In this document: positions 1-64,000 of the stretch, piece after piece
Layout: each line of letters begins with the position of its first letter
How positions within the stretch are numbered: position 1 is the stretch's first letter
DNA from: a virus
DNA length: 64,000 nucleotides
Reading direction: 5' to 3' (one strand)
IMG/VR virus record: IMGVR_UViG_3300011113_000202
Coordinates: 6,057 to 70,056 of that record
Notes under the pieces: generated by a model
The model's database searches: none
The model's input: only the letters and a program-made list of their open reading frames with translations
What the model was told of the DNA's origin: nothing
Program-made: the position numbers and the translations under genes

Positions 1-1
1 C

Positions 2-766
2 GCATACACAAATGCAGGCGCAACATTTACAAAAGTAGAACTTACAACCAAAAAGATTCGTCTTGACTGGGAAGTATCTACAGAGTCTCTAGAAGACAAT
101 ATTGAAGGAGCGGCTCTTGAAGATCGTCTCGTTCGCTTGATGACCAATGCATTCGCAAATGACATTGAAGATCTAGCGATTAACGGTGATGGTGCTACAG
201 GATCATTCCTTTCAATCATGTCTGGCTTTATTAAGCAAACTCGTGGTACAGTAGGAAACGCTGCTCATGAAGCAGATGTTACCGTATCTGATAACGAGTG
301 GACTCCACAAGTAATGCAGGATATCATTCTTGCAATGCCACGTAAGTATCGTGCACTTAAGAGCAATCTTAAGTTCTATGCAGGTACTGACGCATTCCAG
401 GGTATCGTTAAGAATAACGGTACACTCGCTGACGCTATTGCTGAAGCGATTGCTGGACAAACACCAGGTAGCACACAGGCTAACCGTCAAGCATATCTTG
501 ATGGTCTAGGACAGACATTCGGTGGTTCTCGTACCACCCGTGTTCTTGGAGTGGATGTACTTGAGGTTCCTTACTATCCAGCAGGATATGTAGATCTCAC
601 ATTCCCTGAGAACCGTGTCTGGGGCTTCCAGCGTGATATCACGGTAAACCGTGAATACAAGCCAAAGAAGGATACTGTAGAATATACAGTTTTCGTTCGC
701 TTTGGTATTGCATGGGAAGAGTTGGATGCAGTTGCTTATGGCGACGCAGACAGCGCAGATTCCTAA
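2..766 (+). CDS. Major capsid protein (HK97-like), 5'-truncated by window edge
   Basis: Frame is open from nt 2 (AYTNAGATFTKVELTTKKIRLDWEVSTESLEDNIEG...NDIEDLAINGDG); C-terminal NRVWGFQRDITV..EY..FVRFG is typical of capsids; lies upstream of head-tail genes. Confidence 0.9.
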   Translation, partial: AYTNAGATFTKVELTTKKIRLDWEVSTESLEDNIEGAALEDRLVRLMTNAFANDIEDLAINGDGATGSFLSIMSGFIKQTRGTVGNAAHEADVTVSDNEWTPQVMQDIILAMPRKYRALKSNLKFYAGTDAFQGIVKNNGTLADAIAEAIAGQTPGSTQANRQAYLDGLGQTFGGSRTTRVLGVDVLEVPYYPAGYVDLTFPENRVWGFQRDITVNREYKPKKDTVEYTVFVRFGIAWEELDAVAYGDADSADS

Positions 767-787
767 AATTAAATAAGCAGGATTAAG

Positions 788-816
788 AGGGAGCGGAATA
801 AACCCCGCTCCCTTTT
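788..816 (+). terminator. Rho-independent terminator after capsid gene
   Basis: AGGGAGCGG/CCGCTCCCT stem followed by TTT. Confidence 0.75.
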
Positions 817-824
817 AGCATCTC

Positions 825-833
825 TGGTATAAT
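825..833 (+). promoter_or_regulatory. Extended -10 promoter
   Basis: TGGTATAAT, followed by GGAGG RBS and ATG at 851. Confidence 0.7.
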
Positions 834-850
834 GACAGTGGAGGAATAAT

Positions 851-1183
851 ATGTTAAGTGTAGAAGATTTAAAAACAAAAAGCGTATTTGAAATTAAATC
901 ATTTGCAAAGAAAAATAATATTGATCTCAAAGATGCAAGAACAAAAATAGAAATGTTAAATATTTTAGAGGGCAAAGAAGTAATACAAATAGCCAAAAAA
1001 AATGTACCAGAAAAAGTTGCTATTTATTCAGAAAGAAATAAACATAATAGTGATAAAAAAATTGGTTCACTCAAAGTTGGTTATAATATAGTTAGTAAGG
1101 AGGCAGCCGATTGGTGGCTTTCTCGCAAGGGAGTTAGACTAGCAACGCCCCAAGAGTTAGCAAGGCACTACGGTATAGACTAA
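851..1183 (+). CDS. Small protein with Rho-N/HeH-like domain
   Basis: LKTKSVFEIKSFAKKNNIDL..RTKIEML resembles a Rho-N helix-extension-helix; follows the capsid gene. Confidence 0.55.
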   Translation: MLSVEDLKTKSVFEIKSFAKKNNIDLKDARTKIEMLNILEGKEVIQIAKKNVPEKVAIYSERNKHNSDKKIGSLKVGYNIVSKEAADWWLSRKGVRLATPQELARHYGID

Positions 1184-2154
1184 TGGAGATTTTGAGAATT
1201 CCCCCATACCCGCTTCAGATTGAGTACACAGTACCAACAGCAAGCACGTCATACTTTCTTGTTATAGAAAGTAACGACAGAAACGAAGAATTAGTAGATG
1301 TAGCAGTTACATCTAACTCAAGTTCTGTGGTTTCTTATACCCTATCAGATACATTTTCCAAATACGATGAATATTATGCCCTTACAATTTATGAAAAAAA
1401 TGGCACTGCTCGTGGAGACGTTGTTGTTGAGGACAACCTAGAGATTGTTCGTCCTTACGTAGATCCTAATACCCTAGGAACAACTGCCACAGAGATAGCA
1501 GAATACACTGAGTATGAAAGTTTAGCAAGAAATATAATTGATTCATATGTTCCAGATGGATTTTATTTTACTACAGAATGGCTTCAAACCGTAGGTCAAG
1601 GCACAGACTATATGCCTATTTGGATACGTGGCTACAAGGTTCTTAAAGTATATGAAAATGCTCAAAAGGTTTGGGATGTTGATGATGAAGACGGTCCAGC
1701 ATTAGATTCATATGATTATAGTATTACAAAAGATAAAACTGCAATTATCAAAGATCCAGTTGCTGGTGTTGATAACTGGAATAGAGATGAGCGTAAGCCA
1801 GCAAGAACTGCTATGGCAGCATCAGACTCTTTTGATTGGTATGATACTGGCGACAGTGCAAACATTCAAACCTTTAGAGGCGGAGTAAGTTTCCCAGAAG
1901 GTGGAGACTACATGTTTTATATTGAGGCAGGGTATAAAGTAGTACCAAATGATATTAAAGATGCAGCCAATATGCTTATTGAAGATATTAAGTGTGGCAA
2001 ACTAGATTACTATAAGAGATATGTAGATTCATATAAGACTGATCAGTTTAATGTCAAATATAGCAAAACAATGCTTGAAGGAACTGGTAATCTTTTAGTG
2101 GATAAAATTTTAGATAAGTATGTGAATCTGGTAACTCGTCCTGGAGTATTATAA
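1183..2154 (+). CDS. Head-tail adaptor/connector protein
   Basis: Position; ARNIIDSY and GYKVVPNDIKDAANMLI motifs are typical of adaptors. Confidence 0.65.
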   Translation: MEILRIPPYPLQIEYTVPTASTSYFLVIESNDRNEELVDVAVTSNSSSVVSYTLSDTFSKYDEYYALTIYEKNGTARGDVVVEDNLEIVRPYVDPNTLGTTATEIAEYTEYESLARNIIDSYVPDGFYFTTEWLQTVGQGTDYMPIWIRGYKVLKVYENAQKVWDVDDEDGPALDSYDYSITKDKTAIIKDPVAGVDNWNRDERKPARTAMAASDSFDWYDTGDSANIQTFRGGVSFPEGGDYMFYIEAGYKVVPNDIKDAANMLIEDIKCGKLDYYKRYVDSYKTDQFNVKYSKTMLEGTGNLLVDKILDKYVNLVTRPGVL

Positions 2155-2603
2155 TGGTGATCTGCGAAGATACCGATTTTATTTTTCCAATGAAGGCTGA
2201 TGTTTACTACCCGATTATTACTCAAGGTGATTATGGACAACCTAAAAAAGATTGGGTATTTGATAAAACTATAGCCTGTAATGCCACTTCTGTTGGAGGT
2301 GCTGGAAAAGAAAACATAAAGCCAGAAACATTTTTACAGTATGAAAACAAACTTATAGCAAGAACCAAAGCGGACCCACGAATCTCTTCACAAAAAGAAA
2401 CAAATGCTATTACAAATATTCTTATAACAAATATCAGACATGCTAATGATGAACTGATTTACAAAGAAACTGCTGGAGTACGTGCAGGTAGAGCAACAAT
2501 TTTTGAAGTAGCAACTGTGGAGCCGTATGTAAGTCCATTTAATACTATTGAATATTATAAGATGTTATGGCGTAGGGCTGAAAATCAGACTGTAGGTGAC
2601 TGA
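2154..2603 (+). CDS. Putative head closure/stopper protein
   Basis: 149 aa, beta-rich, canonical position. Confidence 0.55.
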   Translation: MVICEDTDFIFPMKADVYYPIITQGDYGQPKKDWVFDKTIACNATSVGGAGKENIKPETFLQYENKLIARTKADPRISSQKETNAITNILITNIRHANDELIYKETAGVRAGRATIFEVATVEPYVSPFNTIEYYKMLWRRAENQTVGD

Positions 2604-3280
2604 TGATAGTAACTACAAATACCCGTCAATTTAGAAAAACTATGAATAATATTATTGATTATTCTTATGGTTTTCTTGATGGTGTTCAAGATGGTAAAAA
2701 AATATTTTTAGAGAAGTTGGGCAGGGAAGTTATAGCAGCCCTAGGTCAATATATTGATATCAATGCAAAAGCAAATCCAAAAGCACTACATCATATCTAT
2801 GAATGGTATCGTGTAGGTAGTCCAAAAGCAAGATTGTTCGATATAGACTTTATCGTAAATAAAAATGGTTTGGCACTGTTTTCTAATTTTAGGCAGTCAA
2901 GATCAATGTCTGCAGATGCAACCACACCCTTTGTAAATAAAGCAAAAATAATGGAGCAGGGTAGAACAGTTACAATTAAACCTAAGAGTGGATCTGTATT
3001 AGCATTTGAATCTGGGGGTCAAACAGTATTCACTAAAAATCCAGTTACCATAACTAATCCAGGTGGAGATGAAGTTCAAGGTTCATTTGAGCAGGTATTT
3101 GATGAGTTTATGTTAAGATACTTTAAACAATCATTTATTCGTGCCTCTGGTTTATATGATTATATTAAAAGACCAACGGTATTTAAAAAGAATATTCGTC
3201 AAGGATCTAAAGTCGGTAGAGCAAAAGGCGTTAGCACTGGCTTTGGTTGGATAGCAAATGCAAGAATTGGGGTAGAATAG
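2603..3280 (+). CDS. Putative neck/tail completion protein
   Basis: Position; translationally coupled to the previous gene. Confidence 0.5.
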   Translation: MIVTTNTRQFRKTMNNIIDYSYGFLDGVQDGKKIFLEKLGREVIAALGQYIDINAKANPKALHHIYEWYRVGSPKARLFDIDFIVNKNGLALFSNFRQSRSMSADATTPFVNKAKIMEQGRTVTIKPKSGSVLAFESGGQTVFTKNPVTITNPGGDEVQGSFEQVFDEFMLRYFKQSFIRASGLYDYIKRPTVFKKNIRQGSKVGRAKGVSTGFGWIANARIGVE

Positions 3281-3284
3281 TAAT

Positions 3285-3854
3285 ATGGTCACTAGCATTT
3301 CAACTACTGGATTTCCACCTAAATTTTTAAATAGGTATGTCGCAGCCCAACTAGCAGAGTTTGGAATAATTGATTCAGCACCAGAAACTCCCTTGCAGGC
3401 TGGATTTGATCCTATGGTTCCAGCACAATTTCCAACTAACATAGAAGATTTATATAACGATACTATTCAGATCAGACAAACCCAGTCCCCAGTCTTAATT
3501 GTTTATGACAGAATGATGAGATTTAGACCAACACCATTTTACAGACATAAAAGAGAGCAGTTAATATATTTTATTTATTCTTCAGATGTTGCAAAATTAA
3601 TGGACTCTGTAAGAGTTATAACAGATGCACTAGATAGAGAAGATTCAGCAGCCCAAGATGTTAATAAGTGGATTAAGGACAATCCAATTACTGGAACAAC
3701 CACAAATGTATTTTTTCATAATATCAGGGTCTATCAGGCAGATGAGAGTAGGGATGTAGCAGAACTAGCCTCTGCAAGAACCCTATTTGTAAATAAGGTT
3801 ATTATTGAATATGACTATCATACAAACGACCTAACTGGCACCCTTTATACCTAA
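3285..3854 (+). CDS. Putative tail terminator protein
   Basis: Directly upstream of the tail tube gene. Confidence 0.5.
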   Translation: MVTSISTTGFPPKFLNRYVAAQLAEFGIIDSAPETPLQAGFDPMVPAQFPTNIEDLYNDTIQIRQTQSPVLIVYDRMMRFRPTPFYRHKREQLIYFIYSSDVAKLMDSVRVITDALDREDSAAQDVNKWIKDNPITGTTTNVFFHNIRVYQADESRDVAELASARTLFVNKVIIEYDYHTNDLTGTLYT

Positions 3855-3861
3855 AAAATAC

Positions 3862-3870
3862 TGTTATACT
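3862..3870 (+). promoter_or_regulatory. Extended -10 promoter for tail tube gene
   Basis: Intergenic TGTTATACT; GAGGTG RBS before 3925. Confidence 0.6.
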
Positions 3871-3924
3871 TATATCGAGGAAACACGCCCACTTATTCAA
3901 CAAGGAAAAAAGAGGTGAAACAAT

Positions 3925-4566
3925 ATGCCAGCATATACCCGTGGTACGTCTAACAACATCATCGTCGGTGCCGCAGCGTTCTTTATCTGCGATACTACTC
4001 TTGATGCTGACGTTTTCACAGATTACCCATTTGTAAGCACAGAGTCCTATAAGTCAACTCTGTCTGCAAGTTCTTTCTGGACAAACGTCGGTTATACAAT
4101 GAACGGTCTTGAAATGCAATTCCAGCCTGACTTCGGTGAGGTTGCAGTTGATCAAGTCCTTGATGTTGCTAAACTTTACAAGCAAGGTATGCAGGTAAAT
4201 GTTGCTACAGCATTCGCTGAGGCAACTCTTGAGAATCTACTCTATGCTCTTGCAATGCCAGAGTCAGAACTTACTGGTACAAAGTCAACTTCCGCAGGAC
4301 GCCGTCTGAATCTTTCAGCAGGCGAACTCGGTGAGTGCCCAGTTGAGCGAGCAATCGCTGCTGTCGGCCCTGGTACTGGTGACTGCGATGACTCTTCAAA
4401 TGTAGAACGTGTCTATGTCGGATACCGTGCACTCTCAATTGAGAATGTAACTGTATCGGCAAAGCGTGATGAACCTTCAATGTTTGAAGTTTCATTCCGT
4501 CTACTTCCAGAAGACGCTTCTGGCGCATATGGCAAGATCGTAGATCGTACTCATACTGCATCATAA
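3925..4566 (+). CDS. Major tail (tube) protein
   Basis: NIIVGAA..VGYTMNGLEMQF.PDFGEVAVDQ..AEATLENL motifs; upstream of chaperones and tape measure. Confidence 0.85.
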   Translation: MPAYTRGTSNNIIVGAAAFFICDTTLDADVFTDYPFVSTESYKSTLSASSFWTNVGYTMNGLEMQFQPDFGEVAVDQVLDVAKLYKQGMQVNVATAFAEATLENLLYALAMPESELTGTKSTSAGRRLNLSAGELGECPVERAIAAVGPGTGDCDDSSNVERVYVGYRALSIENVTVSAKRDEPSMFEVSFRLLPEDASGAYGKIVDRTHTAS

Positions 4567-4587
4567 TCTAATCTTAGATTAATAACA

Positions 4588-4620
4588 GCCCACTCCCTAT
4601 ATGGGGGTGGGTTTGTTGTT
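4588..4620 (+). terminator. Terminator after tail tube gene
   Basis: GCCCACTCCC/GGGGGTGGGT stem with a T-rich tail. Confidence 0.7.
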
Positions 4621-4638
4621 TGTGGTAAAATGGTTTAA

Positions 4639-5361
4639 ATGGCTACAGAAATATATAAAACAGAAATAATTCAACTAGTTGATGGTACAGAGGTTGAGAT
4701 TATTCCATTAAAAATAAAGTATCTAAGAGAATTTATGGATACTTTTGAGGCTATTCGTGTAACAAAAAATGACCAAGAAGCGATTGTTGTTTTATCAGAA
4801 TGTGCAAGAATATGTATGAAGCAATATTATCCATCCATTTCAAAAACAATAACAGAATTAGAAGATAATATTGATCTTCCTACAATATATAAAATATTAG
4901 ATGTGGCTGCTGGTATTAAAATAAATAAAAAATTAGAACAGCCAGTTAAAGATCAAGCAACAGATAGTGGCTCTAATTGGGACTCTTTAGACCTTGCAAA
5001 ACTTGAGGCTGAAGCATTTTTGCTCGGTATTTGGAAAGACTATCAAGAACTAGAAGAATCAATGTCAATAACAGAACTTATGGCTACCCTTTCTAGTAAG
5101 CGAGAACTTGACTATGAAGAAAAAAAGTTTTTAGCAGCAATACAGGGTGTTGATTTAGATGCTAACTCATCAGGCCCAGATGGTAAAAAACGAGGGCAGC
5201 AAGAATGGGAAGATCTCAAGGCCAGAGTATTTAGTGGCGGTAAGGCAAAAGATGGAAATGACATTCTTGCACTTCAGGGTCCCGCTGCAGAAAAAGCAGG
5301 GTTTGGTATTGGAATGGGTCTAGATTATGATGACCTGCGTGATCCATCAGTAATGAAGTAA
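4639..5361 (+). CDS. Tail assembly chaperone, long GT-like form
   Basis: Between tube and tape measure; first ~95 aa paralogous to 5421..5750; leaderless-type start (TAAAAT 4626-4631). Confidence 0.7.
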   Translation: MATEIYKTEIIQLVDGTEVEIIPLKIKYLREFMDTFEAIRVTKNDQEAIVVLSECARICMKQYYPSISKTITELEDNIDLPTIYKILDVAAGIKINKKLEQPVKDQATDSGSNWDSLDLAKLEAEAFLLGIWKDYQELEESMSITELMATLSSKRELDYEEKKFLAAIQGVDLDANSSGPDGKKRGQQEWEDLKARVFSGGKAKDGNDILALQGPAAEKAGFGIGMGLDYDDLRDPSVMK

Positions 5362-5420
5362 TAATATATAAAAATAGCCGTTTTGTGCTATAATTACATT
5401 TAGCCTATATAGGAGGATAA

Positions 5421-5750
5421 ATGGCAACAACAACGTATGAGAGCCAAGAACTTACTCTTATGGATGGTACGAAAATTGCAGTGAGGCCTTTAAAAATCTC
5501 ATTGCTTCGTCCTTTCATGAGCAAGTTTGAAAAGGTAGCAGAGGTGGCAGAAGATAATGAGAAGTCAATGACTCTCCTTATTGAATGTGTAGAAATTGCT
5601 ATGAAGCAGTACAGTCCAGATTTGGCTGATGTTAAGAAACTTGAGGAAGTTTTAGACCTTCCAACAGTTTATAAGATCATTGAGGCTGCTTCGGGGGTTA
5701 AACTCCAAGATGCAAATGCTCTATTGAATACAGTACTTGCAAACAACTAA
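5421..5750 (+). CDS. Tail assembly chaperone, short G-like form
   Basis: Paralog of the previous gene's N-terminus; TGCTATAAT promoter 5386-5394 and AGGAGGA RBS. Confidence 0.7.
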   Translation: MATTTYESQELTLMDGTKIAVRPLKISLLRPFMSKFEKVAEVAEDNEKSMTLLIECVEIAMKQYSPDLADVKKLEEVLDLPTVYKIIEAASGVKLQDANALLNTVLANN

Positions 5751-5769
5751 AAAGTAAGAGGTGCTATAA

Positions 5770-8700
5770 GTGGCTGACGTAAATGCTAATATTGGCATAC
5801 ATATAGATACGTCACAATCTTTAGCAGAGATTAAAAATCTTCAACGTCAGTTAGCACAACTCTACACAAGTATAAACAAAGGTAGTGCCGCAGCAGCGGC
5901 AGCCCAAAAGGGTCTTGCTACTAACTTAATGAACACCATCAATGCTGGTGGTAAGTTCTACGCCCAGATGGGCACAATTCGTACAAGTACGGAATCATTT
6001 ACTCACGCACTGGAGAAAAACAAACTCACTATGCGTGAGTATTTCCGTTTTGCTGGCGGATCTACAAGAACATTTGGAAGACTATTTAAATCAGAATTTG
6101 ACACGATTGGCAAGGTAGCCGAAGAACGTGTCAAGAGAATGCAGACCCAATACATTAAATTAGGTCGTGATGCATCTGGAGCAATGAGAGCAATCTCTGT
6201 AACTCCAACAAGTCTCAATATGAAAGAATACGGCAATCAGGTAGCCGTAGCAGCACAGAAACAAGCAATACTAAATCAACTACTTAAACAAGGTTCAACC
6301 AATCTATTAAATTTTGGTAAGAATACACAGTGGGCTGGCCGTCAGTTGATGGTTGGTTTTACAATACCGCTTGCATATTTTGGTACAGCAGCCGCTAAAA
6401 CATTTATGGATCTTGAGGCTCAGGCCCTTAAGTTTCGTCGTGTTTATGGAGATATGTTTACCACTACTGCAGAAACAAATAAGGCTCTTGCAGATATAGA
6501 AGCCCTTGCTGCACAGTTTACAAAATATGGCGTTGCGGTTAGCAAAACTATGGAAATGGCAGCATCCGCTGCTGCTATGGGTAGAACTGGTGCAGAATTA
6601 ACTGCACAGGTTGCACAAGCCACAAGGCTTGCAGTATTAGGTAATGTTGAACAAGAGCAGGCATTAACAACAACCATATCTTTAACAGATGCTTTTGGTT
6701 TGGCTGCAGAAGATTTGTCAGGAAAAATTAACTTTCTTAATGCTGTTGAAAACCAAACTATAACAGCAATTGAAGATTTAACTGTTGCTATTCCAAAGGC
6801 TGGACCAGTTGTTAAACAACTTGGAGGTAGCGTAGAAGATCTTGCATTCTTCTTAACTGCTATGCGTGAAGGTGGAATTAATGCATCCGAAGGCGCTAAC
6901 GCACTTAAATCTGGATTAGCATCTTTAATTAATCCAACAGAAAAAGCAGCAGCAATGCTTGCTGATATGGGAATTAACATAAAAGCCATTGTTGAAGGAA
7001 ATGTAGGAAATTTAAGACAAACCGTTATTGATTTTTCAAGAGCACTTGATACTCTTGCACCATTAGAAAGATCAAGAGCAATTGAACAATTGTTTGGTAA
7101 ATTCCAATTTGCACGTCTTTCTACTTTATTTGAAAACGTTACAAAAGATGGTGGTCAAGCAGCACGAGTTTTAGACTTGGCTGGAAAGTCTGTAGAAGAA
7201 CTTGCAATCCTATCAGAACGAGAATTGGGTGCAATAGAAGATGCAATTGGTACAAACTTTAGAGAATCAGTTGAACAACTTAAACTAGCAATCGCTCCTA
7301 TTGGAAAAGAATTTTTGAAAGCAATAACTCCAGTTGTTAAATTTTTAGGAGATCTTTTTGAAAAGTTTAATAATTTAAGTGACGGTTCTAAAAAGTTTAT
7401 AGTTATTTTAACCACTCTTGTAGGTCTTGTTGGACCTACCCTTTTAATGACATTTGGTTTGGTTGCAAACGGTGCAGCAAATATAATTAAACTATTTTTA
7501 TTAATGCGACAAGGATTTTTAAAGTTAACTGGAAATAGCACTAATCTTGCACAACAAACACAATATTTAAATAGCGAGCAAATGGAGGCAGCAGTTGTTG
7601 CTGCGTCTTTAAATCAGGCTCATACAAAACTAACTCAGCAATTTACTCTTGAGGCTGGTGCAGTAAATCAACTTCGTAATGCATATGTACAGGCGACAGC
7701 AGCGGCAGCAAGGTTTGCAGCAGCAAATCCTGGAATGATGATTCCTGGTGCTGGAAAGATTCCAAAGAAATTTAATTCTGGAACCATGAAGGTTCCAGGG
7801 TATTCAAAGGGCACTGACTCCGTACCTGCAATGCTTACACCAGGTGAAGCAGTAATTCCAGAACCAATAGCACAAGATGATAGATTTAAACCACTAATTG
7901 CAGCACTTGTATCTGGTGAAATTAGAAGGTACCAAGATGGAACAGTTTTTGCACATGCCGTAGATAAAAGAGTAGTTCGTGGACTAGATGTTCCTGAAAA
8001 TATGAGGTCTATTGGTTTTGGATCTGCAAATGCTTTTACAGCAATTGGGTTTGACCTTAGCCCATCAACAAATTCAAAATTAATTAATAATACCGTTCCA
8101 GTTCAAAACTACATAAGCGAACTTAGTAACCCTGGATCTGTAAAAACAATGACTGCAAGACTTATTGATTTGGGTGTGCCGCCATCAGAAGCAGCAAAAG
8201 TAACATCTCAAATAAGAACTAATTTATTAAGATCTCTTGCTGAAATTCCCCAAGGAACTCTTATTGGCGATAAAGATATTTATTCAAGAATGGGAAATCT
8301 AAAAACTGGAATTTTAGGTGGACTTGTAAGAGACTCACGTGGCGGATTAATGGGAAGTGCTGTAAGATCCTTATATTCAGCAACGGCGTTTAGTCCACTA
8401 GGCTCTTCATCTGTAAAGATGAATGCTACTGCACCAATTGCTTCAGTTATAGACGCTGTTAAAAAAACAAAAACCTCTCAGTCTGCAATTAGAGCACTAA
8501 CAAATTTACAAAAAGTAGACCCAAATATAAAGTTACCAGTAAGACTTGATGCATCTGGAAACATAACCGCATTTGAAAGACCAGAAGTAAGTAAAAAAAC
8601 TGGACAAATTACTACGACTAGAAATATTGGCGTATTAACTGGAGATAGATTTAAAACTGCAAGATTGGGTCGTGGTGGAGGTAGAAAAATTACTCCAAGC

Positions 8701-11700
8701 AAAGGTGCAACTGCTCAGGCTACTCAAATTCTTATGGGAAGAGGAGAGGTCTTACAAACAAAAGATGGCAGACAAACAGTTGTTACTGGTCAAACTGGAA
8801 CCGCAAAAAAACCAGGAACGGTTATGGTTGGTGGAGGACCAAGCGATAAAAGAGCAGTTCCAGCAACAAAAGTTAGAAGTGTTATTCCAAGAGGTTATAG
8901 AGGCGTTCCAATGTTTGGCTTTGGTGCACAAGATGGAATCGGGCCACAGCCAACTCTTGCTGAAACGGGTGGAAAAACTGCACAACAAATTGCGGCACAA
9001 CATAGAGTAAGTTTAAGTCAAGCAAAAAGAATGATTGCTGATAATGAAAAAGCAATGAGAGCACAACAACAAAATACTGCTGCAACAACTGCTCTTACAG
9101 CACAAAAAGCAACTATGGGACAAAGACTTGCAACTGGGGCACATGTATTTAGTGGGCTTACAATTGCTGGATCTTTTATGGGTGGGAAAATTGGAGAGGT
9201 ATCTCAAAAACTTGCACCTTTTGCAATGATATTATCAACAATTGCAATGATGGGGCCAGGACTTCTAAAAGGATTTGGCAAGATGAAAATGTTTTTTGCT
9301 GCAAATCCTTTGGCCTTAGTTGCAACAGCAGCGATTGCATTAGTTGCAACATTAAAATATCAAAACTCTAAAGCAAAGAAAGCAGGAGAGGCTGCTGCAG
9401 AGTTGGCAACACAACAACTTGCTACTGCAGACAGAATGAAGGCAATAAGTTTAATAACTGATAAAGTTGGTGCAACAGAACTTGCAGCAAGAGCAGCACA
9501 ATCTCCAGCATCAACTAGATTTACAACAGGATATGAACGTGGAAAATCACAATTTGGAACTACATTTTTAGAGTCTGATTTTGGAAAACAAATGTATGAA
9601 ACCTTTGTTAAAAATCTTAAAGACGGCGGTAGGGAAGCAGCACAAACAATAGCACTTGAACTTGGAACATACATTTCTGATGGAGTTTTAAGTGCAGAAC
9701 AAGCCTTCAGCATTGCAAGAAGCATAGGGCTAAATCTAAAAGATATGACGGTTGCTTCTCAGATAAAGGGTGAGTTGATAGCACTTATAGGTCCAGATGG
9801 TACTGATGTTATAGAAAATGGAATTACTATTAGGGCTAGAATTGTTGAGGCATCAGAAGATAATTTACAGACTGCAATTGAAAATACACAGGATAATTTT
9901 AAAGGTCTTGATCTTGGCGGTTTAACTTATGATGAAGAGGATATAAAGGCTGTAGGAAAACTTGCAGCATATCAATCACAATATCTTCAAAATATAAAAT
10001 CAGCAGTTGCTGCCTCTAGAAAAAATATGAATGATCGTATTAAAGAGTTGGAAATTGAAAAAGCAAAAGCAAAAAGCGCAGCAGAGGTTGCTAAGATAAA
10101 TGATCAAATTAATACTTTAAAGAAAGAGCAAAATCTAGAGGAAGAGTCTTTAAGGTTAAAATATAAAGATGCCGTTGATCTTCAGGTCAAAGCCTATCAA
10201 GAGGCTACTTCTGGATTAAGAAAATATGGTGCTGTTGGCGCCGCCTATTTTGCTGGACTTGACAAAACCGTAAAACAAAAATTTAAAGGAACTGGAAATG
10301 AACCAGTAGCAGAGGAGTTTTTAAAAACTGCTACAGGAACAACTTCGCAAATTTTTGAAGTTAAATTAAAGGCTTTAGTTGCTGGAGGAGTTTTTGAGCC
10401 AAAGACCCTTACAGATTTGGTAAATCTTTTTGGACCAGAAAAAGAAGACGTTGCACAAAAATCATTAGACCTGGCTTTAACTAAAAAAGATCCTGAAAAA
10501 ATTGCAGAGTTAGTAGCAACATTAACTGGTTTTGAAAATAAAAAGTTGGCCACTGATATATTAATTAGTGCAACATCAGAAGATGGTTTAAAGGGTAAAG
10601 AGTTAGAAAATAGACTTGAGGTTATAGGTCGATTAAGAGATTTAAATAATCGAGAAGTAAATATTGAAATGTTTATACAGGCCAATGGTATGGATGCTCT
10701 TGATGAACTTTATACAAGTTTAGACTATATTGAAAATATTAAAGGTCCAATTACAACAAAAGTCATATCAGATCTTCAGTCAACAAGCAATGATCCAAAT
10801 ATGCCAAATATGAATGCTTTGCTTGCTATATGGGATAAATATGAAGCGCTTCCAGATGAAGTAAAAAAGACAGTTATTCAAGAATATATTTCTTTGTTTA
10901 GAACTGTAACAGAAGGAGAAGCAGAGGCCTCTTTGCGTGGCAAGGGTGTTCCAGATATGGCAATAACGCCAGAATCAATTGCCAATGAACGGGCAAGAAT
11001 AACAAGTAATTTAGTAACACAGGCAGCAAAATATGCTGAAGGCGCTGTTCCAAGTGGTAGTAAAACTGGTCCTGATAAAGGCAAGGGTAGAGACACGACT
11101 TTAGACGAATTATTAAAGAGACTTAAGTTTATTCGCAAAGCATCTATTGATGCTGAGGGTGGAGTAAAAGAATTGCTAAAGATAACTGGTGGTAAAGGTT
11201 TGAAAAACTTTGGCGGAGTAATACAGCAATTAATGGCTGGACCAAAAGGTGGATTTAATAGAGAATTTATTTCATTCCTTGAAGGAATGGATAATAAAAC
11301 TCGTGCAACATATATGACCATTAAAAATGGCGAGGTAGTTTTAACAAAACAAGGCAAGGCACTCAAAGAAGCATTTAATGAAAAAGTAATAGGTGAATAT
11401 CAAGTAGCAAATAGACAGGCCTTGCAAGATACTAAGGCCCAAGGAGCAGCGCTACTTAAACTACAGGCTTCTGGAGTTGATTCCGCTACCGCCTTAGAAA
11501 TGGTAGCAGATGCAAATTTGGCGGTAGCGATAAACTCTAAAGACATAACTGGTAAGGAATTGCGTCAAATGGCAGCAGATGCTAAGGCTGCTAAGGATGA
11601 AGTAGAGAGATTAAATCTAGAGGTACTTGGTTTAGCAGAAAGCCTAAAGAAAGACATTGGAGAAGCACAAAAAACTAATCAAGCATTATTAGTGGCAAGA

Positions 11701-13806
11701 CAAGGCGGAATTGTAGATCCAGAAATTCTTGAATTTATATCAAAAAATATAAATATGGTTAATAAGATTTTAGATAAGGGAATCAATGATCAAGTAATTG
11801 CAGATATTGTTAAGGCTAAAAATGCATTAAAGGGTCTTGGTGATGAAACAGAGGCCTTGATAAATCCAGCAGAAAAAGCAATGCAAACATTCTTAAAAAT
11901 GAAAGATGCTGCATTTAAACTTTATGATATACAACAGCGTCAAGCACAACTCAAGTTTAATAAAGGAATGAACCAAACTGTAGGAACAATGACAAAGTTG
12001 GGCAAAATTCCACAAAGGTTCCAGGGCTTATCGCTTAAGAGCGCAATCGCAGCAGCAGAAAAAGAAGTGCAAGGGCTAAATGATCAAATTAGAACAATAC
12101 AAGATCGTGAAATTAGACCAATTGATATTGAAATTGAGGCTAAAGAGTCTGCAATAAATGACATAATGAAAGCACTTGAGTCTCAAGCAGCGGGTATGCA
12201 AAGAGGGTTCAATCTTCCTGCAGAGGCATATAAAGATGTTGCAGAGGGATTGAGAGATAAAATTAATGAAATGGAACTTGATCTTGAGTTCAATCCTCAA
12301 TATGGTGCAAGACTTATTGAGCAGTTGCAGGATCAGATTTCAGATATAGAACTAGAAATAGAATTAAACTTTAGCAGACCAATTGCTGACTTGCAGGAAG
12401 AATCTTCCGATCTATCTAATGATTTGACATTAATGGATAGAATTGCTGATCAGATTAATTCTAAATATGATGCACAAGCAGAAGCACTACAAAAAATATC
12501 TGATATAAATGCAGAAATTTCACAAGAACAAAAGGGACAACTAAATCTTGCCGATGCTTTAAGTCGTGGAGATGTTGCAGCAGCAGCAAGGGCTGCACAA
12601 GAAATGAGAGCGCAGGCAGCAGCAAATGCAAAAACAAGATCTGCTGGCGTAATAGAAGCAGCAAGACAAGCAGAGATTTCAGGAATTCGTTCCCCAGGTG
12701 GATTAACAAGAACACAAATTGAAGAGCGTCAATTCCAAATTGGTCAACAAATTTATCAACTAGAAGAGCAGTCTGAAATCAAGCAACGTTCTATTCTTGC
12801 AATACAAGATCAAATTCGTGGAATTGAAGAAATTCGTACACAAAAACAAAGAGAGATTCGTGATATTCAAGATTTAATTGCTGCTGGAGAAAGAGCAAGA
12901 GAGGCATTTTTAAGAGAAAATGTTGTACCAATTGAAAATGCTATTGCAGTGCTACAAGAATCAAAGAGGGCAAAGGTAGAACTTATAGCGGGTCTTGAAC
13001 AAAGAATACTTGATATACAGTATGAGATCTTAGATCCTTTGCAAGCAGAAGCAGATATTCTTCAACAAGAATATGATAATGCTATTGATTTAATAGATAA
13101 AGAAAAATTACATTGGGAAGAAAGAGAACTTGCCCTTATTGAAGCAACAAATCAAACTAAAGAACTTGCAAAAGAGGCTGGAAATGTTGAGGCTGCATTT
13201 AATAGAGCAAAAAGTATCTATGATCAAATAGATAGCAAAACAATTACAATAACAATAAAATATGTTTATGAAGGATCGCCAGATCCAAGCGGTTCTAAAA
13301 AAGACGATCCTAAAAAATCTACTGGTGGATTAATGTATGGTGGAAAGGTTAAAGGATACATGGGTGGTGGAAAAGTAAAGACAATGTATCTTGCTAGTGG
13401 CGGTGCTATTGGATCTGATACCGTGCCAGCAATGCTAACTCCTGGTGAGTTTGTTGTTAATAAAGCATCTTCACAGGCATTTGCTCCTTTCTTGACAGCA
13501 ATTAATGAAAGTAAATATCCTTCGATCTTGGCTAAAAATGTATCTAATGCTAGACCAATATATCAGATTCCTATTCAAACATCTTTATCTCAGCCATCAT
13601 ATGATATATCGTCTCCAGTATTTAGTGCATCTCCAACAAATATTGCAAATGCTGCCTATAACGATAACTCCAGTTCAGTGTATAATTATAGTGTTGGAAT
13701 TAGTGTAGGTGGAACAAATGCTTCTCCAGATACAATAGCAAAGGCAGTAATGAACGAAATTAAATACCTTGACTCTCAGCGAGTTAGAAATCAGAAGGTA
13801 TCATAA
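5770..13806 (+). CDS. Tape measure protein (2678 aa)
   Basis: Very long helical ORF; TP901-type core (AMREGGINASEGANALKSGL); hydrophobic segments and coiled coil; two G(T/S)DxVPAMLTPGE motifs. Confidence 0.93.
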   Translation: MADVNANIGIHIDTSQSLAEIKNLQRQLAQLYTSINKGSAAAAAAQKGLATNLMNTINAGGKFYAQMGTIRTSTESFTHALEKNKLTMREYFRFAGGSTRTFGRLFKSEFDTIGKVAEERVKRMQTQYIKLGRDASGAMRAISVTPTSLNMKEYGNQVAVAAQKQAILNQLLKQGSTNLLNFGKNTQWAGRQLMVGFTIPLAYFGTAAAKTFMDLEAQALKFRRVYGDMFTTTAETNKALADIEALAAQFTKYGVAVSKTMEMAASAAAMGRTGAELTAQVAQATRLAVLGNVEQEQALTTTISLTDAFGLAAEDLSGKINFLNAVENQTITAIEDLTVAIPKAGPVVKQLGGSVEDLAFFLTAMREGGINASEGANALKSGLASLINPTEKAAAMLADMGINIKAIVEGNVGNLRQTVIDFSRALDTLAPLERSRAIEQLFGKFQFARLSTLFENVTKDGGQAARVLDLAGKSVEELAILSERELGAIEDAIGTNFRESVEQLKLAIAPIGKEFLKAITPVVKFLGDLFEKFNNLSDGSKKFIVILTTLVGLVGPTLLMTFGLVANGAANIIKLFLLMRQGFLKLTGNSTNLAQQTQYLNSEQMEAAVVAASLNQAHTKLTQQFTLEAGAVNQLRNAYVQATAAAARFAAANPGMMIPGAGKIPKKFNSGTMKVPGYSKGTDSVPAMLTPGEAVIPEPIAQDDRFKPLIAALVSGEIRRYQDGTVFAHAVDKRVVRGLDVPENMRSIGFGSANAFTAIGFDLSPSTNSKLINNTVPVQNYISELSNPGSVKTMTARLIDLGVPPSEAAKVTSQIRTNLLRSLAEIPQGTLIGDKDIYSRMGNLKTGILGGLVRDSRGGLMGSAVRSLYSATAFSPLGSSSVKMNATAPIASVIDAVKKTKTSQSAIRALTNLQKVDPNIKLPVRLDASGNITAFERPEVSKKTGQITTTRNIGVLTGDRFKTARLGRGGGRKITPSKGATAQATQILMGRGEVLQTKDGRQTVVTGQTGTAKKPGTVMVGGGPSDKRAVPATKVRSVIPRGYRGVPMFGFGAQDGIGPQPTLAETGGKTAQQIAAQHRVSLSQAKRMIADNEKAMRAQQQNTAATTALTAQKATMGQRLATGAHVFSGLTIAGSFMGGKIGEVSQKLAPFAMILSTIAMMGPGLLKGFGKMKMFFAANPLALVATAAIALVATLKYQNSKAKKAGEAAAELATQQLATADRMKAISLITDKVGATELAARAAQSPASTRFTTGYERGKSQFGTTFLESDFGKQMYETFVKNLKDGGREAAQTIALELGTYISDGVLSAEQAFSIARSIGLNLKDMTVASQIKGELIALIGPDGTDVIENGITIRARIVEASEDNLQTAIENTQDNFKGLDLGGLTYDEEDIKAVGKLAAYQSQYLQNIKSAVAASRKNMNDRIKELEIEKAKAKSAAEVAKINDQINTLKKEQNLEEESLRLKYKDAVDLQVKAYQEATSGLRKYGAVGAAYFAGLDKTVKQKFKGTGNEPVAEEFLKTATGTTSQIFEVKLKALVAGGVFEPKTLTDLVNLFGPEKEDVAQKSLDLALTKKDPEKIAELVATLTGFENKKLATDILISATSEDGLKGKELENRLEVIGRLRDLNNREVNIEMFIQANGMDALDELYTSLDYIENIKGPITTKVISDLQSTSNDPNMPNMNALLAIWDKYEALPDEVKKTVIQEYISLFRTVTEGEAEASLRGKGVPDMAITPESIANERARITSNLVTQAAKYAEGAVPSGSKTGPDKGKGRDTTLDELLKRLKFIRKASIDAEGGVKELLKITGGKGLKNFGGVIQQLMAGPKGGFNREFISFLEGMDNKTRATYMTIKNGEVVLTKQGKALKEAFNEKVIGEYQVANRQALQDTKAQGAALLKLQASGVDSATALEMVADANLAVAINSKDITGKELRQMAADAKAAKDEVERLNLEVLGLAESLKKDIGEAQKTNQALLVARQGGIVDPEILEFISKNINMVNKILDKGINDQVIADIVKAKNALKGLGDETEALINPAEKAMQTFLKMKDAAFKLYDIQQRQAQLKFNKGMNQTVGTMTKLGKIPQRFQGLSLKSAIAAAEKEVQGLNDQIRTIQDREIRPIDIEIEAKESAINDIMKALESQAAGMQRGFNLPAEAYKDVAEGLRDKINEMELDLEFNPQYGARLIEQLQDQISDIELEIELNFSRPIADLQEESSDLSNDLTLMDRIADQINSKYDAQAEALQKISDINAEISQEQKGQLNLADALSRGDVAAAARAAQEMRAQAAANAKTRSAGVIEAARQAEISGIRSPGGLTRTQIEERQFQIGQQIYQLEEQSEIKQRSILAIQDQIRGIEEIRTQKQREIRDIQDLIAAGERAREAFLRENVVPIENAIAVLQESKRAKVELIAGLEQRILDIQYEILDPLQAEADILQQEYDNAIDLIDKEKLHWEERELALIEATNQTKELAKEAGNVEAAFNRAKSIYDQIDSKTITITIKYVYEGSPDPSGSKKDDPKKSTGGLMYGGKVKGYMGGGKVKTMYLASGGAIGSDTVPAMLTPGEFVVNKASSQAFAPFLTAINESKYPSILAKNVSNARPIYQIPIQTSLSQPSYDISSPVFSASPTNIANAAYNDNSSSVYNYSVGISVGGTNASPDTIAKAVMNEIKYLDSQRVRNQKVS

Positions 13807-14453
13807 TGACTACCTCGGCATATTTAAGTGGTAGAAAAAGGTATCAGCGCCCACAAGCAGTTTTGTGGTCTAATAATTCTGGCACATTAACTGGTGGCTT
13901 ATACGTACCAAATGGCTATGAGGTAGGAGCAGATACTGCGGAAACAGATCCAGATTTATTAAATCAGTTTATTATTTTGTCTGATCACAATAGAAGCGAA
14001 CTATCCTTTACCCCACAAAGAATTGAGCAGCGTCAAAGAACCATTAATGGTCGTATGCGTTCATATCACATTGCAGACAAATTACAGATTAGTTTCTCGT
14101 GGAGCATGTTGCCATCTAGATCTCATTATCAGGTAGCAGCATTTGATGATGCAACTGGTATATCTCCATATCAAAATAAAACTCAAGAATTTACTGCTGA
14201 TGGTGGTGCTGGCGGGGTATCAATATTAGACTGGTACAACAACCATACAGGACCATTCTGGATGTATCTTGCATACGATAACTATGCAAACTTTAAAGAA
14301 GACGGGGAAGTTGTAAATAACTCATTTGGTCACCTTGCACAATATAATGAAATTATTCAGGTATATTTTGCAGACTTTAATTATTCTGTAGTCAAGCGTG
14401 GTGGCAATAATTTTGACATGTGGAATATATCGGTAACTCTGGAAGAGGTCTAA
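13806..14453 (+). CDS. Distal tail (Dit-like) protein
   Basis: Follows tape measure; RTINGRMR..SWSMLP and C-terminal WNISVTLEEV. Confidence 0.65.
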   Translation: MTTSAYLSGRKRYQRPQAVLWSNNSGTLTGGLYVPNGYEVGADTAETDPDLLNQFIILSDHNRSELSFTPQRIEQRQRTINGRMRSYHIADKLQISFSWSMLPSRSHYQVAAFDDATGISPYQNKTQEFTADGGAGGVSILDWYNNHTGPFWMYLAYDNYANFKEDGEVVNNSFGHLAQYNEIIQVYFADFNYSVVKRGGNNFDMWNISVTLEEV

Positions 14454-14454
14454 A

Positions 14455-17400
14455 ATGTTTGTAAGCGAAGCATTAAAGACCCACCTTGAAACATCGGCAA
14501 CAATAAATATACAGTCTTTAGTTTTGGCTGAATTAAATATGAACATGCCAGATAATATTTTTAAAGTTGGCAACTATAGATATCGTCCAAGAACAGCAGA
14601 TTCAATTTATAATACGATATTATCTACATTTGATCAGTTAGATGATGGCAATTATTATACAGGTGCAACAGATGCTGATGTTGTTATTGATGGTGGTTTT
14701 CAAAATGACAACACTCCACAACAGTTTACATTAACTAAAGATAAGATGAAAATGATTTATTCTTTAGAAGATTGCTTAAAACCATTTAGACCAAGATCTG
14801 GAATTAATAAAGCCCTTTATATGTCTGGAAGGCACCTTGCAAATTCTGGAGCAAGACTTGCAGAACGTCCAAGGTATTATATGCCATCAAGATATGATCA
14901 GTTTAGATACTGGACTTCATACAGAACAGAAGATGGTTCTGAGTACGGAGTGGCTAAAAACATTTCTAATGGTTTATATTTTATTGATGATGCTGCCCCA
15001 TTTGTAGTTTATAAAGAGCCAGTTCCAGCAAACAGAGTTGTATTAAAAATGCAAACAAATGTTGGATCTGTAGACCTTGGACCATTCGCTACTAGCACAG
15101 GCAATATTTCAGATCCACTTTATGGAGATGCAAATAAAACAACTCCATCAAGATGGAAAATACAATATTTAGACGGTAACAATTGGACTGATTTATATGT
15201 CATCAGAGAGTTTGACACAAGAGATGACGATGCAAATTCTCCAATTATAGGATCAGATGGATATCTTGAATTAGAGTATGGATTAATCATTCCAGATGCA
15301 TACAAAGATATATTTATTTTTGCAGAACAACTTTCATCGGATACAATGCTTCCAGAGTCAAATGTAACTGGATATGCTTATTTAGTTGTAGAAAATGAAG
15401 GCGAAGTCGGAACATTTCATATTTGGACTGGAACGGAATATGAAACATTTGCACCAACATACGGCTGGTCTTTAGGATCAGAAACAATAACAAATCAAAC
15501 CAACTTTGTCAATGATTTAACATCTCCAGATACATTTTCTGACGATATTGACGGCGGTACAAAGTATAGACAATTTCAATATATAAGAGGTTTACGAATA
15601 GTAGTAGACACCATGAACAAACTAGATTCTACCTTTGATCTTATTGAAATGTCTCCACGTTTGGTAGTTGACCTATCAGATAAAGTCATAGACTATAGAG
15701 TAACAAAGATGCTATCAGACCTTGGAAATAGTTCTATTCCAGTGGGTCAACTTTTAGCATCTACTGGAGAGATGACTATATTTGATGACGATCAAGCCTT
15801 TAATGATAATAATACTAATAGCATTATTTCAGACTACCTCCGTAAAAATATAAAATTTAATTTTTATGAAAAAATTATAAATGTTGATGGCTTTGATTAT
15901 TTTATACCAATCAAAACTTTATACTCAGACGGTTTTCCACAGGCAGACGTTACAGGAGCAACAGTATCACTAAGCCTTAGAGACTTTTACTTTTTCTTAG
16001 AATCAATGCCAGCCCCAAGACTTTTAATGACAGAAACTTCTTTAAGTATGGCTGTATCCACACTACTAGATTATATTGGATTTTCTAATTATACCTTTAG
16101 AAGAATTGATGGTGAATCGGATCCAGTAATACCTTTCTTTTTTGTAGCACCAGATCAAAGCGTTGCAGAGGTTTTAAGTCAACTTGCTACTGCAACACAA
16201 ACCGCAATGTTTTTTGATGAATACAACAACTTTATTGTAATGACCAAAGACTATTTGCTTCCAGATGCAGATAGTAGAAGTACTGATTTTGTTTTATCTG
16301 GGTCAAACAATCAAACAGATAATGGAATTATTAAAAATTCAACGTCTGGAAATCTACCAAATATAATTTCAATATCTTCACAAGATAAAAAAATATATAA
16401 TGATGGTAAAATTACATACACCACAAAATATATACAGCGTACATTTGGAGTAAAAAAGCAGGCAGATAAATTAGAGTCTGAAAAAACTTGGATTTATTTA
16501 CCATCGCTGTTGTGGGAAGTTGCTGGAACAGAAGAAACAAAGACAATTAATGCAGCATCTCAACAGGCTAGTGCATATGCTTTAGCAGCAATGCCAATTA
16601 ATTCAACTCTAACTTCTTCAGTGCCAACCGTATCTAATGGTGGCGTAATCAACAACATTATTGATATTGGCGAAAGTGCTTATTGGTTAGCAAGATATCA
16701 GGGATATTTTTATTCTAACGGAGAAATTATAAGATATGATGCTGTTCAGTTTAACATAACTGGAACTGGCAATGTTTATATAAGTAGTAATCAAGAATAT
16801 CAAAGATATTTTGCTTCACTTCCTTTTAACGGAAAGATCTATCCAACTGGTTTAGTAAGAATATATTCTTTACCATATTATGAAACAATAGATGGAAATA
16901 CTAGAATGAAATCTGGTGCCGTTTATCAGCATGGTCGTGGACAATTTGGAACGCCAGTTGTTGAGCACACCGCTGGAATTAGTGACTACTGGACCAATAA
17001 TGATTATGTTCGTGGTTGCGATATGCAGACACAATATTTATTCACAACTGCATTAGATGAAGATGTATCATTACCATCAACAACAGTGGCTGCTGCTGGA
17101 CAAAATAATACTTTGGCTCGTCAAACTACAAGAAATGGTATTATTAAAAATTTTATGGCAACAAATTATTTAACAGAAACCCAGGTTAATAATTTAAAAA
17201 GCACTCAGTCTGGAACAATACAGTCTTCAGCACTTGTAATGAATGGACCATCATTTAGAACAACAGAAACCCCATTAAACTTTGTCTCCTATGTTTATAA
17301 AGATTTAGACAATGCCTATAGGCACTTTGGAACAAGAATGAGAATAATTGGAAAGATTGAAAATAATGAGATTCGTGGACAAACTCCAATTGGTAGCACA

Positions 17401-18774
17401 CCATATTTTCAAATTACTGGATCTGGAACAAATCAAAACATCAGCATAGGTGGTGGATCTGGAGGATTAGCAGTACTTCTTAATCCAGAAACTAATAATG
17501 GATATTATTTTGAAATAGTTGCTTTAACTGAAAACAATATTGAGCAGTATTTAAAACGTGATAGCAGAACTGGTCAGGCTCAAATTTCTGTAAACAATGT
17601 TGTGTTTTATAAAGTAAAAAAAGATTCATCTAATAATAATGCAATTCCAATTAAACTTTGGGGTGGTTTAACAAACATTTTGGTGGATGACGGTAGATTT
17701 ACAGGGCAGTATAGAAGAACTGCCGAAGAAAATCCAACAGTATATGATTTATCTGTTGAGTATCAAGACATAGGAAATATTAGAAGGTTTTATCTTTATA
17801 TAAATAATAAGTTAATAAAGATTGTAGACGATAAAGATCCTTTACCAATTTATAATAATATGGCTTTATTTGTTCGTGGATCTTCTCGCTGTATGTTTGA
17901 AAATATATATGCACTAACAAATAACTATGCACAGAATACTGTGTTTACTGTGGGAGAAACACTATCTAGTGCTTTTGGTGATAAAGAAATTGATGCTAAT
18001 GAATCGTTAAAAAAATATGCCATGAGTGGAATTGTTCAGTCTACGTATTTATCTGGAATAAGCACTCAGCAGCCACCTAAATATAATATGTACTTCGAAG
18101 AATTTGGAACAATTATGCGTGAGTGTGCATATTTTGATATTAGATATGATCGTGCATACCCCGCTCTCTATGCAAAAATTGCTCCTACTTTTAATAGAAT
18201 GAAGGGTTATAGCATATCTGGTTTTCAGGCAGACTCTTATGGTGCTGAGTTTTTAATTTTTAATACCACGGATACAATTCTTAATCTTGACGATACAAGC
18301 GGAAACTATTTAAGAATTTTAGGTATAACATTTACACAGGACACAACACACGAGTTAACGGTTGATGAATACTTTAAAAAGAAAAGCAATCTGTCTGACC
18401 CAGAATTCCAAGGAGATTCGATAACAACATCTGCATTAGTAGAAAAATCTAAATATGATGAAATTAAACTTAGTAGGCTTATCTATGGTAAAAGTGAGTT
18501 TGCTTTAGAAAGTCAGTATATACAGTCTCAAGATGATGCAGAAAATATTTTAGGATGGATTATTAACAAGACAAAAGATCCTAAAAAGGCTGTTGGACTA
18601 GAAATGTTTTCAATACCAACCCTACAACTTGGAGATATCGTTACGTTAACTTATCAAAATAATGATGGATTGGATTTAGTAACAGATTCTGAAACAAGAT
18701 TTGTAGTATATAATATTGATTACTCTAGGTCAAATGCTGGACCTGGAATGACCGTATATTTGAGCGAGGTGTAG
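14455..18774 (+). CDS. Large minor tail / baseplate hub-tip protein
   Basis: 1439 aa; C-terminal SQYIQSQDDA..IPTLQLGDIV hub-like motif. Confidence 0.7.
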   Translation: MFVSEALKTHLETSATINIQSLVLAELNMNMPDNIFKVGNYRYRPRTADSIYNTILSTFDQLDDGNYYTGATDADVVIDGGFQNDNTPQQFTLTKDKMKMIYSLEDCLKPFRPRSGINKALYMSGRHLANSGARLAERPRYYMPSRYDQFRYWTSYRTEDGSEYGVAKNISNGLYFIDDAAPFVVYKEPVPANRVVLKMQTNVGSVDLGPFATSTGNISDPLYGDANKTTPSRWKIQYLDGNNWTDLYVIREFDTRDDDANSPIIGSDGYLELEYGLIIPDAYKDIFIFAEQLSSDTMLPESNVTGYAYLVVENEGEVGTFHIWTGTEYETFAPTYGWSLGSETITNQTNFVNDLTSPDTFSDDIDGGTKYRQFQYIRGLRIVVDTMNKLDSTFDLIEMSPRLVVDLSDKVIDYRVTKMLSDLGNSSIPVGQLLASTGEMTIFDDDQAFNDNNTNSIISDYLRKNIKFNFYEKIINVDGFDYFIPIKTLYSDGFPQADVTGATVSLSLRDFYFFLESMPAPRLLMTETSLSMAVSTLLDYIGFSNYTFRRIDGESDPVIPFFFVAPDQSVAEVLSQLATATQTAMFFDEYNNFIVMTKDYLLPDADSRSTDFVLSGSNNQTDNGIIKNSTSGNLPNIISISSQDKKIYNDGKITYTTKYIQRTFGVKKQADKLESEKTWIYLPSLLWEVAGTEETKTINAASQQASAYALAAMPINSTLTSSVPTVSNGGVINNIIDIGESAYWLARYQGYFYSNGEIIRYDAVQFNITGTGNVYISSNQEYQRYFASLPFNGKIYPTGLVRIYSLPYYETIDGNTRMKSGAVYQHGRGQFGTPVVEHTAGISDYWTNNDYVRGCDMQTQYLFTTALDEDVSLPSTTVAAAGQNNTLARQTTRNGIIKNFMATNYLTETQVNNLKSTQSGTIQSSALVMNGPSFRTTETPLNFVSYVYKDLDNAYRHFGTRMRIIGKIENNEIRGQTPIGSTPYFQITGSGTNQNISIGGGSGGLAVLLNPETNNGYYFEIVALTENNIEQYLKRDSRTGQAQISVNNVVFYKVKKDSSNNNAIPIKLWGGLTNILVDDGRFTGQYRRTAEENPTVYDLSVEYQDIGNIRRFYLYINNKLIKIVDDKDPLPIYNNMALFVRGSSRCMFENIYALTNNYAQNTVFTVGETLSSAFGDKEIDANESLKKYAMSGIVQSTYLSGISTQQPPKYNMYFEEFGTIMRECAYFDIRYDRAYPALYAKIAPTFNRMKGYSISGFQADSYGAEFLIFNTTDTILNLDDTSGNYLRILGITFTQDTTHELTVDEYFKKKSNLSDPEFQGDSITTSALVEKSKYDEIKLSRLIYGKSEFALESQYIQSQDDAENILGWIINKTKDPKKAVGLEMFSIPTLQLGDIVTLTYQNNDGLDLVTDSETRFVVYNIDYSRSNAGPGMTVYLSEV

Positions 18775-18775
18775 T

Positions 18776-19738
18776 ATGGCACGTCTTGAAGATGATGCAA
18801 TGCCGCCACAGGTTAAAAAAACATCTGCTTCAGAATTTGATACTGCCCTTAGAAATATTCAACAAATAATTGCAGATTCAAAGGCAGCAAGAGAAGCAAG
18901 ACAAAAAGCCGCAGCCGAAAAAAAGGCACAACTTGATGCACAGCGTGAAGCAGCATTTGCTCCAATATATGAAAGAATAGAGACTGCAAGACAGAACGTA
19001 GCAGCAATTAAAGAAGATCTGGCTGATGGAGTTTATAAGGGCAAGCCAATAGTACCAATAACACCAGAGCCAAAACCAAAAACCATAACTGGTGTTACAT
19101 ATGTTGGAACATGCCTTAATAGAAAAAAAATAATATCGTATTCTGATGGCACAACTGTTTCTGAGGCTGCTCCAGAAAGTTGTGATGATAATACTGGAAT
19201 AGGACTTGGGACAAGTCTTTTAGATACTCCAGCAGCAACAGTTCCTGCTCCAACCCCAGTTCCACCTAAGCCTCCAGCCCCACTTCCACCTCCACCACCT
19301 CCACCAAAAACTGCACCAATAGATACAGTATTAATTGATCAAGACACAATTGATATTGATATAATGCAAGACCTTATCTGGGAAGACATTGGTGGGCAGG
19401 AACTTATAAATATTGCACGTAATGATACTGTCAATGGACAAAGTATTTCTTATCAGCCTATTAAAAATATTACAGCCATACAGCAGCAATATAATCCAAA
19501 TAATATAGTTGCTCTTCAAAATACATCAGATAAATATTTTGCAAATTTCTCTATTAAGTTAGAAACTAAACTACCAGGCGAAGGCGAAGGTGGTGGGCCA
19601 GACGGTGCCTATGTATACATAGAAGATACAACTGGCGACCTAATAGTAGAACTTATCAACATAGAGCCTGATGAACAAATAGAGGTTCAGATCAGTCTAA
19701 GTGGTACAATATATGAGGCGGAGTTTAATGAATCATGA
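18776..19738 (+). CDS. Minor tail-associated protein with Pro-rich linker
   Basis: Tail module; PAPTPVPPKPPAPLPPPPPPP. Confidence 0.5.
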   Translation: MARLEDDAMPPQVKKTSASEFDTALRNIQQIIADSKAAREARQKAAAEKKAQLDAQREAAFAPIYERIETARQNVAAIKEDLADGVYKGKPIVPITPEPKPKTITGVTYVGTCLNRKKIISYSDGTTVSEAAPESCDDNTGIGLGTSLLDTPAATVPAPTPVPPKPPAPLPPPPPPPKTAPIDTVLIDQDTIDIDIMQDLIWEDIGGQELINIARNDTVNGQSISYQPIKNITAIQQQYNPNNIVALQNTSDKYFANFSIKLETKLPGEGEGGGPDGAYVYIEDTTGDLIVELINIEPDEQIEVQISLSGTIYEAEFNES

Positions 19739-20859
19739 TAACTAATACTGGTAAGAATATTATTGGCAAGTACCTACTTGGTCAGGCACCTGCATATGCA
19801 TCCTATATAGCCGTTGGCTGCGGTCCACAGCCCCTAGGAACTGCTGACCCATATGCTGACTACTCAGCCAAACAAAACCTTGATTTTGAGATGTTTCGTG
19901 TTCCAATTTCTTCCAGGGGATTTGTAACAGAAAATAATATAACAAAACTAGTATTAACAGCAGAATTACCAACAGAAGAAAGATATGAAATATCAGAGGT
20001 TGGATTATATTCTGCTGGCACAAATCCAGCAAATGGTGCTTATGATAGCAAAACGATATTTGCATTTACCACTGGTGAAAATTGGCAGTATCACTCTGCT
20101 ACCTCGGCGGTAGCAATAGATTCATATCCAGATCCATTAGACGATCCAGCAGACGATAATATTATTTCAGTAGCAGATGTTGTATTTCAAACCAATGCTG
20201 ATAATGCTATTTTTTACAAACCAGGCAGAGCAGAAATCTATGAGCGTTGCAGATTCTTTAATAATATTATTATGATTCAGGGAGATACTTCTGATTTAAC
20301 CACATCTGCTACCTCTGGATTTTCAATTGCTGGTGGATCTGATCACATACACTTAACTGGAATAGATGTTGATCTTACAAGAAACTCTCCAACAGATGAA
20401 TTAAGACTTGCATTCTCTATTATAAATAAAGATGGAGATTCTGGTTCATCACCAGACGCTGTAAAAATATTAATTGAATTTGCATCAGCAGATGACGGAT
20501 CTGGAGAAAGTGCAAGATTTATTGTTAATATTGAAGATGGTGTTGGCGGGTATGATTTTGCAACCAATAGATATCATGTTGTATCAAAAGAACTACAACA
20601 GTTAATTACAACTAGTGGATTTACTTGGGATGCCGTGACCGTTGCTAAAATTTATGCTTCTGCAGAAATCGCAGGATCTCCTTCAGAAGATTATTATATT
20701 GCTCTTGATGCTATGCGACTAGAAAATGTTTCAACATCTAATCCACTTTATGGTATGACTGGATATACAGTTGTAAAAAATACAGATGCTGAAACTGTTA
20801 TTAAATCTCCAAATACTAGCAACTATATTGAATTTAGATTTACCGTTGGAGTTTCATAA
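19735..20859 (+). CDS. Minor tail/baseplate protein
   Basis: MITNTGKNII..YIAVGCG..ISEVGLYS resembles tail-collar/fibre N-termini. Confidence 0.55.
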   Translation: MITNTGKNIIGKYLLGQAPAYASYIAVGCGPQPLGTADPYADYSAKQNLDFEMFRVPISSRGFVTENNITKLVLTAELPTEERYEISEVGLYSAGTNPANGAYDSKTIFAFTTGENWQYHSATSAVAIDSYPDPLDDPADDNIISVADVVFQTNADNAIFYKPGRAEIYERCRFFNNIIMIQGDTSDLTTSATSGFSIAGGSDHIHLTGIDVDLTRNSPTDELRLAFSIINKDGDSGSSPDAVKILIEFASADDGSGESARFIVNIEDGVGGYDFATNRYHVVSKELQQLITTSGFTWDAVTVAKIYASAEIAGSPSEDYYIALDAMRLENVSTSNPLYGMTGYTVVKNTDAETVIKSPNTSNYIEFRFTVGVS

Positions 20860-21269
20860 TGACAAATAAAATACTTAGAATTCCTAGAAATCAACTTCCG
20901 CCAGTAGAATCAGACAATGTTTATTCTGTTAGGTTTAGAGTAATATCAGAAGATAAAAACAGAAATTCTCATTGGTCACCAATATTTATAGTAGACTCTG
21001 TAGCGCCAGTAGCGGTAAGTGGGGCATTGTCTGTTACAGCATCAATTATTACTGCTGTTTGGGGAGATGAAGAGGGTAGACCAGCATATGATGTATTTGT
21101 TAATTTTGATTCTGGTGGATACCAATATCATGGAACAACATTAACGCATTCTTATCCATTTTTAAATGAAGGGTCTTCTACGGTTCGTGTGGCTATACAG
21201 ATTTCTTCTGCCTCAAAAACAAGAAATGCTGGATTAACAATTTGGGAATCTTCAGTAACATCTCTATAG
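20859..21269 (+). CDS. Hypothetical structural protein (FN3/Ig-like)
   Basis: YSVRFRVIS..RNSHWSP beta pattern. Confidence 0.45.
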   Translation: MTNKILRIPRNQLPPVESDNVYSVRFRVISEDKNRNSHWSPIFIVDSVAPVAVSGALSVTASIITAVWGDEEGRPAYDVFVNFDSGGYQYHGTTLTHSYPFLNEGSSTVRVAIQISSASKTRNAGLTIWESSVTSL

Positions 21270-21301
21270 ATGCTGCTGGTATAATTAACTAAAGGAGAAA
21301 A

Positions 21302-21745
21302 ATGGCAAAAGTACCACTACCAGAACGAGGTCAGCCTCTTGATGTAACATATATATATCAGTTGGCAGAGACTATTAATGATCTTGCTACTCAGGTTTCA
21401 TCAGCAACATATAACTATACAACTATTGATACAGTTAGTGCTGGAAAGCAAAGCGTAAAAACATCAGAAGCAAGAGTAATCGGCGGGTATGTTGAAGTTG
21501 CTAATAACTCTACAGTTAGCGCTGGTAACGAAAAAACATTTACATATGATTTTCCATCAGATTTTAAATATGCACCTATTGCTACTGCCACGCCAATAAA
21601 TATTGGTAATACTCCTGCTGGACAAAATGTTACAGTAATTTTAAAGTCTGTAACTACCTCAAGAGTTGAGGGCGTTGTTCGCTTTGGTGCATCTGGTGAT
21701 CTTTCTCTTAATGTAAATATTATTGTTGTTGGTATTCCAAACTAA
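21302..21745 (+). CDS. Minor tail/fibre-associated protein
   Basis: Promoter TGGTATAAT 21277-21285 and AAAGGAG RBS; FPSDFKYAPIATAT beta domain. Confidence 0.5.
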   Translation: MAKVPLPERGQPLDVTYIYQLAETINDLATQVSSATYNYTTIDTVSAGKQSVKTSEARVIGGYVEVANNSTVSAGNEKTFTYDFPSDFKYAPIATATPINIGNTPAGQNVTVILKSVTTSRVEGVVRFGASGDLSLNVNIIVVGIPN

Positions 21746-21754
21746 GGGGTAATT

Positions 21755-21949
21755 TTGGTTCTTCGTTGCAGAAAGTGCAATGGCAGAATGTTTGTTGACA
21801 GACAATATTCTAGTCAGATACACTTAGAGATATATTGCTTGGCGTGTGGTAGCAGGAAATTTTTTCATCCACCGTCAGACAGTAAGGAGGGTTTATGGCT
21901 AATGGCCCAAGAACAGTTGAGAGCAAAGAGTATAATAACAAGCCTGTAA
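21755..21949 (+). CDS. Zinc-ribbon protein
   Basis: CRKC..CLAC. Confidence 0.6.
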   Translation: MVLRCRKCNGRMFVDRQYSSQIHLEIYCLACGSRKFFHPPSDSKEGLWLMAQEQLRAKSIITSL

Positions 21950-22437
21950 TTCCTGGCAATAAAAAGATTTGGTTTTTAAATGGAGATCTTGTGAGATTTC
22001 ATCATAGTTCTAGGTCAACTGGAATGGTAACTGTTTACAATATTACCAAAGATAGATTAGAAACATGCTTGAGATCTGATTTTAGAAGCAACAGAGAAAA
22101 AGCGTTTAGTGTATCAGAAACTGCTCAACTTGTCAATAGGCATCGTAAATATTTTCCTTCATTAGTAAAAAGAGGTGTAATACCTCCACCAATGGGAGCA
22201 CAATTAAACGGCAAGAGGCAATACGGAGTTAGAGCATACTACTCTGAGTCGCAAGTTAAAGAGATACGTGATATACTTGCTAGTTATCATCTAGGAAGAC
22301 CTAGAAAAGATAAATTAATTACAAATAGTATTACGCCAACTAAACAAGAGTTGACACGCAGAATTGGTAATGGTATACTGACATATACGAAGACAGAAGA
22401 TGGAAGATTTATTCCAGTCTGGTCAGAGAAGATTTAA
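21895..22437 (+). CDS. MerR-like HTH DNA-binding protein
   Basis: FSVSETAQLVNRH..VKRGVIPPP..RAYYSESQV. Confidence 0.6.
   Translation: MANGPRTVESKEYNNKPVIPGNKKIWFLNGDLVRFHHSSRSTGMVTVYNITKDRLETCLRSDFRSNREKAFSVSETAQLVNRHRKYFPSLVKRGVIPPPMGAQLNGKRQYGVRAYYSESQVKEIRDILASYHLGRPRKDKLITNSITPTKQELTRRIGNGILTYTKTEDGRFIPVWSEKI
22351..22379 (+). promoter_or_regulatory. Sigma70-type promoter inside a CDS, upstream of the replication genes
   Basis: TTGACA-17 nt-TATACT with extended TG. Confidence 0.7.
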
Positions 22438-22452
22438 TCCTTGGGAGGGGTA

Positions 22453-22662
22453 ATGGAAAAAGAGAGCACAAAGGTATCAGCAACACTTGGCTACACACTT
22501 AATCTTGGTAACTTTCAGTCATTGAGAGTTGATTTGGGTGTTGTAGATCATGTTCGTGATAATGAGAATACAGAAGACGCAATGAACCGTGTTTACAATT
22601 TTGTTGAAACCAAAGTTGTTGAAAAGGTTAATGAAGCAAAGGCAGCACTGGTAGAAGAATAA
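22453..22662 (+). CDS. Hypothetical protein
   Basis: GGAGGGG RBS; TLGYTLNLGNFQSLRVD. Confidence 0.6.
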   Translation: MEKESTKVSATLGYTLNLGNFQSLRVDLGVVDHVRDNENTEDAMNRVYNFVETKVVEKVNEAKAALVEE

Positions 22663-22663
22663 T

Positions 22664-22972
22664 ATGGCTGATCGCAAAGACCGTATGGCTTTGCTCAGTC
22701 GGTATAACAAACTGCATTTGCAAAGATACGAAACTAAGTCTAATCTTAACCTTAATGTTGAGCAATGGGCTGCCGATGCACTGGTTGAATCATATGGAAT
22801 TCATCAATGTTATGATTTACTAACATATTATTTTGAAATATCAAAAAATCCATCATGGAATAGTTTTGCTTACAATGCACAAGATTTACTTCGTGGTAAA
22901 ATGGCTATAGAGCAAGATTTAAAAGATCGAGAAGAGCGCAGAAAAAAGGCTAGGGAGTGGTTAAATGATTAA
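22664..22972 (+). CDS. Hypothetical protein (possible helicase loader)
   Basis: Overlaps the dnaB start. Confidence 0.5.
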   Translation: MADRKDRMALLSRYNKLHLQRYETKSNLNLNVEQWAADALVESYGIHQCYDLLTYYFEISKNPSWNSFAYNAQDLLRGKMAIEQDLKDREERRKKAREWLND

Positions 22973-24191
22973 TACAGAGTCTAAACTAATTTCTGCAGTC
23001 CTTAACGATAAACAAATACACGTTTTGCTACAGGCTAATGTAGAAAATATAATGCGTACTCACACAGACGTATGGCAATTCATTCGTAGATATGCTGAGA
23101 CTAATGGATCAGTGCCTCCAGTTTCGCTGGTAGTTGAAAAGTTTAGAGACTTTATTCCAGACAAAGAAGTAGGTGCTACTAAGCATCACTTAGAAGAGTT
23201 ACAAGTTGAATATTTAAATGAAAGCATTAAGGATATTCTTAGGTCTGCTGCATCTGAGGTTCAATCAGGAAATGGCACAGCAGCACTAAATGACCTAATT
23301 GTAAAAACATCAGAGTTGAAGAAAAACACTTCAACTATTCGTGATATTGATGCAACAGATATTAATTCTGCAATTGCATATTTTGAAAATGTTCGTAAGG
23401 AACAAGAGTTAGGCAAGATAGGTATCAGAACTGGTCTGCCAGGATTTGACAATTATCTCCCATCTGGAATCATGCCAGGTCAACTCGGTATCTTTCTTGC
23501 CTACCCAGGCATTGGTAAATCGTGGCTCTCGCTATATTTTGCAGTGCAGGCTTGGAAGCAAGGAAAGACTCCGTTAATCATAAGCCTTGAAATGTCTGAA
23601 GTAGAAGTTCGTAATCGTGTATATGCAATCATGGGAGAAGGATTGTGGTCACATAGAAAATTAAGCAATGGTAATGCAGAAACAGAAATGTTAAAGAAAT
23701 GGCATAAGGATAAGATTGAAGGTAAAAGCGCTTTTCATATTATCTCAAGTGATAATGGTGGAGAGATTACCCCGTCTGTGATTCGTGGAAAGATTGATCA
23801 ATACAAACCAGACTTTGTTATTGTTGATTATTTACAACTTATGAGTCCAAACCAAAAATCAGATAATGAGACGGTACGAATGAAAAACCTATCTCGTGAA
23901 CTTAAACTAATGTCTATTGGAGAAGAAGTTCCTATTATTGCTATATCATCTGCTACACCTGATGATGTTACTAATTTAAATACCGTGCCAACTTTGGGTC
24001 AAACAGCATGGTCAAGACAGATAGCCTATGATGCTGACTGGGTTCTTGCACTTGGTCGTGCAGCAAACAGTGATATTATTGAATGTGCATTTAGGAAAAA
24101 CCGTAATGGTTTTATGGGAGACTTCCTAATTCAGGTTGACTTTGATAAAGGCTATTACAGATACAAAGACTTTGAGGCTACAAATGTTTGA
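22965..24191 (+). CDS. dnaB: Replicative DNA helicase
   Basis: Walker A AYPGIGKS, SLEMS, IVDYLQLM, IAYDADWV, KNRNG. Confidence 0.93.
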   Translation: MINTESKLISAVLNDKQIHVLLQANVENIMRTHTDVWQFIRRYAETNGSVPPVSLVVEKFRDFIPDKEVGATKHHLEELQVEYLNESIKDILRSAASEVQSGNGTAALNDLIVKTSELKKNTSTIRDIDATDINSAIAYFENVRKEQELGKIGIRTGLPGFDNYLPSGIMPGQLGIFLAYPGIGKSWLSLYFAVQAWKQGKTPLIISLEMSEVEVRNRVYAIMGEGLWSHRKLSNGNAETEMLKKWHKDKIEGKSAFHIISSDNGGEITPSVIRGKIDQYKPDFVIVDYLQLMSPNQKSDNETVRMKNLSRELKLMSIGEEVPIIAISSATPDDVTNLNTVPTLGQTAWSRQIAYDADWVLALGRAANSDIIECAFRKNRNGFMGDFLIQVDFDKGYYRYKDFEATNV

Positions 24192-25107
24192 TGAGACATA
24201 TACAGAAGAACAGGTAGAACGAGTCTTAAACGGTGTGGGCATTGAGCCTGCGTCACAAACAGAAAGCAACTTTATGGTTTTCTGTCCATTTCATAATAAT
24301 TCTCGCACACCAGCAGGAACTGTATCTAAAGAGAAGGGCTTATTCTTTTGCTTTGGCTGTCAGACTAGTAAAAATCTCGTAGAGTTTGTCATGGCCGTAT
24401 CCAATAGATCTTATTTTGAATCTGTTAGATATATAAAACAAAAGGATAGCGAAACCGATATTGCACAACTTGTAAACAAAAAACTATATGTTGCTCCTGA
24501 GTTTGTTCAGTTTGACGAGGTACTAATTAAACGATTAAATAATCAAGCAATACAAACACCACGAGCAATAAATTATTTATATAGTCGCAGGATAACAGAA
24601 GAGTCTATTAATAAGTTTGCTCTTGGATATTCAGATAAGCAGGACTATGTAACAATTCCAATACAGTCTCCAGACGGCATGACTATTGGATTTGTAGCAA
24701 GGTCTATAGAAGGCAAAGACTTTAAAAATACACCAGGTCTTCCCAAGTCTAAAGTTTTATTTAATCTTCACAGAGTTAGATCATCCAGGTTTGTTTATGT
24801 AGTTGAATCATCTTTTGATGCAATTAGATTAGACCAAGTAGGTTTTCCCGCAGTTGCTACACTGGGGGCCAATGTTTCGTCTGTTCAGATGAATCTATTG
24901 GAAAAGTATTTCAGCGATGTTATACTTGTAGCAGACAATGATGAGGCGGGTTCTACAATGATAGAGCGTATTGTTGGAAAGATAGGCTCTAAGGTATCTG
25001 TAGTAAACATTGACAAAAAATATAAAGATATAGGCGAAATGAGCGATGAGGAAATCAAAAAACTAGAATATAAGTTTGACAACTCTATAGTCGCTATGCT
25101 AAAATAG
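24184..25107 (+). CDS. dnaG: DNA primase
   Basis: CPFH..CFGC zinc finger; TOPRIM VVESSFDA and DNDEAG. Confidence 0.9.
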   Translation: MFDETYTEEQVERVLNGVGIEPASQTESNFMVFCPFHNNSRTPAGTVSKEKGLFFCFGCQTSKNLVEFVMAVSNRSYFESVRYIKQKDSETDIAQLVNKKLYVAPEFVQFDEVLIKRLNNQAIQTPRAINYLYSRRITEESINKFALGYSDKQDYVTIPIQSPDGMTIGFVARSIEGKDFKNTPGLPKSKVLFNLHRVRSSRFVYVVESSFDAIRLDQVGFPAVATLGANVSSVQMNLLEKYFSDVILVADNDEAGSTMIERIVGKIGSKVSVVNIDKKYKDIGEMSDEEIKKLEYKFDNSIVAMLK

Positions 25108-25125
25108 AAAAAACAAGGAGAAACA

Positions 25126-25779
25126 ATGACAATAGTAAAAGGGCTAAAAAATATCAACGCTCTAGTTGATAAGCCAAAATATGAAGGTACTGGAACAAAA
25201 GTCCGTTGGCTCAAGTTGGCAGACGGTCAATCAGTAAAAATTCGTTTTATTGAAGAGTTGGACGAAGACTCTTCTAACTACAATGATAAGCGTGGTCTTG
25301 CTCTTGTAGTTAAAGAACACACAAACCCAAAAGACTATAAGCGCCGTGCTCTAGATACAATGGAAGCAGAAGGCCGTGACTGGGCAGAAGAAATGCATCG
25401 TAAAGATCCAAAGGCTGGATGGCGAGCACGTCTTCGTTTTTACTGCAATGTTCTAGTAGATGATGGTCTTGAAGAGCCATATGTTGCTGTTTGGGCAATG
25501 GGTGTAAGCAAGCAATCTGCATTTAATACAATTCGTGAGTATGCACTAGAAACTGGTAGCATCTCAAACTTAACATGGAAGTTAAAGCGTAACGGTCAGG
25601 GAACTGAAACAAGTTACACACTTATTCCAGGGGGTCCAGATAAGGAGCCTTATGACTGGTCTAAGGTTGAGCCATTTCCACTAGAGAAGGCTCTTAACAA
25701 AATTCCATATGCTGAACAAGAGGCATTCTATCTTGGATTTGATACACCATCTGCTGGTTCATCAAATATCGAGTGGTAA
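25126..25779 (+). CDS. Putative single-stranded DNA-binding protein (gp32-like)
   Basis: LKLADGQSVKIRF..KLKRNGQGTETSYTL; lies between primase and polymerase. Confidence 0.65.
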   Translation: MTIVKGLKNINALVDKPKYEGTGTKVRWLKLADGQSVKIRFIEELDEDSSNYNDKRGLALVVKEHTNPKDYKRRALDTMEAEGRDWAEEMHRKDPKAGWRARLRFYCNVLVDDGLEEPYVAVWAMGVSKQSAFNTIREYALETGSISNLTWKLKRNGQGTETSYTLIPGGPDKEPYDWSKVEPFPLEKALNKIPYAEQEAFYLGFDTPSAGSSNIEW

Positions 25780-25786
25780 TTAAATA

Positions 25787-28700
25787 GTGTCTTACGTTGG
25801 GCTTCATGTCCACACCCATTATTCTTTAATGGATGGTGTGGCAACTCCGCAGGAATATGTAAAACGTGCCGTTGAACTCGGTATGCCAGCAATTGCGATT
25901 ACAGATCACGGTACTCTTTCTGGGCATCGTGAAATGTATCGCACCTGCAAAGAAGCGGGTATCAAACCTATTCTTGGCGTAGAAGGATATATTGCATATG
26001 ATAGATTTGACAAGCGTGATAAAGCCGATAGGACTGGTCCGCTTGATCTTAACTATTTTCATATTGTCCTTCTTGCCAAGAACCAACAAGGCCTAGAAAA
26101 CCTAAATAAATTAAATGAAATTGGTTGGACTGAAGGTTTCTATAAGAAACCAAGAATTGATTTTGAAGTTCTACAAAAATATAAAGAAGGCATTATTGTT
26201 TTATCTGCCTGCATGAGTGGACTCATAGCAAAAGCCATTGAAGTAGGAGAGTATGCAGAAGCAAAGAAGCATATCGAGTGGTTTAAGCAAAACTTTGGTG
26301 ATGATTTTTACATTGAGGTTATGCCACATAACAAGCAGGAGATTAATGAATCGCTTGTTGAACTTGCTAAATCGTATTCTGTAAAGATTGTTGTAACTCC
26401 AGACTGCCACCATTCTACTGTTGATCAGAAGATTATTCAGGAAATGATGTTGCTTCTTAATACCCATGCAAAATTACAAAAAGATGTTACATACGAAAAG
26501 TCTAAAAAGCAAAAAGACATGATGGATCGTCTTGATTATTTGTATGGTGCAGAACGTCAAATGTCATTCCGTTCTTTTGATATTCATTTATTGTCTCGTG
26601 ATGAAATGGCAAATGCCATGGCCGAGCACGGTATCAAAGATGAACAAATGTTTGCATCAACTATAGAGATAGCAAACAAAGTAGAAGATTATGATATTAA
26701 GTTTGGTCTAAACCTATTACCAGTACAATATAAAAAGCCACTAGAAGAGTTAAGATCTCTTGCTATCAAAGGCCTAACAAATCTTGGTTTGATAGATAGG
26801 CAAGAATATGTTGATAGGCTTGAAGAAGAACTATCGGTTATTTCAGAAAAGAATTTTGCTCCATACTTCTTGGTTGTATATAACATGTTAAGTTGGGCAA
26901 AGAAGCAAGAAATTATGGTTGGTCCAGGTCGTGGATCTTCTGCTGGTTCATTGCTTTGTTATGCTATTGGCATTACAGACATTGATCCTATTAAGCATGG
27001 GCTTCTTTTCTTCCGCTTTATTAATCCTGAGCGTAATGACTTTCCAGATATTGACTCAGATATTCAAGACTCACGTCGTGATGAAGTAAAAGATTATCTT
27101 GTTAAACAATATCGTCACGTTGCATCTATTGCAACCTTCTTAGAATTTAAAGATAAGGGTGTTGTGCGAGATGTTTCTCGTGCACTAAACATTCCTTTGC
27201 CTGATGTTAATAAGGTATTAAAAACTGTTGATACATGGGATGACTTTGTAACCTCAAAGAATTCAGAATGGTTCCGTGAAAAATATCCAGAGGTTATTAT
27301 TTATGGCGAGCAACTTCGTGGTCGTATTCGTGGAACTGGTATTCATGCTGCTGGTGTTGTAACCAGTAAAGAACCAATTTTTAGATATGCTCCTATGGAA
27401 ACTCGTTCGTCGCCAGGATCTGATGAGCGTATTCCAGTTGTTGGAGTTGACATGGAAGAAGCAGAAAAGATTGGTCTAATTAAAATTGATGCACTTGGAC
27501 TAAAGACTCTTAGTGTTATTAAAGATTGTATTGATATTATTAAAGAGCGAGAAGGTACCAAGATTGATCTTCTTAAAATTGATATGGATGATAGAAATGT
27601 TTATGATATGTTGTCTGATGGATACACAAAGGGTGTATTCCAGTGTGAAGCAACACCATATACAAATCTGCTAGTAAAAATGCGTGTAAAAAATCTTGCT
27701 GAATTGGCTGCATCCAACGCTTTAGTTCGTCCAGGTGCTATGAATACAATTGGTAAAGACTACATTGCTCGTAAACATGGTCGTCAAAACATTGATTACC
27801 TACACCAGATTTTAAAACCTTTTACAGAAGAAACATATGGGTGTATCCTATATCAGGAGCAGGTCATGCAGGCTTGTGTTCAACTCGGCGGTATGACAAT
27901 GGCTGAGGCTGATAAGGTCCGCAAGATCATTGGTAAAAAGAAAGATGCAAGAGAGTTTGATGAGTTCAAAGACAGGTTTATCAAAGGTGCTTCTGCCTAC
28001 ATTAGCCCTAATTCTGCTTTGGATTTGTGGCATGACTTTGAAGCACATGCGGGATATTCGTTTAACAAGTCACATGCCGTTGCTTACAGTACTGTCTCGT
28101 ATTGGACAGCGTGGCTCAAATACTACTACCCGCTAGAGTTTATGTTTGCACTTCTCAAGAATGAGAAGGATAAAGATGCAAGAACAGAATATCTAATTGA
28201 AGCAAAGCGTATGGGTATTCCTATTAGGTTGCCACATATAAATGAATCTGAGATTGATTTTAAGATTGAAGGCAAAGGAATTCGTTTTGGTTTGTCTGCT
28301 ATTAAGTGGATATCAAATACAATTGCAGAAAGATACATTGCAGCAAGACCATTTAAATCTTTTAAAGAGGTAGAAGAGTTTACTTTTACAAAAGGTAATG
28401 GCGTAAATAGTCGTGCACTACAGGCTATGAATTCTGTTGGTGCTCTTACATTTATAGATAATCCAGCAGATCAAGAGCGGGTGAGGGAAAATGTTTATGA
28501 GTACCTTAACTTACCAGAATTTAATATGCAGATACCGCAACACTATTATGCATACATAAATGATATTGAAGAGTATGAAGAGAAGGGCGCTTTCATATTG
28601 ATGGGTATGGTAAAATCAATTAAGAGAGCAAAAGGTTGGTCAAGAGTAGAGTTGTTAGATAAAACTGGAAGTGTGGGAATTTTCGATGAAGAAAACACGG

Positions 28701-29062
28701 TTATTGAAGCAGGTCGCACTTATATTGTTCTTGCAAATGATAATAGGATTGTATCTGCAGTTCCAGTTGATGAAATATCTCAATCCAAAGATGCCCTAGT
28801 TAAGTTTCTAAATTATAAGATGCTACCTTATAAAGAAGGCGAGCACTATGTTGTATCATTCAAGCCTAGAGTTACAAAGGCTGGAAAAAAGATGGCATCT
28901 CTTACTGTTGCAGATGCAGGCAGAGAATTACACGCCATAACAGTATTTCCAACTGCATTTCCAAAAGCATACATGAATGTTCAAGCAGGAAACGTATATA
29001 AGTTTGAATTTAAAGAAACAAAAGATGGAACTACAATAATGGAGGATGTAATAAATGTTTGA
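25787..29062 (+). CDS. dnaE: DNA polymerase III alpha subunit
   Basis: PHP HVHTHYS and ITDHG; GRGSSAGS; FPDIDSD; HAAGVV; YSFNKSHAVAY. Confidence 0.97.
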   Translation: MSYVGLHVHTHYSLMDGVATPQEYVKRAVELGMPAIAITDHGTLSGHREMYRTCKEAGIKPILGVEGYIAYDRFDKRDKADRTGPLDLNYFHIVLLAKNQQGLENLNKLNEIGWTEGFYKKPRIDFEVLQKYKEGIIVLSACMSGLIAKAIEVGEYAEAKKHIEWFKQNFGDDFYIEVMPHNKQEINESLVELAKSYSVKIVVTPDCHHSTVDQKIIQEMMLLLNTHAKLQKDVTYEKSKKQKDMMDRLDYLYGAERQMSFRSFDIHLLSRDEMANAMAEHGIKDEQMFASTIEIANKVEDYDIKFGLNLLPVQYKKPLEELRSLAIKGLTNLGLIDRQEYVDRLEEELSVISEKNFAPYFLVVYNMLSWAKKQEIMVGPGRGSSAGSLLCYAIGITDIDPIKHGLLFFRFINPERNDFPDIDSDIQDSRRDEVKDYLVKQYRHVASIATFLEFKDKGVVRDVSRALNIPLPDVNKVLKTVDTWDDFVTSKNSEWFREKYPEVIIYGEQLRGRIRGTGIHAAGVVTSKEPIFRYAPMETRSSPGSDERIPVVGVDMEEAEKIGLIKIDALGLKTLSVIKDCIDIIKEREGTKIDLLKIDMDDRNVYDMLSDGYTKGVFQCEATPYTNLLVKMRVKNLAELAASNALVRPGAMNTIGKDYIARKHGRQNIDYLHQILKPFTEETYGCILYQEQVMQACVQLGGMTMAEADKVRKIIGKKKDAREFDEFKDRFIKGASAYISPNSALDLWHDFEAHAGYSFNKSHAVAYSTVSYWTAWLKYYYPLEFMFALLKNEKDKDARTEYLIEAKRMGIPIRLPHINESEIDFKIEGKGIRFGLSAIKWISNTIAERYIAARPFKSFKEVEEFTFTKGNGVNSRALQAMNSVGALTFIDNPADQERVRENVYEYLNLPEFNMQIPQHYYAYINDIEEYEEKGAFILMGMVKSIKRAKGWSRVELLDKTGSVGIFDEENTVIEAGRTYIVLANDNRIVSAVPVDEISQSKDALVKFLNYKMLPYKEGEHYVVSFKPRVTKAGKKMASLTVADAGRELHAITVFPTAFPKAYMNVQAGNVYKFEFKETKDGTTIMEDVINV

Positions 29063-29372
29063 TGAATTAGCAGAAGAAATACATAAGAATGCAGTAGACA
29101 AGGGTTTTTGGGATAGAACTGCAGACCCAATATTTTTAGCAAAGCAAATGATGATGATTGTATCTGAGGTATCAGAAGCCATGGAAGCAGTTCGTAAAGA
29201 AATGAATCCAGAACAGATATCAGATGAGTTTGCAGATATTATTATTCGTACCCTTGATCTTTATGCTGGTATGGTTGAGGCAGGGTATGTAACAAAATCA
29301 CTAGATTATGCAATTAAAGAAAAGATGGAACGCAACACACATAGACCAAAGAAGCATGGGGTAAGATTCTAG
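29055..29372 (+). CDS. MazG-like nucleotide pyrophosphohydrolase
   Basis: SEVSEAMEA..DEFADIIIR. Confidence 0.85.
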   Translation: MFDELAEEIHKNAVDKGFWDRTADPIFLAKQMMMIVSEVSEAMEAVRKEMNPEQISDEFADIIIRTLDLYAGMVEAGYVTKSLDYAIKEKMERNTHRPKKHGVRF

Positions 29373-30388
29373 TGACAGTTACAGTTGAAGAGGTATTGGC
29401 ACAACTAAATCCTAAACTAAGAAAGAGCATTCTAGTTGGAGATGAAATTCCAAAGACCGAGTATGCAGTAACTCCTAGTTTTGGTTTGAACCGTGCACTT
29501 AACGGTGGTTTGCCATATGGTAGACAAGTTCTTATTTGGGGTAGCAAGTCAAGTGCTAAGTCATCTTTTTGTTTACAGTTAATTGCTGAGGCACAAAAAG
29601 AAGGCAAGATCTGTGCATGGATAGATGCAGAAATGTCATACGATAAAACTTGGGCAGAAAAACTAGGCGTAGATATATCTAAATTAATTGTTTCTCAGGC
29701 TCGGACCATCAATGAAATGGTTGATGTTGGAGTAAATCTTATTGAGGCTGGCGTTGATATTATTGTTGTTGATTCAATAACATCATTGCTTCCTGCTATT
29801 TATTTTGAGAAAGACTCTACAGAACTTAAACAGTTAGAGAATACTAAACAGATTGGTGCAGAGTCTCGTGACTTTAGCAATGCATGGAAGATGCTTAACT
29901 ACGCTAACAATAAGGTAAAACCTACACTTCTTGTATTGATATCACAATCTAGAAATAATATCAATGCAATGTATACAAGTCAACAGCCTACAGGTGGACA
30001 GGCTACAAAGTTTTATTCATCTACTGTCATAAAGTTATTTTCGTCTGAATCAGATAATCAGGCGATCAAAGGGAAGATACATGTTGGAGACAAACTCATT
30101 GAAGAAAAGATTGGTCGCAAAGTTCGTTGGGAATTACAGTTCTCTAAAACTTCGCCTGCCTTCCAGAGTGGTGAGTATGATTTCTATTTTAGAGGTGACA
30201 ATCTTGGCATCGATTCTGTTGGCGATCTTGTTGATACCGCCGAACTTATTGGTTTGGTTAATAGAACTGGTGCGTGGTACCAATTAGAAGATGGTACAAA
30301 GGTTCAAGGTAGAGATGGACTTATTACTCGTGTGAAAGAAGATTTAGATTTACAAAATCTAATCAAAAGCAAGTTGAAAAATGTCTAA
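29372..30388 (+). CDS. recA: RecA/UvsX-like recombinase
   Basis: LNGGLPYGR, WIDAE, IVVDSI, GGQATKFYS, GAWY; variant Walker A GSKSSAKS. Confidence 0.92.
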   Translation: MTVTVEEVLAQLNPKLRKSILVGDEIPKTEYAVTPSFGLNRALNGGLPYGRQVLIWGSKSSAKSSFCLQLIAEAQKEGKICAWIDAEMSYDKTWAEKLGVDISKLIVSQARTINEMVDVGVNLIEAGVDIIVVDSITSLLPAIYFEKDSTELKQLENTKQIGAESRDFSNAWKMLNYANNKVKPTLLVLISQSRNNINAMYTSQQPTGGQATKFYSSTVIKLFSSESDNQAIKGKIHVGDKLIEEKIGRKVRWELQFSKTSPAFQSGEYDFYFRGDNLGIDSVGDLVDTAELIGLVNRTGAWYQLEDGTKVQGRDGLITRVKEDLDLQNLIKSKLKNV

Positions 30389-30569
30389 CAAGTTTACTGT
30401 GCATACAGGTAAGTTCTGGTGTAAGACCTGTAATAAAGAGGTCGGAACTATAAGAATTTACACAGAAACTGGTATGGGTTCTTGGATGTGCTCAGATAAA
30501 CATTTATCAGAAGTTCAGGTTTATCAAGTTGGATATAAGAAAAAGAAGGACTATGAGCGAGAAGAGTGA
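30381..30569 (+). CDS. Small zinc-binding protein
   Basis: CKTC..CSDKH. Confidence 0.55.
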   Translation: MSNKFTVHTGKFWCKTCNKEVGTIRIYTETGMGSWMCSDKHLSEVQVYQVGYKKKKDYEREE

Positions 30570-30864
30570 AAGCAAAAGAATAGGTGCTAAACAGCACAAA
30601 AATTCTGGTCGCAATACTAAAAAAGGTGATGCGACGTGGAGAGATTTTGTTATTGATTTCAAAGAGTCCGAAAAATCTTTTACTATAAATCAAGACATAT
30701 GGGCCAAAGCCGTAACTGACGCCCTAAAGGCTGGCAAAGATAAGTCGCCAGCAGTTGTTATTATTTTAGGCGAGGGAAATAAAAAAACTCGTCTTGCATT
30801 AATAGAGTTTGAATTACTAGATCAATTAACATGGAAGGCAGAATATGACAGAGACAACGCATAA
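30553..30864 (+). CDS. PD-(D/E)XK nuclease (Hjc-like)
   Basis: NSGR..KGDA..VIDFKE. Confidence 0.6.
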   Translation: MSEKSESKRIGAKQHKNSGRNTKKGDATWRDFVIDFKESEKSFTINQDIWAKAVTDALKAGKDKSPAVVIILGEGNKKTRLALIEFELLDQLTWKAEYDRDNA

Positions 30865-31156
30865 AAATACAATAGAACAAGTAAATGGTTTGACAGAGAT
30901 TGCAGACTACATGGATGATGAGGAACTGACTACTGCCCTAACATTTATTGCCAAACTTATTCTAAAACCAGACATTCCACTAAACGTGGCTACTGTAGAG
31001 ATCGTTAGACTACAGGCTATAGCAGCAAAAATGTCGTTTAGGGCTACCTGGATGGCTAATGTTGATAAAGGTGATAGAGGTAAGAAGAATATTTACTATA
31101 CCGCTGCTGAAGCCATTAATAATTTGGTATCTGCTTTGAAGTATACGATACGCTAA
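30845..31156 (+). CDS. Hypothetical helical protein
   Basis: Coupled ORF in the recombination module. Confidence 0.55.
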   Translation: MTETTHKNTIEQVNGLTEIADYMDDEELTTALTFIAKLILKPDIPLNVATVEIVRLQAIAAKMSFRATWMANVDKGDRGKKNIYYTAAEAINNLVSALKYTIR

Positions 31157-31182
31157 CTGATATAATAGATAAAAAGGGATAT

Positions 31183-32022
31183 ATGACAAAAAACTTATTA
31201 AAGCAGATGATGGTAAAAGAAGAACCTAAGCCAAAGAAAAAGGAAAGCGATTTTAAACTAGATGGTCTTGTAGAAAAGATCAATACTGGTTATACAATAA
31301 AAAATGAGCCAAAGCATCAAACAAAGAAAACTTTTGCTCCCTCAACCCTAGCCTACAATCATGGTGAGTGTCCAAGATATTGGTACTTAGCATTTTCTGG
31401 TGTAACATTTGAAGATAATTCAGATGCGTTTGGTGTTGCCAATAGAACAAACGGAACATATGGTCATAAAAGAATTCAAGATGCACTAATTAATTCTGGT
31501 ATTGCCAAGATCTTTCAAGAAGAAGATAAAGAAACTGGCAAACTAAAAAATACAACAGAGTTAAAAATTTCTAATGAGAATCCACCAATATTTGGATACG
31601 GTGACGGCATTCTTAATTGGAATGATGAAGAGGTTATACTAGAAATAAAAACAGTTCCAAATGAGGGATTTGAGTATCGCAAAAATACTGGCAAGGCAAA
31701 GAAAGATCATATCTTTCAAACTCTTATCTATATGAAAATTTTGGGATACAAACGTGGAATAATTCTGTATGAAAACAAAAATAATCATGCATTGCTACCA
31801 ATATTAATAGAGGTAGATGATTATTATCGTGAATACATTAATAATGCATTTGATTGGATGAAGACTGTTCGGGCTAGTTGGATGAAAAACGAACTTCCAA
31901 TTAAAAACTATAGATCTAATTCTAAAATATGCAAAGGTTGTCCAATTCAAAAAGCATGTGAAGAGGCTGGTGCGGGAGTAGTGAAGATCGCTTCACTGGA
32001 GGAACTGCGTGAAACAATGTGA
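31183..32022 (+). CDS. Cas4-like PD-(D/E)XK exonuclease
   Basis: ECPRYWY, GTYGH, DGIL..LEIKT, Q..IYM, C-terminal CKGCPIQKAC; promoter TGATATAAT 31158-31166. Confidence 0.85.
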   Translation: MTKNLLKQMMVKEEPKPKKKESDFKLDGLVEKINTGYTIKNEPKHQTKKTFAPSTLAYNHGECPRYWYLAFSGVTFEDNSDAFGVANRTNGTYGHKRIQDALINSGIAKIFQEEDKETGKLKNTTELKISNENPPIFGYGDGILNWNDEEVILEIKTVPNEGFEYRKNTGKAKKDHIFQTLIYMKILGYKRGIILYENKNNHALLPILIEVDDYYREYINNAFDWMKTVRASWMKNELPIKNYRSNSKICKGCPIQKACEEAGAGVVKIASLEELRETM

Positions 32023-32302
32023 AAGATGTGATGTCAGATTTAAACCCAAAGTAACCTATCAGATATACTGCAGTGAACTTTGTAGAGATGAGGCCACAAA
32101 GGAAAAAATTGCAGAAAGATATCAGATAACACGCAGGCAAAAAAGAATAGGCAAGCGTAGAATTTGTTTGGGTGGATGTGGTACACAACTTTCTATTTAT
32201 AATGATTCTGGATTTTGCGCTAATTGCAATATACATGAAAAAGCAGTAGAAAAAATGTTAAAAGAACTGAAAGGCATTGTTGAGTATGAGCAAGACAACT
32301 AA
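32009..32302 (+). CDS. Cys-rich hypothetical protein
   Basis: CERC..YCSELC..CLGGC..CANC. Confidence 0.6.
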   Translation: MKQCERCDVRFKPKVTYQIYCSELCRDEATKEKIAERYQITRRQKRIGKRRICLGGCGTQLSIYNDSGFCANCNIHEKAVEKMLKELKGIVEYEQDN

Positions 32303-32867
32303 TCAGCCACAAATAATTTGTGCTATTGATGCTAGTACCAATAGTATTGCTTTTGCATTTTACTCATACAAAAACATAACTCAATATGGAAAAATAAACT
32401 TTGATGGTGGAAACATATACGAAAAGGTTATAGACGCTACTGCAAAGGTAAAAGCATTTTTTGAAATGTATAATAAAACAGAAGCCATAGTAATTGAGCA
32501 TACAGTATTTATGAATAGCCCAAAAACCGCAGCAGATCTTGCCTTGGTTCAAGGTGCAATACTTGGTGGCGCAGGTCTTGCTGGAGTAAAAATTATTGGC
32601 AGGGTATCTCCAATAACATGGCAGTCATATTTAGGAAATAAAAAATTAAGTAAAGAAGAACAGTTACAAATAAGATCCCTTAATCCAGGAAAGTCTGATT
32701 CTTGGTACAAATCCTATGAAAGAAATTTTAGAAAGCAAAGAACAATTAAATTGTTAGATGTGATTTATGACAAGAAAATAGAAGATAATGATGTGGCAGA
32801 TGCAGCAGGTATTGGGCATTGGGCTGTCAATAACTGGGATAAAGCAGTTAAATTTGACAAGGAGTAG
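32286..32867 (+). CDS. ruvC: RuvC-like Holliday junction resolvase
   Basis: CAIDAS, IVIEH, DNDVADAAGIG. Confidence 0.8.
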   Translation: MSKTTNQPQIICAIDASTNSIAFAFYSYKNITQYGKINFDGGNIYEKVIDATAKVKAFFEMYNKTEAIVIEHTVFMNSPKTAADLALVQGAILGGAGLAGVKIIGRVSPITWQSYLGNKKLSKEEQLQIRSLNPGKSDSWYKSYERNFRKQRTIKLLDVIYDKKIEDNDVADAAGIGHWAVNNWDKAVKFDKE

Positions 32868-32869
32868 TC

Positions 32870-33025
32870 ATGGGTGCTAAACTATACACAAGCGAGTCTT
32901 GGCTTCGTAAAAGGTATTTTATTGACAAAAAGACTCCACAAGAAATAGCAAAGGAGTGTGGGGCAAGCGTAGAAACAATTTACGTTTACCTTGCAAAATT
33001 TGGATTAAGGAAGTCAAAACGATGA
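32870..33025 (+). CDS. Small HTH protein (51 aa, not in ORF track)
   Basis: MGAKLYTSESWLRKRYFIDKKTPQEIAKECGASVETIYVYLAKFGLRKSKR; AAGGAG RBS; ATGA overlap with next gene. Confidence 0.75.
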   Translation: MGAKLYTSESWLRKRYFIDKKTPQEIAKECGASVETIYVYLAKFGLRKSKR

Positions 33026-33273
33026 GCGATAAATTTAATATTATTGTAGATCAGGTAAACCACCCTATGCACTACACGTCAGATCCTTCTGGTGTTGAAT
33101 GTATTCAAATAACACGTCATCGTAATTTTAATATTGGTAATGCCTTTAAATATCTATGGAGGGCAGGACTAAAGAATGAAGAAACTCATACTGAAGATTT
33201 AAAGAAAGCAATTTTTTATATTCAAGATGAGATTAACAGAATAGAAGGCAAATATGGCAGATACCGAGATTGA
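33022..33273 (+). CDS. DUF3310/SaV-like protein
   Basis: DQVNHPMHY..GVECI..GNAFKYLWRAGLK..EDLKKAIFYI. Confidence 0.85.
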   Translation: MSDKFNIIVDQVNHPMHYTSDPSGVECIQITRHRNFNIGNAFKYLWRAGLKNEETHTEDLKKAIFYIQDEINRIEGKYGRYRD

Positions 33274-33793
33274 ACTTGTCAAACACCTTGACGAAGTAAA
33301 TAAGGTAGTTGAAGAATATCTAAAAGGTAATGATCCCACAAGAATATCAAAAGAACTTGATATTCCAAGAACTCGTGTAGTTGCTCATCTTAATGAGTGG
33401 AGAGTAATGGCATCTGCTAATGATGCTATTCGTGCTCGTGCTAAAGAAGCACTTGTTGGTGCAGATGCACATTACACAAAACTAATTCAGCAAGCATATG
33501 AAGTTATAGAAGATGCAAGCACTACTGCAAACCTTAGTGCAAAAACAACTGCAATTAAACTTGTTATGGATATTGAAGCAAGACGAATTGATATGTTGCA
33601 AAAGGCTGGTCTATTAGAAAATAAAGAACTAGCAGAAGAAATGGTTGAGATTGAAAAGCGTCAAGAGGTATTGGTAGGAATTCTTCGTGATATTGCATCC
33701 GAGCATCCAGAGGTTAGAGACTTAATTATGTCTAGATTATCTACAATAGCCAGAGAGGGCGAGGTAATTACAATTGTCCACGATGTTCAATGA
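33254..33793 (+). CDS. Putative terminase small subunit
   Basis: N-terminal HTH, helical, overlaps the terL start. Confidence 0.6.
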   Translation: MADTEIELVKHLDEVNKVVEEYLKGNDPTRISKELDIPRTRVVAHLNEWRVMASANDAIRARAKEALVGADAHYTKLIQQAYEVIEDASTTANLSAKTTAIKLVMDIEARRIDMLQKAGLLENKELAEEMVEIEKRQEVLVGILRDIASEHPEVRDLIMSRLSTIAREGEVITIVHDVQ

Positions 33794-35555
33794 TTTCTTA
33801 GATGTTCTAAGAGATGAGCAGTTTGAAGAAGTTCCAGTAGATGTAAAAACATTTGTTGAGTCACCTGACTATTTGGGACAACCACCTCTTTCTGCTATTC
33901 AATATGACATTGTTGAGGCAATGAGCCAGATCTATAAGAAACCAGATTTGCAAAATCTTTTAGGAATGGATGTAGGAGCAAAGCACTATGACAAATATAC
34001 AAAGAACGAAATTATTCTTCAACTTGGGAAGGGCAGTGGGAAGGACCATACCTCTACTGTTGCCTGTGCTTATATTGTATATAAGTTACTATGTCTTAAA
34101 GACCCTGCTAGATACTTTGGTAAGCCGTCGGGAGATGCAATAGATATTATTAACGTGGCTGTAAACGCAGAGCAGGCTAAAAATGTTTTCTTTAAAGGAT
34201 TTAAAAACAAGGTTGAAAAGTCTCCATGGTTTGCAGGAAAGTATGATCCAAAAGTTAACTCTATTGGTTTTAATAAATCAATTACAGTTTATTCTGGACA
34301 CTCTGAACGTGAATCACATGAGGGTCTAAACCTTTTTATGGCAGTACTAGATGAGATTTCTGGTTTTGCATCTGAGGTTGGAACAGGAAATGATCAAGGT
34401 AAAACTGCAGAAAACTTGTATAAAGCATTTAGAGGAACAGTAGATTCTCGTTTTCCTGATTTGGGTAAAGTAGTTCTTCTTTCATTCCCACGCTATGCTG
34501 GTGATTTTATTTCAAAGCGGTATGAAGATGTAATTATGGAAAAAGAAACAGTAGAACGCAGACATACATTTACCATTAATGAAGAATTGCCAGAAGGACC
34601 AGATAATGAATTTGAGATTGTTTGGGAAGAAGATCACATAATTTCATACAAATACCCCAGAATGTTTGCACTAAAAAGACCCACATGGGAAGTAAACCCT
34701 ACTCGTAAAATAGAAGATTTCAAGATTGCATTTTTAACGGACATGGGTGATGCAATGATGCGTTTTCTATGTACACCTACATATTCATCAGATTCATTTT
34801 TTAAGCAAAGAGATAAATTAGAAAGATGTATGACCCTAAGAAATCCTATAGATTCTCACAGGAGATTTGACTTGTCTTTTAAGCCAGATCCTGATAAGAT
34901 ATATTATGTACATGCTGACTTGGCACAAAAACATGATAAGTGTGCTGTTGCTATAGCGCATGTAGATAAATGGGTAAACGTACAGGTAATAAAAGATTAC
35001 GAGCAGGTTGCACCTATCGTAGTTGTTGATGCCGTTGCATGGTGGGAGCCAAAGGTAGAAGGACCTGTAAATTTATCTGAAGTAAAAAACTGGATAATAA
35101 ATCTTCGTAGAGAGGGATTTAATATCGGAATGGTGACATTTGATAGATGGCAGTCGTTTGATATTCAACAGGAATTAAAAGCCGTTGGAATGAGAACTGA
35201 TACTGTCTCTGTTGCAAAAAAACACTATGAAGATCTTGCTATGATGATTTATGAAGAAAGAATTGCTATGCCTATGATTCCTTTGCTTCTTGACGAAATG
35301 GCTGAACTTAAGATTATGAAAAATAATCGTGTTGACCATCCACGCAAGAAATCTAAGGACTTGGCTGATGCCGTCTGTGGGGCGGTATTTGGAGCAATAT
35401 CACATACCAGTAGGGACTCTAATCTTGAGATTGAGGTTCATACATGGGCTTCTGCTAGTCGACTTGCACAAAAGAACAAGTCTATGGTAGAATTGGAAAC
35501 TAGGGAAATACCTAACGATGTTAGAGATTTCCTAACAGAATATAAACTAATATAA
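33774..35555 (+). CDS. terL: Terminase large subunit
   Basis: Walker A GKGSGKD, Walker B AVLDE, nuclease HADLAQKHD..FDRWQS..KDLADA. Confidence 0.9.
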   Translation: MSTMFNDFLDVLRDEQFEEVPVDVKTFVESPDYLGQPPLSAIQYDIVEAMSQIYKKPDLQNLLGMDVGAKHYDKYTKNEIILQLGKGSGKDHTSTVACAYIVYKLLCLKDPARYFGKPSGDAIDIINVAVNAEQAKNVFFKGFKNKVEKSPWFAGKYDPKVNSIGFNKSITVYSGHSERESHEGLNLFMAVLDEISGFASEVGTGNDQGKTAENLYKAFRGTVDSRFPDLGKVVLLSFPRYAGDFISKRYEDVIMEKETVERRHTFTINEELPEGPDNEFEIVWEEDHIISYKYPRMFALKRPTWEVNPTRKIEDFKIAFLTDMGDAMMRFLCTPTYSSDSFFKQRDKLERCMTLRNPIDSHRRFDLSFKPDPDKIYYVHADLAQKHDKCAVAIAHVDKWVNVQVIKDYEQVAPIVVVDAVAWWEPKVEGPVNLSEVKNWIINLRREGFNIGMVTFDRWQSFDIQQELKAVGMRTDTVSVAKKHYEDLAMMIYEERIAMPMIPLLLDEMAELKIMKNNRVDHPRKKSKDLADAVCGAVFGAISHTSRDSNLEIEVHTWASASRLAQKNKSMVELETREIPNDVRDFLTEYKLI

Positions 35556-35573
35556 AAGAAAACAAGGAGAAAA

Positions 35574-36725
35574 ATGAATTCATTTAAGAAGATTGCGCTT
35601 GTATTGGCTGCAGCCCTTACTGGCTCGGTATTCGCAATTCCATCGGCTAACGCTGCACCTATGTCTGTCGCTTTGACAGTCAACGGATCTGCACCTGCAA
35701 CCGCTGGTACTTCTACAACTACTGCAGTTGAACTTCCAGTTCCTGCTGATAACTCTGTAGACGCTGCTGATGCCCTCAAGTTTGTTGTTACTGTAGATAC
35801 AGGAACAGCAGTTACTGTGTCCGCAACAAACGCATCTATTATTCTTGCAACAGCAACTGCTGCTGCACCAGTAACCGCATCTAGCGGTTCTGCATCATCA
35901 ACAATTGCAACAGGAACTGGCATAACTGCTACATTCTTTGTCTTTACAAAGACTACTGCAGTAGGAACAGTTTCTATTACAAATCAAGGTGAAACCAAAG
36001 TTTATTATGTACAAGGTGCAGTCGGAAAGATCAATGATATTTCGGTATCAGGTCTTGATGTTGGCGCTTCAGGTACACAAGTAACTTTGACTGTAACTGC
36101 CAAAGACGTATTTGGTAACAAGGTTTCTGGAAAGTCAATTACCGCAGTAGTTGCTAACGGAACTCTTGATACTACAACTGCTACAACTGGCGTAGGTCTA
36201 ACAGATTTTGGTACACGTGATTTTAAGGTAACACTTCCAACCGCTGGTTCGGCTGCTGTTATTTTCTCAGTCACAACTGCATCTGATCTTGCAACTGCTG
36301 TAACTGGTTTCAATACCGTTACATCATCTGTTGCAAAGAATATTGCTGTCCGTGATCTTGCTGCAGAACTTGCTGCAATGACTGCTGCAAAGACTGCTGC
36401 CGATGCTGCTCTAGCAACTGAAAAGGCTGCTCGTGCTGCTGATGCTGCAACCGCTAAGGCTGCTGCTGATGCTGCTGCTGCAACTGCTGCTGCTGATCTA
36501 GTTAAGGCTAATGCAGAAATTGCAACGCTAAAGGCTAATGCAGTTATTGCTAAGGCTGCTGCTGATAAGGCTCTTGCTGATGCATCTGCTGCACACGCTG
36601 CAGAACTTGCTAAGGTAAAGGCTGATAATGATGTAGCACTAAAGGCTGTAAAAGATGCTTTCAACTCACTTGCAAAGAAGTGGAATGCAAAGAATCCAAA
36701 GGCTAAAGTTGCTTTAGTTAAGTAA
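35574..36725 (+). CDS. Secreted Ala/Thr-rich surface protein (Ig-like, Ala-rich coiled coil)
   Basis: Signal peptide MNSFKKIALVLAAALTG..ANA; Ig-like TVTAKDVFGNKVSG; basic C-terminus. Confidence 0.7.
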   Translation: MNSFKKIALVLAAALTGSVFAIPSANAAPMSVALTVNGSAPATAGTSTTTAVELPVPADNSVDAADALKFVVTVDTGTAVTVSATNASIILATATAAAPVTASSGSASSTIATGTGITATFFVFTKTTAVGTVSITNQGETKVYYVQGAVGKINDISVSGLDVGASGTQVTLTVTAKDVFGNKVSGKSITAVVANGTLDTTTATTGVGLTDFGTRDFKVTLPTAGSAAVIFSVTTASDLATAVTGFNTVTSSVAKNIAVRDLAAELAAMTAAKTAADAALATEKAARAADAATAKAAADAAAATAAADLVKANAEIATLKANAVIAKAAADKALADASAAHAAELAKVKADNDVALKAVKDAFNSLAKKWNAKNPKAKVALVK

Positions 36726-36743
36726 TTAATACTTAAAAGATAG

Positions 36744-36770
36744 GGCGGGATTTAAATATCCCGCCTTTTT
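36744..36770 (+). terminator. Rho-independent terminator
   Basis: GGCGGGAT/ATCCCGCC stem followed by TTTTT. Confidence 0.8.
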
Positions 36771-36826
36771 CTTTTGCAATAAAATGGTATAATTAACTAT
36801 ATAATTACATATATAAGGGAGATAAA

Positions 36827-38365
36827 ATAAGTAAAATCCTACGCATAATTGCAGTGGTGGGGATTTTATTTGCAAGCATTGGTTTTCCAAACAATGCGTA
36901 TGCAGACTGTGTTAACTATCTTCAATCTCAAACTATAGCAGCAGCCTATGAAGGCGACGCAGAACCTACAGTTCATACAATGGATACCTGTGGTGGAGAC
37001 GATACTTCTTATCAAATACCAATAGCAACAACAATTACATTTGATGGTGTTCAATATTCAAATATCTATGCTACAACTAACTCTGTAATTACATTTGGCA
37101 ATCCAGATAATACATATTGGGCTTATCCATCTACCCCATCTATTTCTTTATATTCTATGGACTGGGTTTCAGGCTGGTATGCTGCACAAGATACTTTAAA
37201 TATATCTTATTCTGAAGGTGGATTTCAGTTAGATCTTGAAGTAATACCGTTTGGAAACTGGAATGCACCAGTAAGTAATATTAATATTCTTGTAGCAATT
37301 ACAAATACTGGTGGAATATCTGTAGCATACAGTTATCAAGGACCAGAATATTGTTGCTTAAGAACTGGTGTTAGATTACATGATGGTTCTATTGTTTCAT
37401 TAGAAGCATGGGGAGCAACACAAATACAACCAGGATCCGCTACACCAACATTAGCGCCAGAACCAGTTGTAGTTGGACCAACACAAGAACAACTAGCAGT
37501 TCAAGAAGAAATGCGTGTAACTGCTAACTTAATTGCAAATGCTATTGCTAGTTTACAAAATGAACCTGATCCAGAGCCAACTCCTGTGCAAACTGAACCA
37601 GCCGAACCCACTCCAACTCCAACGCCTGAAACAACTTCTGAACCAGAACCAACTCCAACTCCTGAGCCATCGCCCACTGTTGAGCCTTCACCAGAGCCTT
37701 CACCTCAGCCAACGGATATAGATCCAACCCCAGAGCCATCACCTGAGCCAACTCCAATTGAACCTTCTCCAGAACCATCGCCTTTGCCATCTCCTGATAT
37801 TACCACAGATCCAGAAATAGTTGTAGTTGAACCAGAAATAGTTACACCAGAAGATCCTAGATTTCCAGATGAAGATATTGTAATTCCAGTTCCAGATAAA
37901 ACAGAAAACTCAGAAGTATCTGAAGATATGTCAAGATTACTTGCAGATCTTACTAGTTCACAAACACTTGCAGCATTAAGTCCAGAGCAAAAGGCTGCAG
38001 TAGCCTCAACACTTGGTATTAAATCTAGTGAAGTAGCGGTAGTGGCAGAATTGGCAAAATCAAATGAAGCAGTAGCAACAGCACTAGAAGAGTTTGGTAG
38101 CAGAGCAAATGAAAATCTAGAGGCACCTATGCCCTATACTCTTGCAGATGCTGTAACAGAGGTTCAGGCAGAAAAATTATTAGAAGATCCAGTAGGGGCA
38201 ATTGCAGCGGTATTTACAAATATTGACCTAGAAAAAATAACAAGTCCATCTGAGTGGGGCAAAGACATGACAGATGATCAAAGAGAAAAGGTTCAAGAAG
38301 TTATTATTCCAGTAATTCTGGTTTCTAACATTATTAGTTCTGTTATGTCAACAAGGAGGATATAA
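36827..38365 (+). CDS. Secreted/membrane protein with beta domain and Pro-Glu-Thr linker (start ATA 36827 or GTG 36854)
   Basis: Signal peptide; PEPTP repeats; hydrophobic C-terminus; promoter TGGTATAAT 36785-36793. Confidence 0.65.
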   Translation: MSKILRIIAVVGILFASIGFPNNAYADCVNYLQSQTIAAAYEGDAEPTVHTMDTCGGDDTSYQIPIATTITFDGVQYSNIYATTNSVITFGNPDNTYWAYPSTPSISLYSMDWVSGWYAAQDTLNISYSEGGFQLDLEVIPFGNWNAPVSNINILVAITNTGGISVAYSYQGPEYCCLRTGVRLHDGSIVSLEAWGATQIQPGSATPTLAPEPVVVGPTQEQLAVQEEMRVTANLIANAIASLQNEPDPEPTPVQTEPAEPTPTPTPETTSEPEPTPTPEPSPTVEPSPEPSPQPTDIDPTPEPSPEPTPIEPSPEPSPLPSPDITTDPEIVVVEPEIVTPEDPRFPDEDIVIPVPDKTENSEVSEDMSRLLADLTSSQTLAALSPEQKAAVASTLGIKSSEVAVVAELAKSNEAVATALEEFGSRANENLEAPMPYTLADAVTEVQAEKLLEDPVGAIAAVFTNIDLEKITSPSEWGKDMTDDQREKVQEVIIPVILVSNIISSVMSTRRI

Positions 38366-38372
38366 TACGATT

Positions 38373-38738
38373 ATGGACAAATTTAAAACTATCTTATCAA
38401 AGATGCCCAAGGTAAAGGTTAAACTACCCAAAGTAAAGGTTAATCTACCTAAGCCTAACCTTAAACCATGGCTTGAGAAACTAAAGCCATATATGTCAAA
38501 GGTATGGAAAGTCCTAAAGAAGGCTCCAGAATGGGGTTTAAAGGCTCTAAAAGGCTTTATAGGCTGGTTTGGTAAGGCTATCAAGGAAAGCATTGCCCAG
38601 GTATGGACATTACTAGGTTTCTTTATTGCTTGGCTTACTTTAACTGGTACCGCCCAACAAATCGTAGGTTTGGCTACTATTTTGGCTACTATTTTGTGGC
38701 TTGTCACCATTCCATTAAGGGAAGAAAAAGAAGAATAA
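38373..38738 (+). CDS. Membrane protein (2 TM)
   Basis: Basic N-terminus and two hydrophobic helices; TATAAT 6 nt before ATG. Confidence 0.65.
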   Translation: MDKFKTILSKMPKVKVKLPKVKVNLPKPNLKPWLEKLKPYMSKVWKVLKKAPEWGLKALKGFIGWFGKAIKESIAQVWTLLGFFIAWLTLTGTAQQIVGLATILATILWLVTIPLREEKEE

Positions 38739-38757
38739 ACTTGGTATAATGGTGGGT

Positions 38758-38949
38758 ATGCTAAGGATATTCGGGGTAGTCCTTCTTGGGCTAATACTTT
38801 CAGGTTGTGGCTATGATGGCCATTATCGTTATCCCTGTCAGGATCCAATGAATTGGGAAAAAGCGGAGTGTAAGCCCCCTATATGTACTGCTGCGGGTGC
38901 ATGTCCAGAAGATTTATTAGAAATAAAGAAAGAAGAGAGCAATGGCTAA
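38758..38949 (+). CDS. Small lipoprotein
   Basis: Lipobox LSGC plus four more Cys; TATAAT 7 nt before ATG. Confidence 0.7.
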   Translation: MLRIFGVVLLGLILSGCGYDGHYRYPCQDPMNWEKAECKPPICTAAGACPEDLLEIKKEESNG

Positions 38950-39352
38950 AGACAGACTAACACCTCAAGATTTAGATGCAAGACTTAAATTTATTTTAGG
39001 AATAACCTTGGGATCAATTTTATTTTTAACATCAGTAGGAATTATGTATGCTTTAATATTTGTTACACAACCGATTACAGGACAATCAGAAAATGATAAA
39101 ATGTTTTTTAATGTTCTTGGTAGCGTTGCAACATTTATTACAGGAACACTTGCTGGTTTATTGATTGGTAATTCTGGTGCTAAAGACATTATGCAGGCAC
39201 AAGTAGAAAACAAAAAAGTAGATTCAGAAATTAGAATGGCAGAAGATAAACTTGATGCAGAACTTGATGAAGTTAGAGCAAGACTTGCTAAAAAGCCAGA
39301 TGGCGCTATGCCAGAAGAGCAGCCAGTAGATACTGATTGGGATAAGGATTAA
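38942..39352 (+). CDS. Holin-like 2-TM protein
   Basis: Two TM helices; directly upstream of the endolysin. Confidence 0.55.
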   Translation: MAKDRLTPQDLDARLKFILGITLGSILFLTSVGIMYALIFVTQPITGQSENDKMFFNVLGSVATFITGTLAGLLIGNSGAKDIMQAQVENKKVDSEIRMAEDKLDAELDEVRARLAKKPDGAMPEEQPVDTDWDKD

Positions 39353-39354
39353 TC

Positions 39355-39945
39355 ATGGCAGAAATGGGAACAGCAGAAAAATTAATTGAAGTAGCCAAGG
39401 GTGAAGTTGGAACTATTGAAGGTCCGAAAGATAATGAAACTAAATATGGTAAATTTGCTAAGGCCAATTTTCAACCATGGTGTGGTTCATTTGTTATGTG
39501 GTGTGCAAATGAGGCAGGCGTAAAGGTTCCCAATACTGTTTATACTCCAAGTGGTGCTGCTGCATTTAAGAAAGCAGGCTCATGGATTGATGGAGACTTA
39601 GCAGATCCAGAACCAGGAGATATCGCCTATTTTGATTTCCCATCAGACGGTGTCGATAGAATTTCCCACGTAGGTATTGTTATTGAAGATAATGGCGATG
39701 GTACTGTTTGGTGCATTGAAGGAAACACATCTTCAAATAAAAAGGGAAGTCAGAGAAATGGTGGAGAGGTTTGTAAGCAACTCCGTGCCTATAAGAAAAA
39801 TAAAAAAAATATTTTTATTTCAATTGTAGGATTTGGTAGACCTAAATTTGCTGGACAAAAATCTATTGCAAAAAAGGCTGAAAATCCACAGATTAAAGCA
39901 GCAATAGAATTATTAAAATCAAATGGATATAAAATAACAAAATAA
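39355..39945 (+). CDS. Endolysin, CHAP domain
   Basis: QPWCGSFVMWC, PGDIAYF, SHVGIV, IEGNT. Confidence 0.88.
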   Translation: MAEMGTAEKLIEVAKGEVGTIEGPKDNETKYGKFAKANFQPWCGSFVMWCANEAGVKVPNTVYTPSGAAAFKKAGSWIDGDLADPEPGDIAYFDFPSDGVDRISHVGIVIEDNGDGTVWCIEGNTSSNKKGSQRNGGEVCKQLRAYKKNKKNIFISIVGFGRPKFAGQKSIAKKAENPQIKAAIELLKSNGYKITK

Positions 39946-39985
39946 TAAACTTGCAAAATTTAGTGATAGGTGGTAAACTAGAAAC

Positions 39986-40750
39986 ATGCCAATTGATTTT
40001 AGTACATTTTCAGAAATAAACATTTCTGCTAAAAAATATGGAAACATAGAAATTGTTCCAGAATATAGAGATGGTTTATTAGTTCCAATAAAATATTCAA
40101 TATATGAAGATAACAATTTATGGATGGAATATGATAATTTAGGGTTTTATAGCATTAAGCAACTTTATTCGTTTTATGATATTGCTAATGGAGATGTACT
40201 ACTATCTGGTTTAGGATTTGGAATTATTCCAGTTTGGCTATTAAATAAAAAAGAAGTAAAGTCAATAACAGTTGTAGAAAAAAATAAAAACATCATAGAT
40301 TTATTTAAAGAATCAAACAATATTGAAAATATTAATATTATAAATGATGATATAAGAAATTATAAAACCACAAAAAAATATAACTTTGTTGGTTTAGATC
40401 ATTATGAATTAGAAAGTCAAGAATATATAATTGAAGATTCAATAAATATATTAAAAAATATACAACATGATAGTTTTTGGATTTGGTCTTTAGAAAAAAT
40501 ATACTTAAAAATGTCTTATGATTTTAGTGAAATAAATAAAAACCCTTATAAAAATTTATCTGATTTTGATTATTTTTTTACATTTTATAAAGAAGATATT
40601 GTTTCTGAATGGAAAAATTTTGTAAATAAAAACTTTCCAAATAATTATTTTATCAAAAATATAGATGTTGATAAAGTAAAAGAATATATATATACTTTTT
40701 ATTCTAGAAATAATCTTATTGATAAATATAAAGATATAAATAAGGAATAG
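39986..40750 (+). CDS. Class I SAM-dependent methyltransferase-like protein
   Basis: VLLSGLGFG..ITVVEKN..IINDDI; very AT-rich; TTGCAA-17-TAAACT promoter. Confidence 0.65.
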   Translation: MPIDFSTFSEINISAKKYGNIEIVPEYRDGLLVPIKYSIYEDNNLWMEYDNLGFYSIKQLYSFYDIANGDVLLSGLGFGIIPVWLLNKKEVKSITVVEKNKNIIDLFKESNNIENINIINDDIRNYKTTKKYNFVGLDHYELESQEYIIEDSINILKNIQHDSFWIWSLEKIYLKMSYDFSEINKNPYKNLSDFDYFFTFYKEDIVSEWKNFVNKNFPNNYFIKNIDVDKVKEYIYTFYSRNNLIDKYKDINKE

Positions 40751-40758
40751 GATAAAGC

Positions 40759-41292
40759 ATGACCTGCATAGTCGCCGTAAAAGATAAAATAGACAACAAA
40801 ATCTGGATGGCTGGTGATCGTGGTATTTCAGATGACAACTCTATTAGTGTTGGATCAAGTCCAAAGATTTGGAAAAAAGAAGGCTATCTGTTTGGATATG
40901 CTGGATCAATGGATGGAGATAGAATAAGACACTTATTTGTACCGCCAGAATTTGAAGGTCGTGGCAGTATTGATAAATTTATGTATAGTAGATTTTTAAA
41001 AGCCTTAAGAAAATTTTATGAAGAGTGGTGGGTTGATACATCTCCATCCGCTGATTTTGGTATGATCATTTGTGTTCGTGGCAAAATATATGAACATAGT
41101 TCTGGAGATATGTCACTAACCCAATATGAACAAGATTATTTAACAATGGGTTCTGGTGGAGATATTGCATTAGGCTCACTTTATGCTACACAAAAAACAA
41201 AAGATACACGAAAAAGAGCAGCAGCAGCGGTTCAGGCTGCTATTAATCACTCCCCATCTTGCAAAGGCCCTATTGACATTCTGAGCATTTAG
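40759..41292 (+). CDS. HslV/proteasome-beta-like Ntn hydrolase
   Basis: N-terminal Thr (MTCIVAV), AGDR, FGYAGS, GSGG..ALGSL. Confidence 0.75.
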   Translation: MTCIVAVKDKIDNKIWMAGDRGISDDNSISVGSSPKIWKKEGYLFGYAGSMDGDRIRHLFVPPEFEGRGSIDKFMYSRFLKALRKFYEEWWVDTSPSADFGMIICVRGKIYEHSSGDMSLTQYEQDYLTMGSGGDIALGSLYATQKTKDTRKRAAAAVQAAINHSPSCKGPIDILSI

Positions 41293-41307
41293 GTATATAC
41301 TAAATAT

Positions 41308-41511
41308 ATGAATCATATGCACGAAGAAGATCTAACTCCAGAAGATCAGGAGTTTGGTATTTGGCTACAAAACGGTATTGAAAGAGGTTGGGTAACAGAA
41401 CCTTTTTGTAATACTCATGATGGTGGCTATCAATATATGAGTGAAGAAGAGTTAGAAGAATGGGAAGCAGGAGGCGACCCATGCCAACACGTCATTAGAA
41501 TAATGATATAA
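41308..41511 (+). CDS. Hypothetical protein
   Basis: WLQNGIERGWV..CNTHDG..GGDPC; TATACT 6 nt before ATG. Confidence 0.65.
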   Translation: MNHMHEEDLTPEDQEFGIWLQNGIERGWVTEPFCNTHDGGYQYMSEEELEEWEAGGDPCQHVIRIMI

Positions 41512-41519
41512 GGAGAGCA

Positions 41520-42380
41520 ATGAAAAAGGTAGTGGGACTATTAACAATGCTATTTATCGCTGCATTTTTACCAGCGGTATCAGCAAATGAAAAACCAGCA
41601 ATTGCAATTATTGATACAGCAATTGATACATCAAGGGTAAATGTAATTCACGAAGTATGTATTCTTTATGAAATCCGTTGCCCAAATAGAAAAGCATTTA
41701 TGGAGGGTCCAGGAGCAGCAAGCCTTCCAGCATCACAACTATACAAAAATGGATTTCAACATGGCACCATTATGTCAACCATTGCATCGGCTGTTAACAA
41801 GGATATGAATATTGTTTTTATTCGTATTGTTGCAATGACAAACACAGGTCGTCAAGGATACTATGATGATAATCTTGTCAATGAGGCTTTAAAATGGGTT
41901 GCTGCAAATAAAACTAAATTTAATATTGTTGCAGTTTCTGCATCGGTAGGAAATCACACAAGATTAAAAACTGGTGCAAACTACTGTCCAATTAATCAAG
42001 CGCTTAGAAACAGCATTGTTTCCCTTCAGGGTCTTGGCGTAGCAACAGTGTTTGCTGCAGGAAATAATTATGATACTGCTCGTGTTGATACACCAGCATG
42101 TACTCCTGAAGCAGTTGCTGTTGGATCAGTAGGAGAACGTGATAATGTAGAAAACTATAGTAATGGCGGTCCTGACTTGGATTTCTATGCATTAGGTACA
42201 TACAATACTAGTGTTGGCAGAGCAATGGGAACTTCTGCTGCTACTGCTGCATTTACTGCATACTGGGCTAAAAACTACAAGGGTAGTTATCAGGCAACAT
42301 ATGATTATCTAAAGTCAATTGGTAAGTATGCTGAAGGCAATGGGGTTAAGACAAACCTATTTGTCAATGTTTTAGGTTAG
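41520..42380 (+). CDS. Secreted subtilisin-like (S8) peptidase
   Basis: Signal peptide; triad AIIDT/HGT/GTSAA; oxyanion AAGN. Confidence 0.85.
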   Translation: MKKVVGLLTMLFIAAFLPAVSANEKPAIAIIDTAIDTSRVNVIHEVCILYEIRCPNRKAFMEGPGAASLPASQLYKNGFQHGTIMSTIASAVNKDMNIVFIRIVAMTNTGRQGYYDDNLVNEALKWVAANKTKFNIVAVSASVGNHTRLKTGANYCPINQALRNSIVSLQGLGVATVFAAGNNYDTARVDTPACTPEAVAVGSVGERDNVENYSNGGPDLDFYALGTYNTSVGRAMGTSAATAAFTAYWAKNYKGSYQATYDYLKSIGKYAEGNGVKTNLFVNVLG

Positions 42381-42448
42381 TGGTATAATAGATAGTGCAC
42401 CTGCCAAATGGGGGTGCACTACTTACTCGCTTAATAAGGAGGCAAAAA
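42381..42448 (+). promoter_or_regulatory. hsp20 promoter and structured 5' UTR (ROSE-like)
   Basis: TGGTATAAT; TAGTGCACC/GGTGCACTA hairpin; CTCGCTT pairs with the SD AAGGAG. Confidence 0.55.
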
Positions 42449-42880
42449 ATGGTAAGTTCATTTGCACTGGATCTTTTTAAAGATCCATTTTTTATTGGTT
42501 TCAACAGAGAGTTGGACCGTCTTTCAAATATCCATCGTGAGGCAACTCGTCAGTCGTTTCCACCATATGATTTGGTGAAACTTGATGAGGACAACTATAA
42601 GATATCTCTTGCAGTTGCTGGTTTTAGTAACAGCGAAGTAGAGGTTTCTGTGGATAACGGAAGTCTAATTATCAAGGGTGAGAAAACCGAAGAGGCTTCT
42701 ACTGAAGTTCTGCATAAGGGTATCGCAACCAGAAAGTTCACACGCACCTTTGCTCTTGGAGAGTATATGGAGGTTGATCGTGCTGAAATGGCAGACGGTA
42801 TTCTTAGCGTCTTTGTGGAAAGAAACATTCCCGAAGAAAAAAAGCCTAAGAAAATCCAAGTTAAATCTACTAAAAAGTAG
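42449..42880 (+). CDS. Small heat shock protein Hsp20 (IbpA-like)
   Basis: FPPYDLVK..LAVAGF..LHKGIATRKFTRTFAL..DGILSV..IPEEKKPKKI. Confidence 0.93.
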   Translation: MVSSFALDLFKDPFFIGFNRELDRLSNIHREATRQSFPPYDLVKLDEDNYKISLAVAGFSNSEVEVSVDNGSLIIKGEKTEEASTEVLHKGIATRKFTRTFALGEYMEVDRAEMADGILSVFVERNIPEEKKPKKIQVKSTKK

Positions 42881-42890
42881 ATAGAATAGT

Positions 42891-42976
42891 AGAACCCCAT
42901 ACAGGAACTTAGGGTGGATTAGTTACCTACTTTACATTCCGTGGCATTCGTGCTTCGATTCCTGTGTGGGGCTTCT
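42891..42976 (+). ncRNA. Candidate structured RNA, unknown family
   Basis: 13-bp closing stem CCCCATACAGGAA/TTCCTGTGTGGGG with two inner hairpins; TAGAAT -10 at 42882-42887. Confidence 0.45.
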
Positions 42977-43001
42977 ATATTTTGATATAATATTAATTGC
43001 T

Positions 43002-43277
43002 ATGACTGAAAAAGAATTAGCAACAAAAACAAAGCAGCAGTATAAAAAAAGACTCGCTGAAATAAAGCAGGCGAGTGGGTGTGTAGACTGCGGAGAAAAT
43101 AATCATATAGTTCTTGATTTTGATCATTTAAGAGATAAAAAATATAACATTTCAAGAATGATTCATGATGGTTTTTCTTGGAAAGCAATATTAAAAGAAA
43201 TTCAAAAGTGTGAAGTTGTTTGTGCAAATTGTCATCGAATTAGAACATATGATAGGTTGACAACAGAAACAGCCTGA
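43002..43277 (+). CDS. HNH endonuclease
   Basis: CVDC..LDFDHL..VCANCHRIRT. Confidence 0.85.
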   Translation: MTEKELATKTKQQYKKRLAEIKQASGCVDCGENNHIVLDFDHLRDKKYNISRMIHDGFSWKAILKEIQKCEVVCANCHRIRTYDRLTTETA

Positions 43278-43291
43278 TGCTATAATTGACT

Positions 43292-43368
43292 TATCCTTAT
43301 GGGCAGTCTTTTTTCCTTTCTCTTCTGCCCAAGGGTACGGACACCTGAGTATGTGTATAAACTGCTCA
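43292..43368 (+). ncRNA. Structured leader/sRNA: anti-SD-loop hairpin plus H-type pseudoknot
   Basis: TGCTATAAT 43278-43286; TGGGCAG/CTGCCCA stem; ACAC-CTGAGTAT-GTGT-ATAAAC-TGCTCA. Confidence 0.55.
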
Positions 43369-43387
43369 TTAATAAAAAGGAGTATTA

Positions 43388-43564
43388 ATGCCTAAGTATG
43401 ATTACAAGTGTGACACTTGTGGTTCTATAGTTGAATTTGAGCGTGGTATGGGAGAAGATAGAGGGCCATCTTGTTGCTCTAATATCATGACACGTATATG
43501 GAATTCTGCACCTGGCATTATGTTTAATGGTTCTGGTTTTTATTCAACTGACAATAGAAAGTAG
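43388..43564 (+). CDS. FmdB-family zinc-ribbon protein (58 aa, not in ORF track)
   Basis: MPKYDYKCDTCG..SCC..FNGSGFYSTD; AAGGAG RBS. Confidence 0.85.
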   Translation: MPKYDYKCDTCGSIVEFERGMGEDRGPSCCSNIMTRIWNSAPGIMFNGSGFYSTDNRK

Positions 43565-43579
43565 AGATATAATTATATT

Positions 43580-43840
43580 ATGAGTTTAATTGTAAAAGAG
43601 CATCCTAGTGTAAAGCAAAAAGAATGGCTATTAAAAGCAATAGACAGGTGTGATAGTTGTGGTGCTCAAGCCTATGTAATGGTAAAAGGCTCTACTGGAG
43701 ATCTGATGTTTTGTGGTCATCACTATGAAAAAATTATGAATAACCCAGATGCCTATACAAAAATGATGGCATTTATGCTTGAAGTTGTTGATGAGCGTGA
43801 GCGTTTGATAGACAATAAATTGATAGGGAGTCATAACTAA
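43580..43840 (+). CDS. Zinc-finger hypothetical protein
   Basis: DRCDSCGAQAYV..LMFCGHH; leaderless-type start. Confidence 0.7.
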   Translation: MSLIVKEHPSVKQKEWLLKAIDRCDSCGAQAYVMVKGSTGDLMFCGHHYEKIMNNPDAYTKMMAFMLEVVDERERLIDNKLIGSHN

Positions 43841-44247
43841 TGTACCAATATTATGTAAGAGAAGTAAAATCAGTTGTTGATGGAGATACCATTGATGTTA
43901 TTATTGATTTAGGTTTTAATATTCTTTTTGAACAACGTGTCCGTATGGCTGGAATAGATACTCCAGAATCTCGTACTAAAGATAAGTTTGAAAAAAGTCT
44001 AGGTATTGAATCAAAAGAATATTTAAAGAAACATCTAAAGGATGCTAAATCTGTTGTAATTAAGACTGAGAAAATGGATTCGTCTGAGAAGTATGGTCGT
44101 ATTTTAGGTTGGGTATATATCAATGGAGATACAGAATCTCTTAATGATAAGATGATTAATGATGGTTATGCTTGGGGCTATCTTGGAGATACCAAAGTTA
44201 AAGATTTTTCAGCATTAGCAGCACAAAGAAAAAAATCTGGTAAATGA
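43840..44247 (+). CDS. Thermonuclease (SNase-like)
   Basis: VVDGDTID, RVRMAGIDTPE, KYGRILG. Confidence 0.9.
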   Translation: MYQYYVREVKSVVDGDTIDVIIDLGFNILFEQRVRMAGIDTPESRTKDKFEKSLGIESKEYLKKHLKDAKSVVIKTEKMDSSEKYGRILGWVYINGDTESLNDKMINDGYAWGYLGDTKVKDFSALAAQRKKSGK

Positions 44248-44498
44248 AAACCGTATATTATTTTACTGCAGATTGGTGTTCGCCATGCAAGCGAACAAGA
44301 CCAATAGTAGAGGAACTTAGTCGTGAGCAAACAACTGCCATGTTTCAAATAATAGACGTTGATGATAATTCTACTTTAGCAAATACATTTGCGATTCAAT
44401 CTATTCCAACATTTATTTTATTTGAAAACGGTATAGAAAAGAATAGAATTATAGGTGGACAAACCAAGGAAAGTTTGATAGGCTTTATAAATGGATAA
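44244..44498 (+). CDS. Thioredoxin
   Basis: FTADWCSPCK, IDVD, IPTF. Confidence 0.9.
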   Translation: MKTVYYFTADWCSPCKRTRPIVEELSREQTTAMFQIIDVDDNSTLANTFAIQSIPTFILFENGIEKNRIIGGQTKESLIGFING

Positions 44499-44823
44499 AA
44501 ACAGTAAAGAAATAGAAAGGCTCATTCTGGCTGGAGCAATACAGGTTGCTGGTGTAGATGAAACTGGAGAACTGCTATATCAGTTTACCCCAAAAATGCA
44601 AGAGGTAAATGAGCAACTGTATAAAGATCATCTTAATTTTGTTAATTCTGAGATTATGAAACTATGGGAAACTGGCTATGTCAATGTTGATCTATTGTCA
44701 GATGAGCCGATAGTGACCTTAACCAAGAAGGCTTTTATTCCAGATGCCCTTGCCAAATTAACAAAACAACAGCGCTGGTCTTTAGAGGAAATAAAAAGGC
44801 TGCTTAAAAAGCGAGAAGTCTGA
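44491..44823 (+). CDS. Hypothetical protein
   Basis: Coupled ORF. Confidence 0.6.
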   Translation: MDKNSKEIERLILAGAIQVAGVDETGELLYQFTPKMQEVNEQLYKDHLNFVNSEIMKLWETGYVNVDLLSDEPIVTLTKKAFIPDALAKLTKQQRWSLEEIKRLLKKREV

Positions 44824-44835
44824 TATAATCTTAGT

Positions 44836-46077
44836 ATGCCATATCGTGTAGGTTCAAGAGGTTCGTATGGGTGCTCTGGCTACCCTGCTGTAAAAGAGGA
44901 CGGTACCGTAATGGGCTGTCACGAAACACGAGCACAGGCTGCTGCACAGATTTATGCAATTAATCAAAGCGAAGGCAATATTGGTAAGAACATGCACGAA
45001 ATCAAAGAAGGAGATTTTGTCATGGGTGCAACCAGTGAAGGTCTTGTTCATGGTGTAGTTGAGCATATAATGACTGAAGGTGGAACTCTTGGAACACCTG
45101 GAACAAGATATGCTCTTGAGTCAATGCCACCAGAAAATCCTGCAATGTCTGTCAGGGTTTATAAAGAAGAAGATGGCGAATGGGAACCAACTGCTTATAG
45201 CATCGGAATGATGTATGCAGATGCACAAAAAATAGATATTGAAACACATAGCATGGACGCAGAAGAAACTATGAAATCTTATCATTCTGATAATGAAGAA
45301 GAAGACAAATGGGATAATATTACTAAGGCATGTTGGGTAGGATATGAACAGCAAGGAATGAAAGAAAAAGATGGCAGAATGGTTCCAAATTGTGTTCCAG
45401 TTGGAAAGTCAAATAATATAGATAAAGCAAAAGGTATCTCCGTTGGAGATCACGTTTTGTTTGCTGTTCCAAAACCACCAGATAAGACTGAATCTGCTCA
45501 TGGACTTGTAGAAAGAGTTGAAAGATCTGGCACTGTAAAAATTCCTGGAACAAATGAAAGCGTTGAAGCATCTGCAGATAATCCTGTTGCTATTGTTAGA
45601 GTATATGCAATGGATGAAAATGGCAAGATGACTAGAACAGATAGACGTGTTGCAAAACCTTTTAGTTCTTTAAGAATTTCTTCTAAACCTATTGATAAAT
45701 CAATGCATGATGAAGATGATGACGAAGATGATGATGTAAAAAAAGCATCTGCAAAAGTAGAATCAAGACTAAGAGAATTAGTTGAAGATTATAATAAAGG
45801 TAAAGAAGGAAACAAAAAAATAACTGTTGGTACTTTAAGACAAGTATATAATCGTGGCATCGGTGCATATAGAACTAACCCATCTTCTGTACGTGGTAGC
45901 GTAGCAAGTGCAGAACAATGGGCTATGGGAAGAGTTAATGCTTTTATGGCAGGACTTCGTGGTAGATTTCCAAGAAAACCATTTGATTTAGATTTATTTC
46001 CAAGTGGTCATCCAAGATCAACTAAAAAGTTTGACTGGTCTGGATCATTATTTGATATTAAAACTTTTAGGAGATAA
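44836..46077 (+). CDS. Multi-module protein (candidate internal head polyprotein)
   Basis: Short modules separated by xxK-[S/A/N] motifs; CWVGYEQQGMKEKDGRMVPNCVP; VYNRGIGAY..EQWAMGRVNAF. Confidence 0.6.
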   Translation: MPYRVGSRGSYGCSGYPAVKEDGTVMGCHETRAQAAAQIYAINQSEGNIGKNMHEIKEGDFVMGATSEGLVHGVVEHIMTEGGTLGTPGTRYALESMPPENPAMSVRVYKEEDGEWEPTAYSIGMMYADAQKIDIETHSMDAEETMKSYHSDNEEEDKWDNITKACWVGYEQQGMKEKDGRMVPNCVPVGKSNNIDKAKGISVGDHVLFAVPKPPDKTESAHGLVERVERSGTVKIPGTNESVEASADNPVAIVRVYAMDENGKMTRTDRRVAKPFSSLRISSKPIDKSMHDEDDDEDDDVKKASAKVESRLRELVEDYNKGKEGNKKITVGTLRQVYNRGIGAYRTNPSSVRGSVASAEQWAMGRVNAFMAGLRGRFPRKPFDLDLFPSGHPRSTKKFDWSGSLFDIKTFRR

Positions 46078-46078
46078 A

Positions 46079-46219
46079 ATGTCATCTGGTTCATATAAAA
46101 AACATCATGGTTTTAATCCAGTTCAAATAAAAAATGGGATGATTGTTCGTCTTCGTAAAGACGGAACAATTAAAGCAGTTCTAGGAAAATACGGAGAGTA
46201 CAAAAAGAATGAAAAATAA
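46079..46219 (+). CDS. Small basic protein (46 aa)
   Basis: AGGAG RBS; MSSGSYKKHHGFNPVQIKNGMIVRLRKDG. Confidence 0.6.
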   Translation: MSSGSYKKHHGFNPVQIKNGMIVRLRKDGTIKAVLGKYGEYKKNEK

Positions 46220-46610
46220 TATTAAGGTTGTACAGCCAGCCGATATACATAAAGAAGAAACATATACACCAACAGCAGGAATGAAATCTGCTGCTCGTCG
46301 TGCTCTTCGTTGGAAAGAAGAGGGCAAGGCAAGGGGCGCAGGAACTCCAGTTGGTTGGGGTCGTGCTACTGATATTGTAGCGGGTAGATCAATGTCATTG
46401 TCTACAGTAAAAAGAATGTACTCTTTCTTTTCTCGTCATGAAGTTGACAAAAAAGGAAAAGACTTCTATAATACTAGTAACCCTTCTAATGGTCGTATCA
46501 TGTGGGATGCATGGGGCGGAGATGCGGGGTTTTCTTGGTCACGCAAAATTGTAGAACGTGAAAAGAATAAAGCAAACAAAGCGTGGGAAGGCAGCGCATT
46601 TAGTCGCTAG
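46209..46610 (+). CDS. Phage protein, probably head-associated
   Basis: GTPVGWGRA..TVKRMYSFFSRH..IMWDAWGGDAG; head role is inference. Confidence 0.6.
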   Translation: MKNNIKVVQPADIHKEETYTPTAGMKSAARRALRWKEEGKARGAGTPVGWGRATDIVAGRSMSLSTVKRMYSFFSRHEVDKKGKDFYNTSNPSNGRIMWDAWGGDAGFSWSRKIVEREKNKANKAWEGSAFSR

Positions 46611-46621
46611 GGGGTAGCGAA

Positions 46622-46792
46622 ATGGATGATTTAGGAATTGAAGAACTAAAACAATTAGTTTCTTTTTATAAACAAAGATCTTCTGAGTTAGAGTTTTCTA
46701 ATTTGCAGTGGCAGTTGAGGTATGCTAAATTACAAGCATCTTTATCTCAACCGATTCCAGCAACTAAGGTAACAAAAACCAAATCTGAGTAA
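46622..46792 (+). CDS. Small coiled-coil protein (56 aa, not in ORF track)
   Basis: MDDLGIEELKQLVSFYKQRSSELEFSNLQWQLR; G-rich RBS. Confidence 0.6.
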   Translation: MDDLGIEELKQLVSFYKQRSSELEFSNLQWQLRYAKLQASLSQPIPATKVTKTKSE

Positions 46793-46803
46793 CGGATAAT
46801 AAA

Positions 46804-47220
46804 ATGGAATACGCACTTGCTAGTGTTCTGGCTTTAGCGTTGTCTTTTATTTTAATAAGTTGGATTGGATCTAAAAGAAAAATATCATCAAAGAAAATTA
46901 TGTATCGTCAAAGCGATACTCATAATTTTTTAAAAGAATTTTTTTCTAGAAATATAGAGTCAAACAATAAAAAATCTCAGATTCAAAAAAGAAAAGAAGA
47001 AAATAGTACAAAAATAATAGTAACAGAAGATGATAGAGCATACTGGGTAATTAATAACATTTTTTACACGGCAAATGTAATAGACGGCAGACCAGACTTT
47101 GATAATGCAATACCAGTAGACACTTCAAATATGTCTAAGAAAGAACTTGACAAAATGCTTTTTATACTGGATAATTTAGGTAGAGGTGATAAGAATGAAC
47201 GTGGTAGTTCAGGGAACTAG
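46804..47220 (+). CDS. Membrane-anchored hypothetical protein
   Basis: N-terminal TM helix. Confidence 0.6.
   Translation: MEYALASVLALALSFILISWIGSKRKISSKKIMYRQSDTHNFLKEFFSRNIESNNKKSQIQKRKEENSTKIIVTEDDRAYWVINNIFYTANVIDGRPDFDNAIPVDTSNMSKKELDKMLFILDNLGRGDKNERGSSGN
47147..47175 (+). promoter_or_regulatory. Internal sigma70-type promoter
   Basis: TTGACA-17 nt-GATAAT. Confidence 0.5.
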
Positions 47221-47545
47221 CGACTTTAACGAATACAATGTATTCCTTCGTGCTATGGGTGTAGCCATGTCTGGTATGCCAGATGGCGATGTAGAGTTTA
47301 ATGTTTATTCTGTAGGGCCTGCAAGAATTAATTCTATGGTTTCTGAGTTTTGCAATCTTTCAGAAAGAGGAATGAAGGCAAGAGGTAAAAAGATTAAGTA
47401 TTATAAAGTTCCATTTTCTTGGGTAGAAGAAAATATGGAATACATTAATTACTTTGCTTTTATGAGCAAACCAAAACAACCAGTATCTAAACTAATAGCA
47501 AATGCGGAACTACAAGGTAAAGAGATAGGAATATTCAGGTATTAA
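47195..47545 (+). CDS. Hypothetical protein (SLOG/YspA-like start)
   Basis: MNVVVQGTSDFNEY; GAGGTG RBS. Confidence 0.55.
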   Translation: MNVVVQGTSDFNEYNVFLRAMGVAMSGMPDGDVEFNVYSVGPARINSMVSEFCNLSERGMKARGKKIKYYKVPFSWVEENMEYINYFAFMSKPKQPVSKLIANAELQGKEIGIFRY

Positions 47546-47546
47546 T

Positions 47547-48509
47547 ATGACACAACAAGATCCAAGATTTTTTTGCTACAAAGAAGAATTCTTTGGTGGC
47601 ACAGAATATATGGCAAGATATTTTCATAAAAATGTTGCACCATATGTTCCACAACTAAAAGAATATAACTGTTTAATTTTACCAGGACAGACAGACAAAT
47701 CATATGCAGAACTGATATATGAACCAAAAGAAATTATTATATGGCTACATAATCTGGTAGACCAGTTTGGTTTTCAACTGTATCATATGTTTACAGATAA
47801 AAGATTTATAGATAAAGTTAAATACATCATTACTGTATCTGAATATCATAAACAGGACGTAATCAATAAAACTGGTATTGACCCAAATAAGGTTGTTGTA
47901 ATTTATAATGCAATTGATCCTATTGATAATAATCTTTCTAGATTTAAAAATGTAGATGTGCCACAATTAATATATACATCATCTCCAGGTCGTGGACTTG
48001 AAATAGGATTAACAGCATTATCTAAATTAGATATTGACTTTAGATTGAGCATATTTAATGAAATTATTCCAGATTTAGTTAAAATAGATGATAAAAATAA
48101 AAAGATCTTACAAGACCCAAGATTCTTTTTCTATGGTAAAACCCCGCACAAAACGGTTCTAGATCATATGTCACGTTCGCATATCTTTATGCATACTAGC
48201 AACTGGCATGAAACCTTCTGCCTATCTCTTGTAGAGGGCTTAAGTGCTAATTGTTTGGCTGTATACAGTACCTTCGGATCTTTGGGAGAGGTTGGTTGTG
48301 GTTTTGGTTTGCCATATGATATAGAAAATAAAACACAAAAAGATATTGAAAAGCATGTAGAGGTATTCTCTAATAAGATTACTAAGGCAATCAGCATGAT
48401 TAAAAATGGAGAATTTAATCCAGGCAATCAGGCAGAAACTATAAACAAAAAGTATTCTTGGGAAGCATTTACTAACGCTTGGATTGATTTTTATGAAAAG
48501 AGAATATAG
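47547..48509 (+). CDS. Glycosyltransferase (GT-B, family 4-like)
   Basis: GGTE, VSEYHK, IYNAID, YTSSPGRGL, ETFCLSLVEG. Confidence 0.85.
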   Translation: MTQQDPRFFCYKEEFFGGTEYMARYFHKNVAPYVPQLKEYNCLILPGQTDKSYAELIYEPKEIIIWLHNLVDQFGFQLYHMFTDKRFIDKVKYIITVSEYHKQDVINKTGIDPNKVVVIYNAIDPIDNNLSRFKNVDVPQLIYTSSPGRGLEIGLTALSKLDIDFRLSIFNEIIPDLVKIDDKNKKILQDPRFFFYGKTPHKTVLDHMSRSHIFMHTSNWHETFCLSLVEGLSANCLAVYSTFGSLGEVGCGFGLPYDIENKTQKDIEKHVEVFSNKITKAISMIKNGEFNPGNQAETINKKYSWEAFTNAWIDFYEKRI

Positions 48510-48718
48510 TGATAATTAAAAACTTAGAACAAATGGAAAAAATAGTTTCCAAAAACAAAGGCCTATGTTGGGTTGGTTGGGATGTTGCAGATCGTCGCCG
48601 TACAGAGGCTGGCAGAACTGCTATTAACGGTGTTAGAGTAGATAGTCAATGGTACGTCCAGACACTTTATCCACTCACTAGCAACGGATGGGATTTACCG
48701 AATAAGTATAGGATGTAA
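48509..48718 (+). CDS. Hypothetical protein
   Basis: Coupled ORF upstream of whiB. Confidence 0.6.
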   Translation: MIIKNLEQMEKIVSKNKGLCWVGWDVADRRRTEAGRTAINGVRVDSQWYVQTLYPLTSNGWDLPNKYRM

Positions 48719-48720
48719 GC

Positions 48721-49002
48721 ATGAAGCAGCACCTTTGGAAGGATGATGCTTTGTGTCTAGGATCAGATACAAACATGTTCTTTGATACATACGAAGAAAA
48801 ACCAGATACAAGAGAGTTTGTTGATTCTCTTTGTCGTACCTGCCCAATGGCAAGAAAGTGCTTTGCTGTTGGAGTTTCTGGAAAAGAATGGGGCATCTGG
48901 GGCGGGGTATATTTAGAAGAAGGCAAAATATCAAAAGAGTTTAATAGTCATAAGACTAAAAACGATTGGTCTTATACTTGGCAAGCATTAACGATGGGAT
49001 AA
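48721..49002 (+). CDS. whiB: WhiB-family Fe-S transcription factor
   Basis: W..DALC..FF..CRTCP..C..GIWGG. Confidence 0.9.
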   Translation: MKQHLWKDDALCLGSDTNMFFDTYEEKPDTREFVDSLCRTCPMARKCFAVGVSGKEWGIWGGVYLEEGKISKEFNSHKTKNDWSYTWQALTMG

Positions 49003-49004
49003 TT

Positions 49005-49235
49005 ATGTATACAGATAATATGCGTAGGGCTTTTCATTCTATACCTGCGCCTAAAAACTTTGTTATTTCTCTTATTGACAATGAGCACTTTCTTACGATA
49101 AAATTAGATGAGAGGTCTTTCTTGCCATTAACACATGACGAGAAAATGGAAGCGGTGAAATACGTCACCCTTGTAAAGAATGCTTTAGAGATGGAGGGCG
49201 CTGTTGTGTTGGTAACACGAGAGCCACTAAAATGA
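49005..49235 (+). CDS. Hypothetical protein
   Basis: MYTDNMRRAFHSI..; follows whiB. Confidence 0.6.
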   Translation: MYTDNMRRAFHSIPAPKNFVISLIDNEHFLTIKLDERSFLPLTHDEKMEAVKYVTLVKNALEMEGAVVLVTREPLK

Positions 49236-49363
49236 TAAAACTATTATTTAAATCTTTAGTTTGTATTGCAAAAGATCATCAATTTATTGATGTTGGTAAG
49301 TGTCCATTTACTGGAAATCAATATAAAATGTGTACTAGGTGTCAAGAAATGGCTATTGCATAA
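49232..49363 (+). CDS. Small Cys-rich protein (43 aa, not in ORF track)
   Basis: ATGA and TAATG overlaps on both sides; C..H..CPFTG..CTRC. Confidence 0.6.
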   Translation: MIKLLFKSLVCIAKDHQFIDVGKCPFTGNQYKMCTRCQEMAIA

Positions 49364-49860
49364 TGCAAACATTTCTTCCACACTCTACATTTGATAAATG
49401 TGCTCAGGCATTAGATAACAAAAGACTTAACAAACAAATCTTAGAAGGCTATCAAATATTAAATGTTAATTCTGGTATGTCAAAAACTGGGGGTTGGCGT
49501 AATCATCCTGCAGTTCTTATGTGGAAAGGTCATGAAGGTAGCCTTCTTCAATACATTCAAGAAATGATAACAGAAGCAAAAGTGCGTGGTATTAATACAG
49601 AAGGTAATGAAAATAATATTAAAGCATTATTTGAAAAAGTTGGAGATTCTTGGAACTATAGCATTCCAACATGGATGAATGACAACATAAAGTTGATGCG
49701 TGTAATTACTACTCATAGATATAATCTATTCAAAAAAGATCCTTTATATTATGCTAGATATCAGATTGCTATGAATAGTCCTTATAACATACCCTGCTGT
49801 CCTGAGCGTAAAACACCATGTCAATACTACTGGGTAACACACGAAAGTAGAGTACAATAG
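49363..49860 (+). CDS. MSMEG_6728-like / pyrimidine-dimer glycosylase-fold protein
   Basis: MQTFLP..LDNKRLNKQILEGYQIL..GWRNHPAVLMWKGHE. Confidence 0.8.
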   Translation: MQTFLPHSTFDKCAQALDNKRLNKQILEGYQILNVNSGMSKTGGWRNHPAVLMWKGHEGSLLQYIQEMITEAKVRGINTEGNENNIKALFEKVGDSWNYSIPTWMNDNIKLMRVITTHRYNLFKKDPLYYARYQIAMNSPYNIPCCPERKTPCQYYWVTHESRVQ

Positions 49861-49864
49861 GTAT

Positions 49865-50296
49865 ATGGACATGCTAACATTAATTCTTGGAATCTTTTCA
49901 ATCTCTTTTGCTTGTGCCTATGCTTTGTCAGTTTACAGGTCAAAAAAACTAACAGAGGCATTTGCACAACTTTTAATTTCTCAAGCCCAATTAGAGCAGG
50001 CACAAGAAAACTTTTTTAAAACAACAGCAGCAATAAATGATTCTGATGTTCACACTCAAAATTTTATAAAATTTTTATCTGATTCTCGTGATTGGGCATT
50101 TCAGTATATAGAAGAAGTACAAAGTGGTCTACAAAAATTTGTTGAAGAGGTAGAGCCACAGATTAACCATTACAATAAGTATGGTGCTGCAATAGAAGGA
50201 ACTATGCCACCATATGATATCGCTTTGAAAAAGATTTCAAAGGAGATGGAAGATCTTAAAAAGTTTCTTCCAGAAGAAACAATTGATAGACGCTAG
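49865..50296 (+). CDS. Membrane-anchored hypothetical protein
   Basis: N-terminal TM; FIKFLSDSRDWAFQYIE; TACAAT 6 nt before ATG. Confidence 0.6.
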   Translation: MDMLTLILGIFSISFACAYALSVYRSKKLTEAFAQLLISQAQLEQAQENFFKTTAAINDSDVHTQNFIKFLSDSRDWAFQYIEEVQSGLQKFVEEVEPQINHYNKYGAAIEGTMPPYDIALKKISKEMEDLKKFLPEETIDRR

Positions 50297-50477
50297 AGGT
50301 ATTCCAACTTGCAGGTGCCCGAATTGTGGAGACACATTATTTAGAGCGCTTGTTTCTTTTGATCCAGAAACTTATACAATAGGTATGTATCATCTTGACA
50401 TTCAATGCAATAACTGTGGCGCTCTTGCTACCGCACCAACACCATTAGATAATCCAGAGGATAACAATGAAAGATAA
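50283..50477 (+). CDS. Zinc-ribbon protein
   Basis: CPNCG..CNNCG. Confidence 0.6.
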   Translation: MIDARGIPTCRCPNCGDTLFRALVSFDPETYTIGMYHLDIQCNNCGALATAPTPLDNPEDNNER

Positions 50478-51186
50478 AAAAGTATTTTTTATACCAAAAA
50501 GTGAAGAAGTTTTTGATTGTATAAAACATCCACAACCAGCAAAAAGATATATTCCAGACTGGTTTAAACAGATGCCGCAATATCTTTTAGATGTTGATGG
50601 AAATAAACGTGATGGAACAGCAAAAATTTGTCCTCCATTTACTGATTCATTTTTAATGGGTTACATACAAGAACTTCCATGCGATATTTTAATTAATTAT
50701 AATGGTTATGATGAAAAAAATAAAATGGATTTAATAGAATATGAATGGTCTGGAGATTTTAGACCATTATCTACAAGACTAGAAGAATCTAGATCAAGCA
50801 GAGTCTTGCCAGATTTTAATGGATATTATAAAACAGAATTTCACTGGAATACTCTTTGGGAACCAGAAACTCCAGTAGGATATAGTACTCTTTATATGCA
50901 TCCATTAAACAGATATGATTTGCCATTTTTAACACTTAATGGAGTTATAGATACTGATAAATGGAGTGTTAGTGGGGCACTTCCATTTTTACTTAAACAT
51001 GGCTTTCAAGGAATAATTCCTGCTGGAACACCTATTTATCAAACAATTTTTATTAAAAGAGAGTCTTGGTCTTCAAATGCAAAAGAATATGATAAAAGAA
51101 AACAGTCTAATATGGGGTATAGTGTAAAAAAATTTTTTACAGGCGGGTATAAAAAACAATATTGGTCAAAAAAAGAATATAAGTAG
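50467..51186 (+). CDS. Hypothetical beta-rich protein
   Basis: PQPAKRYIPDWFK..KICPPFTD..GVIDTD..IPAGTPIYQ. Confidence 0.6.
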   Translation: MKDKKVFFIPKSEEVFDCIKHPQPAKRYIPDWFKQMPQYLLDVDGNKRDGTAKICPPFTDSFLMGYIQELPCDILINYNGYDEKNKMDLIEYEWSGDFRPLSTRLEESRSSRVLPDFNGYYKTEFHWNTLWEPETPVGYSTLYMHPLNRYDLPFLTLNGVIDTDKWSVSGALPFLLKHGFQGIIPAGTPIYQTIFIKRESWSSNAKEYDKRKQSNMGYSVKKFFTGGYKKQYWSKKEYK

Positions 51187-51187
51187 T

Positions 51188-51355
51188 ATGATTAAATATA
51201 AATTAAAACGAGCAGAAGAGGTTTTTGCATACGATTACCCAGTATGCGAGATAAAAGATTGCACAGAAGAAAGTGAAAAACTTGCAATGACAGAAACAAG
51301 AATGGTTGATTTTTGTAAAAAACATCACGAAGAATATATATTGGGGGAACTATGA
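51188..51355 (+). CDS. Small Cys/His protein (55 aa, not in ORF track)
   Basis: CEIKDC..FCKKHH; ATGA overlap. Confidence 0.55.
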   Translation: MIKYKLKRAEEVFAYDYPVCEIKDCTEESEKLAMTETRMVDFCKKHHEEYILGEL

Positions 51356-51510
51356 GAGAAATATTTTTATCAATACTAACAGGTTTTGGGTGTGGCGTAG
51401 CATTTGCCGCATTCAAATTGCCAGTTCCAGCCCCGCCAGTTTTTTCTGGCGTTGCAGGAATAATTGGGCTTTGGGCTGGCTATGCTATACTAGTTAAAGT
51501 TATATCCTAG
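51352..51510 (+). CDS. XapX/DUF1427-like membrane protein (52 aa, not in ORF track)
   Basis: GVAFAAFKLPVPAPPVFSGVAGIIGLWAGY. Confidence 0.75.
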   Translation: MREIFLSILTGFGCGVAFAAFKLPVPAPPVFSGVAGIIGLWAGYAILVKVIS

Positions 51511-51519
51511 GAGGAAATA

Positions 51520-51771
51520 ATGACACAAAAAGAAATTAAAGCAATGCTTGCATCTTATCTAAGATCAATCGTAGGTGCAACAGCAGCATTGTACGTCGCT
51601 GGAGTAACAGATCCAAAAGATCTATGGGCAGCACTTGTTGGTGCGCTTATCCCAGTAGCAGCACGTGCAGTAAATCCTAACGATCCAGCATTTGGACGTT
51701 TACCAGCAGCATCTGTTGTTGATTCGGCTTTGAAAAAGGCTAAGTCAAAAAAGTCTAAAAACGCAGAGTAA
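51520..51771 (+). CDS. Putative holin
   Basis: LASYLRSIVGA..ALVGALIPVAARAVNPNDPAFG; AGGAGG RBS. Confidence 0.6.
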   Translation: MTQKEIKAMLASYLRSIVGATAALYVAGVTDPKDLWAALVGALIPVAARAVNPNDPAFGRLPAASVVDSALKKAKSKKSKNAE

Positions 51772-51789
51772 TTAACTATTCTGTTATAG

Positions 51790-51819
51790 AAGGCGGGCTT
51801 AGAAATAGGCCCGCTTTTT
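51790..51819. terminator. Terminator between convergent blocks
   Basis: GCGGGCTTA/TAGGCCCGC stem followed by TTTTT. Confidence 0.75.
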
Positions 51820-52867
51820 ATTTTAATGAATCAAATAATTCAATATATTTATCTTTTAATACTTCTGGAGAAAAGGATCCCACTCCAATATCAAGCGCTT
51901 GCTCTTTAAGTTTTATCTTATCTTTCTTTTTCATATTAATAAAATTATCAATTAACTTTGCTAATTGTTTTGGATCACCTTCATAAACATCTATAATAGA
52001 TTTAGCCCTAAACTCACCTATTTTTTCAGCATCTACTAGCCATTCTTTTGGAAGTATTTGATTGTTTGGTGATAAGTCTGTCATAAAAACGGGAAGTCCA
52101 CTTATAAGAGCCTCATTCATAGGCAAACATAGTCCAGCATACCTTCTTGGTAAAACCATTGCATCAAATCCATAATATAGATCTTGCCTATCTTTTAAAT
52201 TTTGATATAAAAATGATACTCTTGGATCTTTTGGTCTTCCCTCAAATTCTGTTTGAGAGGTTATCACTAAGTTATAATCTTCTTGAGAATACTTAAGCAT
52301 TTCAAGAACCGTATCTGTTCCATTTCTATCTCTTGCTGCTTTTTTACCAGCAACATGCAAAATACGATTGTGCATTTTTGCCATGTTTTCATTTCTAGCA
52401 CGATCAAATAGTTTTATGTCTGTAGGCGGGGGTAGATGAATAAGCCTTGCCTGATCTCCAAACATGGTCTGCATTTTATTAAAATTCCATAGGCTAGGGG
52501 CTAACAATACATCTGGTAAAGACTCGCTTTTATGTTCCATATTAACTAAGAATTCATAGTTATATTGAAGAACTGTTTTAACTCCCATATCTCTTGCTAT
52601 ATCAACAAACATAGAAGAGTAAAAAGTTTCACAAGATAATACAACATCTAGGTCTTTAAGAAAGGATATTATTTCTCCACGTTTTGGAAAACCAAATCTT
52701 GTCACTGTATTATCGTAGTTTTCATACCACTCAAAATGTTGTTTATTTTTATTAAATTTTGTTGAGTCTATTATGAGAACCTTTCTAGGCTTGAGCATTT
52801 TTACAAGTTCTCTAGTTTGATTGCCTAAGCCTGTATTGTCGCATCGTACGATTATGCCAAGTCTCAT
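51818..52867 (-). CDS. Glycosyltransferase (GT-B)
   Basis: DNTGLGNQ..PRRYAGLCLPMNEALISGLPV. Confidence 0.8.
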   Translation of the reverse strand: MRLGIIVRCDNTGLGNQTRELVKMLKPRKVLIIDSTKFNKNKQHFEWYENYDNTVTRFGFPKRGEIISFLKDLDVVLSCETFYSSMFVDIARDMGVKTVLQYNYEFLVNMEHKSESLPDVLLAPSLWNFNKMQTMFGDQARLIHLPPPTDIKLFDRARNENMAKMHNRILHVAGKKAARDRNGTDTVLEMLKYSQEDYNLVITSQTEFEGRPKDPRVSFLYQNLKDRQDLYYGFDAMVLPRRYAGLCLPMNEALISGLPVFMTDLSPNNQILPKEWLVDAEKIGEFRAKSIIDVYEGDPKQLAKLIDNFINMKKKDKIKLKEQALDIGVGSFSPEVLKDKYIELFDSLK

Positions 52868-53625
52868 TCTTTATATCCCCAAACTAAATCATCGGTTGTA
52901 AACTTTTTTGTTCCCTCACGACCATCTAAATGATATGATCTTTTTATGTTTCCTTCAGGATGATAAATCCACAACTTATGAGTGTTCCATCCATCTTCAT
53001 TAAAGTAGCCATAAGGCAGCATGTCATCTTGAACCTTTCCGTGAAAAGTATCTTCTATAAAAAACTTATCTTTACAACTTGGTAATACAATATTTTTATA
53101 ATAATTTACTCTTGTCAGATGTGGTCTTTGACTCCATTGAGATGTTTTCATAAAACCATTCTCAAGCCCAAGCATCAAATGTTTATGAGGCTCAGGTATG
53201 GATGCTTCAAAATGAAAACGAATTGTGTTAGCCTTTTCATATTCAAACATATCTAAACACTTTGACCAGTCTATGTCAACATCTGGTGTTAATGGGGCAT
53301 CTGCTTCAACATAAAGCATTAAAGGTGTTTTAATTTCATTAATAGTTTCACGCATCATATTTGTTTGATGGCTGTGTTGTTCAAATATAAATGGTATTAC
53401 ATTTTTATATTCATGCAAACATTTCCAAAGTATGCGATTTTTGTACTCATCGTAATCATTTTTTCTATTTTTTTGTTCTTTTCGCAATCCATCTATCTGC
53501 ATAATTATTTCATTATTTGGAAAATGAACTCTAATAGAACTAATAGTCTCATCTATAATGTTTGTGTTTGGGTGGCTTGCTAAAACAGAACTAGCAATAA
53601 CTATTGTGACATTATCTTTATGCAT
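52864..53625 (-). CDS. Putative glycosyltransferase (GT-A-like)
   Basis: VTIVI..IDETISSI..MLYVEAD; cluster context. Confidence 0.6.
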   Translation of the reverse strand: MHKDNVTIVIASSVLASHPNTNIIDETISSIRVHFPNNEIIMQIDGLRKEQKNRKNDYDEYKNRILWKCLHEYKNVIPFIFEQHSHQTNMMRETINEIKTPLMLYVEADAPLTPDVDIDWSKCLDMFEYEKANTIRFHFEASIPEPHKHLMLGLENGFMKTSQWSQRPHLTRVNYYKNIVLPSCKDKFFIEDTFHGKVQDDMLPYGYFNEDGWNTHKLWIYHPEGNIKRSYHLDGREGTKKFTTDDLVWGYKE

Positions 53626-54466
53626 TTACTTGCTCCATAATCTTTATACCTAAATCTCTCTTATATTTAATCCACCAAGCAACAACCTTGTGCATATTTT
53701 CTGGGTATTGACTCAATAACTCAGGAGCCAAGTTGTGTAACTCAAACCAGTTAGAGACATGGGTAACAGGAATATGATACCCAAATAAATAATTATAAAA
53801 ATCTAAACTGTTACCGTTTGGATCTATCCTATCAAAAATAGGAAGACATAGCATTTCTATAGCCTCATAAAACCTAAAGGAGTCTATCACTACAGCCCCA
53901 GAGGGCACAGGAGCAACCTTGGCACTGGCTAGAGTTCTGTAGTAGTCTATTGGTTTATCTCCCTGTGCAAAGCCTGCTGTGGGCTTAAAAAGGGCATTTG
54001 GCATAGTTTGTATAGCCTTAGCCAACTGCTGTCTTCTTGAGTGAGTTATCTGACCACCAAAATATAAATCATTATCCTTAGAAGGATATTCAGGAACGAA
54101 CCTTTTTAGATGTTGGGGCACACCTATCGGTAATTTATTATAGTTCTTATGTTTTTCATGAGGGTACTGAATCCATATCTCAGCATTGGGATGATTAATC
54201 TTAGTTATATCAAACTTACCTTCTTCATCCCCCGTAATAAATAAAACAACTCTTGAAAGGTTTTGTATTTGAGCATTAATATCTTCTTCATGACCAAGGT
54301 TTTGAGGTCCAGGAACTACAACAAATCCACGATCAGTATTAGGAATAGAAGTTACCTTTACTTGATCCACGTCGTATTTATCAAATATTTCTTTAAGAAG
54401 ACCATAGTCCCACTTATCAGCAGCACAGTCTTCTTGTTTAACTGAGTAGAGATATGCGTTAGTCAT
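53618..54466 (-). CDS. Exostosin/GT47-like glycosyltransferase
   Basis: LYFGGQ..RRQQL..PSG..DSFRFYEAIEMLCLPI. Confidence 0.7.
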   Translation of the reverse strand: MTNAYLYSVKQEDCAADKWDYGLLKEIFDKYDVDQVKVTSIPNTDRGFVVVPGPQNLGHEEDINAQIQNLSRVVLFITGDEEGKFDITKINHPNAEIWIQYPHEKHKNYNKLPIGVPQHLKRFVPEYPSKDNDLYFGGQITHSRRQQLAKAIQTMPNALFKPTAGFAQGDKPIDYYRTLASAKVAPVPSGAVVIDSFRFYEAIEMLCLPIFDRIDPNGNSLDFYNYLFGYHIPVTHVSNWFELHNLAPELLSQYPENMHKVVAWWIKYKRDLGIKIMEQVNA

Positions 54467-55080
54467 GTTAAAATTTTCCATAATTTTTCTTCTACAATAA
54501 GTTTACCAATTAAATCTTCGTCTATGTAAGATGGATCATGTACATATGCTATCTGTGAGTTATACTTTTTGATTGCCTCAATTTTATGCTTTGTAAAATT
54601 AATTGAAATGTTTTTTAAAGTATAGACTGACTCAAACTGTTTTAATCTTTCTTTATGTAACTTTGGATGCGACATCCTATATGGCAATTCAGCATATACA
54701 AAATATGTTTTATTAAAATTTTTCATTAAATTAAAGAGATTATCTGATAACAAAACATGGTCTGGATGATAAATACCCAATGGAATATATATATTATCAA
54801 AATTTACAATTATACTTTTTATCCAATCAATTAAAATATCTTCATCTTGTTTTCCATAAACATCATCTAGTAAATCTCCATTAATAACTTTAGCATTTAT
54901 CATAGAACAGGCTTCCTCATGTTCTTTTCTTAATCTAATATGCTTTTTGTATCCTGCCCAATCTTTTGGTATACCAGCAAATGCAGATGCAATAGTAAAC
55001 TCATTATTATTATCAATAATATGATCACCTAAAGAAAAAATTGCATCATCTGTATGTGGACAAAATATAAGACTACTCAT
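54463..55080 (-). CDS. PIG-L/LmbE-family deacetylase
   Basis: PHTDDA..R.KE..HPDH..K..AIKKYNSQ. Confidence 0.85.
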   Translation of the reverse strand: MSSLIFCPHTDDAIFSLGDHIIDNNNEFTIASAFAGIPKDWAGYKKHIRLRKEHEEACSMINAKVINGDLLDDVYGKQDEDILIDWIKSIIVNFDNIYIPLGIYHPDHVLLSDNLFNLMKNFNKTYFVYAELPYRMSHPKLHKERLKQFESVYTLKNISINFTKHKIEAIKKYNSQIAYVHDPSYIDEDLIGKLIVEEKLWKILT

Positions 55081-55783
55081 AGAATAAGTGCACCTCATGC
55101 TGATAATCTAAAATAGTTTCTTTATATCCTAATTTTTTTATCCATTGTCTAAGATCATATAAAAATTCATTCCATTGTTGTAGCATAAATTCAGGGTGTC
55201 CAGATAGCCAAATCTTTGGTTTATACTGTTTAAGCACCTTCTCAGCCCCCTCTAATACTCTCCATTCGCTACCCTCTACGTCTAATGAAATGGCGGTAGG
55301 TGGCTTAATACCATGATCATATACACAAGAGTCTATAGTTATTTGACCATATAAATCACCTTCAAGGTATAACTCTTTAAAGCCATGTGCGATATCAACA
55401 TAATCTATCTCTGCTTCTGGAGGAAATTTCTTATAATATATTTTTGCAAGATTATTTATTTTATTAGAAGCAAATGCAGCAATACAAGCCATTGGAAGTT
55501 CTAAATTATTAGAAGACCAAGTTAGTGGAAAATGTGACCATACTTTAGGGTTTGGTTCAAACAAAACAACTTCTGCCCCCCACATTTGGCATAAGGCTGG
55601 GAACTCTCCCTCTTCTGCACCAACATAATAAACAACATCTCCTTTACCAATGTGTTCATTCATTGATTTAAGTCTTAGTTTTTCCCAACCCTTTTCTGAA
55701 TGCCACTCTGGTCTATCTGCACGATGTTTTGGAAGCACAATTTCAAACTCTCCATTTAAAATTGTTTTAATCATCTCTGTCAT
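55073..55783 (-). CDS. FkbM-family methyltransferase
   Basis: YVGAEEG..FEPNP..LDVEGSEWRVLEG. Confidence 0.8.
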   Translation of the reverse strand: MTEMIKTILNGEFEIVLPKHRADRPEWHSEKGWEKLRLKSMNEHIGKGDVVYYVGAEEGEFPALCQMWGAEVVLFEPNPKVWSHFPLTWSSNNLELPMACIAAFASNKINNLAKIYYKKFPPEAEIDYVDIAHGFKELYLEGDLYGQITIDSCVYDHGIKPPTAISLDVEGSEWRVLEGAEKVLKQYKPKIWLSGHPEFMLQQWNEFLYDLRQWIKKLGYKETILDYQHEVHLFYE

Positions 55784-56289
55784 TTCATTGCCTCCATAAA
55801 ATAGAATTCATGTTCCCGTGTATCAAGTTCATAAATTTTGTTGTTTGATAGTGCACTTTCTTTATAGTTTACTTTTGTTATATTTTTAAATCCACTATCA
55901 TGTAACTTATATTTTAATGCTTTATGTGTTAATAAAGATGTTGATGTTGAGTACCAAGTTAGCCAAGAAGAAAAACGTATGTCTATATTGTCTTCAGAGT
56001 TAGGAAAAAAGTTAATATTATTATTTTTATATGCATCAAATCCAGAAACAATATCTGGCAAACTAATTCTAACCACACCACCAGGCTTTAACACACGATT
56101 AAATTCTAGTAAGGCTGCATTAATTTTATGATAGGGTATTGAACAAATTGTTGCATGAGAAACTAAAATATCACAGGAGTTGTCTGGAATTAAGTGTAAA
56201 TTTTTGTGCTCCGTTTTATACTCAGGATCAATATCTATGTTTATCCAGTCAGCAGGCTGTATGCTTCCACATCCAAAATTTATTTTCAT
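55780..56289 (-). CDS. SAM-dependent methyltransferase
   Basis: NFGCG..WINID..RVLKPGG. Confidence 0.85.
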   Translation of the reverse strand: MKINFGCGSIQPADWINIDIDPEYKTEHKNLHLIPDNSCDILVSHATICSIPYHKINAALLEFNRVLKPGGVVRISLPDIVSGFDAYKNNNINFFPNSEDNIDIRFSSWLTWYSTSTSLLTHKALKYKLHDSGFKNITKVNYKESALSNNKIYELDTREHEFYFMEAMK

Positions 56290-57170
56290 TGTTGTATCCA
56301 ATCCATTATAGATATCTTTGGAGTCCATCCAGTTAATTCTTTAAACTTTGCGTTTGATGCAAGAGTTTCTTGAACTTCTCCAACTCTTGGCGGTATAAAC
56401 TTAATATCATTTGAAATCATATTAGCGATATCAAGTATAGAATAGTTACTTCCATACCCAATATTATACACCTCACCAAACCCATTTTTAACTTCAGACG
56501 CAAGTATGTTTGCTTGAACTACATCTGATATGTGCGTAAAGTCTCTACGCTGAGATCCATCTCCAACTACTGTTAGTGGCTTTCCTTCTTCATGCTGTTT
56601 TAAAAATAAACCTATAACTGGTGCATATTGACCTTTTAATGGCTGTCTATCTCCATATACGTTAAAGTATCTAAGGGAAACAGTCTCTAGTCCATATAGA
56701 TTATAGTAGACTCTTGCAAGGTTTTCACCAAAAACTTTAGCAGTAGAGTATGGTGTTAGTGGGTCAGAAGGCTGTGTCTCTATGTTTGGAAGAATTGCCT
56801 TCTTGCCATATGCAGAGGATGTACTTGAATAAATAAATCTTTTTACTTTATTAATTCTAGATAACTCAATAACATTTGCAGTACCAACTGCGTTTGATTC
56901 AATAGACTTTCTTGGATTTAATATTGCAGGCTGTATTCTTGCATCTGACGCAATGTGAAAAACATAGTCAATACCATTAAATAGTGGAGCAATCTTATCG
57001 TAATCACAAATATCATACTTGTAGTTGTTTGCTTTTGGGTTCCAATAAAACTGATCATGGCACTCTGCTGACTCATTATCTATACAAATAACTTTATGAT
57101 CAAGTTCAATTAACTTATCAACAAGGTTTGAACCAATAAATCCAGCACCACCTGTTACCAAAGAGTTCAT
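56286..57170 (-). CDS. NAD-dependent nucleotide-sugar epimerase/dehydratase
   Basis: GGAGFIG, SSTSSAYG, YSTAK, LRYFNVYG, GDGSQRRDF. Confidence 0.92.
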   Translation of the reverse strand: MNSLVTGGAGFIGSNLVDKLIELDHKVICIDNESAECHDQFYWNPKANNYKYDICDYDKIAPLFNGIDYVFHIASDARIQPAILNPRKSIESNAVGTANVIELSRINKVKRFIYSSTSSAYGKKAILPNIETQPSDPLTPYSTAKVFGENLARVYYNLYGLETVSLRYFNVYGDRQPLKGQYAPVIGLFLKQHEEGKPLTVVGDGSQRRDFTHISDVVQANILASEVKNGFGEVYNIGYGSNYSILDIANMISNDIKFIPPRVGEVQETLASNAKFKELTGWTPKISIMDWIQQ

Positions 57171-58123
57171 TTGATTCCAAGTTCTTCTAGAATTTCTGAC
57201 CATCTATTAAGATATGTGTGCTCGCTCTTTGTTCGTTCATGACCACGCTTTCTTATTGCTTCCCGCTCATCTCCATGCTCAAGATAGTAATCTATCTTTT
57301 GCTTAAGATCATCAAGGTTGCCATGTTCATACCAAACAATTTCATCTTCATTAAAGTATTTATCAAGTCCGACTATCTTAGGATAAATAGTAAAGCCACC
57401 ACGACCAGTACTTTCAAATAGCCTATCGCTTGTGTAATATGGATAGTTAAAGTTTAAATTTAATGTATCTCCAATAGCAATCTTGCTTTTTGCATAAATA
57501 CGATTTAATGCATCACCTCTGATTGTTCCTGTATCTCCATCTCCACCTACATGACAAAATCTATCTTTATATGTTTCTCTTAAAAAATCTATTAGTTGTG
57601 GTCTAAATGGATATTCGTGATGATATCTTTTGCTTCCCACGAAAATTACATCGTGTTCATAATATTTTTTATTGTAGTCTATATGTATATAACACTCTTT
57701 GTCGTATACTCCAGGTGGCATAAAGTGGCCTTTTACCTTTGTATTTTTATTAAACCAGTCAGCCATCAATTTGTCAACGGTAAAAAAATGTCCTATTGAT
57801 TTATAAAAACCATCATTTTCAAGATCCTTTTGCCTATTAATACCAAACCATAGGTCAAGATGATATGTCATTGTTGGTATGCCCTGCTTTTTTAGTTCAT
57901 GCAAAACATCAACCATGTCTATACTTCCTGGTGTCTGCCAGCCGTGTGTATGTACCCAAATAAATAAATCAGAATCAAGAGCCTCAGCATAAATTACTTT
58001 AGACTTTACCTTGCGCTCTTGTAGTTTTATTACTGTATGACCTAATGATTCAAGCGATGCCGCATGATGATTCTCGCTAGAGTAAGGAACCTCAAAGTTT
58101 CCTAAAAAAGTAATCCGTGCCAA
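57167..58123 (-). CDS. CgeB/YkvP-like glycosyltransferase
   Basis: DVIFVGS..SDRLFESTGRGG..EHTYLNRW; TTG start with GGAGG RBS. Confidence 0.8.
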   Translation of the reverse strand: MARITFLGNFEVPYSSENHHAASLESLGHTVIKLQERKVKSKVIYAEALDSDLFIWVHTHGWQTPGSIDMVDVLHELKKQGIPTMTYHLDLWFGINRQKDLENDGFYKSIGHFFTVDKLMADWFNKNTKVKGHFMPPGVYDKECYIHIDYNKKYYEHDVIFVGSKRYHHEYPFRPQLIDFLRETYKDRFCHVGGDGDTGTIRGDALNRIYAKSKIAIGDTLNLNFNYPYYTSDRLFESTGRGGFTIYPKIVGLDKYFNEDEIVWYEHGNLDDLKQKIDYYLEHGDEREAIRKRGHERTKSEHTYLNRWSEILEELGIK

Positions 58124-58144
58124 ATTGTACCTCCACTTCTAAAT

Positions 58145-58162
58145 ATTATATCATGCTATAAT
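58145..58162. promoter_or_regulatory. Back-to-back divergent extended -10 promoters
   Basis: ATTATA-TCATGC-TATAAT gives TGCTATAAT on + and TGATATAAT on -. Confidence 0.65.
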
Positions 58163-58179
58163 TGTTTAACGGGGTAAAA

Positions 58180-58872
58180 ATGAATTTTGTATATATATGT
58201 CGTGGTGGAGATAATGAAGAACTCAGATATTCTATCAGATCAGTTGTCAATAGTTTTCCAGATGCCAGTATCTGGGTTGTAGGCGGTATTCCAAGATGGT
58301 ACTCTGGTAATAAAATCTCAATAGAACAAAATGCTGGCAAATGGGTCAATGCTGTTAATAATTTAAATGCTATTACAGAGTCTGCTGACATACCAGAAGA
58401 GTTTGTTTTGATGAATGATGACTTTTTTATTACAAACAAAATAGATTCAATTAAACATTATCATGAAGGTTTATTACTTGACAAGATAGAAAAATATAAT
58501 GAACTTAAAATGGATCCAAACTACGTAAAAAAACTTGGCCATACCTATGCACGACTTCAAAGAATGGGTGTAGAAAATCCAGTTAGTTATGAAACCCACA
58601 CTCCTATGATTATGCTAAAGGAAAGGCTTGTAGAGGTTATGCAATACTGCCCTCCTAGTTTATGGAGATCTATGTATGGCAATGTCCACCATGTGGGCGG
58701 GGAACAAATAAAAGACGTAAAGGTATACTACCGTGATAGATTTGCAACCATATCTCATGACTATACAGCATCAGATTTGCCAGTATTATCAACAGATGAT
58801 GAATCTTTTGTTACTGTAAGGGATTTGTTTTTAAAGAAAAGGTTTGCAAAGAAAAGTAAATATGAGAAGTAA
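58180..58872 (+). CDS. Stealth-family-like sugar-phosphotransferase
   Basis: EELRYSIRSV..P.W..FVLMNDDFF..HTP. Confidence 0.7.
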   Translation: MNFVYICRGGDNEELRYSIRSVVNSFPDASIWVVGGIPRWYSGNKISIEQNAGKWVNAVNNLNAITESADIPEEFVLMNDDFFITNKIDSIKHYHEGLLLDKIEKYNELKMDPNYVKKLGHTYARLQRMGVENPVSYETHTPMIMLKERLVEVMQYCPPSLWRSMYGNVHHVGGEQIKDVKVYYRDRFATISHDYTASDLPVLSTDDESFVTVRDLFLKKRFAKKSKYEK

Positions 58873-58874
58873 TA

Positions 58875-59561
58875 CTATCTCATAAAATGGTAATCTCCAT
58901 CTGGGCCATTATCAGAAAACATCCCCATGTTTTTAAAGCCCTGAGAGGCAAGGTATTCAATAATAACTTCTTTCTCAGGAGATCCAATATTATATTCTAC
59001 ATCTCTTAGTTCTACTATAAGATGTTCGCAAGTTTTCAATGATTCAGTTGCACCCATAAGCACATCTAGTTCTGCACCTTGGACATCAATTTTAATTAAC
59101 TGTGGTTTGTTAAGCATTTTATATTCAACAAAATCATCAAGACTTACAGTAGTCATTTCTACTATGCTTTTTTCGTCAAACAAATACTCTGCTGCTGGAC
59201 TATATTTTGGATTTTCTCTATAGTATGAATTGCCAGCAAAATTGTCATTGTTCTGATAAAACTTTATATTTTTGCCAGACTCATTACTTAAAGCACCAAT
59301 ATTGTATTGCAGTCCACTTTCAATGTAAAGACTTTCAAATGCATCTGTTGCATCAAATAAAACTATTTCGCTTTCAGGCCAGATATCTTGCACCCTTTGT
59401 GTCCAATGCAAAACACACGCACCAATATCATAAATTACTTTTGGTTCAAAGTTAAAATCATATTTTAATTTAAGAAGATATTTAAAGTGTTTATCTGGCA
59501 GGTTTCTGTAATCGCTAACCTTTTTTATATTATTTAAAACATCTTGGCTATACTGTTTCAT
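58875..59561 (-). CDS. FkbM-family methyltransferase
   Basis: YDIGAC..LIKIDVQGAELDVLMG; start taken at MKQYSQ. Confidence 0.85.
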   Translation of the reverse strand: MKQYSQDVLNNIKKVSDYRNLPDKHFKYLLKLKYDFNFEPKVIYDIGACVLHWTQRVQDIWPESEIVLFDATDAFESLYIESGLQYNIGALSNESGKNIKFYQNNDNFAGNSYYRENPKYSPAAEYLFDEKSIVEMTTVSLDDFVEYKMLNKPQLIKIDVQGAELDVLMGATESLKTCEHLIVELRDVEYNIGSPEKEVIIEYLASQGFKNMGMFSDNGPDGDYHFMR

Positions 59562-59973
59562 TTTTAAAGGTTCTATTTTGTAAAAGGATATCGAGCCTGT
59601 CTTTAAAGTCTGGTCTATCATAAGCACCTCTTCCAAGGTTTGCAAACCTAGTCGTAAGTACAATATTGTCTTTATGATAACCTCTTGATGAGTCAAGCCT
59701 ATCAACCGATGGAGCAAATGGAGATCTTGTGATCACTAAGTCTTCTAAACTCATATCAATATCTAGCCAATAACATTTTCCGCTTTGCTTTTGCCATTGC
59801 TCTTTTAAATCTTCTATATTTATATCTATATCATGTCTACTTGTAGACTGATTACCTTTTCTAATTCTTCCTTTTAGTTTTGGATTTGTCTCAACCCTTG
59901 CACCAGCAGAACCATTTGTGGATGACATATTTACATTTTTCCAAAGTATCTTCCAATATTTATCTTCGTTCAT
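59548..59973 (-). CDS. HNH-like endonuclease
   Basis: QSGKCYW..PSVDRLDSSRGYHKDNIVL..AN. Confidence 0.7.
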   Translation of the reverse strand: MNEDKYWKILWKNVNMSSTNGSAGARVETNPKLKGRIRKGNQSTSRHDIDINIEDLKEQWQKQSGKCYWLDIDMSLEDLVITRSPFAPSVDRLDSSRGYHKDNIVLTTRFANLGRGAYDRPDFKDRLDILLQNRTFKNETV

Positions 59974-60122
59974 TTGTTTTCTATTAACTTTCTAATATTA
60001 TTTACTTTTGTATAGGCATCTCCACCAGCATCAATTAGTTTCATTACTTCATCAAATGCTTGCTTGCGAGCCTTTTTACAGCCGTTACAGGGACAGACCC
60101 AATTTTTATTGTTGCTTTCCAA
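59970..60122 (-). CDS. Small Cys-containing protein
   Basis: WVCPCNGC; start uncertain (TTG). Confidence 0.5.
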   Translation of the reverse strand: MESNNKNWVCPCNGCKKARKQAFDEVMKLIDAGGDAYTKVNNIRKLIENK

Positions 60123-60882
60123 GATCTTGTTTCCTCTTAACTTTACCTTCAGCAACACCAGTCCAATACATGTTGTAATAGTTAATATCATAAGAGAATG
60201 TCTTTAAATGTGCAACATGAGCGCCAGTGTGTGCATATGCCTGAATACCAGCCTGTTTTGCTTTTCTAAAGAATGAAACATCTTCGCTAATAAACTTGTT
60301 TGCTGCTTGTTGGTTTTCACCAAATACAGAGAAGTCACCAGCAACCTCACGGACTTTTGGAACAATAGATCTGTGCATTAGAACAAAACCAAAACCAGCA
60401 ACATCAACTGGAATCAATTGATTTGGTGGCATTGGATGAATTGCTCTAGTTACATACTTGTTATCTGTGTCCATATACAAAGCAGGAGTTGGTTCCATTA
60501 GACTTTGTTCATTTTCTTGGCTTACAAAATAAACACCAGTTACCAGAGGCTTATTGATTTTATCTGCTGAATCCCACAATAATTGGAATGCATCCATACT
60601 CATAACAATATCTGAGTCTACCCACATTAACCAATCACTATTCATATTGTCATACCAATAATCAATAAGAGATTGTCTTTGTCTTGCTATTTGGTTACCT
60701 TGAACACGAATACTGCTTGTTACTTTAATTCCCCTGCGCTGTGCTTCAAGCAGGGTATTTAACAAACCACTTGCAAATCTTCCTTCTACCGTACCACCAT
60801 CACACCATGCAAACGATACTGTTTCCTTATCGCTATGTCCAGATGTTGGCTTGTCTTGAATCTTTTTAGGCTGCTTTGGCAT
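60106..60882 (-). CDS. Glycosyltransferase (GT-A/family 2-like)
   Basis: WVDSD (DxD), GFGFVLMHR, SEDVSFF, HLK. Confidence 0.8.
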   Translation of the reverse strand: MPKQPKKIQDKPTSGHSDKETVSFAWCDGGTVEGRFASGLLNTLLEAQRRGIKVTSSIRVQGNQIARQRQSLIDYWYDNMNSDWLMWVDSDIVMSMDAFQLLWDSADKINKPLVTGVYFVSQENEQSLMEPTPALYMDTDNKYVTRAIHPMPPNQLIPVDVAGFGFVLMHRSIVPKVREVAGDFSVFGENQQAANKFISEDVSFFRKAKQAGIQAYAHTGAHVAHLKTFSYDINYYNMYWTGVAEGKVKRKQDLGKQQ

Positions 60883-60991
60883 TCTTATGCTCCTTTAAAT
60901 GACGTGATAATGTCTGGTGAGCAAAGATACCCCAACGAACTTCAAGTTCTTTCCCACATTTATCGCAAATTGTTATTCTACCCTTTTCCAT
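60866..60991 (-). CDS. C2H2 zinc-finger microprotein (41 aa, not in ORF track)
   Basis: MEKGRITICDKCGKELEVRWGIFAHQTLSRHLKEHKNAKAA; promoter ends 6 nt upstream. Confidence 0.7.
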   Translation of the reverse strand: MEKGRITICDKCGKELEVRWGIFAHQTLSRHLKEHKNAKAA

Positions 60992-60997
60992 AGATCT

Positions 60998-61026
60998 ATT
61001 GTACACCCACCCCTTTTATTTGTCAA
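60998..61026 (-). promoter_or_regulatory. Sigma70-type promoter
   Basis: TTGACA-17 nt-TACAAT on - strand. Confidence 0.75.
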
Positions 61027-61054
61027 ATTATTCAGAAATATATGTTATCCTTTG

Positions 61055-61708
61055 TCATGGTTCTATTCTATCATCTTTGTTAAGAATATCGTAATGATAT
61101 GCATCAGAGTCTTCTGTAATCCATTTTGCAGCATCTTCTACGTCCCATTTGCGGGTATTGATCAAGCGATGTATAACAGGTTTACCAGGCTTAGTAGTAA
61201 AGGAAGGCTCTAAGGCAAAGATACGATTATTTGGCTGTATAGCAAAGTTACCGTCATCACGCTGAATAACATGACCACACTTGTGTTGACCAGGATTTTC
61301 TGAATAACCATCATCAAGACTATTTGCATCTCCGCTATACCAGTCTAAAGTAAATAAATACTTACCAGATATCTTAGTCTTTGTTCTATCCATATAGAAC
61401 ATACGAAGGTTTGCAAGATTTGAAAATTTTGTGACGGTAACAAAAGGACTAAATGAATTCCACAATACTAGGTTGTGTATATCAACTTCAGGCACACCAG
61501 GCTCGGCGCAAAATGCATTGATCGGCATACGCCACCAGATACCGCCATCTTCCATCATAAAATGAAACAATGGACTTCGGTTCGGCACACTGGAAACCCC
61601 AAAGATCACACATGGAAAGTATTGATCGTGACTATCTTTTTGATCCCGCAAAAAATTACCCCGCACATAACATTCAATCGGCGGGATGTTGGCATTTAAT
61701 TCAGGCAT
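61055..61708 (-). CDS. Hypothetical phage protein
   Basis: LNANIPP..WRMPINAF..GKYLFTLDW..QPNNRI; TGATAGAAT 6 nt before ATG. Confidence 0.7.
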   Translation of the reverse strand: MPELNANIPPIECYVRGNFLRDQKDSHDQYFPCVIFGVSSVPNRSPLFHFMMEDGGIWWRMPINAFCAEPGVPEVDIHNLVLWNSFSPFVTVTKFSNLANLRMFYMDRTKTKISGKYLFTLDWYSGDANSLDDGYSENPGQHKCGHVIQRDDGNFAIQPNNRIFALEPSFTTKPGKPVIHRLINTRKWDVEDAAKWITEDSDAYHYDILNKDDRIEP

Positions 61709-61749
61709 ATATCCATTCTATCACTTCGGCGCAAAAAAGATATCAAACC

Positions 61750-61779
61750 ACCATCCGCCCCTTTTCAGGGCGGTATGGT
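61750..61779 (-). terminator. Hairpin/terminator
   Basis: CCGCCC/GGGCGG stem just after the stop at 61780. Confidence 0.5.
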
Positions 61780-61956
61780 TTAAAATTCTTCTCTTGCGTA
61801 TTCTTCACTATTCATATTCACCATTCTAGACTTGCCACATGGACAAGGTGGAACTTGATGAATTAATTTTGGATCTAAAGTAGATATGATAGCCATAATG
61901 GTTTTGCATTCTGGGCATTTGAATAACCATTTTGCTGTGTATTTATTTTCTTCCAC
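61780..61956 (-). CDS. Zinc-ribbon protein (58 aa, not in ORF track)
   Basis: GGAGG RBS and GTG start; CPEC..CPCG. Confidence 0.65.
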   Translation of the reverse strand: MEENKYTAKWLFKCPECKTIMAIISTLDPKLIHQVPPCPCGKSRMVNMNSEEYAREEF

Positions 61957-62179
61957 GTGCTACCTCCGCTGCAAGTATTCTCATTCCCAAACCATTCAAC
62001 TGAGACGATCCGCCAAGATCGATTGATTCAATCTCATTGGCGATACGCTCACGCATCTCATTTTCAATGGCTATAATGGTTTTCCCGACTGTGCCCCACA
62101 TAGAAGCACCAAAGTTTTTATGTACCTCATTCCAGAAGTATTTGCCTACCTCTGTAGTGATATCATTTTCAAAATTCAT
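61943..62179 (-). CDS. Hypothetical protein
   Basis: MNFENDITTEVG..; GAGGA RBS. Confidence 0.55.
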   Translation of the reverse strand: MNFENDITTEVGKYFWNEVHKNFGASMWGTVGKTIIAIENEMRERIANEIESIDLGGSSQLNGLGMRILAAEVARGRK

Positions 62180-62315
62180 TATCTTCCTCTTCTTCAAAGT
62201 CAAGATCTTCAAATGCTTTTGCCAAATCTCTTGCCACAACGCTAAATGTTTTATATGCACCAAGGGCTGCAATAAAAACAGATAGCACCAGTATGGCAAT
62301 TTTTCTATTGTTCAT
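62169..62315 (-). CDS. Small membrane protein (48 aa, not in ORF track)
   Basis: MNNRKIAILVLSVFIAALGAYKTF.. with acidic tail; overlaps on both sides. Confidence 0.55.
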   Translation of the reverse strand: MNNRKIAILVLSVFIAALGAYKTFSVVARDLAKAFEDLDFEEEEDNEF

Positions 62316-62659
62316 TTTTTAATCACCCTAAATGCATCGCCTGTTTCTTCATCTTCGTAATCCCAAAGATCCCACTTCTCCCAATATGGCACACCGTTTT
62401 CATCGTAGTCATCCCAAGCAGGACCTTCCATATCTAAATTCCATATATACATCGTTCCCCATCTATCGTAGATAGGCCAAAAGGTATTCCATAGAAACAG
62501 ATTTACTTTATACTTCCAACCTGTGTAGGCATTTTCTTCCATATATGAAATGTCTAGTATTCCTTTTGTTGCAAGGTTTCCTGCCCAATTAGCAAACCAG
62601 CGTAAAGGGCGACGGGATTTATGAATAGCCAGAGAACTATCTAATTTATCATAAGGCAT
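62312..62659 (-). CDS. Trp-rich hypothetical protein
   Basis: ORF in a coupled - strand array. Confidence 0.55.
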   Translation of the reverse strand: MPYDKLDSSLAIHKSRRPLRWFANWAGNLATKGILDISYMEENAYTGWKYKVNLFLWNTFWPIYDRWGTMYIWNLDMEGPAWDDYDENGVPYWEKWDLWDYEDEETGDAFRVIKK

Positions 62660-62807
62660 AGGCCAACACCCCTAGTAGAAAACCTATAATGAAGGAAGCC
62701 CCGACCAAGGTAGAGATAAATCTTTTTTCAAGATAGCGTTTGATGACAGCCCGTTCTATTTCACGGTCAATTTCATAGACTACATCATCAACTTTGTATT
62801 CTGCCAT
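62649..62807 (-). CDS. Small membrane protein (52 aa, not in ORF track)
   Basis: MAEYKVDD..LVGASFIIGFLLGVLAYAL. Confidence 0.55.
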   Translation of the reverse strand: MAEYKVDDVVYEIDREIERAVIKRYLEKRFISTLVGASFIIGFLLGVLAYAL

Positions 62808-62809
62808 GT

Positions 62810-62938
62810 CTATCCTATTTCTTTAATCAGCCTTGCTAGAATGTGAGTAGCCTCATCAATTTCATGAAGAGAGCCTGAAAAGATCAACTTATGTGCTTTT
62901 GTGATTTCTGTTCTTAGATATTCGTTAGTAAGTTCCAT
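62810..62938 (-). CDS. Small protein (42 aa, not in ORF track)
   Basis: MELTNEYLRTEITKAHK..; TTGACT-17-TATACT ends 6 nt upstream. Confidence 0.55.
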   Translation of the reverse strand: MELTNEYLRTEITKAHKLIFSGSLHEIDEATHILARLIKEIG

Positions 62939-63021
62939 CAAACCAGTATACCCCATTTCGGGCGGGGAGTCAAACAAAGACTATAACTAAAGTAAGTAAA
63001 GGCAGATACCACCATATATGC

Positions 63022-63216
63022 TTAATCAGGGTTAGAAGATTCATGGTTTGGGCATACGGGAAAGAGTTGATAGCCGATTGATTTGATACCCTCGGATTTT
63101 TGATCACAGAAATAGCATTGAGCCATAAACGCTAGGTTCTTTTGTCGCATCTCGTCCAACATTTGGACTAGGCGTACATCCTTATACCATTTCGTTTCTT
63201 GGCTAGGCATGGACAT
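63022..63216 (-). CDS. Small Cys-containing protein
   Basis: CYFC..CPNH. Confidence 0.55.
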   Translation of the reverse strand: MSMPSQETKWYKDVRLVQMLDEMRQKNLAFMAQCYFCDQKSEGIKSIGYQLFPVCPNHESSNPD

Positions 63217-63316
63217 ATCCCATTATATAGGCACAGGTTTTGCAGACATACATGGTTTGGGTTTGGGTTACTAATTTGGTAAATCTATGTTTGTCATCTT
63301 CACAATATTTCCACAT
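63203..63316 (-). CDS. Small Cys/His protein (37 aa)
   Basis: AGGAG RBS; MWKYCEDDKH..CKTC; the longer TTG start in the ORF track is probably leader RNA. Confidence 0.55.
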   Translation of the reverse strand: MWKYCEDDKHRFTKLVTQTQTMYVCKTCAYIMGYVHA

Positions 63317-63334
63317 GGTTTCTCCTAATTCTAA

Positions 63335-63441
63335 TGAGCAGTTTTTCTCATACTCAGGAGACTGCTTCCAATTTCTGTGGATGGGGTGGAGCAAATTTAT
63401 CAGATCCCCATATGCGGTTTTGTGGTTGCAGGTTACCCTGC
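63335..63441 (-). ncRNA. Structured leader ending in H-type pseudoknot (copy 2)
   Basis: TGCTATAAT 63448-63456 (-); GCAGG-GTAA-CCTGC; TCTC-CTGAGTAT-GAGA-AAAAC-TGCTCA. Confidence 0.55.
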
Positions 63442-63604
63442 TCAATAATTATAGCATATAAAGTCCTTACTGATATAAAAATGTTATTCCAAGTGTGGAG
63501 GAAAGTGGAGGGAAGTGGGGAATGGAGCACTTTCTAGTGAGGGATCGTAATGCCAAACCCCAAACCTTTTAATCTACAAACCTTGATATCCCCGATATGG
63601 GCGT

Positions 63605-63633
63605 ATTGTATACCAGAATATATGGTTTGTCAA
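63605..63633 (-). promoter_or_regulatory. Sigma70-type promoter
   Basis: TTGACA-17 nt-TACAAT on - strand. Confidence 0.7.
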
Positions 63634-63828
63634 GCCCTAAATACCGCCCAAAAAATGTAGAAAAATATAACAAAACGTTATAATAATATAACAAAATGTT
63701 ACAATACCAAACCAAAATATCTAGAAATCTGGGAAAAAATAAATGGACTTCGTAATGTCTTTTATAGTGGGTATTAGGGATACTTTTTCATACCCGCCCC
63801 TGCGGGGCCGCCGCCTGCGGCGGGGTAT

Positions 63829-63857
63829 TTGACAAGGATCGTAATCCCTAGTATACT
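63829..63857 (+). promoter_or_regulatory. Sigma70-type promoter
   Basis: TTGACA-17 nt-TATACT. Confidence 0.75.
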
Positions 63858-63862
63858 TATAG

Positions 63863-63938
63863 TATTGAATCTGGCCTTGCAGTCATTGATTCAATATATT
63901 GGGATCTGGTTACCTTTCTGGCCAGGTCCCAATTTTTA
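63863..63938 (+). ncRNA. Candidate two-hairpin sRNA with CCUUUCU loop
   Basis: TATTGAATC/GATTCAATA and ATTGGGATCTGG/CCAGGTCCCAAT stems, then a T-tract; no ORF. Confidence 0.5.
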
Positions 63939-63952
63939 TGGTTTGGGAGTAC

Positions 63953-63981
63953 TTGACAAAAGATACAAGGTTTGGTATACT
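63953..63981 (+). promoter_or_regulatory. Sigma70-type promoter
   Basis: TTGACA-17 nt-TATACT with extended TG. Confidence 0.75.
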
Positions 63982-64000
63982 GCAAAACTTTCAGCGGGGG

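Follow-up and report, generated by a model that had tools for sequence, protein, structure and literature searches.

A recurrent RNA pseudoknot of about 31 nt, usually placed behind stop codons, in tailed phages and prophages

The 64,000-nt stretch of viral DNA analysed here (the window) carries two members of a very large family of H-type RNA pseudoknots, about 31 nt long, that is found in tailed phages and prophages. The usual site of the element is 5–7 nt past the stop codon of the upstream gene, almost never closer, and we tentatively interpret it as a constitutively folded structure by which the upstream cistron has its 3′ end protected or defined.

An earlier note on this DNA had described two copies of a pseudoknot, and both are present, at 43341–43368 on the plus strand and at 63361–63335 on the minus strand. 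Copy 1 starts at 43341 and reads ACAC-CTGAGTAT-GTGT-ATAAAC-TGCTCA-TTA, while copy 2, from 63361 downwards, reads TCTC-CTGAGTAT-GAGA-AAAAC-TGCTCA-TTA. As the note had claimed, stem 1 changes between them in a compensatory manner (ACAC/GTGT versus TCTC/GAGA) with pairing kept in both, and the loop UGAGUA pairs with UGCUCA, including one U-G pair, in a stem 2 that covaries in the family. The parts of the two copies are as follows.

43341..43344, plus strand: copy 1 stem 1, 5′ strand ACAC, pairing with 43353–43356; its last C is family position C1
43345, plus strand: copy 1 loop 1, the single nucleotide C2, read from the sequence
43346..43351, plus strand: copy 1 stem 2, 5′ strand UGAGUA, pairing with 43363–43368 with one U-G pair
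43353..43356, plus strand: copy 1 stem 1, 3′ strand GUGU, from sequence and family covariation
43357..43362, plus strand: copy 1 loop 3, AUAAAC, of which AAAC is conserved, read from the sequence
43363..43368, plus strand: copy 1 stem 2, 3′ strand UGCUCA, from sequence and family covariation
63335..63361, minus strand: copy 2, whole pseudoknot, from pattern match and covariance model
63361–63358 with 63349–63346, minus strand: copy 2 stem 1, read from the sequence
63356–63351 with 63340–63335, minus strand: copy 2 stem 2, read from the sequence
63345–63341, minus strand: copy 2 loop 3, AAAAC, 1 nt shorter than loop 3 of copy 1

The pattern CCTGAG-N(6-16)-AAACTGCTC has exactly two matches in the window, at 43344–43367 (plus) and 63336–63358 (minus), and none in 100 dinucleotide-preserving shuffles of the window; no third copy of the pseudoknot lies within it. 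A pattern scan of the full virus record (70,056 bases) returned the same two copies only, and a reversed control pattern had no match in that record. When the window was searched with a covariance model built from 99 related copies, copy 1 scored 44.0 bits (E 7e-10) and copy 2 scored 32.2 bits (E 1e-6), the next-best match being noise (13.6 bits, E 0.23). Nested-only folding of the window copies gave weak z-scores of −1.2 to −2.0, which say little either way since such folding cannot represent a pseudoknot.

Beyond the window, each of four exact-pattern scans of IMG/VR yielded at least about 116–120 loci, and an exact-pattern scan of GTDB genomes yielded at least 118; the copies lie in phages and prophages, bearing out the phage association that had been suggested, and the hosts named in record titles span many phyla. 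Records hold one to nine copies each (matches at E 0.01 or less). The carriers are of unrelated types, with a Kyanoviridae phage, an Autographiviridae phage and the Lactobacillus phage phiAQ113 (Caudoviricetes only in its record) among them. The cultured phages S-RIM4 (a cyanophage, 175 kb), ParMal1 (a Paracoccus phage) and phiAQ113 have a single copy each, and the element is therefore not a general punctuation of every cistron. The consensus is NNNC-C-UGAGYA-W-GNNN-NN-AAAC-UGCUCA, in which stem 1 comprises 4 bp (three sequence-free pairs and a closing C-G pair), loop 1 is a single C (C2, held fixed in all patterns and scans), stem 2 joins UGAGYA of the hairpin loop to UGCUCA in 6 bp, the stem junction is one nucleotide, A or U, and loop 3 has 6 nt ending in AAAC. 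Unpaired and loop positions are strongly constrained: C19 is C in 337 of the 339 matches of the scan that left this position free, and A8 and G10 are 98–99% conserved where left free in scans. No conserved helices or columns were seen outside the 31 nt in the family alignment.

Both stems show covariation support across hundreds of copies, in agreement with the H-type pseudoknot originally proposed. First, stem 1 pairs are formed in 99/99, 97/99 and 78/99 of the copies among the matches listed, with up to four Watson–Crick types each, and the pair at 99/99 uses all four. The stem 1 covariation score is 0.389 versus 0.119 in shuffles, a level reached by none of 500 shuffles, and slid controls pair in only 23–40% of cells. 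Second, stem 2 was assessed by leaving the partner position free in each pattern scan. Among the matches listed, fixing C23 returned G at position 5 in 105/107, fixing A4 returned U at position 24 in 95/116, and fixing A21 returned U at position 7 in 63/83, compared with 29% U where G occupies position 21. Further, unascertained copies from the same loci showed no non-pairing combination in 12 stem 2 variants. Lastly, a scan that fixed only C1, C2, G10 and AAA and accepted any 6-bp complement as stem 2 gave 339 matches versus 5–8 in shifted-register controls, and its variants included A6-U22, C6-G22, G8-C20 and C3-G25. The pair 7-21 is U-G in 28/99 copies. Such pairs become A-C mismatches on the opposite strand, and the fold is therefore strand-specific; it lies in the mRNA sense strand, between genes.

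The pseudoknot had been described as matching no named family, and Rfam 15 agrees. Neither copy was matched when the whole window was searched at the gathering score, and for the 221-nt and 241-nt stretches around the copies, searched at E up to 10, only noise was returned (miRNA, snoRNA and CRISPR-repeat models, E 0.9–9). The analogy drawn with ToxI, another small, A-rich pseudoknot with links to phage biology, is not favoured by the family context: in ToxI, repeats of about 36 nt stand in tandem beside toxN, whereas the window copies are single, 20 kb apart on opposite strands and different in stem 1, and their neighbours are HNH and zinc-ribbon ORFs with no toxN-like gene. A tRNA-like end of the TYMV type was also rejected, as just 26 of 664 copies have ACCA after position 24 and the window copies have AUUA. 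Searches of the literature by sequence string and by words found no description of the motif, with the qualification that a related candidate may be listed among the supplementary motifs of PMC5737381; the accessible portions of PMC5737381, of PMC4604425 and of a 2026 Minerva preprint do not mention it.

Of 664 copies, 405 have a stop codon within 30 nt upstream, and the gaps between this stop and stem 1 are distributed as 4 nt (9 copies), 5 nt (97), 6 nt (66), 7 nt (43), 8 nt (23) and 9 nt (29); a gap below 4 nt was found in only 7. The 405 upstream ORFs fall into 244 clusters. Such tight spacings could alternatively reflect genome compaction and steric limits, with no link to any one neighbour.

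Some copies adjoin non-coding RNAs. A tRNA follows in 36 of 529 copies at a distance of 2–13 nt, mostly 2–8 nt, and 23 of these 36 copies also have an upstream stop within 20 nt; some copies lie between tRNAs. In one locus (L523) type III hammerhead ribozymes start at the last base of the pseudoknot twice, at 50.5 bits (above the Rfam gathering score) and 41.2 bits (below it), and in another (L271) once, at 33.3 bits, below the gathering score. Judged by eye, hammerheads likewise abut the pseudoknot in L008, L011, L457, L254, L519 and L601, with cleavage sites 6–13 nt after it. An Rfam scan of five related loci matched only tRNAs and type III hammerheads, with no match over the pseudoknot or over the leader of a Lactobacillus scaffold gene.

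We postulate that the pseudoknot would stay folded directly after the stop codon, at the nearest point that a terminating ribosome permits without unwinding it, and that in this form it may define or shield the RNA 3′ end of the upstream cistron against 3′-to-5′ exonucleases. The RNA downstream would be removed by RNase P where a tRNA follows, by the hammerhead ribozyme where one is present, or by other nucleases or termination. An exonuclease block would be expected to occupy the 3′ UTR from the point where a terminating ribosome ceases to cover the RNA, and this is where the element is found (gap mode 5–7 nt; stop within 20 nt in 340/559 copies). The option raised in the earlier note, that the element caps or stabilises an upstream RNA, is close to the role we infer here. 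Two known arrangements offer parallels. In the MALAT1 and MEN-beta transcripts a tRNA-like mascRNA is cut off by RNase P and the 3′ end is protected by an A-rich triple helix. Given the tRNA 2–13 nt behind the phage element, an RNase P cut would therefore leave an RNA ending in a compact structure with an A-rich loop, and hammerheads occupy the same positional role elsewhere; MALAT1, in contrast, is a eukaryotic nuclear lncRNA without homology to the phage element, the A-tract clamped in its triple helix is genomically encoded, and protection by the phage element is our proposal. REP hairpins, terminator hairpins and T7 RNase III sites are likewise intergenic, co-oriented with genes, close after stops and proposed as exonuclease barriers, but these are simple hairpins without conserved loop nucleotides, whereas the phage element is a pseudoknot with near-invariant unpaired bases in phages of many host phyla. 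Several points count against a barrier. A plain GC-rich hairpin would also stop exonucleases, and the near-invariance of A8, G10 and C19 across many phyla, at positions left free in scans, suggests a more specific partner or chemistry. An ordinary terminator hairpin follows the pseudoknot in some copies (L508, L514), making a barrier there redundant, and 74 of 559 copies are near a downstream start and not near an upstream stop.

Both window copies are of this last kind. Their surroundings are as follows.

42395..42880, plus strand: small heat-shock-protein-like (sHSP) gene, a name read from the sequence and not from a family search
42966..43277, plus strand: HNH-endonuclease-like ORF, from the ORF list; its DNA matches annotated phage HNH endonuclease genes
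43257..43286, plus strand: sigma-70-type promoter TTGACA-18-TATAAT with TG, upstream of copy 1, with 12/12 consensus positions, as a pattern match only
43294..43336, plus strand: leader hairpin between this promoter and copy 1, from sequence and fold
43388..43564, plus strand: 58-aa FmdB-like zinc-ribbon ORF downstream of copy 1, with AAGGAG at 43377–43382
63448..63456, minus strand: TGCTATAAT, an extended −10 upstream of copy 2, read from the sequence
63441–63428, minus strand: leader hairpin GCAGG-GUAA-CCUGC upstream of copy 2, read from the sequence
63411–63381, minus strand: leader hairpin AUGGGG...CCCCAU upstream of copy 2, from the sequence and also in the computed fold
63203..63316, minus strand: 37-aa Cys-rich ORF downstream of copy 2, with AGGAGA at 63326–63321

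The layout reported previously, namely promoter, hairpin, pseudoknot, Shine–Dalgarno sequence (SD) and Cys-rich ORF, is thus present at both window copies, but it is not typical of the family, where a same-strand ORF stops within 20 nt upstream in 340/559 copies and an SD with a start lies within 45 nt downstream in only 193/559. TGCTATAAT did not appear in the two-hexamer promoter scan because it has no −35 match, and no terminator-like sites were found around either window copy. The promoter of copy 1 overlaps the end of the HNH ORF, which belongs to the stretch 42881–43340 between the sHSP stop and copy 1, and the leader hairpin of copy 1 is not conserved in the family, whose alignment has no conserved upstream columns. 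Relatives help to place this arrangement. Upstream sHSP-like ORFs occur at 11 related loci, and in two of the relatives (L272 and L273) the counterpart of the copy 1 locus has the order sHSP gene, stop, pseudoknot, SD and zinc-ribbon gene; in the sequence of L272 the gap from sHSP stop to pseudoknot is 5 nt. Compared with L272 and L273, the window has the HNH cassette, including promoter and hairpin, between the sHSP stop and copy 1. We suggest that the window arrangement may be secondary: a mobile HNH cassette, bringing along a promoter and a hairpin, would have split copy 1 from the sHSP stop, so that its pseudoknot would now stand in the leader of the next small gene.

The 58-aa ORF matches Pfam Zn_ribbon_8 at E 1e-6 and 29.1 bits, under the 34.4-bit cutoff, and the 37-aa ORF matched no Pfam family. 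The proposed tie to zinc-finger microproteins does not extend to the family, in which only 7 of 266 downstream ORFs are FmdB-like and the 266 form 179 clusters, the representatives of the largest clusters having no Pfam family or being scaffold or zinc-ribbon proteins. Assembled contigs of four RNA runs give patchy cover of 42400–44900, from which RNA ends are not readable. A related pseudoknot with a zinc-ribbon gene is present on two freshwater metatranscriptome contigs, where DNA carry-over is possible. One metatranscriptome contig with a related copy extends 355 nt upstream and 77 nt downstream of it, with no end at the pseudoknot.

The window copies by themselves would point to a leader element for the downstream gene, that is, an operator or enhancer to which a protein (the zinc-ribbon microprotein is one candidate) or the 30S subunit would bind, and which would set translation or 5′-end stability of the next cistron. 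Both stand in leaders that have a strong promoter-like site upstream and the start codon 20 nt further on, and in copy 2 the sequence UCUCCU of stem 1 and loop can pair with the SD AGGAGA in a nested fold. Across the family the 193/559 copies with SD and start within 45 nt, the lower bound of about 18–20 nt on the distance to the start, just outside an initiating ribosome (starts are 20–40 nt away), and the recurrence of an FmdB-like gene downstream in 7 loci, the window counted, agree with this. The wider family nevertheless makes such a role unlikely: 221/559 copies lie close after a stop with no start within 45 nt downstream, a convergent ORF ends within 60 nt downstream in 38/515 and leaves no downstream gene to control, a following tRNA or hammerhead cuts the pseudoknot off from downstream RNA, the downstream genes are as diverse as their 179 clusters, and the SD is outside the structure across the family, starting at a median of about 10–20 nt past the fold.

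An action on transcription, whereby the nascent structure pauses, terminates or anti-terminates RNA polymerase or blocks Rho after the ribosome has left the stop codon, has a similarly small chance of being correct. The element is placed where translation ends and naked RNA begins, it precedes untranslated RNAs (tRNAs and ribozymes), and several copies, including L511, L563 and L577, fill the entire gap between the two stop codons of convergent genes, where there is no room for a classical terminator. A TTTT starts within 8 nt after the element in 89/605 copies, and in phiAQ113 the pseudoknot is followed by UUUUU; however, 516/605 copies have no U-run, the 15% with one is near chance given the T-rich flank, and most copies are in co-directional gene strings, where full termination would be harmful. 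An intrinsic terminator in particular was rejected, as U-runs are no general feature and downstream terminator-like hairpins show no enrichment (51 versus 49 on the control strand).

The near-invariant unpaired nucleotides in a pseudoknot spread over many phyla would also suit a small catalytic RNA, either a new self-cleaving class or part of one, that processes phage transcripts between genes as hammerhead, twister, pistol and hatchet do. RNAs of such a kind typically perform sophisticated biochemical tasks, a heuristic from the Breaker laboratory given in PMC5737381 that counts in favour of catalysis. The element also abuts hammerheads and tRNAs in phage DNA, and known self-cleaving classes are reported to cluster with each other and with phage genes (PMC4604425). 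We nonetheless regard a ribozyme as quite unlikely, in that no further conserved helices or nucleotides flank the element, no Rfam ribozyme model matches, and a second cleaver would be redundant where a hammerhead or tRNA follows. To our knowledge no natural self-cleaving class is as small as about 31 nt. The element has a resemblance to the pistol ribozyme (RF02679), which according to PMC4604425 is phage-associated and lies near other ribozymes, and in which the loop of the P1 hairpin engages in a pseudoknot of 6 bp, downstream of a conserved linker rich in A. Pistol, however, needs P2, P3 and the cleavage-site junction between them, whereas in the phage element the 3′ strand comes directly after the linker; the pistol model gave no Rfam match, and no helices like P2 or P3 are conserved outside the 31 nt.

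A mechanical roadblock, which would halt post-termination or read-through ribosomes and so insulate cistrons, or would tune termination, is improbable. Luteovirus frameshift pseudoknots of the BWYV type and the pseudoknot in the T2/T4 gene 32 leader likewise span a 6–7 bp stem 2 with a one-nucleotide loop 1, and their A-rich loop 3, like that of the phage element, is able to occupy the minor groove of stem 1, a geometry that in the luteovirus type is mechanically strong. The 5–7 nt between stop and stem also equals the spacing of frameshift pseudoknots from the A-site codon of the ribosome, and the stop signals upstream are strong (TAA in 258/405; the base after the stop is most often U, at 45% in the gap-5 class). 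Frameshift stimulators follow a slippery heptamer, whereas the phage element is preceded by a stop codon 5–7 nt away and has an open same-strand frame across it in only 8/529 copies; it has no sequence similarity to the BWYV-type and gene 32 knots and stands beside unrelated genes at 1–9 copies per record. Moreover, with 5 nt between stop and stem a ribosome can do without any contact with the structure, the gap lengths follow no 3-nt period, and where a copy stands in a leader or between tRNAs no ribosome terminates upstream of it. For lack of such a period, an in-frame back-up stop inside the knot was also rejected.

The preQ1-I aptamer (RF00522) is a compact H-type pseudoknot of about 31–34 nt with a short stem 1 and a hairpin loop that pairs with a 3′ segment. 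The phage element resembles it in size and architecture, and in both an A-rich loop 3 closes with AAC where the 3′ strand of stem 2 begins, but a ligand-sensing riboswitch of this kind, included in the ligand-binding option proposed before, fits the family context poorly and is very improbable. No Rfam riboswitch, RF00522 included, matched at E up to 10. The junction is a single A or U and not a ligand pocket, the six full pairs of stem 2 would not need a ligand, and there is no expression platform, with neither SD nor terminator being part of the fold and terminators not enriched. The element follows stop codons and adjoins mutually unrelated genes, not queuosine genes. Among the 36 adjoining tRNAs, 22 are Asp, Tyr or Asn, which carry queuosine; of the full 334 tRNAs in the loci, only 69 belong to these species or to His. 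These counts are suggestive, but a tie to queuosine tRNAs was set aside as confounded by a shared synteny of DUF932 gene, pseudoknot and tRNA-Asp; the tRNA-Asp cases are therefore not independent. A DNA-level signal, either a promoter used by a phage polymerase or sigma factor or a homing-endonuclease target site, is hardly credible: distances of 20–40 nt to starts and 2–8 nt to tRNAs would suit transcription starting at the 3′ end of the element, and an HNH gene adjoins copy 1, but two interleaved covarying helices with U-G pairs are not expected of a duplex DNA site, the carrier phages are of unrelated types, and the sharp 5-nt limit after stops points to a constraint at the mRNA level. Covariation of both helices and the strand-specific U-G pairs likewise led us to reject a promoter reading of the element itself.

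Returning to protection of the upstream 3′ end, a more far-reaching version, which we put forward as speculative, is that phages whose hosts span many bacterial phyla share a 31-nt pseudoknot of triple-helix type as a bacterial counterpart of exonuclease-resistant RNAs. Cuts within a few nucleotides behind it, made by RNase P at an adjoining tRNA or by a hammerhead, would mature and armour the 3′ end of the upstream message, in the manner of MALAT1 and mascRNA but in viruses of prokaryotes. If this is true, the abutting phage hammerheads and some phage tRNA genes would gain a job as makers of 3′ ends. A bolder alternative makes the knot itself a self-cleaving ribozyme, which would then be the smallest natural one.

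If the motif is indeed undescribed, as its lack of an Rfam match and limited literature searches suggest, it would be among the commonest unnamed structured RNA motifs in phage DNA. Its tiny size, textbook covariation in both helices and testable placement rule (5–7 nt after a stop, abutting tRNAs or hammerheads) make it tractable. For annotation, such sites are easily taken for promoters or riboswitch-like leaders, as in this window, and a 31-nt insulator or stabiliser that works across hosts may serve synthetic biology. For phage biology, the element could supply the hammerhead ribozymes of bacteria and phages, functionally a long-standing puzzle, with a role, and it could account for the way in which stability is set cistron by cistron in compact phage operons.

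Re-reading of the sequence at the two pseudoknots of the earlier note, copy 1 at 43341-43368 (+) and copy 2 at 63361-63335 (-), bore out both the positions and the reading. The pattern CCTGAG-N(6-16)-AAACTGCTC matches the window at exactly two places, 43344-43367 (+) and 63336-63358 (-), and is absent from 100/100 shuffles of it. Covariance model R1, built on stem 1 only, likewise found copy 1 and copy 2 only in the window, and a pattern search of the entire virus record (70,056 bases; IMG/VR lists it as linear and 65% complete) returned no others. With the invariant closing C of stem 1 as position 1, the element reads C1 C2 U3 G4 A5 G6 Y7 A8 W9 G10 n11-13 n14 n15 A16 A17 A18 C19 U20 G21 C22 U23 C24 A25. 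Its geometry is that of a classical H-type pseudoknot, with a stem 1 of 4 bp (positions -2..1 with 13..10), a loop 1 of 1 nt, a stem 2 of 6 bp (positions 3-8 with 25-20), a junction of 1 nt and a loop 3 of 6 nt with AAAC at its end.

The pseudoknot structure is firmly supported. Of the stem 1 pairs, the three that vary are formed in 99/99, 97/99 and 78/99 of the distinct copies compared, with up to four Watson-Crick types apiece, and the closing one is C-G in 97/99. None of 500 shuffles reached the covariation score of stem 1 (0.389, compared with 0.119 in shuffles), and slid-register controls had only 23-40% of cells paired; the test is fair because the variable positions are free in, or lie outside, the search pattern. 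Since the initial pattern fixed the sequence of stem 2, this stem was tested separately, in four ways. Extra copies in the same loci, unselected by the pattern, hold 12 stem 2 variants, all compensated or wobble, with 0 mismatches. In partner-free scans, counted among the matches listed and, unless stated, from copies with at least 3/4 stem 1 pairs, position 5 was G in 105/107 with C23 fixed, and position 24 was U in 95/116 (A 14, C 5, G 2) with A4 fixed. With A21 fixed, position 7 was U in 63/83 and C in 20 of the matches listed with all 4 stem 1 pairs; U stands there in 29% where position 21 is G. A script scan of 4.8 Mb whose sole requirements were a paired stem 1 and any 6-bp complement together with C1, C2, G10 and AAA gave 339 matches, compared with 5-8 when the 3' strand was set 3-9 nt out of register. 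Its variants include A6-U22, C6-G22, G8-C20 and C3-G25; C19, left free, was C in 337/339, and the spacer before AAA was 2 nt in 334/339. A minor class with AAAAGGCUC has no 8-20 pair (6 copies); in loci L048, L010, L085, L073 and L103 the variant ends AAAAGGCUC in place of AAACUGCUC, and this class lacks the otherwise invariant C19 as well as A8-U20. U-G pairs are common (pair 7-21 in 28/99 copies) and would be A-C mismatches on the opposite strand; the fold therefore belongs to the sense strand, and it is against this assignment that a DNA signal, one of the rival explanations of the element, has to be weighed.

The family is huge and unnamed. A pattern scan of IMG/VR gave at least 120 loci; 122 loci (120 from the scan and two of the virus's own record) hold 148 instances, 100 of them with the exact spacing of copy 1. 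Three IMG/VR scans for stem 2 variants gave at least 119, 119 and 116 loci, and a scan of GTDB, with one genome per species, at least 118. Among the matches listed for the GTDB set (n=121), stem 1 is paired 4/4 in 82, 3/4 in 36 and 2/4 in 3; with stem 1 paired in nearly all matches, chance matches are therefore negligible. R1 found 1-9 copies per record in 50/50 whole virus records, frequently clustered within a few kb. Among the GTDB matches listed, record titles point to Saccharibacteria, Aminicenantes, lactobacilli, clostridia, Bacteroidota, cyanobacteria, alpha- and beta-proteobacteria, Chloroflexota, Omnitrophota, Atribacterota, Spirochaetota, Akkermansia and others; many of these matches are MAG contigs, possibly of phages or prophages. 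The element is present in cyanophage S-RIM4 (Kyanoviridae) and Paracoccus phage ParMal1 (Autographiviridae), and the Lactobacillus phages phiAQ113, Lj771, phi jlb1 and KC5a match an element-containing query from the leader of a head scaffolding gene, the element itself having been read, among these four, in phiAQ113 only. S-RIM4, ParMal1 and phiAQ113 have a single copy each. In phiAQ113 (L617:2528-2600) and relatives L548, L553 and L597, the scaffold gene is separated from the pseudoknot by a second conserved stretch, UUUUUGUAUGCCUUGUGAGAGGCGAACUCGUA..., which matched nothing in Rfam and may be a leader element in its own right.

The copies are intergenic: just 8/529 fall inside a frame of the same strand that is open from -150 to +84. 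They are co-oriented with their neighbours, the closest ORF upstream sharing the strand of the copy in 417/515 and having the opposite strand in 32/515. Their sharpest positional relation is to the upstream stop codon, which (for open frames of at least 60 codons) lies within 30 nt upstream of 405/664 copies. Between stop and stem 1 lie 4 nt in 9 copies, 5 nt in 97, 6 nt in 66, 7 nt in 43, 8 nt in 23 and 9 nt in 29, followed by a tail; gaps below 4 nt occur in only 7 of the 664 examined. Given the layout of the ribosome's mRNA channel, with a gap of 5 nt the first base pair stands at about +12 from the P-site codon, as near as the knot can come before a ribosome with the stop in its A site would have to unwind it. 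The pseudoknot, conserved and on the sense strand, is thus kept just beyond what a terminating ribosome covers; a ribosome roadblock is a further rival explanation. The preceding stops (n=405) are TAA 258, TAG 105 and TGA 42, against a crude background of TAA 47%, TAG 21% and TGA 32%; TAG is relatively frequent and TGA rare. CTA-anticodon tRNAs, of the amber suppressor type, are three of the 334 tRNAs found by ARAGORN in the fetched loci.

Downstream starts show a looser relation, with an SD and start within 45 nt in 193/559 copies and a floor at ~18-20 nt; 221/559 are near a stop with no start within 45 nt, and 74/559 are near a downstream start and not an upstream stop. The functional picture in the earlier note was only partly right, the leader layout giving way to the upstream stop as the family's sharpest relation; an operator in the leader of the downstream gene is the rival that draws on the looser one. 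A convergent ORF ends within 60 nt downstream of 38/515 copies, and in several Saccharibacteria loci the knot occupies the entire space between two stop codons. The flanking genes are mutually unrelated, since upstream ORFs form 244 clusters among 405 and downstream ORFs 179 among 266; upstream, DUF932 forms the biggest cluster (33), ahead of an unnamed family (18), the sHSP-like family (15) and, in fourth place, DUF7249 (12). TATAAT is slightly enriched 30-59 nt downstream (22 vs ~8 per bin), and terminator-like hairpins downstream of the copies are not enriched. Another of the rivals is an element that acts on RNA polymerase or Rho.

Around both window copies the features described earlier are present: a promoter-like site, one or two hairpins in the leader, AGGAG and a small Cys-rich ORF. 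The stretch before copy 1 holds these features:

42966-43277, HNH-endonuclease-like ORF, within the stretch 42881-43340 from sHSP gene to knot
43257-43286 (+), copy 1 promoter, sigma-70 consensus 12/12 with TG extension (pattern match)

The sHSP gene ends at 42880, and 42881-43340, up to copy 1, comprises the HNH ORF, the consensus promoter and a hairpin. This stretch is missing from the relatives L272 and L273, where the order is sHSP-like gene, stop, pseudoknot, SD and the same FmdB-like Zn-ribbon gene, with a stop-to-pseudoknot gap of 5 nt in L272 (gap and sequence were read in L272 only of the two). Because this comparison shows the knot behind the sHSP stop, copy 1 is best read as a stop-proximal element which a mobile HNH cassette has apparently shifted into a leader. 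The stretch resembles a free-standing homing-endonuclease cassette placed beside a conserved 30-bp sequence, which might be the endonuclease target. At copy 2, TGCTATAAT lies ~75 nt upstream with two hairpins between, and a 37-aa ORF starts 19 nt downstream. Within 63321-63361 (-), UCUCCU (the 5' strand of stem 1 with C2 and U3) is complementary to the SD AGGAGA 35 nt downstream and paired with it in a nested fold, an alternative pairing that does not occur family-wide; a hairpin GCAGG-GUAA-CCUGC with a GNRA tetraloop (63428-63441, -) lies at the predicted 5' end of the copy 2 transcript. The phage occurs commonly in fresh water; at least 88% of the sampled words of 42400-44900 are present in each of 14 DNA runs, of which one may be the source sample. 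It has a gene for the alpha subunit of a DnaE-type DNA polymerase III with PHP, NTPase and finger domains (25787-29062, +), genes for glycosyltransferases and NAD-dependent epimerases/dehydratases in one block (51818-58123, -) and two very long ORFs of 2678 aa (5770-13806, +) and 1439 aa (14455-18774, +), the latter with no Pfam family.

A tRNA lies downstream of 36/529 copies, mostly at 2-8 nt (16 Asp-GUC, 4 Tyr, 3 Arg-UCU and others), and 23/36 of these copies also have a stop within 20 nt upstream. The tRNA-Asp counts are not independent because many share the order DUF932 gene, pseudoknot, tRNA-Asp. In the fetched loci L003-L498, 16/28 tRNA-Asp(GTC) genes stand directly behind a pseudoknot, and the queuosine-carrying Asp, Tyr or Asn make up 22/36 of the tRNAs so preceded. 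Other copies adjoin hammerhead ribozymes, three of them located as follows:

L523:7541-7595 (-), hammerhead
L523:7271-7325 (-), hammerhead
L271:955-1012 (+), hammerhead

These type III hammerheads start at the knot's last base (50.5 and 41.2 bits for the two in L523, 33.3 bits in L271), and by inspection L008, L011, L457, L254, L519 and L601 have a hammerhead at the same place. CUGAYGA occurs within 60 nt downstream of 12/658 copies, 9/12 being the hammerhead cases, with a background rate of 0.9%; the cleavage sites lie 6-13 nt beyond position 24. Hammerhead stem III and knot stem 2 abut or share A25. The two pseudoknot-hammerhead units of L523 are 270 nt apart and would release a ~270-nt RNA with 5'-OH and cyclic-phosphate ends. 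The knot is often the last structure before an RNA cut site (RNase P at the tRNA, or the hammerhead) or the end of a transcription unit.

Rfam 15 gave nothing at the gathering score over the whole window and noise only in permissive scans at both copies, and the earlier note likewise could match the element to no named family; on five related loci it gave tRNAs and hammerheads only. The defining features testable here were not those of preQ1-I, ToxI, frameshift stimulators, pistol, intrinsic terminators or TYMV-like ends. The preQ1-I aptamer, luteoviral frameshift knots, the MALAT1 triple helix with mascRNA, and REP or terminator stabilisers are built or work alike, yet the element is a member of none; a riboswitch is a rival to be read beside the first of these. 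Limited literature searches of article text turned up no description of the pseudoknot. What appears to be new is an RNA family with no Rfam match or description found in those limited searches; the fold is known, and the job is probably of a known kind.

Our tentative proposal, which we hold with some doubt, is that the knot, folded at all times, would protect or define the 3' end of the upstream cistron RNA against 3'-to-5' exonucleases, helped by the very short tails after RNase P or hammerhead cleavage and by the cyclic phosphate that a hammerhead leaves. Against 3'-end protection, however, a plain hairpin would suffice for the same job, the conservation of loop nucleotides exceeds the need of a mere barrier, cultured phages have one copy each, and ordinary terminators stand behind some copies. 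A catalytic RNA is also among the rival explanations. At its boldest, the reading is that in prokaryotic viruses the family may be the equivalent of RNA ends that resist exonucleases and are matured by RNase P, or that it may be a new minimal ribozyme.
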